Shown piece after piece: positions 1 to 24,000 of a stretch of 24,000 bases of DNA; within the stretch, counting starts at the first letter, position 1; every line of letters begins with the position of its first letter. Made by a program: the position numbers and the translations under genes. The notes below the pieces were generated by a model. It searched no databases and had not been told where the DNA came from. It worked only from the letters and a program-made list of their open reading frames with translations. The DNA comes from Parcubacteria group bacterium. Its GTDB lineage: Bacteria; Patescibacteriota; Minisyncoccia; UBA6257; Colwellbacteraceae. The DNA is taken from positions 7,617 to 31,616 of the forward strand of contig JBAZND010000003.1 in the NCBI GenBank assembly GCA_041649415.1, in the 5' to 3' direction.

Positions 1-1401
1 ACAGTTGTTTCTAGGGCGTCTCTCAGATTACCTCCGGACGCCGTAGTCCAAGGGAAAATCAGTAACAGGAATGTGATTTCAGGTGCGCTTCGTGAACTAA
101 GAAACATGATTGACATTCCTTCGTCCCGCAACGCAGAGGTTATTTTATCGCTAGACTCTGGAGCAGTTTATTCCCAGTTATTTAACCTCCCTCAACTTGA
201 CGAATCGTCTCTCGCCGAAGCGGCAGAATTGAACATTCAAATGATTTCGCCGATAGATACGAAAACCTCTTATCACAGCTACCAAGTGGTTGGCAGACCG
301 GAAGCCGTTCCAACAGGCGGATATGAACTGCTCGGCGCGTTCATTAACGCTTCAATCGTTGATAACTGGCTTTCTGTCTGCAAAGAAGCGGGATTTTTGC
401 CCATAGCGGTTGAATTCCAAGCGTTATCCACCGCGCGCGCAGTTTCCGAGATCGGAAACGTCGGAGGTGAGGAAATCGCGCTGGTTATTGACGTTTCAAG
501 CGAAGGGCTGGACCTCGTGATAGTCAAAAATCGCAACCTCTATTTTGATTATTTTTATCCATGGAAACGCATTCAGGGAGAGGATAAGTCAATCTCTATG
601 GATAAATTCAAGCAAATTCTTATTGCCGAAACGGGAAAGGTTATGAATTTTACCCTTTCCAAGTTCAGTGGTGAGACGAAATCCATTTGGGTAAACGCCG
701 AAAATATCGCTGCCGAAATAATCACGGCGCTTAAAACACAATACCCAGCCATACCTATTTCCGAACTTATGGCAAACGGTAACCGTATCCCGCCTCTCTG
801 GCTCCCAGCTCTGGGTGCCGGAAAAAGAGGAATGCTTCTGCGTTCGGAAGACGACCTCATCACTTTAACGCCCAATCGCGTAGTGGAAGAATACGAAGAG
901 GGGCAAATAATTGAAATGGTTAAACTCTGGAGAAACGTTTTTACCATTGCCTTATGCTTTTTCCTCCTCGCTTTTAACTTGGGCGACTTATTTTTAAGAC
1001 AAGTCCGTTTAAATGCCAATAAACAATCGCTTCGCAGTCTTTCAGCGGAAGAATCGCATGAACTCGGGATTCTACGAGGAAAGGCGGATGAATTTAACGG
1101 TCTCGTGACGCTTGTAAGCGCCGCGAAGAACCAAGAAAACAGAATCTATCCGTTTATCTCCAAAATTCTAAATCTTGGAACCAACGTTCAGATAACACGC
1201 CTCTCCTTTCAGGGTCTGGATCAGCCAGTGATTATAAACGGCACCGCGCCCTCGGCCGACGCGGTAATTCAGTTTCAAAAAAGACTCACGGAAACTCCGA
1301 ATATCACCGACTTACAACTTCCGCTTTCTAGCCTCACAACCGCTCCAAACGGCCAGACGGCATTTGTAATGTCATTCCGAATAACTAGTTTGAATTTTTG
1401 A
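1..1401 (+). CDS. Type IV pilus assembly protein, fused PilM-like (actin-like fold) plus PilN-like C-terminal region; 5' end lies upstream of the window
   Basis: Frame 1 is open from nt 1, with no stop before the GTG at 73 listed by the ORF track. PilM-like segments include LVIDVSSEGLDLVIV and AVEFQALSTARAV. One TM helix (VFTIALCFFLLAFNLGDLFL) follows, then a PilN-like extracytoplasmic region. Confidence 0.6.
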   Translation, partial: TVVSRASLRLPPDAVVQGKISNRNVISGALRELRNMIDIPSSRNAEVILSLDSGAVYSQLFNLPQLDESSLAEAAELNIQMISPIDTKTSYHSYQVVGRPEAVPTGGYELLGAFINASIVDNWLSVCKEAGFLPIAVEFQALSTARAVSEIGNVGGEEIALVIDVSSEGLDLVIVKNRNLYFDYFYPWKRIQGEDKSISMDKFKQILIAETGKVMNFTLSKFSGETKSIWVNAENIAAEIITALKTQYPAIPISELMANGNRIPPLWLPALGAGKRGMLLRSEDDLITLTPNRVVEEYEEGQIIEMVKLWRNVFTIALCFFLLAFNLGDLFLRQVRLNANKQSLRSLSAEESHELGILRGKADEFNGLVTLVSAAKNQENRIYPFISKILNLGTNVQITRLSFQGLDQPVIINGTAPSADAVIQFQKRLTETPNITDLQLPLSSLTTAPNGQTAFVMSFRITSLNF

Positions 1402-1896
1402 CAGTGCCTCCTCTAATTTTTCCTTGTCTCTCGGCGATATTTTTTGAAGCACAAAATCACCCGCCTTTTCGACGTGCATTCCTCTTATGCCTATTCTTAG
1501 TCTCCAAAAACCTTCGGTGCCGAGACATTCAATAATGGATTTTATGCCATTGTGCCCCGCGCTGCCGGCGCCATACGAAAGCTTATAAGACCCCGTCTCA
1601 ATATCCGAATCATCGTGTATTATAAGTATCTCCTCGGACTTAACGTTAAAATGCTTCATCGCCGAAGAAACAACTCTTCCTGACTCGTTCATAAATAGAA
1701 GAGGTTTTACATAAACACGGTTCCCTCCCTTTAAATATATAAATGGCTTCCCCTTCCATACGGAGAAAGGCTTTTTAAATCTCTCTTTTCCCGCAATCCT
1801 TTCCAAAACCGCCATTCCTATATTATGATAGGTCCCCTTATAACGGTTTCCCGGATTGCCAAGTCCCACTATCAGTTTGAAGTTGTTCTTCTCCAT
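1372..1896 (-). CDS. pth: Peptidyl-tRNA hydrolase
   Basis: The N-terminus KLIVGLGNPGNRYKGTYHNIGM and the later GHNGIKS motif are typical of Pth. Length is 174 aa. The 3' end overlaps the convergent pilMN-like gene by 30 nt. Confidence 0.9.
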   Translation of the reverse strand: MEKNNFKLIVGLGNPGNRYKGTYHNIGMAVLERIAGKERFKKPFSVWKGKPFIYLKGGNRVYVKPLLFMNESGRVVSSAMKHFNVKSEEILIIHDDSDIETGSYKLSYGAGSAGHNGIKSIIECLGTEGFWRLRIGIRGMHVEKAGDFVLQKISPRDKEKLEEALSKIQTSYSE

Positions 1897-1980
1897 TTGC
1901 TCTTGCGGTTTACCGCCGCTATTATTACATTAGTACAAATTTCGCTTCGGCGCGATTGTCCCGCAAGAAGCAAAATATTT

Positions 1981-2508
1981 ATGAGAAAAATATATCTTTT
2001 AATCTGGGAATCGCTTGAAGTAGTATTCATCGCGTTTATCCCTCTTTTTATTTCATACCAATTTCTTGCTCGTCCTTTTCTTGTGCAAGGCGCGAGTATG
2101 GAACCCAATTTTCAGAACGGAAACTATCTGGTGGTAGACATAGTTTCGTATAAATTCGGTTCTCCCGAAAGGGGAGACGTCGTGGTTTTCCATTATCCCG
2201 GAAATCGCGCGCTGTTTTACATCAAAAGAATCATAGGGCTGCCTGGCGATCGCGTAACTTTCTTTCAAGGGGAAATTCTCATAAATGGAGAAGCCATTAA
2301 GGAAAAATACCTTCCTTCCTATATTGAGACGGACGCTCTGAATAGAGCTGATTTTCTCCTCGGGGACGATGAATACTTCGTGATGGGAGACAATCGAGAA
2401 GCGAGCTTTGATTCAAGAAGCTGGGGTCCGCTTGAAAAAAGTGATATAGTCGGGGTGGTTAAGTTGAGAGTATGGCCTCCATTTCAATTTTACGGCAACT
2501 TTGATTAA
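1981..2508 (+). CDS. lepB: Signal peptidase I
   Basis: GASMEPNF (catalytic Ser box), YIKRIIGLPGD (Lys box) and GDNREASFDSRSWGP are present. I chose the ATG at 1981 (MRKIYLL..., followed by a TM helix). The track start at 1825 would overlap the divergent pth gene. Confidence 0.85.
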   Translation: MRKIYLLIWESLEVVFIAFIPLFISYQFLARPFLVQGASMEPNFQNGNYLVVDIVSYKFGSPERGDVVVFHYPGNRALFYIKRIIGLPGDRVTFFQGEILINGEAIKEKYLPSYIETDALNRADFLLGDDEYFVMGDNREASFDSRSWGPLEKSDIVGVVKLRVWPPFQFYGNFD

Positions 2509-2520
2509 AGACTGTAACAA

Positions 2521-3876
2521 ATGACAAACGCCGAGGTGAAAGAAAATAAAGAGGAGAAAAAAGAAGAAAAACCCACAAGAAGAAATCCTTCTTTTCAGAC
2601 TCCAAAGGGAATGCGGGATTTGCTTCCCGAAGAATATCCATACTGGGAAAAAGCGCTCAATGCGGCCGCGGAAATTGCCGACTTCTATGACTTTGGGCAC
2701 ATTGAGACACCTATTTTAGAACACGCCGATCTTTTCTCGCGCGGAATAGGTTTAAGCACGGACATCGTGGAAAAAGAGATGTATGTCCTCAAAACCAAAG
2801 GAGGCGATTCGCTAGCCCTAAGACCAGAATCAACCGCGCCCATAATGCGTTCATTTATTGAAAATGGAATGAGCAGACTTCCGCAGCCGGTTAAACTTTG
2901 GTATTTCGGACCTCACTTCAGACACGAAAACCCGCAAGCGGGTCGCTACAGGCAGTTTTACCAAGCCGGTTTTGAAATTGTCGGGGGAGAATCCGATCCG
3001 GTGTTTGACGCTGAAATAATAATCGCGGCAACGCATTTTACGGAAAGGATGAAAATAAAAAACGTTGTTCTTGAGATGAACAGTATCGGTTGCCGCCAGT
3101 GCCGAGGAATATACCGGAAGAAACTTCAGGACTACTACCGAAAAGAAACGGAGAGCGTTTCAAAAAGAAAAGGCAGGGTGATTTGCAAAGACTGCGAACG
3201 GAGACTGGAGACGAACCCGTTAAGACTTCTAGATTGTAAAGAAGAAAACTGCGCAGAGCTAAGAGCAAACGCGCCGAGCATTTTAGATAGTCTCTGCTCG
3301 CCTTGCAGAACGCACTTTAAAGGGGTCCTTGAATTTATTGATGAAGTTCAAATCCCGTATGCGATAAATCCTTACCTTGTTCGCGGTTTGGATTACTATA
3401 ACCGCACCGTTTTTGAACTTTTTGCGGAAGATGGAAAAATCGCTTTGGGCGGCGGCGGCCGATATGATTATCTCGCCGAAATGATTGGCGGTAGAAGCAC
3501 TCCTGCCGTCGGCGTCGCTTTAGGATTAGACAGAATCATAAACCTCCTTAAGGAAAGAGAAATTAATTCAGAACCTAAAAGAAGAGAAAGAGCTTTTATC
3601 GCCCATGTGGGCGATACCGCGAGAAAGAAGATATTCACGCTCATGGAAGAATTTTATAAAAATGGCGTGAAAATCATTGAAGCGCTCGGCAAAGATTCGC
3701 TTCAAGCGCAACTCAAAGTTGCCGACAAAGAAGGCTGTCCTATAGCCCTTATAATTGGCCAGAAGGAAGTCTATGAAGAGACAGTTATTGTTCGCGACAT
3801 GAAAACCGGCACCCAAGAAAACGTGCCGACGGGAAAAATCGTGGAAGAAGTTAAAAAGAGATTGCATGGCAAATAA
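2521..3876 (+). CDS. hisS: Histidine--tRNA ligase (class II)
   Basis: GMRDLLPEE, LRPESTAP, YFGPHFRHENPQAGRYRQFYQ, RGLDYYNRTVFE and GGGGRYD are class II HisRS motifs. The Cys-rich insertion domain is also present. The N-terminus carries about 25 aa of K/E-rich extension. Confidence 0.92.
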   Translation: MTNAEVKENKEEKKEEKPTRRNPSFQTPKGMRDLLPEEYPYWEKALNAAAEIADFYDFGHIETPILEHADLFSRGIGLSTDIVEKEMYVLKTKGGDSLALRPESTAPIMRSFIENGMSRLPQPVKLWYFGPHFRHENPQAGRYRQFYQAGFEIVGGESDPVFDAEIIIAATHFTERMKIKNVVLEMNSIGCRQCRGIYRKKLQDYYRKETESVSKRKGRVICKDCERRLETNPLRLLDCKEENCAELRANAPSILDSLCSPCRTHFKGVLEFIDEVQIPYAINPYLVRGLDYYNRTVFELFAEDGKIALGGGGRYDYLAEMIGGRSTPAVGVALGLDRIINLLKEREINSEPKRRERAFIAHVGDTARKKIFTLMEEFYKNGVKIIEALGKDSLQAQLKVADKEGCPIALIIGQKEVYEETVIVRDMKTGTQENVPTGKIVEEVKKRLHGK

Positions 3877-4282
3877 AGATTGTCTATTTTGTAAAATTGC
3901 CGCAAAGGAAATAAACTCCGCCACAATATACGAAGATGAAAACGCCATGGCCTTTTTGGATGTTCACCCACTCGCTCCCGGACATGCTATCGTAATTCCG
4001 AAAATTCATGCCGAAAACATCCTTGATTTATCGGACGAGCTTATAGGACCCATATTCAAAGCGGTTAAAAACGTAACATCTTTGCTTAAAGAAAAGTTAG
4101 GTCCTAAAGGGTTTACAATCGGGATAAATCACGGTAGTATAAGCGGCCAATCAATGAATCACCTTCATATCCACGTCATACCGAGATTTGAAGGGGATGG
4201 CGGAGGCTCAATCCATTCGGTTGTGAAGAATCCGCCGAAAGAAAGTTTAGAGGAGATTAAACTAAAAATTGTCAGTAACTAA
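3866..4282 (+). CDS. HIT-family nucleotide hydrolase (HinT-like)
   Basis: CLFCKI at the N-terminus and the histidine triad NHLHIHVIP. Length is 138 aa. It overlaps the hisS stop by 11 nt. Confidence 0.85.
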   Translation: MANKDCLFCKIAAKEINSATIYEDENAMAFLDVHPLAPGHAIVIPKIHAENILDLSDELIGPIFKAVKNVTSLLKEKLGPKGFTIGINHGSISGQSMNHLHIHVIPRFEGDGGGSIHSVVKNPPKESLEEIKLKIVSN

Positions 4283-4283
4283 A

Positions 4284-4499
4284 ATGCCAATCACAGTCAA
4301 AAAGAAAGAATCGGAATCAGCCGGATCGCTTATTTTTCGTTTTACCAAAAGAGTGCAGCAATCGGGCGTCCTTCTTGAAGCCAAAAAGAGAAGATTTAAA
4401 AAGAGAAGCCAAAACGCCAGAGCGCGCCACCTTTCCGCTCTCCATAAACTCGCGAAAAAAGCCGAGTACGAAAAAATGAGAAAGGAGGGTTTGTTATAA
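4284..4499 (+). CDS. rpsU: 30S ribosomal protein S21
   Basis: A 71-aa, very basic protein (FRFTKRVQQSGVLLEAKKRRFKKRSQ) with an S21-like pattern. I chose the ATG at 4284 over the TTG at 4269. Confidence 0.7.
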   Translation: MPITVKKKESESAGSLIFRFTKRVQQSGVLLEAKKRRFKKRSQNARARHLSALHKLAKKAEYEKMRKEGLL

Positions 4500-4500
4500 T
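4493..4500 (+). promoter_or_regulatory. Extended -10 box TGTTATAAT, 7 nt upstream of the yqeY-like ATG
   Basis: TG-T-TATAAT occurs at 4492-4500, followed by ccaaaca and then ATG at 4508. There is no Shine-Dalgarno sequence in between. The same 9-mer recurs before the ATGs at 15819 and 20892. Confidence 0.4.
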
Positions 4501-4507
4501 CCAAACA

Positions 4508-4954
4508 ATGCCTCTCAAAGAAAGGATAGCCTCTGATTTAAAAACAGCTCTTAAAAATGCCGACAGTTTTCGACTCGGCGTTTTGCGTTTAATTTCCTCC
4601 GCTTTCCAAAACGAAGCCATAGCGAAGAGAACGAGAGGACAGGAAGGAGACCTCACGGAAGATGAGCTTATTGCCGTCCTAAAACACGAAGCGAAAAAGA
4701 GAAGAGAATCTATTGACGCATACGGAAAGGGCGGACGATCCGACCTTGTTGAAAGCGAAGAGAGAGAACTTAAAATCATCAAAGAATATCTCCCTCCGGA
4801 ATTAAGCCGAGAAAAAATAGAAGAGATTGTCAAAAGAATCGTTGAGTCGGGCGTTAAAGAATTTCCTTTGGTTATGAAGGCCGCGATGGCGGAACTCAAG
4901 AACGCGGCGGACGGGAAAGCAGTCTCGGAAGTGGTTAAATCGATTCTTGGGTAG
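4508..4954 (+). CDS. GatB/YqeY domain-containing protein
   Basis: LKERIASDLKTALKNADSFRLGVLRLISSAFQNEAI is typical of the YqeY family. Length is 148 aa. Confidence 0.8.
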   Translation: MPLKERIASDLKTALKNADSFRLGVLRLISSAFQNEAIAKRTRGQEGDLTEDELIAVLKHEAKKRRESIDAYGKGGRSDLVESEERELKIIKEYLPPELSREKIEEIVKRIVESGVKEFPLVMKAAMAELKNAADGKAVSEVVKSILG

Positions 4955-4957
4955 CTT

Positions 4958-5389
4958 ATGGAGAAACAGTTAGAGCGGTCAGCCAAGAAAATTTTTGAAA
5001 TTTTGGGAATTTCCGGCAGCCGCCTGGAAATTTTTTTGGTTCCAAACAAAGTTATGCGTGATATTAATCGAGAATATCGCGGTAAGGATAAAGAAACCAA
5101 TATTTTATCCTTTGAAGCGGCTGAAGTTCCTCATCCGGACAGCAAATTACGCCATTTGGGAGAAATATATCTTGCGCCGAAATTCATATCCGCTCATAAT
5201 GAAGATGCTTTACGTCTTCTTGTTCACGGCATACTTCACCTTTTAGGCTACGATCATGAACGCAATACACGCGCAGCAAAAGAGATGGAGAAGAAAGAAG
5301 AGGAAGTAATGGGAAAACTATCGGGAAATAGAGCTTCACATGGCGCACAACACGGTTCTAGGACTAGATGTCGGCGGGGACAGCATTAA
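4958..5389 (+). CDS. ybeY: rRNA maturation endoribonuclease YbeY
   Basis: INREYRGKDKETNILSFE and the zinc motif HGILHLLGYDHE. The 3' end overlaps ftsA by 50 nt. Confidence 0.85.
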   Translation: MEKQLERSAKKIFEILGISGSRLEIFLVPNKVMRDINREYRGKDKETNILSFEAAEVPHPDSKLRHLGEIYLAPKFISAHNEDALRLLVHGILHLLGYDHERNTRAAKEMEKKEEEVMGKLSGNRASHGAQHGSRTRCRRGQH

Positions 5390-6563
5390 AGCTGTTGTCG
5401 CCGAACCCGTAAGGGACAAAATCAAGCTTGTTTACGGAATAACCAAGCCTTCTTTCGGCGTAAGAAAGGGTGTTGTGGTAAGTATTGACGATGCGGCCAA
5501 AGCCATCGGAGATGTCCTTCAAGAAATTAAAAATTTTTACCGACCGGCTATTAAAAACGTTTTCCTAAACATTAGCGGAACTAACGTTAAGACAGAGTTG
5601 TCTAAGGGCATCGTGGCTGTAGCGCGCGCAAATTCAGAAATCGGTGCCGATGATGTTACCCGCGCCACCCAAGCATCAGAGGCGATACATTTGGAACCGA
5701 ACAGGATGATACTCCACACCATCACCAAGGAGTTTACGGTTGATGGTATTTCGGACATTAAGGATCCTCTCGGTATGGTGGGTTCGCGGCTGGAGGTCAC
5801 GAGTCTTATAGTCAACGCTTTTATTCCGTCCATCAAAAATCTTAGGAAATGCGTGGAAATATCGGGCGGCAGTATAGGAGGACTTGTGTTTAATCCGCTT
5901 GCTTCCGCGCGAGCCGTTTTGACTAAAAACCAAAAAGAGCTTGGAGTAGTGGTGATAGACATCGGTTTTGGCACGACAAGCATCGCCGTTTATGAAGAAG
6001 ACAAGCTGATTCATGCGGCGATTTATCCCGTGGGAGCGGGGCATATCACAAACGACATCGCGGTGGCTCTTAAAATTCCGGTTGCTGTCGCGGAAAAATT
6101 AAAAATCGCTTATGGCTGTGCCGTGTCAAAGGACGTGCCAAGCAGGGAAACAATTGATCTCCATAAAATAGACGCCAATATGACAGGCGCCCCTTCGCGA
6201 CGGTTTGTAGCGGAAGTTATAGAATCCCGTCTAGAGGAGATATTTGAATTTGTTGATAATGACCTGAAAGCCGTTAATCTTTCGGGCAAACTTCCAGCCG
6301 GCGCTGTTTTAACAGGCGGAGGAGCGAAATTGCCGGGTATTGTGGACCTCGCGAAGAATTGTCTGAAGATCACCGCCATGATTGGCCTCCCTCAAGCGAG
6401 CAGTTTTGAAGTTCAGGACCAGAGTCTGCTAGAATACGTGGAATCGCCGGACTGCGCCGCCGTTTTGGGGCTAATACTGCTAAGCATGGACAATGGAAGT
6501 TTAAAGGCGAAACCAAGCGGGAAGTCCCGTCTGACGCGAATATTAAGAAACATTTTACCCTAA
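5340..6563 (+). CDS. ftsA: Cell division protein FtsA
   Basis: Actin-like phosphate-1 motif LGLDVGGDSIKAVVAE, then VVIDIGFGTTSIAVY and LTGGGAKLPG. It lies directly upstream of ftsZ and overlaps it through TAATG. Confidence 0.9.
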   Translation: MAHNTVLGLDVGGDSIKAVVAEPVRDKIKLVYGITKPSFGVRKGVVVSIDDAAKAIGDVLQEIKNFYRPAIKNVFLNISGTNVKTELSKGIVAVARANSEIGADDVTRATQASEAIHLEPNRMILHTITKEFTVDGISDIKDPLGMVGSRLEVTSLIVNAFIPSIKNLRKCVEISGGSIGGLVFNPLASARAVLTKNQKELGVVVIDIGFGTTSIAVYEEDKLIHAAIYPVGAGHITNDIAVALKIPVAVAEKLKIAYGCAVSKDVPSRETIDLHKIDANMTGAPSRRFVAEVIESRLEEIFEFVDNDLKAVNLSGKLPAGAVLTGGGAKLPGIVDLAKNCLKITAMIGLPQASSFEVQDQSLLEYVESPDCAAVLGLILLSMDNGSLKAKPSGKSRLTRILRNILP

Positions 6564-7927
6564 TGGCCAAAAAAAAAGCCGTAAAACACGCCGCTAGAAA
6601 GACAAAAAAGACGGCCAGAAAGTCGTCTCATCGCACCAGGAGACCGTCACCAAGGAGATCTTCCTCCTCCTCCTTCTCATCATCTCATAAATTATTTGTT
6701 CCAAATAAGGAACAAAGCAGCATACCTGTTATTAAAATAAAAGTTGTCGGTATCGGCGGTTGCGGCAACAATGCCGTTTCTCGAATGTGCGGAGACCTTC
6801 CTCGCGGAGTGGAATTTATCGCTTTGAACACCGATGTTCAGGATTTGGAAAAAACAAGCGTCCGACAGCGAATAAATATCGGCCGCAATCTGACAAGAGG
6901 AATGGGCGCCGGAATGAATCCTGACATTGGCCGTCAGTCGGCCGAAGAATCCAGAGCAGAAATAGTTGAAGCGCTGCAAGGAGCCGATTTGATTTTTCTT
7001 ACGGCCGGAATGGGCGGGGGAACAGGCACGGGCGCCACGCCGATAGTAGCCGAAGCCGCGCGCGAAGTGGGGGCGCTCACGGTTGCCGTTGTTACGAAAC
7101 CTTTTGCTTTTGAAGGGTCGCAGAGAACTCAAATTGCCGAAGAAGGAATTATCCGCCTTCGGGACAAAGTTGATTCACTCGTGGTTATTCCGAATGACCG
7201 TATCTTTTCCATAATCGGAAATGACACCTCCATCAATAAAGCCTTTCTGAAAATTGACGATGTTTTAAAAAATACCGTTCAGGGAATCTCGGAAATAATT
7301 TCAACTTCCGGATTAGTGAATGTGGATTTCGCCGATATCAAAGCGATTATGCAAGGAACGGGCATTGCCATCGTGGGTGTCGGTCAAGCTTCCGGCGCTG
7401 ACCGCGCCATCAAAGCGGCCACCCAAGCGATTAATTCTCCGCTCCTTGAGCGTTCAATTGAAGGAGCTAGAGGAGTGCTCTTTGGTATTTCAGGCGGCGT
7501 GGACCTCAAAATGTCTGAAGTGAATGAAGCGGCCAAAATCATCACCGAAAACACCGACCCGGGCGCAAGAATAATCTTTGGCGCTTACTTTGACCGCAAA
7601 GTGCCGAAAGGAAATTTGAAAATAAACTTGATAGCCACTGGCTTCAACGGACTCGGCGCTGTGCGTGAAAGGGAAAAAGATATCGCTTTGTTTTCGCCCA
7701 TAAGATTCGCGGACGAACCCGCGCCGGCAAAACCCATAATTAAGCCAAAACGCGAAGAGAGCGAAGAACCAAAACCCGCTCAAAACGAAGAATTTGACAA
7801 AAAAATTGAGAATCTCTTTACCAGCGGGGAAGCGACAAGGGACGTTAGTAAAGAAAACAAAGAAGAAGAAAAAGGAGAAAGCATTTGGGATATCCCCGCT
7901 TTTCTTCGCCGAAGGAAAAAGAAGTAA
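6563..7927 (+). CDS. ftsZ: Cell division GTPase FtsZ with an atypical basic/Ser-rich N-terminal extension
   Basis: [15 protein letters not shown], the tubulin signature [19 protein letters not shown] and the C-terminal FtsA-binding peptide DIPAFLRRR. The start is coupled to the ftsA stop (TAATG). Confidence 0.95.
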
Positions 7928-7932
7928 AGTAT

Positions 7933-7962
7933 TTGACTTGTCTTGCCAGAAACCGTTATAAA
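7933..7962 (+). promoter_or_regulatory. Sigma-70-like promoter for the small Cys-rich gene
   Basis: TTGACT at 7933-7938, an 18-nt spacer, then TATAAA at 7957-7962. AGGAGG at 7991-7996 lies 8 nt before the ATG at 8005. Confidence 0.45.
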
Positions 7963-8004
7963 ACGATTAGTTCAAGCACAATTCAATAAAAGGAGGAACA
8001 TCGA

Positions 8005-8331
8005 ATGTTAAGGTTGATCGGTCTTCCATTTTTCATACGACTAAGATATTGGCTTTGGGGAGAGGTGATGGCCGATATCGATATTCAAGGAGAACATCTT
8101 TTGGTACTAAACCACGAAAACAAAACCAAAAGGCGCATCGGCATAAGCGCGTTACAAGGCCGTTTAACGGAAGTGAACATCAGACCTATCTGTAAACGGG
8201 AAAACGGAAAATGCACCATCTGCGGAGGAGAACTCCTTGATAGCGATCTTTGGTGCTCAAACAATCATAAAGTCGGCGAAGAATACCTATGGCCGGAATT
8301 GTTTAACAGAAACTGGTTCCCCTCGCTTTAA
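8005..8331 (+). CDS. Small Cys-rich putative zinc-ribbon protein (paralog 1), unknown function
   Basis: Strong SD, with its own promoter-like motif and terminator. The C-terminal module is C-x6-C-x2-C-x10-C-x3-H (ICKRENGKCTICGG...WCSNNH). This module is shared with the ORF at 20477-20809. An alternative start is the ATG at 8068 (MADIDIQ). Confidence 0.55.
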   Translation: MLRLIGLPFFIRLRYWLWGEVMADIDIQGEHLLVLNHENKTKRRIGISALQGRLTEVNIRPICKRENGKCTICGGELLDSDLWCSNNHKVGEEYLWPELFNRNWFPSL

Positions 8332-8337
8332 AAACTA

Positions 8338-8364
8338 AGACCCTGTCTCAAGCAGGGTCTTTTT
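8338..8364 (+). terminator. Rho-independent terminator
   Basis: AGACCCTG / CAGGGTCT 8-bp stem with a 7-nt loop, followed by TTTT. It begins 7 nt after the stop codon. Confidence 0.8.
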
Positions 8365-8443
8365 GTATGGAAAAGTTGAAAAAGACAGCACGGGTATAGT
8401 AGTATTTTTCTGTTCTCAAGAGAGGATTAAAAAAACAAAACAT

Positions 8444-8515
8444 TCCCCTGTAGCTCAACGGTAGAGCGACTCCCTGTTAAGGAGTGGGTTGTAGGTTCGA
8501 GTCCTACCGGGGGAG
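8444..8515 (+). tRNA. tRNA-Asn (anticodon GUU)
   Basis: Hand-folded cloverleaf. Acceptor TCCCCTG/CGGGGGA, D arm GCTC-AACGGTA-GAGC and anticodon arm ACTCC-CTGTTAA-GGAGT. T arm GTAGG-TTCGAGT-CCTAC and discriminator G. CCA is not encoded. Confidence 0.9.
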
Positions 8516-8641
8516 CTATCGATTTCTATGAATCCGACCCATCTGCGTCCATAAAGAAGCTAATAAACATGAGGGTTTCAGACGCAGATAGGACGGGGTT
8601 CTGAATCATTCCCATTCGTATCCCAGATAGGAAATAGAACT

Positions 8642-9187
8642 ATGGCAATCAATATCACATATTTCGTTCACGGAACGACAACCGATAACCAGAAAGAAGT
8701 CTCTTCCGGCTGGTCTGATGTCGAACTTTCTGAAAAAGGAATACAGCAATCCGAAGCTCTAAGAGACCAAACCAAGGACAAAAGGTTTGATATAGTTTTC
8801 TGCTCCGACCTTAAAAGAGCAGTTCAATCAGCTAATATCACTTGGGAGGGGATTTATCCCATAATCCAAGATAAAAGACTCCGCGAGTGCAACTACGGAG
8901 ATTATAACGGTAAGTCATCAGAAATCGTTGAACCTCTTCAAGAGAAGATGATTACAGAAAGATTCCCGAACGGCGAAAGCTACGAAGATGTTAAAGCAAA
9001 GATTGCCGACTTTTTGGAATTTTTGAAACAAAATTACGACGGAAAATCCATTGCTCTCGTAGCCCATAAAGCGCCCCAACTAGCATTAGACACATTACTT
9101 AAAGAAAAAACTTGGGAACAAGCTTTTGCCGAAGATTGGAGAAAGACTAAATCTTGGCAGCCTGGATGGGAATATATTTTGAAATAA
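8642..9187 (+). CDS. Histidine phosphatase superfamily (phosphoglycerate mutase-like) protein with a variant active-site motif
   Basis: YFVHGTTTDN aligns with the RHG motif region but lacks the Arg. FCSDLKRAVQSA and the distal VAHKAP His are family-like. Length is 181 aa. Confidence 0.6.
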   Translation: MAINITYFVHGTTTDNQKEVSSGWSDVELSEKGIQQSEALRDQTKDKRFDIVFCSDLKRAVQSANITWEGIYPIIQDKRLRECNYGDYNGKSSEIVEPLQEKMITERFPNGESYEDVKAKIADFLEFLKQNYDGKSIALVAHKAPQLALDTLLKEKTWEQAFAEDWRKTKSWQPGWEYILK

Positions 9188-9191
9188 ATCT

Positions 9192-9653
9192 ATGACCGAT
9201 AAAGACTTTCTAAAACTAGCTATTGAGCAAGCAAAGAACTCTGTTTCTCAAGGAGGTTTTCCCGCGGGAGCTGTGGTTGTAAAAGGTGGAGAAGTTATTT
9301 CTGAAGGAGTCAGCCTCGGCTTCAAGTTAAACGACTTAACCAGTCATGCTGAGATAACCGCCGTAAGGAAAGCATGCGAAAAACTACAGACAACAGATTT
9401 AACGGGAGCTACTCTTTATGCCTCTCTAACACCATGCTTAATGTGCTTTAGCGCTGCTAACTGGGCGAGTATCTCAAGAATAGTCTTTGGTTGCAGAAAG
9501 ACAGACGAGATGGTTAGTAAGGGATATTATGAAGGCGTTACCGATATCACAAAAATTAATCAGGAGAATAGCAAAAAAATAGAACTAGTTTATCTTCCTG
9601 ATTTTGAAGAAGAGATTTTGAGAGTAATAACTGAATGGGAAAAGAATCGGTAG
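9192..9653 (+). CDS. CMP/dCMP-type zinc deaminase (nucleoside/guanine deaminase or TadA-like)
   Basis: HAEITAV (catalytic Glu and zinc ligand) and PCLMC (zinc ligands). Length is 153 aa. Confidence 0.8.
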   Translation: MTDKDFLKLAIEQAKNSVSQGGFPAGAVVVKGGEVISEGVSLGFKLNDLTSHAEITAVRKACEKLQTTDLTGATLYASLTPCLMCFSAANWASISRIVFGCRKTDEMVSKGYYEGVTDITKINQENSKKIELVYLPDFEEEILRVITEWEKNR

Positions 9654-9674
9654 TAATTATAGAAATAAATATTT

Positions 9675-10181
9675 ATGAAACTAATCAAATTAATAAATCC
9701 AGAAAATGTATCTGAGGAAGAAGTAAAGAATTATGAGACACGCGAAGCGGGACGCGCTGTTGTTTTTGACGAAGACGACAAAATAGCACTTCTTTATGTA
9801 CGCCAAGAAGATTATTACAAGCTCCCAGGGGGCGGGATAGAAGACGGAGAAGATGTAAGGGAAGCTCTTAATAGAGAGTGCCTTGAAGAGGCGGGCTGTA
9901 ATATTGATATCACAAATGAATTAGGTTCTATCGTTGAATACAGAAAATCAATGAACCTCAAACAAATTTCTTATTGTTTTATGGCAAAAGTTAAAGGCTC
10001 CAAAGGGGCTCCAAATTTTACCGATGAGGAAGAACAGAGGGGCTTTGAATTGGTCTGGCTATCTTATAAAGAAGCATTGAACGCTTTCGAAAACAGCAAG
10101 ACAACTTTTGATGAAGGAAAATTATATATAATCCCACGAGATAGGGCATTTATAGAAGCGGTAGTCCCTTTCGTTAAATAA
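9675..10181 (+). CDS. NUDIX hydrolase
   Basis: The NUDIX box GGGIEDGEDVREALNRECLEEAGC fits GX5EX7REUXEEXGU. Confidence 0.85.
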   Translation: MKLIKLINPENVSEEEVKNYETREAGRAVVFDEDDKIALLYVRQEDYYKLPGGGIEDGEDVREALNRECLEEAGCNIDITNELGSIVEYRKSMNLKQISYCFMAKVKGSKGAPNFTDEEEQRGFELVWLSYKEALNAFENSKTTFDEGKLYIIPRDRAFIEAVVPFVK

Positions 10182-10192
10182 AATTTTTAATT

Positions 10193-10303
10193 ACACAATA
10201 TCTCTCCCACAAATCATTCATATAACCACTATCTGAAAGGATGGTTATAATATTATTAAGGGATGCGAGCACGTAGGGTAAAATTGCACTATAGGGCGAT
10301 TTT
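10193..10303 (+). promoter_or_regulatory. Conserved intergenic element, copy A (hairpin, then TATAAT, then terminator-like hairpin)
   Basis: 39 of 53 nt are identical in an ungapped alignment of 10193-10245 with 16962-17014, and similarity continues after the TATAAT. Hairpin CTATC-TGAAAG-GATGG lies at 10229-10244 and TATAAT at 10246-10251. Hairpin AAAATTGC/GCGATTTT lies at 10280-10303. Confidence 0.5.
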
Positions 10304-10472
10304 ATCCACCAATTTTTACCATTTCGTAAAAGCTCCTCATATTCGCTAGAATATAGAGGACTTAAAGAAGCTCTTATTAGGCTTAAGCGTAAAGATATAT
10401 CAAATTAACAGGGAAAAGTCCGAGAAAATTAACTCGGACATAGTTTATATTATTTTTTTTATCTATCAAGCT

Positions 10473-10844
10473 ATGATAACTATTAAAACTATTAAAATTG
10501 AAGACATCTGGCAAAAAGATGAAAGAGTTGAAAAATGGAGAAAACTTTTAATTCCCATGATTCAATATGATGTAGAAAAAGCGGATGTAAAATATGATAG
10601 TCAGGATTTAGAACACCAGGTCTTATTCAGACTACTTACGGACGAAAAAATTACAATCCAAAATGCTTTCTATGAACAGAAAGAAATCGTTGTTGAGCGA
10701 ATGAAAATAGCCAAGATCTCCCCAGAAAAGTTGTTTTGTTGGGGAGATGATAGAGAACAAGAAAGTTGGAGAATGGAGTGGGGAAAAGATAAAGAAGAAT
10801 TATTTGCTGTTAGAGGTAAAGAAATTAAAGAAATTATTTTTTAG
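10473..10844 (+). CDS. Hypothetical protein (123 aa), no recognisable motif
   Basis: An ORF in an AT-rich region with a charged, Lys/Glu-rich composition. No recognisable SD or family motif. Support is ORF length and its non-overlapping position only. Confidence 0.4.
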   Translation: MITIKTIKIEDIWQKDERVEKWRKLLIPMIQYDVEKADVKYDSQDLEHQVLFRLLTDEKITIQNAFYEQKEIVVERMKIAKISPEKLFCWGDDREQESWRMEWGKDKEELFAVRGKEIKEIIF

Positions 10845-10947
10845 AGAAATAACATTAAGAAAAGAAAAGGAGATTTGTAAAAATATTATAAAGAATTATC
10901 ACTATATTCATTTATAGAGAAAAATAAATTATTTTATATTGAAAAAG

Positions 10948-11460
10948 ATGATTGAGAAAGAGTTTAAATTCAAAATAGACAATGTGAAAGAGCTGTTTAA
11001 AAAAATAGACGGTGTTAGACCAGAGATCTTTTATTGCAAAGACGAAATATTTGGTAAGGGGCTGGGGTATGAAAAAGAGAAGATCAGAAAAAGGACGATC
11101 ATCTCGCAGAAGGGAACGAAGATAAATTATGAAGGCACTAAATTATTAAAAGTAAAGAATGTTAATCGCGTCAGAGAAAATACATTATCTAAAATCCCCG
11201 TAGGATTCGCCTTGGAGTGTTCCTATGATAAAGTGAGATTTTTATTTAAAAGGGAAAAATATGAAATTACCATAGATATTTATGCTTTCGGTATTTTCTG
11301 CGAGATAGAGGGTGAAGAAAAAACGATAAAAAGAATCGCTAAAAAACTTGGATTCAAAATAGAGGATAATATCCAAACCAACATAGACTCTCTTTATTGT
11401 GAGTGGGCAAAGAAAAATAAAAGGAAAGAACTCTACCACTGGGGATTTGGTAGATTGTAA
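10948..11460 (+). CDS. CYTH-domain protein (triphosphate tunnel metalloenzyme / class IV adenylyl cyclase-like)
   Basis: N-terminal ExExK signature (IEKEFKFKI), IRKRTI, and the C-terminal acidic strand FCEIEGEE. I chose the ATG at 10948 because TATATT at 10935-10940 lies 7 nt upstream. The track uses the TTG at 10939. Confidence 0.6.
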   Translation: MIEKEFKFKIDNVKELFKKIDGVRPEIFYCKDEIFGKGLGYEKEKIRKRTIISQKGTKINYEGTKLLKVKNVNRVRENTLSKIPVGFALECSYDKVRFLFKREKYEITIDIYAFGIFCEIEGEEKTIKRIAKKLGFKIEDNIQTNIDSLYCEWAKKNKRKELYHWGFGRL

Positions 11461-11636
11461 GAATTTTGCATGGTAACGATAGATAAAAATTATGATATGA
11501 GATTTTTTAAAAGCAAATATTCCTTACCTTACAAAATTATTTTAGTTGCGCCATCCTATGACTTATCATCCGGCGAAAAAATATAATGATTACTTCCTTC
11601 GTCCATAATCCAGGTTCGAATTTCCTTGAGTGTGGC

Positions 11637-11687
11637 GAGCCAACTAGAGCTAGCTCAAGATTAGCTGCTTTTGAAGCAAAAACACCT
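11637..11687. repeat. Imperfect direct repeat R1, copy a
   Basis: GAGCCAACTAGAGCTAGCTCAAGATTAGCTGCTTTTGAAGCAAAAACACCT matches 14582-14631 at about 46 of 51 positions by hand alignment, and the first 22 nt are identical. Weaker similarity, including a shared ATCCGGC, extends about 100 nt upstream of both copies. Confidence 0.7.
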
Positions 11688-11820
11688 CTGCAAGATTCAT
11701 CCCTCAAATTAAAGATGATCCAAAAAGGAATAAGGGCAGGCGCTTGAACCAATTCTGAGGCGTTGCGAAGAATTGAGTGAGAGGTGGTTCCCCTTTAGGG
11801 CTGCCAACCTAAAGAATTAG

Positions 11821-11853
11821 TATAAGAAGCCATCAATTGAAGGGCTTCTTATA
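11821..11853 (-). terminator. Hairpin downstream of the minus-strand cassette (possible terminator)
   Basis: TATAAGAAGCC / GGCTTCTTATA 11-bp stem with an 11-nt loop, about 95 nt downstream of the HIT-like stop. The minus-strand trailing sequence is only moderately T-rich (ctaattcttt). Confidence 0.4.
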
Positions 11854-11948
11854 GTTGTAGGGCAACTACCTTTTAAAAATAATTTCTCCCTATCTTTTGT
11901 TCTGCCAAGGCGGAGAGTTTTTATCTGGCTTTTGGGGTACCTGCCAAA

Positions 11949-12599
11949 TTATTTATTCAACTTCAGTTTCTTGAATGTTTCAATTGTTTTTTTAATATCT
12001 GAATAACGATTACTCTTGGAGTCTCTCCATTCATAAGAATTATCATAACCAGCCTGCTGGGCAACAAGTTTTATAAAGCATGATCGGGGAGCATCTTTAA
12101 TAGAATGAGACATATAATAGTGTTTATTCTCAGATCTATACATCCAATAATCTTTGTGCTTCATGTTATGTAAAGAAACTATAGTAGATTGTAATCCCAG
12201 CTCTAATTCATCAAACAACTTTTCTAAATTATCACGGGAAATATTTATAGGAATAATATGTAGGTGTGCATGAGTAATACTGAGTGGATGCCTTCCTTTC
12301 GGTAAGGAACCATGTTCAAAAAATATTGGGTAAGTTCCTATAATTTTATGATATTCATCGCAAATTCTATCTAATAAACCTTCTAGCCTAAATAGATTGC
12401 AAGAATCTAATTCTGCAAACCCATTGATATGTTGTTTTGAGACAACCATTAAATAATTAGGAATGGACATCCCTAATGCTGGTTTAATTAGTACCAAATC
12501 ATTTTCGTAAAGAACTGTATTTTCTGGTTTAGAGCAAAGTTCTTTATCGATTTGATTTACTAAAGAGCAAAACACACAATCTTTCAAAAAGTTCATCAA
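11949..12599 (-). CDS. HIT-superfamily protein with a C-terminal extension (nucleotide hydrolase/transferase-like)
   Basis: CVFCSL near the N-terminus and the histidine triad THAHLHIIP. About 90 aa of extra C-terminal sequence is present. The start overlaps the upstream NUDIX stop by 4 nt. Confidence 0.7.
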   Translation of the reverse strand: MMNFLKDCVFCSLVNQIDKELCSKPENTVLYENDLVLIKPALGMSIPNYLMVVSKQHINGFAELDSCNLFRLEGLLDRICDEYHKIIGTYPIFFEHGSLPKGRHPLSITHAHLHIIPINISRDNLEKLFDELELGLQSTIVSLHNMKHKDYWMYRSENKHYYMSHSIKDAPRSCFIKLVAQQAGYDNSYEWRDSKSNRYSDIKKTIETFKKLKLNK

Positions 12600-13084
12600 T
12601 CCTTTTTGATTATGTGTGTTAAAGTGCCTAATTTGTTGTTCGCCATCAAATCCTTAACAGTGAATGGTCTAAGATCTATTTCTTTCAATTCATCAATAGA
12701 AACCCATTTGATAAATAAGTGTTTTTCTTCACCACGATCGATTTCTATAACTTCTCTGTTAACTGTTTCAATGTCTTCTTCTGGTTCGATAATGTAGTAG
12801 TATTCTACACCATGCTGAACAATTCCTTTTTTCTCATAGAAATTCTCTTGAATACAAAATAGAGTTGCGTTTTTAACAGTGTAATCTAATTCTTCCTTGA
12901 TTTCTCTGGCAACAGCACTAAGAGAATCCTCACCTATTTCAATATGTCCACCTGGAATGTGATAATATGGTGCATTATCCACATTCATAATTAGGAATTT
13001 GTCATTGCGTTTGATAATTCCTACGACTCGATTGTAATAATTATAATCCTCAGTTTTAAATTTAATCTCTTGTTTCATCTTCAA
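12596..13084 (-). CDS. NUDIX hydrolase
   Basis: NUDIX box GGHIEIGEDSLSAVAREIKEELDY. It overlaps both neighbouring genes, which suggests translational coupling. Confidence 0.8.
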   Translation of the reverse strand: MKMKQEIKFKTEDYNYYNRVVGIIKRNDKFLIMNVDNAPYYHIPGGHIEIGEDSLSAVAREIKEELDYTVKNATLFCIQENFYEKKGIVQHGVEYYYIIEPEEDIETVNREVIEIDRGEEKHLFIKWVSIDELKEIDLRPFTVKDLMANNKLGTLTHIIKKD

Positions 13085-13748
13085 TATTTCCTTTTAAAAT
13101 ATTTTCAATTTGTCTTATGTCCATAAAATTATTGGTTGTATCATAAACAATGCTTGCTTTTGCTCCGTTGTTCAGTACGCTATATAAATTCATATGTCGT
13201 AAAATATCAACGCCATACTTTATCCTATTAGAACCAAGTTTTTCCCGTTCCACGAACCTTTCAATAAGAACCGATTCTTCACCCGTTAACATTATAGACA
13301 ATGTTGAATCTTTCCAAATATCTGTTAGTGGTAGTAAAGCATGATTCAATACAATTAAGTCAGGTTTATCAAAAGGACTCCACTTGATTATTTTGCTGTA
13401 TTTAGATATGAAATCTTCATAATCTAAGTCCCTAAAATCGTTTAAAATTTTAAGAATTGTTCTATTCATGTATTCCATTATAACTTTGTACCATTCTATA
13501 TATTCATCAAGAGTTATAATCTTGTCATAAATAACACATCTCAGAAAGTACGTTCTCAAATCTTCATCTTCCTTAATTGGCTCATTGTGAGTAAACTTAA
13601 ACACATTATTTTCGATATCTTCTTCAAAAAACATTGTTCTTAAATACTCTAAGTCCAAAGAAAGACCATTACGCAAAGAAGCAAAGGAATTACACAGTGT
13701 TGTTTTGCCACAACAAGGCAAACCCGCAATACTAATAATTTTTGTCAT
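13062..13748 (-). CDS. P-loop NTPase, putative nucleoside/nucleotide kinase
   Basis: Walker A motif GLPCCGKTT lies 8 aa from the chosen start (MTKIISIAG). AAGGGA lies 5 nt upstream of the ATG at 13748. The track start at 13778 has no RBS. Confidence 0.6.
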   Translation of the reverse strand: MTKIISIAGLPCCGKTTLCNSFASLRNGLSLDLEYLRTMFFEEDIENNVFKFTHNEPIKEDEDLRTYFLRCVIYDKIITLDEYIEWYKVIMEYMNRTILKILNDFRDLDYEDFISKYSKIIKWSPFDKPDLIVLNHALLPLTDIWKDSTLSIMLTGEESVLIERFVEREKLGSNRIKYGVDILRHMNLYSVLNNGAKASIVYDTTNNFMDIRQIENILKGNIEDETRD

Positions 13749-13832
13749 AGAGTCCCTTCTTAATGGATGGTTATTCATTTTACAAGCTATTGTCAGATTG
13801 TTTGAAAAATTATTTAAGGACTATTTTTATGA

Positions 13833-13867
13833 TTTTAAAAAATGTGGGAAGTGGTTACTCACTTCCC
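13833..13867 (-). terminator. Intrinsic terminator or attenuator between the NDK-like and P-loop genes
   Basis: On the minus strand, GGGAAGTG-AGTAAC-CACTTCCC forms an 8-bp stem overlapping the NDK-like stop codon. It is followed by ACATTTTTT. Confidence 0.55.
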
Positions 13868-14377
13868 ATGGTTCCAATCTTGCTTGAGAAGAACAATGAT
13901 AGGTAATGGAACACCAATTCCTTCTTCTCGACATAGAGCCAAAATAGTCGCTGCTCCTTCCGCGTCATCAGGAGTATGCAATCTATTTTCAGCTAGTTTG
14001 TCTTGAAGTGATAGGCCTTTGTAGCCCATCAGGATCAGTTCATCCTTCAAGTGATAGCAAAACCTCTTCCTGATTCCACCCGTATCCATTCTTCCTTTGA
14101 GCTGTCGTAGAACCTCCCAAATATCTGTATTTGTGAGATTCTTGACTACGATAACCATTGAAAGCCCAAATGTGATGGCCTTAACTCTCGAAGAATAAGT
14201 TGGCCCTGCCACTTCCTTTGGATAAATGATATGGGCGACTTCCGGCCTTATTTGCCAGTATTCTTTCCATACTATTTCTAAGCCCCCTTCCTCAAGACAT
14301 CTGATGATGTCATTTTCCAAACCATCCCTGATAGAGTCTGGTTTAAGAATTACTAGTCCATATCGCATTTTTAGCAC
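13859..14377 (-). CDS. Nucleoside diphosphate kinase-like protein
   Basis: GLVILKPD, GIRKRF and NRLHTPDDAEGA align with the NDK motifs LIKPD, GTIRGDF and NxIHGSDSxESA, so the catalytic His is retained. An insertion of about 20 aa precedes the His motif. Confidence 0.6.
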   Translation of the reverse strand: MLKMRYGLVILKPDSIRDGLENDIIRCLEEGGLEIVWKEYWQIRPEVAHIIYPKEVAGPTYSSRVKAITFGLSMVIVVKNLTNTDIWEVLRQLKGRMDTGGIRKRFCYHLKDELILMGYKGLSLQDKLAENRLHTPDDAEGAATILALCREEGIGVPLPIIVLLKQDWNHGK

Positions 14378-14581
14378 CCCCTATGCAAATATCTCGGAGT
14401 GCCCCACACTCCTTTACATCTTTTCATTTTTTAATACAACTTACTTGCTCATAACATAAAATCAAGATAAGGTCAAAGATTAAGGAAAAATAACAGAGTT
14501 AGCCACCATTTATCCCAAATCCGGCACATAGATATACCCCTCTTTTTCTTGTATTATTGTTCTAACGTTGTTTGCAACTCT

Positions 14582-14631
14582 GAGCCAACTAGAGCTAGCT
14601 CAAAATTAGCTATTTTTAATCAAAAACACCT
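14582..14631. repeat. Imperfect direct repeat R1, copy b
   Basis: GAGCCAACTAGAGCTAGCTCAAAATTAGCTATTTTTAATCAAAAACACCT, in the same orientation as 11637-11687. Confidence 0.7.
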
Positions 14632-14721
14632 ATTAGTTAAAGGGGGTTTTGTAGTAAATAAGGACAAACCAAGTATGAACACTACTAAAGAACAGGAACG
14701 AGCGGAACTACATCAAGCCAT

Positions 14722-14750
14722 TTGACAAACACCTAAGAAAGTGCTATTCT
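14722..14750 (+). promoter_or_regulatory. Sigma-70-like promoter upstream of the GC-rich gene
   Basis: TTGACA at 14722-14727, a 17-nt spacer, then TATTCT at 14745-14750. Confidence 0.4.
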
Positions 14751-14806
14751 TAGCTCCGTAAACTTAACAACAAAACAACGCAAACCTCTATTCCCAAAGG
14801 GAATAG

Positions 14807-15436
14807 ATGGCACTGACTAACAGTCAGAGAAAGGAATTCCTTATGAAGTACTCAGAGTTAACCTTAGGCACCGTGGAAGCGGTAGTAAACAAACTCGGTG
14901 GCATGGAGGGGGTACAAGCGTTTCTCCGCGATGAACTCGTTCTGACCAAGAAAACAGGACAGACCTTTCCCCTGCGGCACACCATCAAGCTCGGCACCGA
15001 AGAGACAACCGACGCCTTGAAGGAATCCCTGAAGAAAGCCGGTTGCGATGTCTCCGACTGGGCAAACGACATCATGAACCAGCCCACCTTCACGCTGAGC
15101 AAAAGCGAGAATGAACTGGATCTCGTGGTTTTCTCCCTCGCCGACCTTGGCTTCATCGGAGCCCGCTACAAGAATATCTGTGAGAAGGCCAAAGAGCTGG
15201 GCTTGCAGCTATGTCCTCTCGAAGTCGGACCCCAACTCCGACTGCAGTACGCCGACCAGCCGAAAGGCGAATGGCTCATTATCGCCATGGAGCCGATTGC
15301 CGTTTCGGGTGGCGATCTCGGGGTGTTCGGCGTCGGACGGGGCGACGACGGCGAGCAGTGGCTCAACGGTCACTACGGTCATCCCGGCAGCTTCTGGCGC
15401 AGCAACTACCGCTTCGTGTTTGTGCGTAGCAAGTAG
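14807..15436 (+). CDS. Hypothetical protein encoded by a GC-rich gene, unknown function
   Basis: A 209-aa ORF. Two hand-counted 60-nt lines gave 53% and 58% GC, against about 30-40% in lines from the neighbouring cassette. An 8-bp hairpin (14788-14806) abuts the ATG at 14807. The ATG at 14843, preceded by AAAGGA, is therefore an alternative start. Confidence 0.55.
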   Translation: MALTNSQRKEFLMKYSELTLGTVEAVVNKLGGMEGVQAFLRDELVLTKKTGQTFPLRHTIKLGTEETTDALKESLKKAGCDVSDWANDIMNQPTFTLSKSENELDLVVFSLADLGFIGARYKNICEKAKELGLQLCPLEVGPQLRLQYADQPKGEWLIIAMEPIAVSGGDLGVFGVGRGDDGEQWLNGHYGHPGSFWRSNYRFVFVRSK

Positions 15437-15489
15437 CTTTGACCTTTGCTCTGTGACCCTTGGATCTCTTGGATTCTTAGTCCTTTCAG

Positions 15490-15522
15490 CCCCCTGTCTG
15501 CTTCGACGGACCGGGGGTTTTT
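15490..15522 (+). terminator. Probable rho-independent terminator
   Basis: A CCCCCTGTC ... GACGGACCGGGGG imperfect stem followed by TTTTT, about 55 nt after the stop at 15436. Confidence 0.5.
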
Positions 15523-15709
15523 CGTATCAATTCTTTGAAATACAAATTTAATTAGAGCGAAAGTAGGTGAATTTACGGAAGATTACGGTTTTTTGCCACC
15601 GAACCCAGTATCCATAGGTGCTCAAAGACCGTCGGAATGGTAAGATAAAAAAATCGAAAATATCCTTACAGAGCTTTACCGATTTTGGTTCTGGCTCAAA
15701 GACGCGAGC

Positions 15710-15757
15710 AAATTAAAGAGAGGACGTTAGCGTTCTCTCTTTAATTTTTTCTTTCTT
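15710..15757 (+). terminator. Very strong orphan intrinsic terminator
   Basis: AAATTAAAGAGAGGACG-TTAG-CGTTCTCTCTTTAATTT forms 17 bp with one G-U pair. It is followed by TTTCTTTCTT. There is no annotated + strand ORF between 15437 and 15709. Confidence 0.6.
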
Positions 15758-15801
15758 GAGGTAGGATTCTAACCTCTAAGTATAAAAAAGCGAAAGGTTT
15801 T

Positions 15802-15810
15802 TGTTATAAT
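15802..15810 (+). promoter_or_regulatory. Extended -10 box TGTTATAAT, 8 nt upstream of ATG 15819
   Basis: TG at 15802-15803 and TATAAT at 15805-15810, then aaacacaa and the ATG. No SD is present, giving leaderless or near-leaderless geometry. Confidence 0.45.
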
Positions 15811-15818
15811 AAACACAA

Positions 15819-16883
15819 ATGAGGAAAAAGCTTCTTTGGCTTACGGCAATTGTATTTGTGGTATGGCTTGCCTATAGTTTAACGGTTTCTTTTTTTGGCG
15901 TCCGTGAATCGTCTTTTAGCTGGACGATTATCGCGAAGAATCTCGTTCCACTTGTTCTTCTTACTTCATTATTCGCATATTTGTTAATCAGGGGCAGGGA
16001 ATCGGTTAGTGATATTAAGAATAGGCTTGTTTCTTTATACATACTTGGGGCATCTTTCTTATTTTGGATAGTGAGCCCGATAGAAGACTTCTTTATTTTA
16101 AATATTTCCGGAAAAGAGCTTGCCACTAACTCTATTTTTTATTTAATAGAGGGAACATCCATTAGCGCGATAGGAATAGCCGTTTTCCTCTTATGGTATA
16201 AACCAGTGGGAGACTTTCTTAATAAATATCAGTCAAACATCAAGAGCATAACCAAAGAAGAAGTCATAAAAGTTTCCAATATAGTTTCCAAATTTCCGGT
16301 TAAAACTGCCGTTACGGCTTTATGTCTAAGCGCGGCAGGATATGTGTTAAGTGCTATCAGTTTCTTAATAATCCATCCAGGTTTTTCCCTTGGTCTATCG
16401 CTGAATATCGTTTTGATAGGACTTGCTATGGGGCAGGCAATATTTGCCATTATTTATTTTTTTTCAAGGCGAATTCTCGCCGACATAACGCACATCCTCT
16501 ACAGTTTCGGAGACATAACTTCCCCTAATAAGACGCTCGGCATAAAGTTCAAAATAATGATTTCAGCAGCTTGCCCTGGAGTGTTTTTTGTATCTACCTA
16601 TTTGGCATTATTGTTAAGTTTTTTAGCCAATAGGATAAATTTTTCTCTATTTAGTATGGGAATAGTGCTCAATTCTATCCTGTCGTTCGTAATAATGTAC
16701 ATTATAAGTAGCGGTCTTGTCACCGGATTATTGGACGCGTTAAAAGAAATTAAGAGGGGAATAGAAATTGTGCAGAGTGGAAGTCTGCAGAATCGTATCA
16801 ATGTGAAGACAGGCGATGAAATAGAAAGTGTTGCATATGAATTTAATATAATGACTGATTATTTGGAGAAGAGGTGTAAATAA
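15819..16883 (+). CDS. Polytopic membrane protein ending in a HAMP domain, with no output domain
   Basis: Multiple hydrophobic helices run throughout the protein. The last approximately 50 aa (LLDALKEIKRGIEIVQSGSLQNRINVKTGDEIESVAYEFNIMTDYLEKR) match the HAMP pattern, including the DEIxxLAxxFNxM-like motif. The stop follows immediately. Confidence 0.65.
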   Translation: MRKKLLWLTAIVFVVWLAYSLTVSFFGVRESSFSWTIIAKNLVPLVLLTSLFAYLLIRGRESVSDIKNRLVSLYILGASFLFWIVSPIEDFFILNISGKELATNSIFYLIEGTSISAIGIAVFLLWYKPVGDFLNKYQSNIKSITKEEVIKVSNIVSKFPVKTAVTALCLSAAGYVLSAISFLIIHPGFSLGLSLNIVLIGLAMGQAIFAIIYFFSRRILADITHILYSFGDITSPNKTLGIKFKIMISAACPGVFFVSTYLALLLSFLANRINFSLFSMGIVLNSILSFVIMYIISSGLVTGLLDALKEIKRGIEIVQSGSLQNRINVKTGDEIESVAYEFNIMTDYLEKRCK

Positions 16884-16961
16884 ACTGGCCTATTGAAGCC
16901 TAACTAATAAGTTCTGTTACATCGCTCTATAAAGATAAATTAGGCTATAAAATCTTTTGTC

Positions 16962-17096
16962 ACACAGTATCTATTCTATAAGTCCGCCATATAACTTCCG
17001 TCTGAAAGGATGGCTATAATGCTATCATGGGTGCGGGGCATCGTTTGACGGAATTTGACAAGAACCGAAACAAAAATCGCCTAATGGGCGATTTTT
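16962..17096 (+). promoter_or_regulatory. Conserved intergenic element, copy B, immediately upstream of the P-type ATPase
   Basis: Homologous to 10193-10303. Hairpin CCGTC-TGAAAG-GATGG lies at 16998-17013 and TATAAT at 17015-17020. A B-specific insertion of about 25 nt follows. Terminator hairpin AAAATCGCC/GGCGATTTT lies at 17073-17095 and is followed by T. Confidence 0.5.
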
Positions 17097-17104
17097 GATA
17101 GAAT
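17096..17104 (+). promoter_or_regulatory. Extended -10-like box TGATAGAAT, 6 nt upstream of ATG 17111
   Basis: TG-A-TAGAAT at 17096-17104, then agaact and the ATG. No SD is present. A standard 6-nt distance from the -10 box would place the transcription start on the A of the ATG. Confidence 0.4.
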
Positions 17105-17110
17105 AGAACT

Positions 17111-19807
17111 ATGCAAAAGGATTGGCATTCAATTTCACTTGAAGAGATTTTTTCCCAAACAGAAAGCAAGAAAGAAGGGCTTGCTACTTCTGAAGTAATC
17201 CAAAAATTAAAAGATTTTGGCCGCAATACTCTTCCGCAGGAAAAACCATATTCAAAAATAAAGCTGTTTTTGGGTCAATTCCATAGTCCTCTGATGTATA
17301 TTCTGCTCTTTACGGTTGTTATTTCGTTTCTCTTAAAACACTATTCGGATACGATATTTATCGCTATTGTGTTGCTTATCAACACCTCTGTCGGATTTTA
17401 TCAGGAAAATAAGGCCAATCAATCGCTTCTTGCCCTGAAGAAAATGGTAAAAATCAGAGCGAAAGTTTTGCGGGATAACTACGAAAAAGAAATAGACAGC
17501 GAGGAACTGGTTATCGGCGATATCGTGTTTTTGAATCGCGGCGATAAAGTGCCAGCTGACGGACGCATCATTGAATCGCGGAGATTAAAGATTAACGAGG
17601 CAAGCCTCACGGGAGAATCTCAAGCAGTTGAGAAAAAAGCGGAAGATATTGTTTCGGAACCGACATCGCTCTCTGAAAGAGTAAATTCCGTTTTTATGAG
17701 CACGATTGTCGAGGAGGGGCAGGCAAAGATGATAGTTGCTGCTACCGGGATTAACACAAAAATAGGCGAAGTCGTATCGCTTCTCAAAAGGACCAAGAAG
17801 CGTAAAACTCCGCTTCAGAAAAAGATTGTATATCTTTCAAGATGGGTTGGTGCATTTATTCTTTCCGTTATTGCAGTCGTTTTAATCGAAGGATATTTTC
17901 TTGAAAAGAATTTTGCCGATGTTTTAGTAGCTTCTCTTGCGTTGGCGGTATCTGCTATCCCCGAAGGTCTTTTGCCAGCTATAACCGTTATTATGGTTTT
18001 GGGGATGAGACGCATCTTCAAGCAACGTGGTCTTGTCAGAAAACTTGCTGCTACAGAAACATTGGGGAGCGTAACCGTTATCTGTACAGACAAGACAGGC
18101 ACTCTCACCGAGGGGAAAATGCAAGTGAGCCATATTTTGACAAGCACAAAAGAACTAATGAGTGATAGCATTAACGGGCTTGCCAAAGATATAAATGTTA
18201 ATGGTATTGAATCACATATTTCTGCGCTCAAAATAGCCACCTTAGCCAATGACGCTTTTATTGAAAATCCAGAAGAGGGTTTACGGGAATGGATAGTGCG
18301 GGGCGGGCCAACAGAAAGGGCATTGCTTTTGGCGGGAATGCAGGCGGGTTTAAACAAGCACGAACTAGAAAAACAATATTCAGTATTGGATAAAATCAGT
18401 TTTGAATCTGATTATAAATTTTCTGCCGCATATAATCGCAAAAACGATAAACAAAACACGCTTTATATTATTGGAGCGCCAGAGGAAGTCATAGCCCGTT
18501 GTGCTGACTTGGATATTGACGGAAAAAACGAGAAGCTAGGATCAGTTCAAGCGGATAAATTGATAAATAAATTAGAGGAACTAACCCAAAAAGGCCTACG
18601 AGTTCTTGCCTGCGCCTATAGGGATTATGATAACGAAACAAAATATCAGAACCTTATTGAATTGGTTAATGGATTATCATTAGTCGGTTTCATTGCACTC
18701 AAAGATCCTCTTCGCCAAGATGCCAAAGAATCAATTTTGATTACCAAAAAAGCCGGCATTCGCACAGTCATCGTTACGGGAGACCATAAACTTACCGCCA
18801 AAACCATTGCCGAAGAAATTGGTTTCGAAGTAAAAGCCGAAAACATAATTGAAGGCAAGGAATTGGAAACAATGAGTGAATTTGAATTAAAAGAGAGATC
18901 AAAATATATCTCTATCTACGCTCGCGTTTCGCCTCGCCATAAATTAAGGATTATTGACGCGCTGCAGGCTAACGGGGAAGTGGTTGCGATGATTGGTGAT
19001 GGCGTTAACGATGCTCCAGCTCTTAAATCCGCCGATATTGGAATTGCTGTTGGCTCCGGTACTGATGTAGCGAAGGAAGTAGCCGATTTGGTATTGCTTG
19101 ACGACAATTTAAAAACCGTGGTTAAGGCAATAGAGCAAGGAAGGGTAATTTTTGGAAATATTAGGAAAGTTTTTGTGTATCTAGTAGCGGACGATTTTTC
19201 AGAGCTTTTTTTATTTTTAGCAAGTATGGCAATGGGATTTCCACTTCCGTTATTGCCAGCTCAGATTCTTTGGATAAACCTTGTTGAGGATGGTCTTCCA
19301 GACATCGCCCTTACCACCGAACAAGAAACAAAAGGAGTAATGGATGAAAGACCAAGAGATCCCAAGGAACCGATATTAAATAAGCCGCTTAAAATCTGGA
19401 TGTCCGCCATTTTCTTTATTACCGGCTTGGCGGCATTTCTGTCTTTTTTCTTATTTTGGAAATTGACCGGAGATTTAGACAAAACGCGAACGATAGTCTT
19501 TATCCTAATGTGCGTTGATTCATTGGTTTTTGCCTTCTGTGTTCGCTCATTTAAAAGACCGATTTTCCGAAAAGACATATTTTCCAATCGCTATTTAATT
19601 GGAGCAGTGATCATATCGTTTATTTTGCTCATTGGGGCCATTTATTTGCCACCCTTACAAAAACTCCTAGTCACTCAACCTTTGTTATTGACGGAGTGGC
19701 TAATAATATTCGGTATTAGTTTTGTAGAAATTTTATTGATAGAATTTTTCAAAAAGAGAATTTTTACCAAAGATTATTCAATGAAAATCCGTGTTAAAGA
19801 AACTTAA
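17111..19807 (+). CDS. P-type cation-transporting ATPase (P2 type, Ca2+/cation ATPase-like)
   Basis: Phosphorylation site CTDKTGTLT, TM4 motif IPEGLPA, TGDH and the hinge GDGVNDAPALKSADIGIAVG. Length is 898 aa with about 10 predicted TM segments. Confidence 0.92.
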   Translation: MQKDWHSISLEEIFSQTESKKEGLATSEVIQKLKDFGRNTLPQEKPYSKIKLFLGQFHSPLMYILLFTVVISFLLKHYSDTIFIAIVLLINTSVGFYQENKANQSLLALKKMVKIRAKVLRDNYEKEIDSEELVIGDIVFLNRGDKVPADGRIIESRRLKINEASLTGESQAVEKKAEDIVSEPTSLSERVNSVFMSTIVEEGQAKMIVAATGINTKIGEVVSLLKRTKKRKTPLQKKIVYLSRWVGAFILSVIAVVLIEGYFLEKNFADVLVASLALAVSAIPEGLLPAITVIMVLGMRRIFKQRGLVRKLAATETLGSVTVICTDKTGTLTEGKMQVSHILTSTKELMSDSINGLAKDINVNGIESHISALKIATLANDAFIENPEEGLREWIVRGGPTERALLLAGMQAGLNKHELEKQYSVLDKISFESDYKFSAAYNRKNDKQNTLYIIGAPEEVIARCADLDIDGKNEKLGSVQADKLINKLEELTQKGLRVLACAYRDYDNETKYQNLIELVNGLSLVGFIALKDPLRQDAKESILITKKAGIRTVIVTGDHKLTAKTIAEEIGFEVKAENIIEGKELETMSEFELKERSKYISIYARVSPRHKLRIIDALQANGEVVAMIGDGVNDAPALKSADIGIAVGSGTDVAKEVADLVLLDDNLKTVVKAIEQGRVIFGNIRKVFVYLVADDFSELFLFLASMAMGFPLPLLPAQILWINLVEDGLPDIALTTEQETKGVMDERPRDPKEPILNKPLKIWMSAIFFITGLAAFLSFFLFWKLTGDLDKTRTIVFILMCVDSLVFAFCVRSFKRPIFRKDIFSNRYLIGAVIISFILLIGAIYLPPLQKLLVTQPLLLTEWLIIFGISFVEILLIEFFKKRIFTKDYSMKIRVKET

Positions 19808-19827
19808 AAAATAATATAATTATAAAC

Positions 19828-20298
19828 ATGAGTAACGCTTTAAAACTTATTGTCACTATTGTGATTTCCGAATTAGCCGGCATCATCGGTTCAATATTTA
19901 CAACCCCGTCTATCGCTAGCTGGTATGCCGATTTGGTTAAACCCGAGCTCGCCCCGCCAAACTGGATATTCGCTCCGGTATGGACAACATTGTTTGCCCT
20001 CATGGGCATTGCGGCTTTTTTAATCTGGAAGAAAGGCCTAAATCACAGAAACGTGAAAATCGCACTTGGCATATTTATAAGCCAACTTGTGCTGAATATG
20101 CTCTGGTCAATAATCTTTTTTGGCTTGCATTCTCCGATAGGAGCATTCATTGAAATTATATTTCTTTGGCTTGCCATTATTATTACGATTGTCTCTTTCG
20201 CGAAAATTTCTCGAACAGCCGCTTGGTTACTTGTTCCCTATATCCTCTGGGTCAGCTTTGCCGGCTATTTGAACTTCATGATATGGGTATTGAACTAA
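19828..20298 (+). CDS. tspO: TspO/MBR family tryptophan-rich sensory protein
   Basis: WYADLVKPELAPPNWIFAPVWTTLFALMGIAAFLIW with five hydrophobic helices. Length is 156 aa. TATAAT at 19815-19820 lies 7 nt before the ATG. Confidence 0.85.
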   Translation: MSNALKLIVTIVISELAGIIGSIFTTPSIASWYADLVKPELAPPNWIFAPVWTTLFALMGIAAFLIWKKGLNHRNVKIALGIFISQLVLNMLWSIIFFGLHSPIGAFIEIIFLWLAIIITIVSFAKISRTAAWLLVPYILWVSFAGYLNFMIWVLN

Positions 20299-20476
20299 TC
20301 CTTTATGGACAATAGTTGTAAAACTGGACATCAGTTTACAACGTGCAGCTTTAGTATTACTCTACCCATAGAATTTTTAAATCCGTAATTTTGTAAGAAG
20401 GAGGTCTTAACTCGACGGACGAATAGGTTAGTCGCGATACTCTCACCAAATTGATATTAAAAAGGAGGAAAAGAAA

Positions 20477-20809
20477 TTGGAAATCGATTGGTTGAGCATG
20501 ACCATAGGAATGATAATCCACGAGAAAGGACCCGATGCCGGCAAGCTGATAGACGAAGCTCTATGCAATGAGGAGAAATCCTGCTGTCCCGGAACGTCTC
20601 TGACGCTCGGTTTTGCAGCCAAATTGATGGGAAAGTCAGAAGAACTTCCGGCTCTGGTGAAGAAACTCAATGAGCTTAAGAGGTCCGAGAAGATACTCTG
20701 TGAAAGGAACGGCAATAAATGCTCCATTTGCGGTTCCTACTTCGGAGACGGGGACAGCGTCTGCGGAAACGGGCACGAAGAAGGAGCTATATATCTGATT
20801 CGGGTGTGA
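20477..20809 (+). CDS. Small Cys-rich putative zinc-ribbon protein (paralog 2), unknown function
   Basis: AGGAGG lies 7 nt upstream of the TTG at 20477. An alternative start is the ATG at 20498. The C-terminal module LCERNGNKCSICGS...VCGNGH has the same C-x6-C-x2-C-x10-C-x3-H spacing as 8005-8331. It is followed by its own terminator. Confidence 0.55.
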   Translation: MEIDWLSMTIGMIIHEKGPDAGKLIDEALCNEEKSCCPGTSLTLGFAAKLMGKSEELPALVKKLNELKRSEKILCERNGNKCSICGSYFGDGDSVCGNGHEEGAIYLIRV

Positions 20810-20819
20810 ACCGAATACG

Positions 20820-20845
20820 AAAAACCGTCTTTAAAGGCGGTTTTT
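20820..20845 (+). terminator. Rho-independent terminator
   Basis: CCGTCT-TTAA-AGGCGG forms the stem (one G-U pair), extended by A/T pairs, and ends in TTTTT. Confidence 0.75.
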
Positions 20846-20871
20846 ATTAAGAACAAAATTACCATGTTTGA

Positions 20872-20880
20872 TGTTATAAT
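20872..20880 (+). promoter_or_regulatory. Extended -10 box TGTTATAAT, 11 nt upstream of ATG 20892
   Basis: TG at 20872-20873 and TATAAT at 20875-20880, with no SD before the ATG. Confidence 0.45.
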
Positions 20881-20891
20881 CAGCCATATAT

Positions 20892-22097
20892 ATGAATATT
20901 AACGAATGGTTTTCTCCAGGCGGGCCGGTACAAAACATCTTTCTCTACGCCTTAGGAATCGGAGCGATAATCGCACTGGGAGTTATCATATTCGGAGCAA
21001 TAAAGCATGTTACCTCCGGGGACAGTGAATCTAAACAAAAAGAAGCCAGGGCATGGATATTTGCTGCTGTAAAAGGATTGGCTGTTTTGGCAGGAGGCTT
21101 TGTCATTCTCTCAATTGCCAATCCGGGTCTCTTAGTTATAAATACCGCTCCCCTTGACCTTGTAACGGACATTCTTGCGGTTCCCCCTCCAGTGGATAGC
21201 GCCTTTATTTCAGGCGTTGATCCCGTTACGGGAGAGGCGATATTTGACAGGAACAAAGTTCAGATAGAAGGGAACAAAATAATCATCAAAGAATTGCCGG
21301 AAGGGATGACAGTCAGTTCGGCTATCAGCGAGTTAAAAGCCCGTGTAAAAGACAATAATATTCAGGGAGTTGAATCAATCACGGACGAATCCACTGGAGA
21401 GAATATTCAAATAGTTATTACTACCCAAAGCGGTTTTGACTCCACAGATGTTGCGAATAAACTTCTGGCTCCACAACAAACGGGCAGCATCGGCGGCGGA
21501 AGCACATCGGGCAAAATGGTTTATATCGCTCCTGTCCAATCTTTATTCCAAACGGACAGACGCTGGGTAAATAAAGAAATCGGTCCGGTGCCGAATTGTC
21601 CAAGCCAACACACATACGGCAGAAGAGGATGCGGACCGACATCTCTTGCTATGGTTGTTTTATACCTTACGGGAAATAAATACGTAACAGCGGATAATGC
21701 GGTTACGACCATGGGAGCGAAAATAGTTGAGAGAGGATATAAAAGATGCGCCGGCAGTGAACCAAGCGGTGTATACAAATCGGCCTTTACCGCCAAAGGC
21801 ATACCTGCCAATTTCGGGCTTACATCTTATAACGTCAATAATCAAGCAGGTGCGAAAAAATGTTTTTCGGAGGGAGGAATCATGGTCGGATCAATGGTCA
21901 AATCCAACGACGATAAAAATGACGTAACATGGCATCCAAAATTTACGGATTACGCTCACTATATAGTGGTCAAGGGAATAGATGAAAATAAGAATCTGTT
22001 TTATATAAACGACCCAAACGGAGGGAGAGTTAAATCGTCGGAAATAGCGCATTTCTTTAAACGCAGTAACGTTAGGTGGTGTATTAAAAGAAAATAA
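20892..22097 (+). CDS. Membrane-anchored protein: N-terminal two-helix pilin-like module plus C-terminal C39-like (papain-fold) cysteine peptidase domain
   Basis: The N-terminal helices are IFLYALGIGAIIALGVIIFGAI and AWIFAAVKGLAVLAGGFVILSI, separated by the loop KHVTSGDSESKQKEA, as in VirB2/TrbC-type pilin modules. The C-terminus has RRGCGPTSLAMV (Cys247, codon 21630-21632). It also has YAHYIVVKGIDENKNLFYINDP (His356, codon 21957-21959). Confidence 0.6.
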   Translation: MNINEWFSPGGPVQNIFLYALGIGAIIALGVIIFGAIKHVTSGDSESKQKEARAWIFAAVKGLAVLAGGFVILSIANPGLLVINTAPLDLVTDILAVPPPVDSAFISGVDPVTGEAIFDRNKVQIEGNKIIIKELPEGMTVSSAISELKARVKDNNIQGVESITDESTGENIQIVITTQSGFDSTDVANKLLAPQQTGSIGGGSTSGKMVYIAPVQSLFQTDRRWVNKEIGPVPNCPSQHTYGRRGCGPTSLAMVVLYLTGNKYVTADNAVTTMGAKIVERGYKRCAGSEPSGVYKSAFTAKGIPANFGLTSYNVNNQAGAKKCFSEGGIMVGSMVKSNDDKNDVTWHPKFTDYAHYIVVKGIDENKNLFYINDPNGGRVKSSEIAHFFKRSNVRWCIKRK

Positions 22098-22238
22098 AGT
22101 CATCATTTGCTTTAATCGCCAAAAACTAGTAGCTTGGTTTAAGCAACTCAAAATTTAATAAGGAGGATTTGACGAGGTAATCGTTTTGTGACACAGTGGC
22201 CGCATCTTTTAAAATAGAATGCTAGGAGGAATCATCCG

Positions 22239-22817
22239 ATGGATGAAAAGAAAAAAGCGCCTGCCTCGACTATTATCCTTATCGTTTTGGCATCTCTTCT
22301 CCTTCTTGTCGCTGTCGGGAACACAATCTGTTTTTTAAGCAGAAAAGTCTCGATAAACATCGAATCCGCCAACACAAGCGCAAAAATGAACGCCGCGGGA
22401 ATAGAGATTGCCGGCTCGCTGTCTCCAGACGGCAAATTAGCTCCCGGCGTTTGGGATACGCCCAAACTGATGACTATCAAGAACGTTGGTCTGCTGCCCG
22501 TGAGGTACAAGATTGTTGTTAAAACCGATACTGAATCAATTCCCGATTTTTCGGATGCAATTCTGGTTTGTGTTCGAAAGGCCAACAACGGGACGGCAAA
22601 AAATGGCGATTGGCCGATAATCTATGAGGGGAAATTGAATAGTCTTCTCATTGATTCAGCCGAAATTACAGGGAATCTCGACTCTCGCTCCATACACTGT
22701 CTTGTTTGGGAATTTAAACTCGACGAGACCGTGGATAATATCTTCCAAAACGCCAGGACTTCATTCACTTACGAGTTTATCGTTGCACCGATAAACAATC
22801 TTGGATACTGGCAATAA
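22239..22817 (+). CDS. Secreted TasA/camelysin (peptidase M73)-like protein, divergent member
   Basis: An N-terminal signal anchor (TIILIVLASLLLLVAV) is present. LAPGVWDTPKLMTIKNVGLLPVRY fits the PGD...N.G.L pattern. The C-terminal FQNARTSFTYEFIVAP fits the QN..G.s..f.FxAxQ pattern. AGGAGG lies 8 nt before the ATG. Confidence 0.5.
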   Translation: MDEKKKAPASTIILIVLASLLLLVAVGNTICFLSRKVSINIESANTSAKMNAAGIEIAGSLSPDGKLAPGVWDTPKLMTIKNVGLLPVRYKIVVKTDTESIPDFSDAILVCVRKANNGTAKNGDWPIIYEGKLNSLLIDSAEITGNLDSRSIHCLVWEFKLDETVDNIFQNARTSFTYEFIVAPINNLGYWQ

Positions 22818-22823
22818 CAGCTT

Positions 22824-22848
22824 CCGCACCAATTGGTGCGGTTTTTTT
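22824..22848 (+). terminator. Rho-independent terminator
   Basis: CCGCACC-AATT-GGTGCGG followed by TTTTTTT. Confidence 0.85.
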
Positions 22849-22862
22849 ATCATGAACACCCC

Positions 22863-22976
22863 TTGACGACTTTTTGCAGATATATTACCATTCCCCTTCG
22901 TTTGTCAGTTGCCTTAACAAATTTGCGGAAAGAAGAAGTTAGTCTTGCCACAAGAAATTCAGAGGAGGAAAAGATT
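22863..22976 (+). promoter_or_regulatory. Conserved promoter/leader module L1 upstream of TasA-like gene 2
   Basis: TTGAC, N12, ATATATTACC, TTCCC, GTTTG, GAAGAAG, AGAGGAGGAA and the TTG start occur in the same order as at 23763-23884. Up to position +47 the offsets are also identical. Confidence 0.5.
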
Positions 22977-23672
22977 TTGAAGAACAAGAAAGCCTTTTTG
23001 GCCATTCTGATCGTGCTCGTCATGGTTTTCACCGTCGGCAGTATCGGCGTGGGCGCCAGCTATGTGGACTCGGGGAAGATCACCGGGAATTCATTTGAAG
23101 CCGGCTCGTTGGTCCTGCAGGTCGGGGAATCCGAATCTCTGCCTTTCGCTCTGTCGAATATCAAACCGGGCGATAACGGCGTAGGCGTCGTCACGCTGAC
23201 GAATACCGGCAGCATCGCCGGTAAGCTGTCTATGGACTGGACAAAAACGATTGACGATGAAAACGGCATCCTCGCTCCCGAAGCTAAACAATATCCTAGA
23301 CCCCTTGGCGGCCCCGGGCTGACAACGGGGGACTATGAAGGCAACGGCGGAGAATTGGATATTTTTCTGCAGTTTGCGCCGTATGTCGATCTGAACAGCA
23401 ATAGGGTATTTGACTCCGGAGATATTCAACTCGCCTATAATGGCCAGTTCACCGCCTATCCGGGCTATCGAAGCGGCAACCTGTATTGGTCCGGCCTGAA
23501 TTCCTATGGAGCTCGCTGGACAGACATAAAGATCCTCGCTGCGGGCGCGTCCGTCGATATCGTCATACCTTGGCGGTTCCCGACGGAAACGACGGACAAT
23601 AACTACCATCAAAATATGTCGATGACCGACAGCCTCGGCTTCGACGCGGAGTTCGTTCTCGCGCAGCCCTGA
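22977..23672 (+). CDS. Secreted TasA/camelysin (peptidase M73)-like protein
   Basis: The TTG start at 22977 lies 8 nt after GAGGAGGA. The signal peptide is KNKKAFLAILIVLVMVFTVGSIGVGA. SYVDSGKITGNSFEAGSLVLQV, LSNIKPGDNG, LTNTGSIAGKL and the C-terminal FDAEFVLAQ match TasA-family N- and C-terminal motifs. Confidence 0.7.
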   Translation: MKNKKAFLAILIVLVMVFTVGSIGVGASYVDSGKITGNSFEAGSLVLQVGESESLPFALSNIKPGDNGVGVVTLTNTGSIAGKLSMDWTKTIDDENGILAPEAKQYPRPLGGPGLTTGDYEGNGGELDIFLQFAPYVDLNSNRVFDSGDIQLAYNGQFTAYPGYRSGNLYWSGLNSYGARWTDIKILAAGASVDIVIPWRFPTETTDNNYHQNMSMTDSLGFDAEFVLAQP

Positions 23673-23720
23673 TTCAAGGCCCCGGCAACTGATAAGACTT
23701 CTTCTTACCGCCTTCCCAAG

Positions 23721-23747
23721 ACCCCTCCTTCACAAAGAGGGGTTTTT
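23721..23747 (+). terminator. Rho-independent terminator
   Basis: ACCCCTC / GAGGGGT stem with a 9-nt loop, followed by TTTTT. Confidence 0.8.
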
Positions 23748-23762
23748 CATAATTTATACTTG

Positions 23763-23884
23763 TTGACAGACATCTAAATATATATTACCCTTCCCGCTGG
23801 TTTGCTGGTTATTTAATAATGCAAATACGGGAGAAGAAGAAAATTTTGTCCTATAAAACAATACTTAAGAGGAGGAATAATATC
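23763..23884 (+). promoter_or_regulatory. Conserved promoter/leader module L2 upstream of TasA-like gene 3
   Basis: A paralogous copy of 22863-22976, starting exactly 900 nt downstream of L1. AGAGGAGGAA is followed by the TTG start at 23885. Confidence 0.5.
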
Positions 23885-24000
23885 TTGAAGAACGGCAAAA
23901 AGATCCTATTCGCCGGCCTACTCGCCGCCATAGTGATTATCGGGAGCATCGGCACGGCTGCAAGCTTCAGTGACATCGGCACCTCCATCGGCAACTATTT
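23885..24000 (+). CDS. Secreted TasA/camelysin-like protein, 5' fragment (continues beyond the window)
   Basis: The TTG start follows GAGGAGGA. The sequence KNGKKILFAGLLAAIVIIGSIGTAASFSDIGTSIGNY has the signal peptide and the A-SFSD...GN motif typical of the family. Confidence 0.6.
   Translation, partial: MKNGKKILFAGLLAAIVIIGSIGTAASFSDIGTSIGNY

Follow-up and report, generated by a model that had tools for sequence, protein, structure and literature searches.

Patescibacteria are generally reported to lack de novo nucleotide synthesis. Among the gene products considered here, one has a structural model that resembles class IV cyclases and triphosphate tunnel enzymes in Foldseek searches (E ~1e-7, TM 0.60–0.65), and dephospho-CoA kinase is, remotely, the closest named family to another. 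We analyzed a 24,000-nucleotide stretch of DNA (the window) from a Colwellbacteria-like Patescibacteria MAG with a tiny genome. A preliminary description had placed a block of nine genes directly after tRNA-Asn(GUU) and had proposed that eight of the products act on nucleotides or phosphoanhydride bonds. ARAGORN and Rfam (RF00005, 69.8 bits) identified tRNA-Asn(GTT) at 8444–8516 on the plus strand, and all nine open reading frames were confirmed downstream from it. The eight family assignments were verified: His_Phos_1, a CDA-type deaminase, two NUDIX proteins, a CYTH fold, HIT, a P-loop protein with an NMP-kinase fold and an NDK-like protein. Most of these families were matched by Pfam; the exceptions were the CYTH protein, which had no match even at E<=10, and the HIT-like protein, whose single sequence matched only DcpS_C (0.0035). 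Foldseek comparison of predicted structures supported a triphosphate tunnel fold for the former and the NMP-kinase fold for the P-loop protein. The proposed activity is not supported for the histidine phosphatase, whose closest relatives (PhoE, dPGM and PspA) are not nucleotide enzymes.

We found that the block is not one system but a mosaic, in which three or more gene sets have evolved separately. Unit A1 (8642–10181, plus strand) consists of tightly packed histidine phosphatase, deaminase and NUDIX1 genes. Unit A2 (10473–11460, plus strand) is a decayed pair in which the remnant of a 323-aa gene is followed by an intact CYTH-fold gene, whereas unit B (11949–14377, minus strand) is a recurrent operon with a core of P-loop kinase-like, NUDIX2 and extended HIT genes. 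The spacers within the block are long, as previously described (291, 488 and 429 nt). A drop in GC content had also been reported; it extends across 9.5–14 kb (0.29–0.38, compared with 0.41–0.51 upstream) but the first three genes are near-native in composition (0.38–0.40). GC content is 0.30–0.33 in orf123 and the CYTH, HIT-like, NUDIX2 and P-loop genes, and 0.42 in the NDK-like gene. The separate core HIT gene at 3866–4282 was confirmed (PF01230, 4.9e-25) and is syntenic in 25 related loci. When eight island proteins were used as single-sequence phmmer queries against 1.25 Mb of related Patescibacteria loci, three matches besides this syntenic gene were obtained, compared with eight in 5.7 kb in the island, although this control is rough and biased.

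The first gene of unit A1 (8642–9187, plus strand) encodes a 181-aa branch 1 member of the histidine phosphatase superfamily (Pfam His_Phos_1, 1.2e-32; GC 0.40). Its catalytic RHG motif reads VHG, which aligned to RHG in the best PDB match, PhoE (1ebb, 1.1e-11), and its NCBIfam matches (CobC, PspA and dPGM) were all under cut-off. The 153-aa zinc deaminase of the CDA superfamily (9192–9653, plus strand; Pfam dCMP_cyt_deam_1, 1.7e-24; GC 0.40) contains HAE and PCLMC (PCxxC) motifs. Its score against the TadA equivalog was 78.9 bits (cut-off 150), and it matched guanosine deaminase (7dbf, 1e-21), TadA (1wwr, 1.6e-20) and guanine deaminase (3.9e-19) in PDB; it may be TadA-like or may deaminate guanosine, guanine or cytosine. 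The third gene (9675–10181, plus strand; GC 0.38) encodes a 168-aa NUDIX hydrolase (Pfam NUDIX, 3.3e-16) with a perfect NUDIX box, GGIEDGEDVREALNRECLEEAGC; the best PDB match of this protein is the uncharacterized MutT/NUDIX protein 2azw. The trio was not conserved as a set in the other genomes that we compared. Homologues of the deaminase (55–91% identity) were present in 15 metagenome loci that lacked the histidine phosphatase and NUDIX1 genes, those at 55–66% identity stand alone in other genomes, and in one locus (L102) the deaminase gene is preceded by a GNAT gene. The plus-strand genes probably encode enzymes of salvage or house-keeping that are separate from one another and gathered at the same hotspot.

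The second gene set begins with orf123 (10473–10844, plus strand), which had been described as encoding an unknown 123-aa protein. Protein and DNA alignments instead identify it, with its shifted-frame continuation to 10917, as a pseudogene, the frameshifted and 3′-truncated remnant of a 323-aa gene. The protein aligned only to the N-terminal third of the product of L100 1060–2031 (323 aa). Relative to L098 and L100, the DNA contains one extra T, in a run of six at 10837–10842, after which about 400–560 nt are missing. The 323-aa gene precedes the CYTH gene in L098, L100 and L101, such that the pair is kept in unrelated contexts. In the window the CYTH gene (10939–11460, plus strand; GC 0.33) likely starts at the ATG at 10948 (MIEKE...), and the ExExK motif of its product reads EKEFK. 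The family comprises nine clusters. The AF2 model (pLDDT 80) matched 2dc4, 1yem, 7nsf and 2fjt in PDB (Foldseek E 2e-7 to 2e-6, TM 0.59–0.65).

Unit B is transcribed from the minus strand, and the catalytic motifs are intact in all of its proteins. The gene in the first position (13859–14377; GC 0.42) encodes a divergent 172-aa NDK-like protein (Pfam NDK, 44.9 bits, cut-off 27, 1.4e-11) with the catalytic-His motif NRLHTPD; matches to NCBIfam Ndk equivalogs were all under cut-off, and those to PDB NDKs reached 2e-06. This gene fills the variable first slot of the operon, a position for phosphotransfer enzymes that is taken by a non-homologous P-loop kinase-like gene in the rplK-nusG clade. A terminator-like hairpin between the NDK-like and P-loop genes (13845–13868, minus strand), with a 9-pair stem followed by a T-run, coincides with the step in composition between them. 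The P-loop gene (13062–13778; GC 0.30) likely starts at M11 (13748). Its product matched AAA_18 (2.2e-07) and has the Walker A motif GLPCCGKT. The AF2 model (pLDDT 89) has the NMP-kinase fold, with Foldseek matches to CoaE, Cmk, Adk and Udk at TM 0.5–0.57. The distant sequence matches are to CoaE, and the protein is remote from every characterized kinase (11–19% identity, TM ~0.5). The family is extremely rare, with 23 clusters and only 16 of 1.84e9 representatives at E<=1e-10. NUDIX2 (12596–13084; 162 aa; Pfam NUDIX, 4.6e-14; GC 0.32) contains a NUDIX box. Because its gene overlaps both neighbors, including the start of the HIT-like gene at its stop, the sequence suggests translational coupling of the core genes at NUDIX2. 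The last gene (11949–12599; GC 0.31) encodes a HIT-superfamily protein of 215–216 aa with the motif HAHLHII, in which HxHxH is invariant in the family, and, at its C terminus, a conserved extension (about 90 aa) that carries conserved DYW, PRS and YEWR motifs. The profile of this family (31 clusters) matched PDB HIT proteins at 1.7e-08, and the protein matched phrog_23000 at 6e-07.

The P-loop kinase-like, NUDIX and extended HIT genes form a rare recurrent operon, which we also found in four further contexts that are independent of this one. Members of the HIT-like and P-loop families share contigs, and NUDIX adjoins one or both of the kinase-like and HIT-like genes in contexts L083–85, L086–88, L089–97 and L118–120. 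P-loop–NUDIX fusions were found in P0045, P0068 and L120, and partner genes persist as remnants of 25 aa (HIT-like, L083) and 116 aa (P-loop, L086). The operon genes of the rplK-nusG clade have diverged much as a neighboring gene has (72–88% identity versus 78–88%), indicating that they are inherited vertically and are under purifying selection. Because low GC is an intrinsic property of unit B that persists with vertical inheritance, it does not by itself prove recent arrival. Transfer is instead indicated by L083, which is 90.3% identical to the window in DNA over 1,882 bp (NUDIX2, 91% identical) and has unrelated flanks of 50–58% GC. Since DNA identity of about 90% occurs in a genome with different GC content and unrelated flanks, unit B has moved recently between genomes by horizontal transfer. 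Similarly, NUDIX2 adjoins tRNA-Asn in L007 with 88% protein and 88.7% DNA identity, despite FtsZ of this relative being only 61–65% identical.

The tRNA-Asn gene, which is intronless and lacks an encoded CCA in the window, anchors the variable region on its left side; a group I intron is present in the homologous gene of L003, L004, L005 and L007. On either side of unit B lies a copy of D1, a 45-nt repeat consisting of the last 3 nt of tRNA-Asn, CCA and the 3′ trailer. D1a (11637–11681, plus strand) lies where the plus-strand set gives way to the minus-strand operon, and D1b (14582–14626, plus strand) marks the right boundary of the operon. The copies are 84% identical in a repeat search, and their 17-nt core occurs twice compared with 0.02 occurrences expected by chance. 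In L004 the tRNA ends in ...GAG-CCA and is followed directly by D1; D1a shares 97% identity with this abutting sequence over 30 nt (11994–12023), and D1b shares 93% over 43 nt (11994–12035). As D1 brackets unit B and lies directly against the tRNA in a relative, the region flanking tRNA-Asn is a variable hotspot for the insertion of non-core, compositionally deviant accessory genes. The preliminary description had raised this possibility, and comparison of neighborhoods revealed different cargo after the tRNA or D1 in L004 (a Panacea/MazF-like toxin-antitoxin pair after D1) and in L005 (AIR-synthase-like and SOUL proteins in the 2.8 kb between the tRNA and D1). Across 80 related loci, none of the nine genes was located downstream from ftsZ, except for the L007 remnant. 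Another contig (L001), whose sequence upstream is identical, stops at window position 8652, 136 nt past the tRNA.

This arrangement could be accounted for by at least two DNA insertions that came between the body of the tRNA and the trailer it originally had. How many events there were, and in what order, is a reconstruction because all relatives are distant (FtsZ <=73% identical). Consistent with such a history, the 10-mer AGGTTCGAAT (11612–11621, plus strand), 15 nt upstream of D1a, exactly matches the tRNA-Asn T-arm of L004, L005 and L007 and might be a T-arm relic; the match was equalled in 8–16 of 5000 shuffles. However, tests of the same kind upstream of D1b and the L005 D1 were not significant, no D1 copy follows the intact tRNA of the window, and the 'empty site' occurs in one genome only (L004). 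Moreover, Pfam and other searches identified no recombinase, whether integrase, transposase or another type, within the block or next to it.

Nucleotide salvage is the best-supported function that we infer for unit B, because its neighbors elsewhere are pyrimidine and nucleoside salvage genes. In the four contexts from which this association was drawn, the neighbors are two PNP and two DCD genes; HD, Xan_ur_permease (uracil/xanthine permease), UPRTase, CTP synthase and TK genes; DCD and ThyX-Tmk genes; and a Tmk-like kinase gene. Alternatively, unit B may be a defense or counter-defense module, as had also been suggested, since its families are extremely rare and patchy and the operon has decayed in several genomes, a pattern more typical of accessory or defense modules than of indispensable salvage. 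However, PADLOC gave no system-specific match and a search for phage copies found none, which leaves the defense reading without positive evidence. The idea of a single nine-gene module fails because the units differ in composition, distribution and history, with deaminase homologues alone in many genomes.

Overall, we favor, with some reserve, a mosaic accessory-gene hotspot beside tRNA-Asn in which unit B may be a nucleotide salvage operon. Among the three readings originally offered, scavenging in a reduced genome best fits the salvage-gene neighbors and the Patescibacteria MAG. In such a pathway, NUDIX and HIT would cleave nucleotide conjugates (NDP-X, NpnN, nucleoside phosphoramidates or adenylates) to NMPs, the kinase-like protein would convert NMPs to NDPs, and the NDK-like protein would convert NDPs to NTPs. 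It is conceivable, and we propose it tentatively, that unit B thereby provides a nucleotide salvage line in an organism that, like its phylum, is presumably unable to make nucleotides de novo.

The window derives from a metagenome-assembled genome (MAG) of a member of the Patescibacteria (CPR). Identical proteins have been deposited as WC519_02675 and WC519_02680 from a 'Parcubacteria group bacterium', and the nearest FtsZ relatives, at 72-73% identity, belong to Candidatus Colwellbacteria MAGs. A tRNA-Asn(GTT) gene occupies positions 8444-8516. Upstream of it lies a housekeeping block containing a PilN-like gene, pth, lepB, hisS, HIT, yqeY, ybeY, ftsA and ftsZ, the order of which is kept across dozens of related loci. 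The preliminary description had placed nine ORFs with long spacers after the tRNA gene and a conventional HIT gene in the core block. We found the tRNA, all nine ORFs and the core HIT gene where they had been placed, and the spacers measure 291, 488 and 429 nt. We refer to the first three plus-strand genes (8642-10181) as unit A1, to the following plus-strand pair (10473-11460) as unit A2 and to the four minus-strand genes (11949-14377) as unit B. A 209-aa ORF, a HAMP protein, a P-type ATPase, TspO and other genes follow downstream. Because a promoter scan returned 22 sites compared with 21.4 in shuffled sequence, we make no claims about promoters. In an Rfam search at E ≤ 5 the tRNA was the sole match, and no other noncoding RNAs or tRNA relics were detected in the spacers. 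By eye only, a 10-bp inverted repeat (CCATCTGCGTC...GACGCAGATAGG, loop of about 31 nt, 8528-8601) can be seen in the 125-nt gap between tRNA-Asn and the first island gene. In four relatives the orthologous tRNA-Asn gene contains a group I intron (Rfam RF00028, 53-79 bits) within its anticodon loop; these intron-bearing genes, which were missed by ARAGORN, are at 7009-7349, 11734-11951, 11843-12131 and 12099-12413 of comparison loci L003, L004, L005 and L007, respectively. As the window tRNA-Asn does not contain the intron, its presence is polymorphic in the clade. A literature search on CPR tRNA introns and CPR tRNA islands found nothing specific.

The first gene of unit B encodes an NDK-like protein (13859-14377) that matches PF00334 with 44.9 bits (cut-off 27). 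Its NRLHTPD sequence contains the NxxH catalytic-histidine motif, although it reads HTPD where canonical enzymes read HGSD and an insertion precedes the motif. When scored as a canonical Ndk it reached at best 39.4 bits against an NCBIfam equivalog cut-off of 155. The second protein (P-loop, 13062-13778) has the Walker A sequence GLPCCGKT, and its AF2 model (pLDDT 89) adopts an NMP-kinase fold for which Foldseek retrieved CoaE, Cmk, Adk and Udk (E about 2e-06, TM 0.5-0.57). Its nearest named relatives by fold and profile are dephospho-CoA kinases, enzymes that phosphorylate the 3'-OH of an ADP-containing cofactor. However, CoaE appears only among the distant representatives matched by the profile (E 1e-4 to 1e-6), and neither the protein nor its close family matches the CoaE family of Pfam (PF01121). 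The start of this ORF is probably annotated too long by the segment 13748-13778; homologues begin at the equivalent of M11 (13748), and residues 1-9 have pLDDT values below 50. The third protein, NUDIX2, has a NUDIX box in which the final G is replaced by D, and its second-best PDB match is an Ap4A hydrolase. The fourth is a HIT-like protein (11949-12599) containing the sequence HAHLHII, in which H110, H112 and H114 are invariant in 20 family members. Its family profile matches PDB HIT proteins at 1.7e-08, which, together with the invariant HxHxH, upholds the earlier HIT assignment. The single sequence scored 18.2 bits with the Pfam family DcpS_C (cut-off 24) and did not match PF01230. A conserved extension of about 90 aa matched no solved structure. 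This protein represents a divergent HIT subfamily with a C-terminal extension. The catalytic motifs (NUDIX box, HxHxH, Walker A and NDK histidine) are intact in all of the unit B proteins, whereas none of these proteins reached an NCBIfam equivalog cut-off. In the window, a terminator-like hairpin and a step in composition separate the NDK-like gene from the rest of unit B.

The unit B families are very rare. Among 5.8 billion proteins the HIT-like family comprised 31 clusters and the P-loop family 23, and only 16 of 1.84 billion representatives matched the P-loop profile at E ≤ 1e-10. Members of the two families were found together on contigs, in several arrangements. Three of the fetched comparison loci (L083-85) contain NDK-like, P-loop and NUDIX genes with a 25-aa HIT-like remnant, and three others (L086-88) contain a 116-aa P-loop remnant followed by NUDIX, HIT-like and HD genes. 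In nine loci from five species (L089-97), a kinase-like gene (orf205) and P-loop, NUDIX and HIT-like genes are fixed between rplK and nusG. The more distant loci L118-120, in which the HIT-like protein is only 43% identical, encode either Tmk-like, NUDIX and HIT proteins or a P-loop-NUDIX fusion followed by HIT; further P-loop-NUDIX fusions occur in the family members P0045 and P0068. These arrangements and fusions identify a kinase-like protein, a NUDIX protein and an extended HIT protein as the conserved core. The first slot is variable and encodes a phosphotransfer enzyme of one fold or the other, being occupied by the NDK-like gene in the window and by an unrelated P-loop kinase-like gene elsewhere. 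We considered orf205 as a counterpart of the NDK-like protein and rejected it, as BLASTP detected no similarity and orf205 instead resembles, weakly, a P-loop kinase. Identities within the rplK-nusG clade are 72-88% for the operon genes and 78-97% for the genes flanking them, a pattern that indicates that the operon is inherited vertically and is subject to purifying selection. The trio, which is under selection, is physically coupled through gene overlaps and fusions. We found no description of this linked, sometimes fused kinase-NUDIX-HIT arrangement among the open-access papers searched.

The operon is also mobile. An alignment of 1,882 bp between L083 and the window shows 90.3% DNA identity and spans exactly the NDK-like, P-loop and NUDIX2 genes and the first 73 nt of the HIT-like gene. 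The flanks in L083 have a GC content of 50-58% and are unrelated to the window, whereas the module itself has 29-37%. Similarly, locus L007 contains a NUDIX2 remnant with 88.7% DNA identity and slivers of both adjoining genes, although FtsZ is only 61-65% identical; this remnant is 135 nt from the tRNA-Asn gene of L007 itself. These sequence comparisons are evidence for a recent transfer of unit B between genomes. Low GC content was rejected as sufficient proof of foreignness, since the P-loop gene has a GC content of 0.28-0.32 where the operon is inherited vertically. We conclude that this kinase-NUDIX-HIT operon is a module that is both conserved and mobile.

The genes around unit B in independent genomes include nucleoside phosphorylases and dCTP deaminases, ThyX-Tmk and Tmk-like kinases. 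In the L086-88 context they are HD, a uracil/xanthine permease, UPRTase, CTP synthase and thymidine kinase. In two independent contexts (L086, 10258-10959; L118, 9728-10366), a CmpB-type membrane protein (PF06541) is encoded one to three genes from the NUDIX-HIT pair; it could be a transporter linked to the substrate of the operon. In the rplK-nusG clade, close to the operon and adjoining a DCD gene, we also observed fused enzymes for dTMP synthesis and phosphorylation, about 780 aa long, in which a Thy1 (ThyX) domain is joined to a thymidylate kinase domain and in some cases to a dNK domain (L092, 875-3232; L093, 1070-3433; L095, 1398-3746; L096, 789-3128).

The most economical reading of unit B, which we favor tentatively by analogy with established NUDIX, HIT, NMP-kinase and NDK chemistry, is a nucleotide salvage line. 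The NUDIX and HIT proteins would turn nucleotide conjugates into NMPs, and the kinase-like and NDK-like proteins would recharge the NMPs. In signatures, folds and profiles the proteins resemble salvage and pool-sanitizing enzymes, namely the NUDIX hydrolases MutT, RppH and Ap4A hydrolase, the HIT proteins Hint, Fhit and DcpS, NMP kinases and CoaE, and NDK, and salvage genes adjoin unit B in other genomes. They depart from these enzymes in falling below equivalog cut-offs, in the isolation of the kinase-like family and in the extension of the HIT protein. A further known system for comparison is the remodelling of the dNTP pool by T4-type phages, in which a dNTP pyrophosphatase is followed by a dNMP kinase and then by NDK. 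Unit B likewise combines an NTP/NDP-X pyrophosphatase (NUDIX), an enzyme with an NMP-kinase fold and an NDK. In contrast to the phage pathway, it includes no base-modifying enzyme, has no phage context and, as far as PHROG matches show, has no homology to gp56 or gp1.

A second reading, which we consider unlikely, is that unit B serves not bulk salvage but the production or removal of a particular regulatory or cofactor-like nucleotide. Candidate molecules, each proposed with little confidence, would be a 3'-phosphorylated nucleotide, (p)ppGpp or pGpp, Ap4A or another Np4N, or a CoA- or NAD-like dinucleotide. It is conceivable, but again improbable, that a CoaE-like kinase would phosphorylate a ribose hydroxyl of an adenylylated compound and that the NUDIX and HIT proteins would turn over the product. 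This role keeps some weight because the kinase-like protein is remotely akin to dephospho-CoA kinase, by fold as well as by profile. It is also in keeping with the Ap4A hydrolase match of NUDIX2 and with the chemistry of the HIT enzymes Fhit and Hint, which classically hydrolyze NpnN and nucleoside phosphoramidates. The close fusion of kinase and NUDIX domains points to a dedicated channel for the substrate, and the families are rare and highly specific. However, the likeness to CoaE is remote (TM 0.52-0.57, with the weak profile scores described for the family), no synthetase, cyclase or signal effector is consistently linked to the trio, and its neighbors are salvage enzymes rather than regulators. 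Moreover, the CYTH protein of the window belongs to another unit. The proposal that the overlapping, in places fused trio (an isolated kinase-fold protein akin to CoaE, a NUDIX hydrolase and a HIT protein with a unique 90-aa extension), with a variable phosphotransfer enzyme in front of it, is a previously undescribed three-enzyme system that spreads horizontally among ultra-small Patescibacteria and acts on one specific nucleotide-derived molecule (for example a signal, a cofactor or an immune messenger) instead of the bulk nucleotide pool is likewise doubtful.

Less probable still is a third reading, that unit B is a mobile anti-phage defense, toxin-like or counter-defense module, with the tRNA-Asn flank as a defense island; upon infection a nucleotide pool would be depleted or modified, or a nucleotide signal destroyed, a mechanism to which we attach the same low probability. 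Such a role keeps weight because the operon is rare, patchy, decaying and mobile; it has been transferred recently and its GC content is persistently low. The hotspot is also variable and carries a toxin-antitoxin pair in L004, and NUDIX2 matches the PADLOC candidate PDC-S07 at 4.3e-13. However, the PDC-S07 match is a generic NUDIX-domain match, and the other matches among the PADLOC-DB v2 HMMs were marginal (E ≥ 9e-4; dCTPase 0.0017, VakA 0.00094), such that no system-specific match to a known defense system was obtained. Unit B contains no sensor, nuclease, membrane effector or abortive-infection component, and its neighbors are metabolic salvage genes. In one clade the operon is stable between rplK and nusG and evolves like the genes on either side. 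Searches for phage-borne copies were also negative: in IMG/VR the P-loop and HIT-like profiles retrieved nothing except one distant (30%) HIT match in a 303-aa protein, and tblastn against INPHARED gave no match. The defense or counter-defense module, one of three readings offered in the preliminary description, thus gained no positive evidence from PADLOC, IMG/VR or INPHARED, and salvage remains the reading that we prefer for unit B.

How unit B came to lie beside tRNA-Asn is suggested by a 45-nt direct repeat, D1, that flanks the minus-strand operon on both sides (11637-11681, D1a; 14582-14626, D1b). The 17-nt core of D1 is expected 0.02 times by chance and was seen twice. In L004 the D1 sequence is contiguous with the tRNA and constitutes its end, comprising the last three nucleotides of tRNA-Asn (GAG), the encoded CCA and a small hairpin trailer; it barely reaches into the tRNA body. 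In L005, D1 is 2.8 kb from the tRNA, and an AIR-synthase-like gene and a SOUL gene lie in between. A D1 copy directly after the intact window tRNA-Asn is absent, and locus L001, a second assembly of the same strain, ends 136 nt past the tRNA. A T-arm relic (AGGTTCGAAT, 11612-11621) is credible upstream of D1a only. We withdrew the idea that a decayed tRNA 3' half precedes every D1 copy, as the test for the relic was positive for D1a alone. No integrase, recombinase or transposase domain (including Phage_integrase) was found in any ORF between 8005 and 16883, and a scan of IMG/VR with the D1 sequence gave no match. We propose that at least two insertions, with module A at 8517-11636 and module B at 11682-14581, have come to lie between the tRNA body and the trailer that originally followed it. 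Spread may perhaps have occurred through DNA uptake and recombination, without an integrase.

The block lies directly 3' of the tRNA gene and its content differs among relatives. The suggestion that the tRNA-Asn flank is a variable hotspot was borne out, since both L004 and L005 carry other cargo there. In L005 this cargo is an AIR-synthase-related (PurM-like) protein (12490-13608) and a SOUL haem-binding protein (14066-14737), which are wholly unlike the window cargo although they occupy the same site. In L004 a SocA/Panacea-domain antitoxin (1e-19) and a PemK/MazF-like toxin (5e-05) are encoded at 12166-13232 after an undisturbed tRNA-Asn trailer, and the same flank therefore carries mobile-type accessory genes in a relative. 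An 84-aa ORF that follows the toxin gene looks HTH/XRE-like by eye only. Classical tRNA-linked islands and integrative elements insert at tRNA-Asn genes in Enterobacteria. The window locus resembles these in lying directly 3' of a tRNA gene, in cargo that varies among related genomes, in deviant composition and gene decay, in the tandem stacking of two modules and, perhaps, in the repetition at the module boundaries of a sequence from the 3'-end region of the tRNA. It is unlike them in that the block contains no integrase or excisionase, the repeat consists of the last 3 nt of the tRNA, CCA and trailer rather than the usual 15-50 nt of tRNA body, a repeat copy is missing at the tRNA itself and the T-arm relic is credible for one copy only. 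We conclude that the locus is a variable hotspot linked to a tRNA gene. Features of this kind are known, but this one is atypical in the absence of an integrase; it has gathered several nucleotide-related units.

Immediately to the right of D1b, a 209-aa ORF (14807-15436, +) has a GC content of 0.56 and a GC3 of 0.71 in a genome of about 0.43 GC; searches of Pfam, PHROGs, NCBIfam and PADLOC gave no match for it. This ORF has the look of a further foreign gene, from a high-GC donor, and the variable region would therefore reach past the right edge of the block. Farther downstream, and unrelated to the nucleotide-enzyme block, a 401-aa protein (20892-22097, +) has an unusual architecture, with an N-terminal T4SS-pilin-like segment, a short DNA_topoisoIV match and a C39-like/AvrRpt2-like cysteine peptidase domain.

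Unit A1 begins with a histidine phosphatase (HisPhos, 8642-9187) that matches Pfam His_Phos_1 with 113.6 bits (cut-off 21.7). Its residues 9-11 read VHG and align with the catalytic RHG of PhoE (1ebb); by eye, the His nucleophile and, farther along, the conserved Arg, Glu and His positions are apparently kept. The protein may thus be an atypical or impaired enzyme. With PhoE, dPGM, PspA and CobC as relatives and VHG in place of RHG, HisPhos is not evidently a nucleotide enzyme. The deaminase (9192-9653) has the HAE and PCxxC core of the CDA superfamily and is a 153-aa single-domain enzyme of the guanine/cytosine/TadA type. It scored 78.9 bits as TadA, below the NCBIfam equivalog cut-off of 150, and guanosine and guanine deaminases matched it as well as TadA did in the PDB. 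NUDIX1 and NUDIX2 matched Pfam PF00293 with 60.0 and 53.0 bits (cut-off 21.1), and the NUDIX box (GX5EX7REUXEEXGU) is perfect in NUDIX1. The deaminase and the NUDIX proteins, in an island-like setting, recall nucleotide-depletion defense (dCTP deaminase, dGTPase, PDC-S07). However, the anti-phage dCTP deaminase models matched this short deaminase at E 0.0017-0.0036 only, over a stretch of about 48 residues around the zinc motif, and the PDC-S07 match reflects NUDIX domains in general. The HisPhos-deaminase-NUDIX1 trio is not conserved, as 15 metagenome loci with deaminase homologues (42-91% identity) have neither HisPhos nor NUDIX1. In the closest of these, the 1-kb metagenome contig L102, a GNAT gene precedes the deaminase, which has 88.7% DNA identity to the window (L102 687-1065 versus window 9192-9570). 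L102 positions 1-76, which lie about 600 nt upstream of its deaminase with the GNAT gene in between, correspond to window positions 15626-15711, which are 6 kb from the deaminase in the window. Gene order is therefore rearranged, or island content different, in a close relative.

In unit A2, the ORF described earlier as a 123-aa protein of no known family (orf123) instead proved to align with an intact protein of 323 aa in L100, over the first third of the latter. A run of six T's in the window (10837-10842) corresponds to a run of five in L098 and L100, and the extra T leads to an in-frame TAG. The homology runs on in the shifted frame to about 10912, and about 400-560 nt are then missing before the CYTH gene. 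On this sequence comparison orf123 is a frameshifted, truncated pseudogene rather than a gene. The CYTH gene (10939-11460) is paired with an orf123-type gene in L098, L100 and L101, in otherwise unrelated surroundings, and consequently belongs to a unit other than B. Its AF2 model (pLDDT 80) has eight long strands, and the top 25 Foldseek matches in the PDB were all CYTH/TTM proteins or class IV cyclases (E down to 1.8e-07, TM up to 0.65). The ExExK motif reads EKEFK (residues 6-10). Although Pfam returned no family at E ≤ 10, the Foldseek matches and the motif support the CYTH call, which is right at the level of the fold. The protein resembles the CYTH/TTM enzymes (CyaB, ThTPase and archaeal TTMs) in its eight-stranded tunnel (TM 0.60-0.65), its N-terminal motif and its conserved acidic and basic tunnel residues; it is unlike them in its lack of a Pfam CYTH match, in the tiny size of its family (9 clusters) and in its partner, which elsewhere is the 323-aa protein. 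The start at 10939 is probably too long, as homologues and the NCBI annotation begin with MIEKE at the ATG at 10948.

The preliminary description had implied a single novel system of nine genes, eight of whose products act on nucleotides or phosphoanhydride bonds. Pfam confirmed the calls of His_Phos_1, the CDA-type deaminase, both NUDIX proteins, NDK and the P-loop protein, and the eight family calls hold; for HisPhos the inferred chemistry is less secure in view of its relatives. The local density of such genes is also far above background: in a rough control, the eight proteins gave 3 matches beyond the syntenic core HIT in 1.25 Mb of related loci, compared with 8 in 5.7 kb of the island. 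That all nine contiguous genes form one co-functioning nucleotide-metabolism or defense system acquired as a single island is nevertheless very improbable and conflicts with the evidence obtained. No other genome combined two or more of the units (120 fetched loci; tblastn with all window proteins), a D1 copy lies between the plus- and minus-strand sets, these sets are convergently transcribed with a 488-nt gap between them, and one member is a pseudogene. Composition also differs between the units. The reported drop in GC content is evident between 9.5 and 14 kb (0.29-0.38), but its onset is not at the tRNA: HisPhos, the deaminase and NUDIX1 have values of 0.38-0.40, as do the core HIT and P-type ATPase genes. 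The values for orf123, CYTH, HIT-like, NUDIX2 and P-loop are 0.30-0.33, and that for the NDK-like gene is 0.42. The opposite view, that these are native, dispersed housekeeping genes adjacent by chance with a GC dip due to amino-acid composition, accommodates the native-like GC content of the first three genes, a deaminase that could be the TadA of the genome and the low GC content of unit B even under vertical inheritance, but it is scarcely credible and largely refuted by the close matches to unit B (roughly 90% DNA identity) in genomes whose GC content differs and whose core genes are divergent, the duplicated tRNA trailer, the absence of all nine genes from the syntenic position in relatives and the presence of a gene remnant.

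These findings show that a dense cluster of related enzyme families can come from independent units piling up at a hotspot rather than from one system. Their main value lies in the kinase-NUDIX-HIT operon and in the evidence of active gene flux in a very small genome; a tRNA-linked hotspot with accessory gene gain, stacking and degradation persists even in genomes of this size. The Patescibacteria, an abundant and largely uncultured group of epibionts, are believed to rely on other cells for nucleotides, and to our knowledge the processing of scavenged nucleotides in these organisms is poorly known. The kinase-NUDIX-HIT operon, which is compact, conserved, horizontally exchanged and composed of very rare families, is a candidate part of this processing and provides clear recombinant targets for biochemistry.

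What the first reader, a model, noticed from the sequence alone, without database searches (positions are those of the whole stretch)
11637..14631. AT-rich four-gene cassette (NDK-like, P-loop, NUDIX, HIT-like) bracketed by about 50-bp imperfect direct repeats
The repeats at 11637-11687 and 14582-14631 are in the same orientation and match at about 46 of 51 positions, with the first 22 nt identical. Weaker similarity, including a shared ATCCGGC, extends about 100 nt upstream of each copy. They enclose exactly the minus-strand cassette 11949-14377. Its genes overlap each other (4 nt and 23 nt). An internal terminator hairpin sits on the NDK-like stop codon at 13833-13867. Direct repeats flanking a compositionally distinct gene set resemble an insertion or excision footprint, yet no integrase or transposase is present. 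The repeat contains the palindrome GAGCTAGCTC and a conserved AGCTA-N9-TAGCT hairpin. The enzyme set (two kinase-type and two hydrolase/transferase-type activities) could form a closed phosphorylation and dephosphorylation cycle on one unusual nucleotide. Phage base-modification pathways use similar logic.
Basis: partly seen in the sequence, partly recalled or inferred. Interest (0 to 1): 0.75.

Follow-up and report, generated by a model that had tools for sequence, protein, structure and literature searches.

The report
Gene islet inserted beside tRNA-Asn
The two 50-base repeats are copies of the tip of a tRNA-Asn gene plus its downstream hairpin and terminator, duplicated when a roughly 2.9-kb piece of foreign DNA carrying four nucleotide-handling enzymes was inserted at a tRNA-linked hotspot in a Parcubacteria (candidate phyla radiation, CPR) genome; this is a familiar kind of genomic islet, unusual mainly because it carries no integrase.

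Summary
The direct repeats at 11637-11687 and 14582-14631 match at 46 of 51 positions. They flank four minus-strand genes: NDK-like, P-loop kinase, NUDIX and HIT.

The repeat ("D3") is not anonymous. In syntenic relatives it directly follows tRNA-Asn, starting with the tRNA's last bases (GAGCCA) and running through a bulged hairpin into an intrinsic terminator. In the window, a separate 3.1-kb insertion (8517-11640) has pushed this native trailer away from tRNA-Asn (8444-8516).

The left copy is therefore the original tRNA trailer. The right copy is its duplicate on the far side of a ~2.9-kb inserted segment.

The same four genes, at 88-95% nucleotide identity, sit in at least three other unrelated genomic contexts. 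In two of those contexts they are again flanked by direct repeats of different, local, terminator-containing sequence.

So the insertion-footprint reading is largely right. The repeats are duplicated target, not ends of the element, and they lie 205-261 nt outside the genes. D3 also recurs at other module junctions in relatives.

No recombinase is present and the mechanism is unresolved. It is either recombination at the tRNA end by an integrase acting in trans, or "insertion with long target duplication". The enzyme-cycle idea remains untested.

The parts
8444..8516 (+). tRNA-Asn (GTT). It ends ...GGGGGAGC with no encoded CCA. This is the anchor of the variable region.
   Evidence: ARAGORN and Rfam. 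In relatives the same tRNA is followed directly by CAACTAGAG..., which is D3.
8517..11640 (+). A 3.1-kb insertion that is absent from the syntenic relatives L008 and L011. It carries a His-phosphatase, a deaminase, a NUDIX protein, orf123 and orf173. Its last ~100 nt form the 'left-up' arm, which ends ...GGCGAGC.
   Evidence: blastn synteny and alignment. Pfam. An independent ENA contig starts at window position 8512, 5 nt before this junction.
11637..11687 (+). Left copy of repeat D3. This is the native tRNA-Asn trailer: GAGCCA, then the bulged hairpin H1, then the 5' half of terminator H2.
11688..11946 (+). Non-coding spacer that travels with the cassette at this locus. It is 88% identical in L008 and L011. 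It may be a + strand ncRNA ending at the 11900-11915 terminator.
11949..12599 (-). HIT-superfamily protein (HAHLHII motif) with a C-terminal extension. The whole fold resembles CWF19-type tandem HIT domains.
12596..13084 (-). NUDIX hydrolase with an intact Nudix box.
   Evidence: the Nudix box was read directly from the translation.
13062..13778 (-). P-loop (AAA_18) kinase-like protein with Walker A motif GLPCCGKTT.
13845..13868 (-). Terminator hairpin overlapping the NDK-like stop codon. It marks the boundary between the two separately conserved units of the cassette.
13859..14377 (-). NDK-like protein. Database gene calls start at the ATG at 14368, giving 169 aa.
14498..14585 (+). 'R-up' arm: a conserved ~90-nt sequence ending ...CTCTGAGC and joined to the right D3. 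It is also present in L024, L012, L017 and twice in L007.
14582..14657 (+). Right copy of repeat D3 (14582-14631), continuing into a degenerate H2 terminator and the GTAGTAAATAAGG motif, as at uninterrupted tRNA-Asn sites.
10178..10270 (+). D1a arm, ending ...GCGAGC. It is the paralogue of D1b and is followed by a hairpin.
15614..15709 (+). E4 arm, ending ...GCGAGC and followed by the 15710-15747 terminator. In L002, L018 and L009 the same arm is fused to D3.
16947..17039 (+). D1b arm, ending ...GCGGGGC, upstream of the P-type ATPase gene. It marks the right edge of the region that carries arms and D3 elements.

Best explanation
The two repeats are a duplicated insertion target.

**What D3 is.** In this lineage of Parcubacteria (a CPR group), tRNA-Asn is natively followed by a conserved trailer, here called D3. 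The trailer consists of the tRNA's last bases (GAGCCA), a bulged hairpin H1 (ACTAG[AG]CTA ... TAGCTAGT) and an intrinsic terminator H2. This part is shown.

**What happened at this locus.** A ~2.9-kb DNA segment entered the loop of H2. The segment consists of a 260-nt non-coding spacer, the P-loop/NUDIX/HIT operon, a separate NDK-like gene, and a ~200-nt right end containing the R-up arm. After insertion, about 51-55 bp (GAGCCA through ACACCT) is present on both sides. The left copy is the original trailer and the right copy now carries the rest of H2. The structure is shown; the direction of the event is inferred from relatives.

**Later events.** Another 3.1-kb segment (8517-11640) inserted exactly between the tRNA's terminal GAGC and D3. 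This is shown by comparison with L008 and L011. The whole 8.5-kb stretch from tRNA-Asn to 17039 is a head-to-tail mosaic of small modules. Each module ends in an arm that finishes with G(A/G)GC.

**Mechanism (inferred, not shown).** The enzyme that performs the insertion is not encoded here. Two mechanisms fit:
- (a) A tRNA-end-specific recombinase acting in trans, as with cis-mobilisable elements.
- (b) The enzyme-independent 'insertion with long target duplication' described for restriction-modification units in naturally competent bacteria.

**The cargo.** It is a horizontally exchanged set of nucleotide-directed or nucleic-acid-5'-end-directed phosphotransfer and hydrolase enzymes. Its precise substrate is unknown.
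For: 1. D3 abuts tRNA-Asn in L006, L008 and L011, and tRNA-Gln in L016.
2. L008 and L011 are syntenic with the window from PilN to FtsZ to tRNA-Asn. In both, tRNA-Asn runs straight into the homologue of window 11634-11986 and then the HIT-like gene.
3. L006 and L007 show tRNA-Asn, then D3, then an intact H2. This equals the 5' part of the window's left copy joined to the 3' part of its right copy.
4. L024 shares the window's right side (NDK, then R-up, then D3, up to 14650) and then diverges.
5. Nucleotide identity is 88-94% for the module against 69-76% for the adjacent core genes in the same relatives.
6. The four genes recur at 88-95% identity in unrelated contexts (L019/L020, L021/L022, L025-L028).
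7. In L019 and L021 the cassette is again bracketed by direct repeats, here 26/29 and 22/24 matches. These are local, terminator-containing sequences that each occur only twice in their locus, with spacings of 2993 and 3110 nt against 2945 nt in the window. None of 500 shuffles reaches either score.
8. Partial tRNA-Asn 3' fragments of about 41 nt (L001) and about 17 nt (L010, L014, L015) precede other D3 copies. This is what repeated integration at a tRNA predicts.
9. In L001, a SocA/PemK toxin-antitoxin pair sits inside D3 relative to L006, flanked by a 15-nt direct repeat.
10. The one reference genome that carries the 22-mer has exactly three copies. All three are co-oriented on one contig within 31 kb.
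11. Many metagenome contigs, one ENA contig (starting at window 8512) and one Logan contig (ending at 14612) break at or beside D3 or the tRNA junction.
12. Precedents exist for both mechanisms: PMC2853133 and the tycheposon preprint 10.1101/2020.12.28.424599.
Against: - No integrase, transposase or other recombinase was found among the window's ORFs or in the small loci examined.
- No contig shows tRNA-Asn, one D3 and then the window's own right flank (orf209). The 'empty site' is therefore inferred from non-syntenic or unplaceable contigs (L006, L007).
- Junction positions differ between events: at GAGC|, after H1, and inside H2. This fits poorly with a single site-specific enzyme.
- D3 and the arms also look like ordinary promoter and terminator modules, so some D3 copies may have spread together with their genes.
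- The two window copies have diverged (5 differences) and both differ from the family consensus, so the duplication is not recent.
- No significant flanking repeat was found in the older L034 context.
Confidence: 0.55

Rival explanations
1. D3 and the arms are ordinary cis-regulatory modules: a promoter-like arm followed by a leader or terminator hairpin. They are duplicated and dispersed together with the genes they serve. On this view the cassette is bracketed only because one module ends the tRNA-Asn transcription unit and another starts the orf209 unit.
For: - H2 is a canonical intrinsic terminator. Each arm contains a plausible -35/-10 pair, for example TAGATA-17-TATTAT at 14529-14557.
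- Every arm is followed by a hairpin or terminator and precedes a co-oriented gene.
- D3 follows different tRNAs.
Against: - It does not explain the partial tRNA-Asn fragments in front of D3.
- It does not explain the indel bounded exactly by GAGC| on both sides.
- It does not explain why the module is 88-94% identical while core genes are about 70% identical.
- It does not explain the independent direct-repeat bracketing of the same cassette in L019 and L021.
- A reference genome has only three copies, all clustered.
Confidence: 0.2
2. The region is an array of non-autonomous cassettes moved by a dedicated enzyme that cuts after a fixed GAGC motif. That enzyme could be an integron-like system or an IS200/IS605-type (HUH Y1) single-strand transposition system. 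D3 and other junction-proximal hairpins would be left-end structures, and the arms would be right ends. Because every right end regenerates GAGC, cassettes would stack head to tail behind the tRNA.
For: - There is an invariant G(A/G)GC| junction between at least 5 kinds of left partner and at least 7 kinds of right partner.
- All elements are co-oriented.
- A hairpin lies within 0-30 nt of every junction.
- H1 has a 2-nt bulge that is conserved in most copies and removed by a 2-nt insertion in L010.
- Cassette order is permuted in L021.
Against: - No IntI, TnpA or other candidate enzyme was seen.
- H1 (about 36 nt) does not fit attC geometry (by inspection).
- The hairpins on the right side of junctions are unrelated in sequence, so a single enzyme is unlikely.
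- The direct repeats at L019 and L021 are not at GAGC.
- Module C3 begins with 51 nt that duplicate the target. Peel-and-paste transposition does not produce such a duplication.
Confidence: 0.12
3. The repeat is a structured RNA (a riboswitch, a leader or an sRNA) and its two copies are two functional genes.
For: - The right copy folds well on the minus strand (z = -3.2).
- An RNAalifold model pairs the R-up arm with the 5' end of D3.
Against: - No Rfam match, even at E <= 5.
- The + strand folds are no better than shuffles, and the left copy is not significant on the minus strand either.
- There is essentially no covariation.
- In most copies the first six bases are the end of a tRNA.
Confidence: 0.05

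Closest known systems
tRNA-gene-associated genomic islands with att direct repeats. Examples: Asn-tDNA islands of Klebsiella (PMC4891358), ssrA islands of Dehalococcoides (PMC3146451), and Prochlorococcus tycheposons (10.1101/2020.12.28.424599).
   Same: [quoted passage not shown] - Partial tRNA copies are scattered through the island.
- Successive insertions push older modules outward.
- The cargo is accessory genes of atypical composition.
   Different: - No integrase lies in or near the modules.
- The modules are very small (1.1-3.1 kb).
- The repeat covers only the last 6 nt of the tRNA and then about 45 nt of trailer.
- Junction positions vary.
Cis-mobilisable elements (CIMEs): att-flanked islands without recombination genes, reviewed in PMC5704250.
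   Same: The module is flanked by att-like direct repeats, encodes no integrase or excisionase, and lies in tandem with other modules (accretion).
   Different: No cognate integrative and conjugative or mobilizable element (ICE or IME) has been identified, and mobilisation has not been shown.
Insertion with long target duplication (Kobayashi laboratory; Furuta et al. 2010, PMC2853133).
   Same: - A compact gene unit with no mobility genes is inserted with a duplication of tens of bp of local sequence.
- The duplicated sequence often overlaps the 3' end or terminator of the neighbouring gene.
- The repeats differ from site to site.
- The insert has lower GC than its surroundings.
   Different: - It was described for restriction-modification units; here the cargo is four nucleotide-handling enzymes.
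- D3 is not unique in the genome.
- The repeats at L019 and L021 (24-29 bp core) fall below that study's 30-bp threshold unless the weaker extension is counted.
Integron cassette arrays, or clusters of attC sites lacking an integron integrase (CALINs).
   Same: Co-oriented, imperfectly palindromic sites separate small cassettes of diverse accessory function (toxin-antitoxin, restriction-modification, enzymes). Cassette order can be permuted.
   Different: There is no attC R''/L''/L'/R' geometry and no IntI. The cassettes carry their own promoters and can be antisense to the array.

Membership tests
tRNA-targeting integrative island (integrase type) | Lies at a tRNA gene, and the flanking direct repeat contains the tRNA 3' end. 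| tested here: met
   D3 starts with GAGCCA, the tRNA-Asn terminus. It abuts tRNA-Asn in L006, L008 and L011. In the window it is displaced by a further insertion.
tRNA-targeting integrative island (integrase type) | An integrase gene lies inside the element, next to one att site. | tested here: not met
   Between the repeats there are only the four enzymes. No recombinase domain was found in the other window ORFs or in the small loci tested.
tRNA-targeting integrative island (integrase type) | Relatives have an empty site with a single repeat copy. | tested here: inconclusive
   L006 and L007 show tRNA-Asn, one D3 and an intact H2. Their synteny with the window's flanks could not be established, and no contig joins tRNA-Asn and D3 to orf209.
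Insertion with long target duplication (PMC2853133) | Insert under 20 kb, no mobility genes, flanked by a direct repeat over 30 bp. | tested here: met
   The interval is 2.9 kb and the repeat matches at 46 of 51 positions. There are no mobility genes.
Insertion with long target duplication (PMC2853133) | The repeat sequence occurs nowhere else in the genome. | tested here: not met
   D3 recurs at other junctions in relatives, with 3 copies in STB_63 and 2 in L002, L009 and L018. The source genome itself could not be surveyed. The L019 and L021 repeats do occur only twice in their loci.
Integron cassette / attC | attC geometry (R''-L''...L'-R' with RYYYAAC/GTTRRRY, at least 57 bp) and an IntI integrase. 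| tested here: not met
   By inspection, H1 is about 36 nt, only AAC/GTT fits, and the spacers are asymmetric. No integrase was found.
Dispersed repeat (REP or miniature inverted-repeat transposable element, MITE) | High copy number genome-wide, with terminal inverted repeats and a short target duplication. | tested here: not met
   Across 185,579 reference genomes, only three exact copies were found, all in one genome and on one contig. All copies are co-oriented and no inverted copies exist.
Known RNA family (Rfam) | Match to a covariance model. | tested here: not met
   No hit at the gathering threshold or at E <= 5 over 10100-17200. There were none in the related loci except tRNAs and a 16S rRNA.
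Nucleoside diphosphate kinase (PF00334) | Pfam gathering score, the equivalog score, and the catalytic histidine. | tested here: inconclusive
   The Pfam score of 44.9 exceeds the cutoff of 27. The NCBIfam equivalog score is 38.7 against a cutoff of 155. NRLHTPD aligns by eye with NxxHGSD. The protein is divergent and activity has not been tested.
HIT superfamily | HxHxHxx motif and the HIT fold. | tested here: met
   HAHLHII is invariant in 20 homologues. The profile matches solved HIT proteins at E = 1.9e-8. The model (pLDDT 88.8) matches HIT proteins and, over its full length, CWF19-type proteins with TM 0.62-0.68.

The most novel reading that the evidence does not exclude
These Parcubacteria may carry an undescribed cassette-capture platform anchored on the 3' end of tRNA-Asn.

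In this reading, small integrase-less modules of 1-3 kb (toxin-antitoxin pairs, restriction-modification genes, nucleotide enzymes) are joined head to tail at an invariant G(A/G)GC| junction that mimics the tRNA terminus. Each module ends in an 'arm' that regenerates the target for the next insertion. This would be functionally analogous to an integron but built on different sites, and driven by an enzyme not yet identified or by host recombination.

The independent direct-repeat bracketing of the same four genes at three unrelated sites would be the signature of its insertion chemistry.
Probability: 0.2. Interest if true: 0.8.

Novelty: new member of a known kind. Interest (0 to 1): 0.5.

Why it matters
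CPR bacteria have tiny genomes, and how they gain and shuffle accessory genes is poorly understood. This locus gives a concrete, testable example. It shows a tRNA-Asn-linked hotspot where small modules without recombinases are stacked. It also shows one module, a four-enzyme nucleotide-handling set, that has recently moved between lineages and landed with a target duplication at three different sites.

If the insertion mechanism proves to be enzyme-independent or to use a new recombinase, that would bear on gene flow in the whole radiation. If it is an ordinary integrase acting in trans, the finding is a routine genomic islet.

The tight linkage of the P-loop, NUDIX and HIT genes is also a lead for an uncharacterised nucleotide or RNA-end pathway.

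Tried and rejected
- **Known RNA family or riboswitch.** Rfam gave nothing at the gathering threshold or at E <= 5. Folding of the repeats was not significant except for the right copy on the minus strand. RNAalifold on the arm families gave no covariation.
- **Phage attP.** Four exact-pattern scans of viral contigs for D3, E4 and R-up found nothing. The P-loop protein has no viral relative, and the HIT-like protein has only one, at 30% identity.
- **A real tRNA in front of the left copy.** ARAGORN and Rfam found none. The GGTTCGAAT match is shared in register with the other arms and is not a foldable T-arm (by inspection).
- **Integron attC and Xer/dif models.** Rejected on geometry, by inspection.
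- **Empty site for the L019 context.** The closest TrpRS relatives are at most 78% identical and are not syntenic on that side.
- **Direct repeats around the older L034 insertion.** Only a chance-level 16-mer was found.
- **Defence-system assignment.** The PADLOC defence-system models gave only a generic NUDIX candidate (PDC-S07) and a marginal VakA hit.
- **P-loop function by sequence.** Only the Walker-A region matches solved kinases.
- **First look-up of the NDK-like protein from the GTG start.** It failed because database gene calls start at the ATG at 14368.

Full report
**What the window is.** Pfam scans show a small bacterial chromosome segment with Pth, signal peptidase, HisRS, HIT, YqeY, YbeY, FtsA and FtsZ. 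These are followed by tRNA-Asn (8444-8516) and then a run of accessory-looking genes. A protein 100% identical to the HIT-like ORF is named in NCBI as coming from a 'Parcubacteria group bacterium' MAG. The one reference genome that shares the repeat is a Candidatus Colwellbacteria MAG. GC content is 0.41-0.50 in the core part. It falls to 0.29-0.40 from about 9500 to 14500, reaches 0.57 at 15001-15500, and is 0.35-0.38 up to about 17500.

**Check of the observation.** The repeat pair 11637-11687 / 14582-14631 is real: 46 of 51 positions match with one gap, and the first 22 nt are identical. It is far beyond chance. The 22-mer matches only twice even with 3 mismatches allowed, with 0 expected. 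The flank-against-flank local score is 75, against 21.6 +/- 2.3 for shuffles. The four minus-strand genes, their 4-nt and 23-nt overlaps, and the hairpin on the NDK-like stop codon (13845-13868) are all as described. Two details need correcting. The repeats sit 261 nt and 205-214 nt outside the genes. The AT-rich zone is wider than the bracketed interval.

**What the repeat is.**
- A scan of 185,579 reference genomes for the 22-mer hit one genome three times. All three hits are on one 47-kb contig and share one orientation.
- A metagenome scan for a 20-mer gave 13 contigs.
- Aligning all copies defines a module I call D3. It reads GA|GCCA ACTAGAGCTAGCTCAAAATTAGCTAGTTTC, then about 5 nt, then AAAAACACCTCTTAATTAAGGGGTGTTTTT, then GTAGTAAAATA.
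- In other words, D3 is the last bases of a tRNA, a hairpin with a 2-nt bulge (H1), and a canonical intrinsic terminator (H2).
- In L006, L008 and L011, D3 follows tRNA-Asn(GTT) directly. In L016 it follows tRNA-Gln(CTG).
- The repeat is therefore the native 3' tip and trailer of a tRNA gene.

**Synteny.** L008 and L011 are collinear with the window from PilN through FtsZ to tRNA-Asn, at 69-76% nucleotide identity.
- In both, tRNA-Asn runs straight into the homologue of window 11634-11986 (88% identity). L011 then continues into the HIT-like gene at 94% nucleotide and 93% amino-acid identity.
- First consequence: window 8517-11640 (His-phosphatase, deaminase, NUDIX, orf123, orf173) is an insertion. 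It lies exactly between the tRNA's terminal GAGC and CAACTAGAG, and it itself ends in GAGC.
- Second consequence: the left repeat is the original tRNA-Asn trailer.
- An independently assembled ENA contig starts at window 8512, 5 nt before that junction. A Logan contig ends at 14612, inside the right repeat. Six of the 13 metagenome matches lie within about 100 nt of a contig end. All this is expected for a repeated or polymorphic junction.

**Structure of the cassette-bearing segment.**
- At uninterrupted sites (L006, L007) the order is tRNA-Asn, H1, intact H2, then GTAGTAAAATA.
- In the window, L008 and L011, the left copy keeps H1 and the 5' half of H2 (up to ACACCTCT) and then switches to the spacer.
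- The window's right copy has H1 again, then the rest of a degenerate H2 and GTAGTAAATAAGG.
- This is the pattern expected if a segment entered the H2 loop with about 51-55 bp duplicated.
- L024 shares the window's right side (NDK, R-up arm and D3, 89.6% identity up to 14650) and then diverges completely.

**The cassette is mobile on its own.** NDK-like homologues are few (18 clusters). Their contexts show the same four genes at 88-95% nucleotide identity in several places:
- L019/L020: next to TrpRS, in the same gene order as the window.
- L021/L022: after an AMP-binding enzyme and a NUDIX gene, with the order permuted (P-loop, NUDIX, HIT, then NDK).
- L024: the window-type right flank.
- L025-L028: next to a gene with transposase-like helix-turn-helix domains (HTH_32), with the NDK gene frameshifted.

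Homology stops at window 11947 and at 14392-14398. It splits at 13816/13839 into two units, each with its own promoter and terminator. None of the non-window contexts has D3. More distant homologues keep only the P-loop/NUDIX/HIT trio, which in L034-L036 is inserted between rplK and nusG. Others keep only the NUDIX-HIT pair, which in L031-L033 lies next to an HD hydrolase, a nucleobase permease and UPRTase. Decay is visible in some lineages: an internal deletion of the HIT-like gene in L008, a 275-nt insertion in the L011 spacer, and the NDK frameshift in L025-L028.

**An unexpected regularity.** In L019 and L021 the cassette is also bracketed by direct repeats, but of different, local sequence.
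- L019: TAAnAAAAGAAGCCnnTTGATGTTATCGC, 26 of 29 matches, weaker similarity out to about 100 nt, spacing 2993 nt.
- L021: CAAAGGCGnTTTTTTGTTTTAnGG, 22 of 24 matches, spacing 3110 nt.
- Each motif occurs exactly twice in its locus. None of 500 shuffles reaches the observed score, and inverted-orientation controls are at background.
- Both repeats contain terminator hairpins. The two L019 copies keep the loop and have compensating stem changes (by inspection).
- The sequence between these repeats and the conserved genes is specific to each context.
- So three independent landings of the same genes each come with a duplicated, terminator-containing target.
- This matches 'insertion with long target duplication', documented for restriction-modification units without mobility genes, mostly in naturally competent bacteria (PMC2853133).
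- No such repeat is detectable around the older L034 insertion.

**The wider array.** Four families of ~90-nt 'arms' occur in the window: D1a/D1b, left-up, R-up and E4.
- All arms are on the + strand, and all end in G(A/G)GC.
- Each is followed either by D3 or by another hairpin or terminator.
- In other genomes the same arms are fused to D3 (D1 in L018 and L002; E4 in L002, L018 and L009) or to unrelated sequence (R-up in L007).
- The exact junctions in the window are 8516|8517, 10270|10271, 11640|11641, 14585|14586, 15709|15710 and 17039|17040.
- Other D3 copies are preceded by partial tRNA-Asn 3' ends: about 41 nt in L001 (37 of 41 identical, starting in the anticodon loop, not a foldable tRNA) and about 17 nt in L010, L014 and L015.
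- In L001 a SocA/Panacea plus PemK/MazF pair lies inside D3 relative to L006, flanked by the 15-nt repeat ATTAGCTAGTTTCAA.
- Neighbouring genes at D3 sites include a Type III methylase-like ORF (identified by inspection), NYN, HNH, cyclase-like and small membrane proteins.
- The picture is a tRNA-Asn-anchored variable region built from small modules, as in tRNA-linked islands with scattered partial tRNAs and tandem insertions.

**Mechanism.**
- Shown: the repeat is the tRNA tip plus trailer. The left copy is native. Indels in relatives are bounded at D3 or at GAGC. The cassette has been exchanged horizontally. It lands with target duplications.
- Inferred: the insertion chemistry.
- No recombinase is present in the window or in the small loci tested, and no phage carries these sites.
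- I favour target duplication on insertion, produced by a recombinase acting in trans or by the enzyme-independent route, with confidence 0.55.
- The main rival is that D3 and the arms are simply regulatory modules, with incidental bracketing (0.2).
- A dedicated GAGC-cutting cassette system is the most novel reading not excluded (about 0.12-0.2).
- A structured-RNA role for the repeat has no support.

**The enzymes.**
- The NDK-like protein passes Pfam but not the NCBIfam equivalog cutoffs, and it keeps the catalytic-histidine context.
- The P-loop protein matches solved kinases only around Walker A. Its weak best hits are the tRNA kinase PSTK (L-seryl-tRNA(Sec) kinase) and a phage polynucleotide-kinase family.
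- The NUDIX box is intact.
- The HIT protein belongs to the Hint branch by profile. Its confident model (pLDDT 88.8) matches CWF19/Drn1-type tandem HIT domains over its full length.
- Linkage of P-loop, NUDIX and HIT across distant genomes supports a shared pathway. The salvage-gene neighbours in L031 point to nucleotide metabolism, while the family resemblances also allow 5'-end processing of RNA or DNA.

**Verdict.** The insertion reading is partly supported, with a corrected anatomy. This is a new member of a known kind: a tRNA-linked islet with a duplicated target and no integrase. Interest is moderate, raised by the three-site target duplication and by the GAGC-junction array.

Noticed in passing
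window 10178-10270 and 16947-17039: A second pair of direct repeats (D1a and D1b): 85 nt at 74% identity, continuing to a shared ...GCG(A/G)GGC end, each followed by a hairpin. The pair brackets 6.8 kb that contains the finding. In L018 and L002 the same arm is fused directly to D3.
   Followed up: partly
window 15614-15709: The E4 arm is conserved at 83-88% in L002 (two copies), L009, L014, L018 and L024. It contains a hairpin whose stem is kept while its loop varies (GAUUUU versus GUUAAG). It ends in GACGCGAGC(CA). Here it is followed by a strong terminator at 15710-15747; elsewhere it is followed by D3.
   Followed up: partly
window 11688-11925 (+): The non-coding spacer between D3 and the HIT-like gene is 88% identical in L008 and L011, although core genes are only about 70% identical. 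It folds better on the + strand (-70.3 kcal/mol, z = -2.6) than on the minus strand (z = -1.0). It ends at a + strand terminator at 11900-11915. It may be an ncRNA co-transcribed with tRNA-Asn. There is no Rfam match.
   Followed up: partly
window 8510-8520: The window's tRNA-Asn lacks an encoded CCA (GAGC|TATCG) and has a TTCGAGT T-loop, whereas relatives have CCA and TTCGAAT. An independent ENA assembly breaks 5 nt before this junction.
   Followed up: partly
window 14807-15436: orf209 lies in a 57% GC patch that also holds long ORFs in another + strand frame and on the opposite strand. It has no match in Pfam, NCBIfam, PADLOC or PHROGs. It is compositionally foreign even within the variable region.
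   Followed up: no
L034:1675-4107 (also L035 and L036): In another lineage a four-gene block (205-aa protein, AAA_18, NUDIX, HIT) sits between rplK and nusG-secE, interrupting a normally conserved gene cluster.
   Followed up: partly
L001:6641-7948 compared with L006:8110-8270: A SocA/Panacea antitoxin plus PemK/MazF toxin pair is inserted between H1 and H2 of D3 in the Colwellbacteria MAG. It is flanked by the 15-nt direct repeat ATTAGCTAGTTTCAA.
   Followed up: yes
L019:9639-9667 and 12632-12660: The two repeat copies that flank the cassette are terminator hairpins. They share an identical 13-nt loop (TTGATGTTATCGC) and have compensating stem changes (AGCCC/GGGCT versus AAGCCTA/TAGGCTT). Both copies therefore appear to have stayed functional after duplication.
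   Followed up: partly
L025:7857-9343 and L027:253-745: In the lineage whose cassette is 95% identical to the window's, the NDK-like gene is split by a frameshift (59 + 99 aa). Its upstream neighbours are a protein with HTH_28/HTH_32 domains and a 360-aa ORF, which look like a transposase.
   Followed up: no
window 20892-22097: A 401-aa protein combines a T4SS-pilin-like N-terminus, a stretch similar to DNA gyrase/topoisomerase IV subunit A (PF00521), and a C39-like peptidase domain. This is an unusual combination.
   Followed up: no

What the first reader, a model, noticed from the sequence alone, without database searches (positions are those of the whole stretch)
22239..24000. Tandem array of at least three TasA/camelysin-like secreted proteins: a candidate surface-fibre locus
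Three consecutive + strand genes encode proteins with an N-terminal signal peptide. After it comes the A-(S/Y)-(F/V)-(S/D)-D...GN-(S/Y)-F-x-AG-(S/T)-L motif, then PGD...N-(T/V)-G and a C-terminal F-x-F-x-A-Q-like strand. These are the hallmarks of the TasA/peptidase M73 fold. That fold polymerises by donor-strand complementation in Bacillus biofilm fibres and in archaeal bundling pili. Each gene has its own terminator. Genes 2 and 3 are clear paralogs, gene 1 is divergent, and the array continues past the window. No SipW-type signal peptidase is visible here; the only signal peptidase is the housekeeping lepB at 1981. In an organism that probably lives attached to other cells, such fibres could mediate attachment. 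I am not aware of this being characterised in this kind of genome.
Basis: partly seen in the sequence, partly recalled or inferred. Interest (0 to 1): 0.7.

Follow-up and report, generated by a model that had tools for sequence, protein, structure and literature searches.

The report
TasA-like fibre gene cluster in Parcubacteria
An uncultured ultrasmall (Parcubacteria/CPR) bacterium carries a five-gene cluster of three TasA-type secreted subunits, a dedicated signal peptidase and a membrane accessory protein. This is the layout known from Bacillus biofilm fibres and archaeal "tafi" pili, so it is a new example of a known kind, not a new system.

Summary
Three consecutive + strand genes lie at 22239-22817 (g1), 22977-23672 (g2) and 23885 to the window end (g3). 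Each product starts with a hydrophobic leader.

g2 and g3 pass the Pfam gathering score for PF12389 (TasA/camelysin) and are paralogues (29% identity, E 1e-14). The three best PDB fold matches of the g2 model are TasA. g1 has no direct hit, but its relatives are PF12389 proteins.

The longer source contig (a Parcubacteria MAG) changes one point. This is g4, an archaeal/ER-type signal peptidase I of the SipW class, with four membrane segments and a second outer domain, like haloarchaeal TafD. It is translationally coupled to g5, a 505-aa two-TM protein with a weak DUF5305 match (TafG-like).

A sister genome keeps all five genes. Related CPR and Chloroflexia loci always pair the TasA-like gene with such a peptidase.

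The best reading is a Sec-exported, peptidase-processed fibre that assembles by donor-strand exchange. Polymerisation is inferred, not shown. PF12389 homologues in Patescibacteria were already reported (PMC9245690), so I rate it a new member of a known kind, of moderate interest.

The parts
22239..22817 (+). g1: divergent TasA-family protein (192 aa) with an N-terminal hydrophobic segment (residues 9-27) and a degenerate SipW-type cleavage motif. Candidate minor, initiator or anchor subunit.
   Evidence: No direct Pfam hit. A profile search gave 25 hits at E<=0.001, one of them the sister orthologue already in the query, so 24 new relatives. In the 25-sequence g1 alignment, 14 hit PF12389. hhalign of the g1 family against the g2 family gave 98.6%, and against g3 97% over 173 columns. 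The family profile hits TasA 8AUR/5OF1 at E 1e-6. The AF2 model is a beta-sandwich with pLDDT 79.9, and the bundling pilin AbpA (7UEG) is its second-best PDB match.
22824..22848 (+). Intrinsic-terminator-like hairpin plus T-run after g1
   Evidence: CCGCACCAATTGGTGCGG followed by TTTTTTT. Folding energy -13.3 kcal/mol, z -4.7.
22863..22895 (+). Promoter-like box upstream of g2 (TTGACG, 17 nt, TACCAT), overlapping the shared element ATATATTACCATTCCC
   Evidence: The same box precedes g3 and both orthologues in the sister genome.
22977..23672 (+). g2: TasA/camelysin-family secreted subunit (231 aa) with a conserved insert that includes a DxNxDG-like loop
   Evidence: PF12389 24.4 bits vs gathering score 22.5. 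15 sequence clusters were found including its own, so 14 orthologues. AF2 pLDDT 74.4. Foldseek top three PDB matches are TasA 5OF2/5OF1, E 5e-4 to 8e-4, TM 0.36-0.51.
23699..23747 (+). 30-nt element (repeated exactly after g3) that runs into the terminator hairpin and T-run after g2
   Evidence: Exact repeat at L001 11461-11490 and 12285-12314. Hairpin -14.1 kcal/mol, z -3.5.
23763..23795 (+). Promoter-like box upstream of g3 (TTGACA, 17 nt, TACCCT) with the shared element ATATATTACCCTTCCC
23885..24000 (+). g3: 5' part of a second TasA/camelysin-family subunit. The full gene is 201 aa, L001 11647-12252, which corresponds to window positions 23885-24490.
   Evidence: PF12389 33.7 bits over residues 10-194. 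TIGR04088 SipW-dependent signal peptide 18.1 bits vs cut-off 19. Paralogue of g2. Downstream and outside the window lie g4, a SipW-class peptidase (L001 12451-13392), and g5, DUF5305-like (L001 13389-14906).

Best explanation
The window's 3' end is the first half of a five-gene cluster, g1 to g5, for a TasA/Tafi-type extracellular fibre in a Parcubacteria (CPR) bacterium.

Proposed mechanism:
1. g2 and g3, and probably g1, are made with Sec-type leaders. Each of g2 and g3 has its own promoter-like box and terminator, which would allow high and independent expression of the subunits.
2. g4 removes the leaders. It is a dedicated archaeal/ER-type (Ser-His) signal peptidase I of the SipW class, and it carries a second extracytoplasmic domain and four membrane segments.
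3. g5 is translationally coupled to g4. It is a two-TM, DUF5305-like protein and would act as a peptidase accessory.
4. Cleavage frees an N-terminal beta-strand on each mature jelly-roll subunit. That strand inserts into the next subunit (donor-strand exchange), building a fibre outside the cell.
5. g1 has lost the canonical cleavage motif that its own relatives keep. It is proposed to be a minor subunit, either an initiator or a membrane-proximal anchor.

Shown here: family membership of g2 and g3, membership of g1 through its relatives, the class and conserved catalytic motifs of the peptidase, and conservation of the cluster.

Inferred: cleavage by g4, polymerisation, the role of g1, and any function in attachment to surfaces or host cells.
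For: - Subunits. PF12389 scores above its gathering score for g2 and g3. TasA structures are the top three PDB fold matches of the g2 model.
- g1. It links to the family through the g1-family alignment, in which 14 of 25 sequences hit PF12389. hhalign gives 98.6% against the g2 family and 97% against g3, and the profile hits TasA at E 1e-6, including the C-terminal NxYQG...F.F.ATQ motif.
- g4. TIGR02228 76.1 bits vs cut-off 51.85. The SipW model gives 58 bits, well below its 190-bit equivalog cut-off. SEC11A/C match at E 4e-5 with SxSMxP, VHR and KGDxN aligned. There are four hydrophobic segments.
- g5. It overlaps g4 by 4 nt and has TM segments at both ends. Its DUF5305 hit is weak (18.5 bits vs gathering score 29).
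- Conservation. The whole cassette and its flanks are kept in sister MAG GCA_041649615.1 at 50-78% protein identity.
- Linkage. Every g2-orthologue locus, in Parcubacteria, Saccharibacteria, Buchananbacteria and Chloroflexia MAGs, has an S26 peptidase gene directly downstream. So does a locus holding a g1-type relative.
- Literature. TasA polymerises by donor-strand exchange (PMC9674648). The haloarchaeal Tafi cluster has a two-domain, four-TM peptidase TafD that is required for TafA processing, plus the DUF5305 protein TafG (PMC11821415). DUF5305 is proposed to be a peptidase accessory and occurs in AbpX and Tafi loci (bioRxiv 10.64898/2026.01.04.697558; PMC12337348).
Against: - No multimer prediction or experiment was possible, so polymerisation is not shown.
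- Fold similarity of g2 to TasA is modest (TM 0.36-0.51, rmsd 7-9 A). Its Pfam match covers only residues 23-81.
- Neither the g2-family profile nor g3 hits TasA in the PDB by sequence.
- The best PDB match of the g1 model is an unrelated jelly-roll (EphA7), and TasA is not in its top 50. With only g1 and its sister sequence, hhalign against g3 gives 12%.
- The signal-peptide model TIGR04088 is just below its cut-off for g3 and gives no hit for g2 or g1.
- The DUF5305 assignment of g5 is below threshold and is seen in only 1 of its 4 homologues.
- No TapA-like protein, sortase or wall anchor is in the cluster.
Confidence: 0.65

Rival explanations
1. The three proteins are secreted or surface-bound monomers, such as adhesins, matrix-binding or wall-associated proteins. 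They use the TasA jelly-roll and a dedicated peptidase but do not form fibres.
For: Only family membership and peptidase linkage are shown. Monomeric TasA exists as a stable globular protein (5OF1, matched). Many PF12389 proteins have not been studied. In related CPR loci the same leader motif heads large LTD-domain proteins that look like adhesins, not pilins.
Against: Among the papers read here, the studied relatives that sit with a dedicated SipW-class peptidase form fibres: TasA (PMC9674648) and Tafi (PMC11821415, PMC12337348). AbpX, whose loci often carry such a peptidase, also forms fibrils (10.64898/2026.01.04.697558). Several paralogous small subunits, each with its own promoter and terminator, fit a major and minor pilin arrangement.
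Confidence: 0.2
2. They are camelysin-type secreted metalloproteases (the MEROPS M73 reading of PF12389), used to degrade host or environmental proteins.
For: PF12389 is named after the camelysin metallo-endopeptidase of Bacillus cereus (cited in PMC9245690).
Against: No HExxH motif is present, and g1, g2 and g3 hold only 1, 1 and 2 histidines. TasA itself has been suggested to be an inactivated camelysin-like protein (PMC9245690). The conserved residues of the g2 family are structural or calcium-loop-like, not a metal-protease site.
Confidence: 0.05
3. g1 is not part of the system. It would be an unrelated small membrane protein that happens to lie upstream, so the array has only two TasA-like genes.
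For: g1 has no direct Pfam or NCBIfam hit. It has no significant pairwise similarity to g2 or g3. It has its own strong terminator. hhalign of g1 plus its sister alone against g3 gives 12%.
Against: g1 matches P0018 at 105 bits, E 4e-25 in the profile search (34% identity by tblastn). P0018 is a PF12389 protein, as are others among the 24 relatives found. The family profile aligns over its full length to g3 (97%) and to TasA. The position of g1 next to g2 is kept in the sister genome.
Confidence: 0.1

Closest known systems
Bacillus subtilis tapA-sipW-tasA operon (TasA biofilm fibres; B. cereus sipW-tasA-calY)
   Same: The subunits belong to the same Pfam family (PF12389). They share the N-terminal leader motif (A-x-F-x-D ... 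F-x-AG-x-L) and the C-terminal F-x-F-x-A-Q strand. A dedicated ER/archaeal-type signal peptidase I is encoded in the same cluster. More than one paralogous subunit occurs, as in B. cereus TasA/CalY.
   Different: No TapA homologue is present. The peptidase is 313 aa with four TM segments and a second outer domain, whereas I recall SipW as about 190 aa (from memory, not checked here). A DUF5305-like partner gene is present. Sequence identity to TasA is very low, and g2 and g3 do not hit TasA directly in the PDB. The host is a CPR bacterium, not a Firmicute.
Haloarchaeal Tat-fimbriae (Tafi; tafA-tafG) and related Thermococcales/Archaeoglobales clusters (PMC11821415, PMC12337348)
   Same: Small paralogous beta-rich subunits assemble by strand donation. 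The peptidase TafD has an N-terminal Ser/His S26 domain, four TM helices and a second outer domain of unknown function, which matches the layout of g4. There is a DUF5305 protein (TafG) next to the peptidase, which matches the position and topology of g5.
   Different: Tafi subunits of haloarchaea carry Tat signals. g1-g3 have lysine-rich n-regions with no twin arginine. Homology of g1-g3 to TafA or TafE was not tested here. The DUF5305 match of g5 is below threshold. No TafB-like regulator or TafF-like anchor was found.
AbpA/AbpX archaeal bundling pili and biomatrix fibrils, and Pyrodictium cannulae (PMC9245690; bioRxiv 10.64898/2026.01.04.697558 and 10.1101/2024.12.30.630787)
   Same: These are TasA-related jelly-roll subunits that polymerise by donor-strand complementation. 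AbpX-like loci often hold minor subunits, a signal peptidase I and a DUF5305 accessory. AbpA (7UEG) and cannula (9H8B) subunits are among the PDB fold matches of the g1 model. Calcium dependence is reported for AbpX and cannulae, and g2 and g3 carry a DxNxDG-like loop.
   Different: The AbpX-associated peptidase is described with ten TM helices, not four. AbpA in Pyrobaculum has no dedicated peptidase. Structural similarity here is weak (TM 0.35-0.45).

Membership tests
TasA/camelysin family (Pfam PF12389 Peptidase_M73) | Match to the family HMM above the curated gathering score | tested here: met
   g2 scores 24.4 bits vs gathering score 22.5, covering residues 23-81 only. g3 scores 33.7 bits over residues 10-194. 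g1 has no hit itself, but 14 of the 25 sequences in the g1 alignment hit the family, best E 8e-11.
TasA/camelysin family (Pfam PF12389 Peptidase_M73) | Jelly-roll fold resembling the TasA structure | tested here: met
   The g2 AF2 model (pLDDT 74.4, pTM 0.70) has 5OF2, 5OF1_B and 5OF1_A as its top three PDB matches (E 5e-4 to 8e-4, probability 0.99-1.00, TM 0.36-0.51). The g1 model (pLDDT 79.9) gives only generic jelly-roll matches, with AbpA 7UEG second and TasA not in the top 50. The feature is therefore met for g2, inconclusive for g1 and not modelled for g3.
TasA/camelysin family (Pfam PF12389 Peptidase_M73) | SipW-dependent-type signal peptide (TIGR04088) | tested here: inconclusive
   g3 scores 18.1 bits vs cut-off 19. 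g2 and g1 have no hit at E<=1. By eye the motif is present in g2 (VGA-SYVDSGKITGNSFEAGSL) and g3 (TAA-SFSDIGTSIGNYFQAGSL), and degenerate in g1.
TasA/camelysin family (Pfam PF12389 Peptidase_M73) | Cognate SipW-class (archaeal/ER-type, Ser-His) signal peptidase I encoded in the locus | tested here: met
   g4 (L001 12451-13392) scores 76.1 bits on TIGR02228 vs cut-off 51.85. The Bacillus SipW equivalog model gives 58 bits, below its 190 cut-off. SEC11A/C match at E 4e-5 with the Ser, His and Asp motifs aligned. The gene lies outside the window.
TasA/camelysin family (Pfam PF12389 Peptidase_M73) | Polymerisation into fibres by donor-strand exchange | not testable with these tools
   No multimer prediction is available. 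In the g2 monomer model the presumed donor segment (residues 20-37) has pLDDT below 50.
B. subtilis-type tapA-sipW-tasA operon | TapA-like nucleator/anchor protein in the operon | tested here: not met
   None of the five products, nor the neighbouring genes, gave a TapA-type family hit in Pfam or NCBIfam. g1 may fill an analogous role, but that is inference.
Tafi-type cluster (tafA-tafG) | Two-domain signal peptidase with four TM helices (TafD-like) | tested here: met
   The S26 domain covers residues 13-151. Hydrophobic segments lie at 11-29, 135-153, 172-190 and 280-298, with an outer segment of about 90 aa between the last two. This was compared with the published description of TafD (PMC11821415), not with its sequence.
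Tafi-type cluster (tafA-tafG) | DUF5305 (TafG-like) protein next to the peptidase | tested here: inconclusive
   g5 scores 18.5 bits on PF17231, E 0.0015, below the gathering score of 29, and only 1 of its 4 homologues hits. Its topology (N-terminal TM, large outer domain, second TM, cytoplasmic tail of about 90 aa) and its 4-nt overlap with g4 fit the published description.
Tafi-type cluster (tafA-tafG) | Tat (twin-arginine) signal on the subunits | tested here: not met
   The N-termini are MDEKKKAP..., MKNKKAF... and MKNGKKIL..., with no RR motif. Sec-type variants of Tafi subunits are known in non-halophiles (PMC12337348).
Camelysin-type metalloprotease (MEROPS M73) | Metal-binding catalytic motif or protease activity | tested here: not met
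   No HExxH motif. g1, g2 and g3 hold 1, 1 and 2 histidines. Activity itself cannot be tested here.

The most novel reading that the evidence does not exclude
CPR/Parcubacteria cells, for which only type IV pili have been studied experimentally in the papers found here, may build a second kind of appendage. This would be an archaeal-style (Tafi/AbpX-like) donor-strand fibre made of two different major subunits (g2, g3). It would be held to the cell by g1, a TasA-family subunit that has lost its cleavage motif and stays in the membrane as the fibre's base. Such a fibre could mediate attachment to host cells, possibly in a calcium-dependent way.
Probability: 0.15. Interest if true: 0.7.

Novelty: new member of a known kind. 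Interest (0 to 1): 0.4.

Why it matters
In the papers I found, experimental work on how CPR/Patescibacteria bind their hosts concerns type IV pili. A complete and conserved TasA/Tafi-type fibre cluster in Parcubacteria gives a second, concrete candidate for attachment or matrix formation, and one that could be tested.

The cluster also shows that the archaeal-style module (a four-TM, two-domain signal peptidase with a DUF5305-like partner) occurs together with PF12389 subunits in CPR bacteria. That bears on how this fibre system spread between archaea and monoderm bacteria.

The finding extends a known family. The presence of the family in Patescibacteria was already recorded.

Tried and rejected
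- Direct sequence searches of g3 and of the g2-family profile against the PDB found nothing at E<=1.
- Pairwise BLASTP of g1 against g2 and g3 was not significant. hhalign using only g1 and its sister sequence against g3 gave 12%. g1 could be placed only through the deeper profile search.
- g5 is not homologous to the roughly 435-aa LTD proteins that hold the same position in other CPR loci. The third component of these clusters therefore varies.
- The word-based homologue search found only 2 sequences for g1 and 4 for g5.
- An Rfam scan of the intergenic leaders and terminators found nothing meaningful.
- The metalloprotease reading was rejected for lack of any HExxH motif.
- I considered whether g1's altered motif proves it is uncleaved and rejected that conclusion. 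T-I-C before F still fits the small-residue rule at positions -3 and -1, so cleavage cannot be excluded from sequence alone.
Full report
**What is in the window**

The last 1.8 kb of the window carries three consecutive + strand genes.
- g1 is 22239-22817 (192 aa).
- g2 is listed mechanically from 22833. Its real start is most likely TTG 22977, 8 nt after GGAGGA, giving 231 aa and ending at 23672. Gene calls on two other assemblies use this start, and the longer ORF would run through g2's own promoter-like box.
- g3 starts at TTG 23885 and is cut by the window end.

Each product begins with a lysine-rich stretch and one hydrophobic segment. g1 keeps only the later ones: LAPGVW, NVG-LPVRY and the C-terminal FTYEFIVAP.

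Hairpin plus T-run terminators follow g1 (22824-22841, -13.3 kcal/mol, z -4.7) and g2 (23718-23746, -14.1 kcal/mol, z -3.5). A third follows g3 outside the window.

**Source and extension**

An exact-sequence look-up of g1 found the same DNA on a 46.9-kb ENA contig (L001; window coordinate = L001 coordinate + 12238) and on a Logan contig. NCBI names the protein as from a 'Parcubacteria group bacterium' MAG.

The rest of the window is ordinary chromosome: LepB at 1825-2508, HisRS, FtsA, FtsZ and others.

On L001, g3 is 201 aa (11647-12252). After its terminator come two further genes.
- g4 (12451-13392, 313 aa).
- g5 (13389-14906, 505 aa), which overlaps g4 by 4 nt.

A convergent gene then closes the cluster. 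The array is therefore exactly three paralogues, and the locus has five genes.

**Family assignment of the subunits**

- g3 matches PF12389 (Peptidase_M73: TasA/camelysin) at 33.7 bits over nearly its whole length. It scores 18.1 bits against a cut-off of 19 on the SipW-dependent signal-peptide model TIGR04088.
- g2 matches PF12389 at 24.4 bits (gathering score 22.5), in its N-terminal part only.
- g2 and g3 are 29% identical (E 1e-14).
- An AlphaFold model of g2, built on 14 orthologues, has pLDDT 74.4 and pTM 0.70. Its three best PDB matches by Foldseek are the TasA crystal structures, at E 5e-4 to 8e-4 and TM 0.36-0.51. This is the right fold and the right best hit, but a distant one.
- By sequence alone, neither g3 nor the g2 profile reaches TasA in the PDB.

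g1 has no family hit of its own and no significant pairwise similarity to g2 or g3. It was placed through its relatives.
- A full HMMER search of 1.84 billion representatives with g1 plus its sister orthologue gave 25 hits, 24 of them new. The nearest new relative, P0018, scores 105 bits (E 4e-25), is 34% identical by tblastn, and is a PF12389 protein.
- Of the 25 sequences in the g1 alignment, 14 hit PF12389.
- The family profile aligns to the g2 family at 98.6% probability and to g3 at 97% over 173 columns.
- It also hits TasA (8AUR fibre, 5OF1) at E 1e-6, including the C-terminal NKYQG...FSFEATQ strand.
- The g1 model (pLDDT 79.9) is a beta-sandwich. Its PDB matches are generic jelly-rolls. 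The bundling pilin AbpA (7UEG) is second and the Pyrodictium cannula subunit (9H8B) is 26th.

g1 is therefore a genuine but divergent member of the family.

Its relatives carry the canonical GA-x-FTD leader motif. g1 and its sister orthologue have GNTICFLSRKVSI at that position. Whether g1 is still cleaved cannot be decided from sequence.

**The peptidase and its partner**

g4 scores 76.1 bits on TIGR02228 (archaeal-type signal peptidase I, cut-off 51.85). It scores 58 bits on the Bacillus SipW model, well below that model's 190-bit equivalog cut-off. It aligns to human SEC11A/C at E 4e-5 with SESMVP, VHR and KGDAN in register. It is thus a Ser-His, ER/archaeal-type enzyme, distinct from the LepB in the window.

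g4 has four hydrophobic segments (11-29, 135-153, 172-190, 280-298), with an extra outer stretch of about 90 aa between the last two. This is the architecture published for TafD, the peptidase needed to process the haloarchaeal Tafi pilin (PMC11821415).

g5 has TM segments at 8-26 and 399-417. Its hit to DUF5305 is weak and below threshold (18.5 bits vs 29). DUF5305 proteins (TafG) sit beside such peptidases in Tafi and AbpX loci, are sometimes fused to them, and are proposed to be peptidase accessories. The position and topology of g5 fit this, but its membership is not established.

**Conservation**

A sister MAG (GCA_041649615.1) keeps g1-g5 and both flanks, with protein identities of 64, 78, 77, 61 and 50%.

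g2 orthologues are rare: 14 further clusters among 5.8 billion, and five of 185,579 species genomes. Those five are labelled Parcubacteria, Saccharibacteria, Buchananbacteria, Chloroflexia, and one MAG labelled Pseudomonadales that I suspect is misbinned.

In every such locus an S26 peptidase gene follows directly. It is often followed by a protein of about 435 aa with a lamin-tail domain that carries the same leader motif. A g1-type relative in another MAG has the same layout.

The link between subunit and dedicated peptidase is therefore the conserved core. The third component varies, and g5 is unrelated to the LTD proteins.

**Mechanism**

By analogy with TasA (PMC9674648) and with Tafi, AbpA and AbpX, the most likely function is a Sec-exported fibre. 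g4 would cleave the leaders, and the subunits would join by donor-strand exchange. g2 and g3 would be the main subunits, and g1 a minor one (initiator or anchor).

Only the family, peptidase and synteny parts of this are shown. Cleavage, polymerisation and any role in attachment are inferred. I put about 0.65 on the fibre reading, 0.2 on non-polymerising surface proteins, and 0.05 on a protease role (no HExxH).

**Novelty**

Wang et al. 2022 (PMC9245690) already list Patescibacteria among phyla with PF12389 homologues. No other paper in the library links TasA-like proteins with CPR.

The cluster is a new member of a known kind. Its mildly new aspects are the Tafi-like four-TM peptidase with a DUF5305-like partner in a CPR bacterium, and the altered leader of g1.

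Noticed in passing
window 23699-23728 and L001 12285-12314 (after g3); window 22880-22895 and 23780-23795: g2 and g3 are only 29% identical as proteins. Even so, they share an exact 30-nt element (TTCTTCTTACCGCCTTCCCAAGACCCCTCC) that runs into their terminators. They also share a promoter-like box (TTGACR, 12 nt, ATATATTACCMTTCCC) followed by a similar leader of about 100 nt. The boxes and leaders are also recognisable in the sister genome. This suggests either gene conversion of the flanks or a conserved regulatory element. Rfam has no match.
   Followed up: partly
window 20892-22097 (+): The gene directly upstream of g1 encodes a 401-aa protein with three parts: a T4SS-pilin-like N-terminal TM region (PF18895, 24.5 bits), a piece of about 75 aa that matches GyrA/ParC (PF00521, 36.8 bits, above the gathering score), and a C-terminal Peptidase_C39_2 domain. 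The sister genome has two paralogues of it in tandem (57% and 31% identity). Its function, and any link to the fibre cluster, are unknown.
   Followed up: partly
window g2 residues ~136-149 (YVDLNSNRVFDSGD); g3 FVDNDRSGWISAGD (L001): The g2 family has a strongly conserved insert (YPRPxGxPGxTTGDYxGNGGELD...FVDVNKDGxFNxGDIQLAY) with a DxNxDG-type loop that resembles EF-hand or dockerin calcium sites. g3 has a similar loop. Calcium-dependent assembly is reported for AbpX and cannulae. No calcium-site model was tested here.
   Followed up: no
window 17111-19807 (+) and L001 15477-17330 (-): P-type ATPase genes lie near both ends of the cluster. About 2.4 kb upstream of g1 is a PMR1/SERCA-like Ca2+-ATPase (TIGR01522, 598.6 bits, below its equivalog cut-off of 798.3), next to a TspO gene. 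Downstream, just after the convergent 133-aa gene that closes the cluster, is a 617-aa E1-E2 ATPase. This may be coincidence, but it is worth noting given the possible calcium loops in g2 and g3.
   Followed up: no
window ~10000-14000: G+C drops to 31-32% here, against 42-51% elsewhere in the window. The stretch includes ordinary genes (NUDIX, an AAA_18 kinase-like gene, NDK on the - strand). The cause was not examined.
   Followed up: no
L003 9422-10729, L005 9412-10725, L015 7190-8503: In other CPR loci the gene after the SipW-like peptidase encodes a protein of about 435 aa with a lamin-tail domain. Its N-terminus carries the same SipW-type leader and TasA-like motif (for example SSTNSYFTDTATITGNSFSTG). 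It is a likely tip or adhesin substrate of the same peptidase. L015 also has a sortase gene about 2 kb further on.
   Followed up: partly
window 73-1401 (+): A 442-aa protein whose C-terminus matches PilN (22.9 bits, just above the gathering score). This hints that type IV pilus assembly genes are also nearby in this genome.
   Followed up: no
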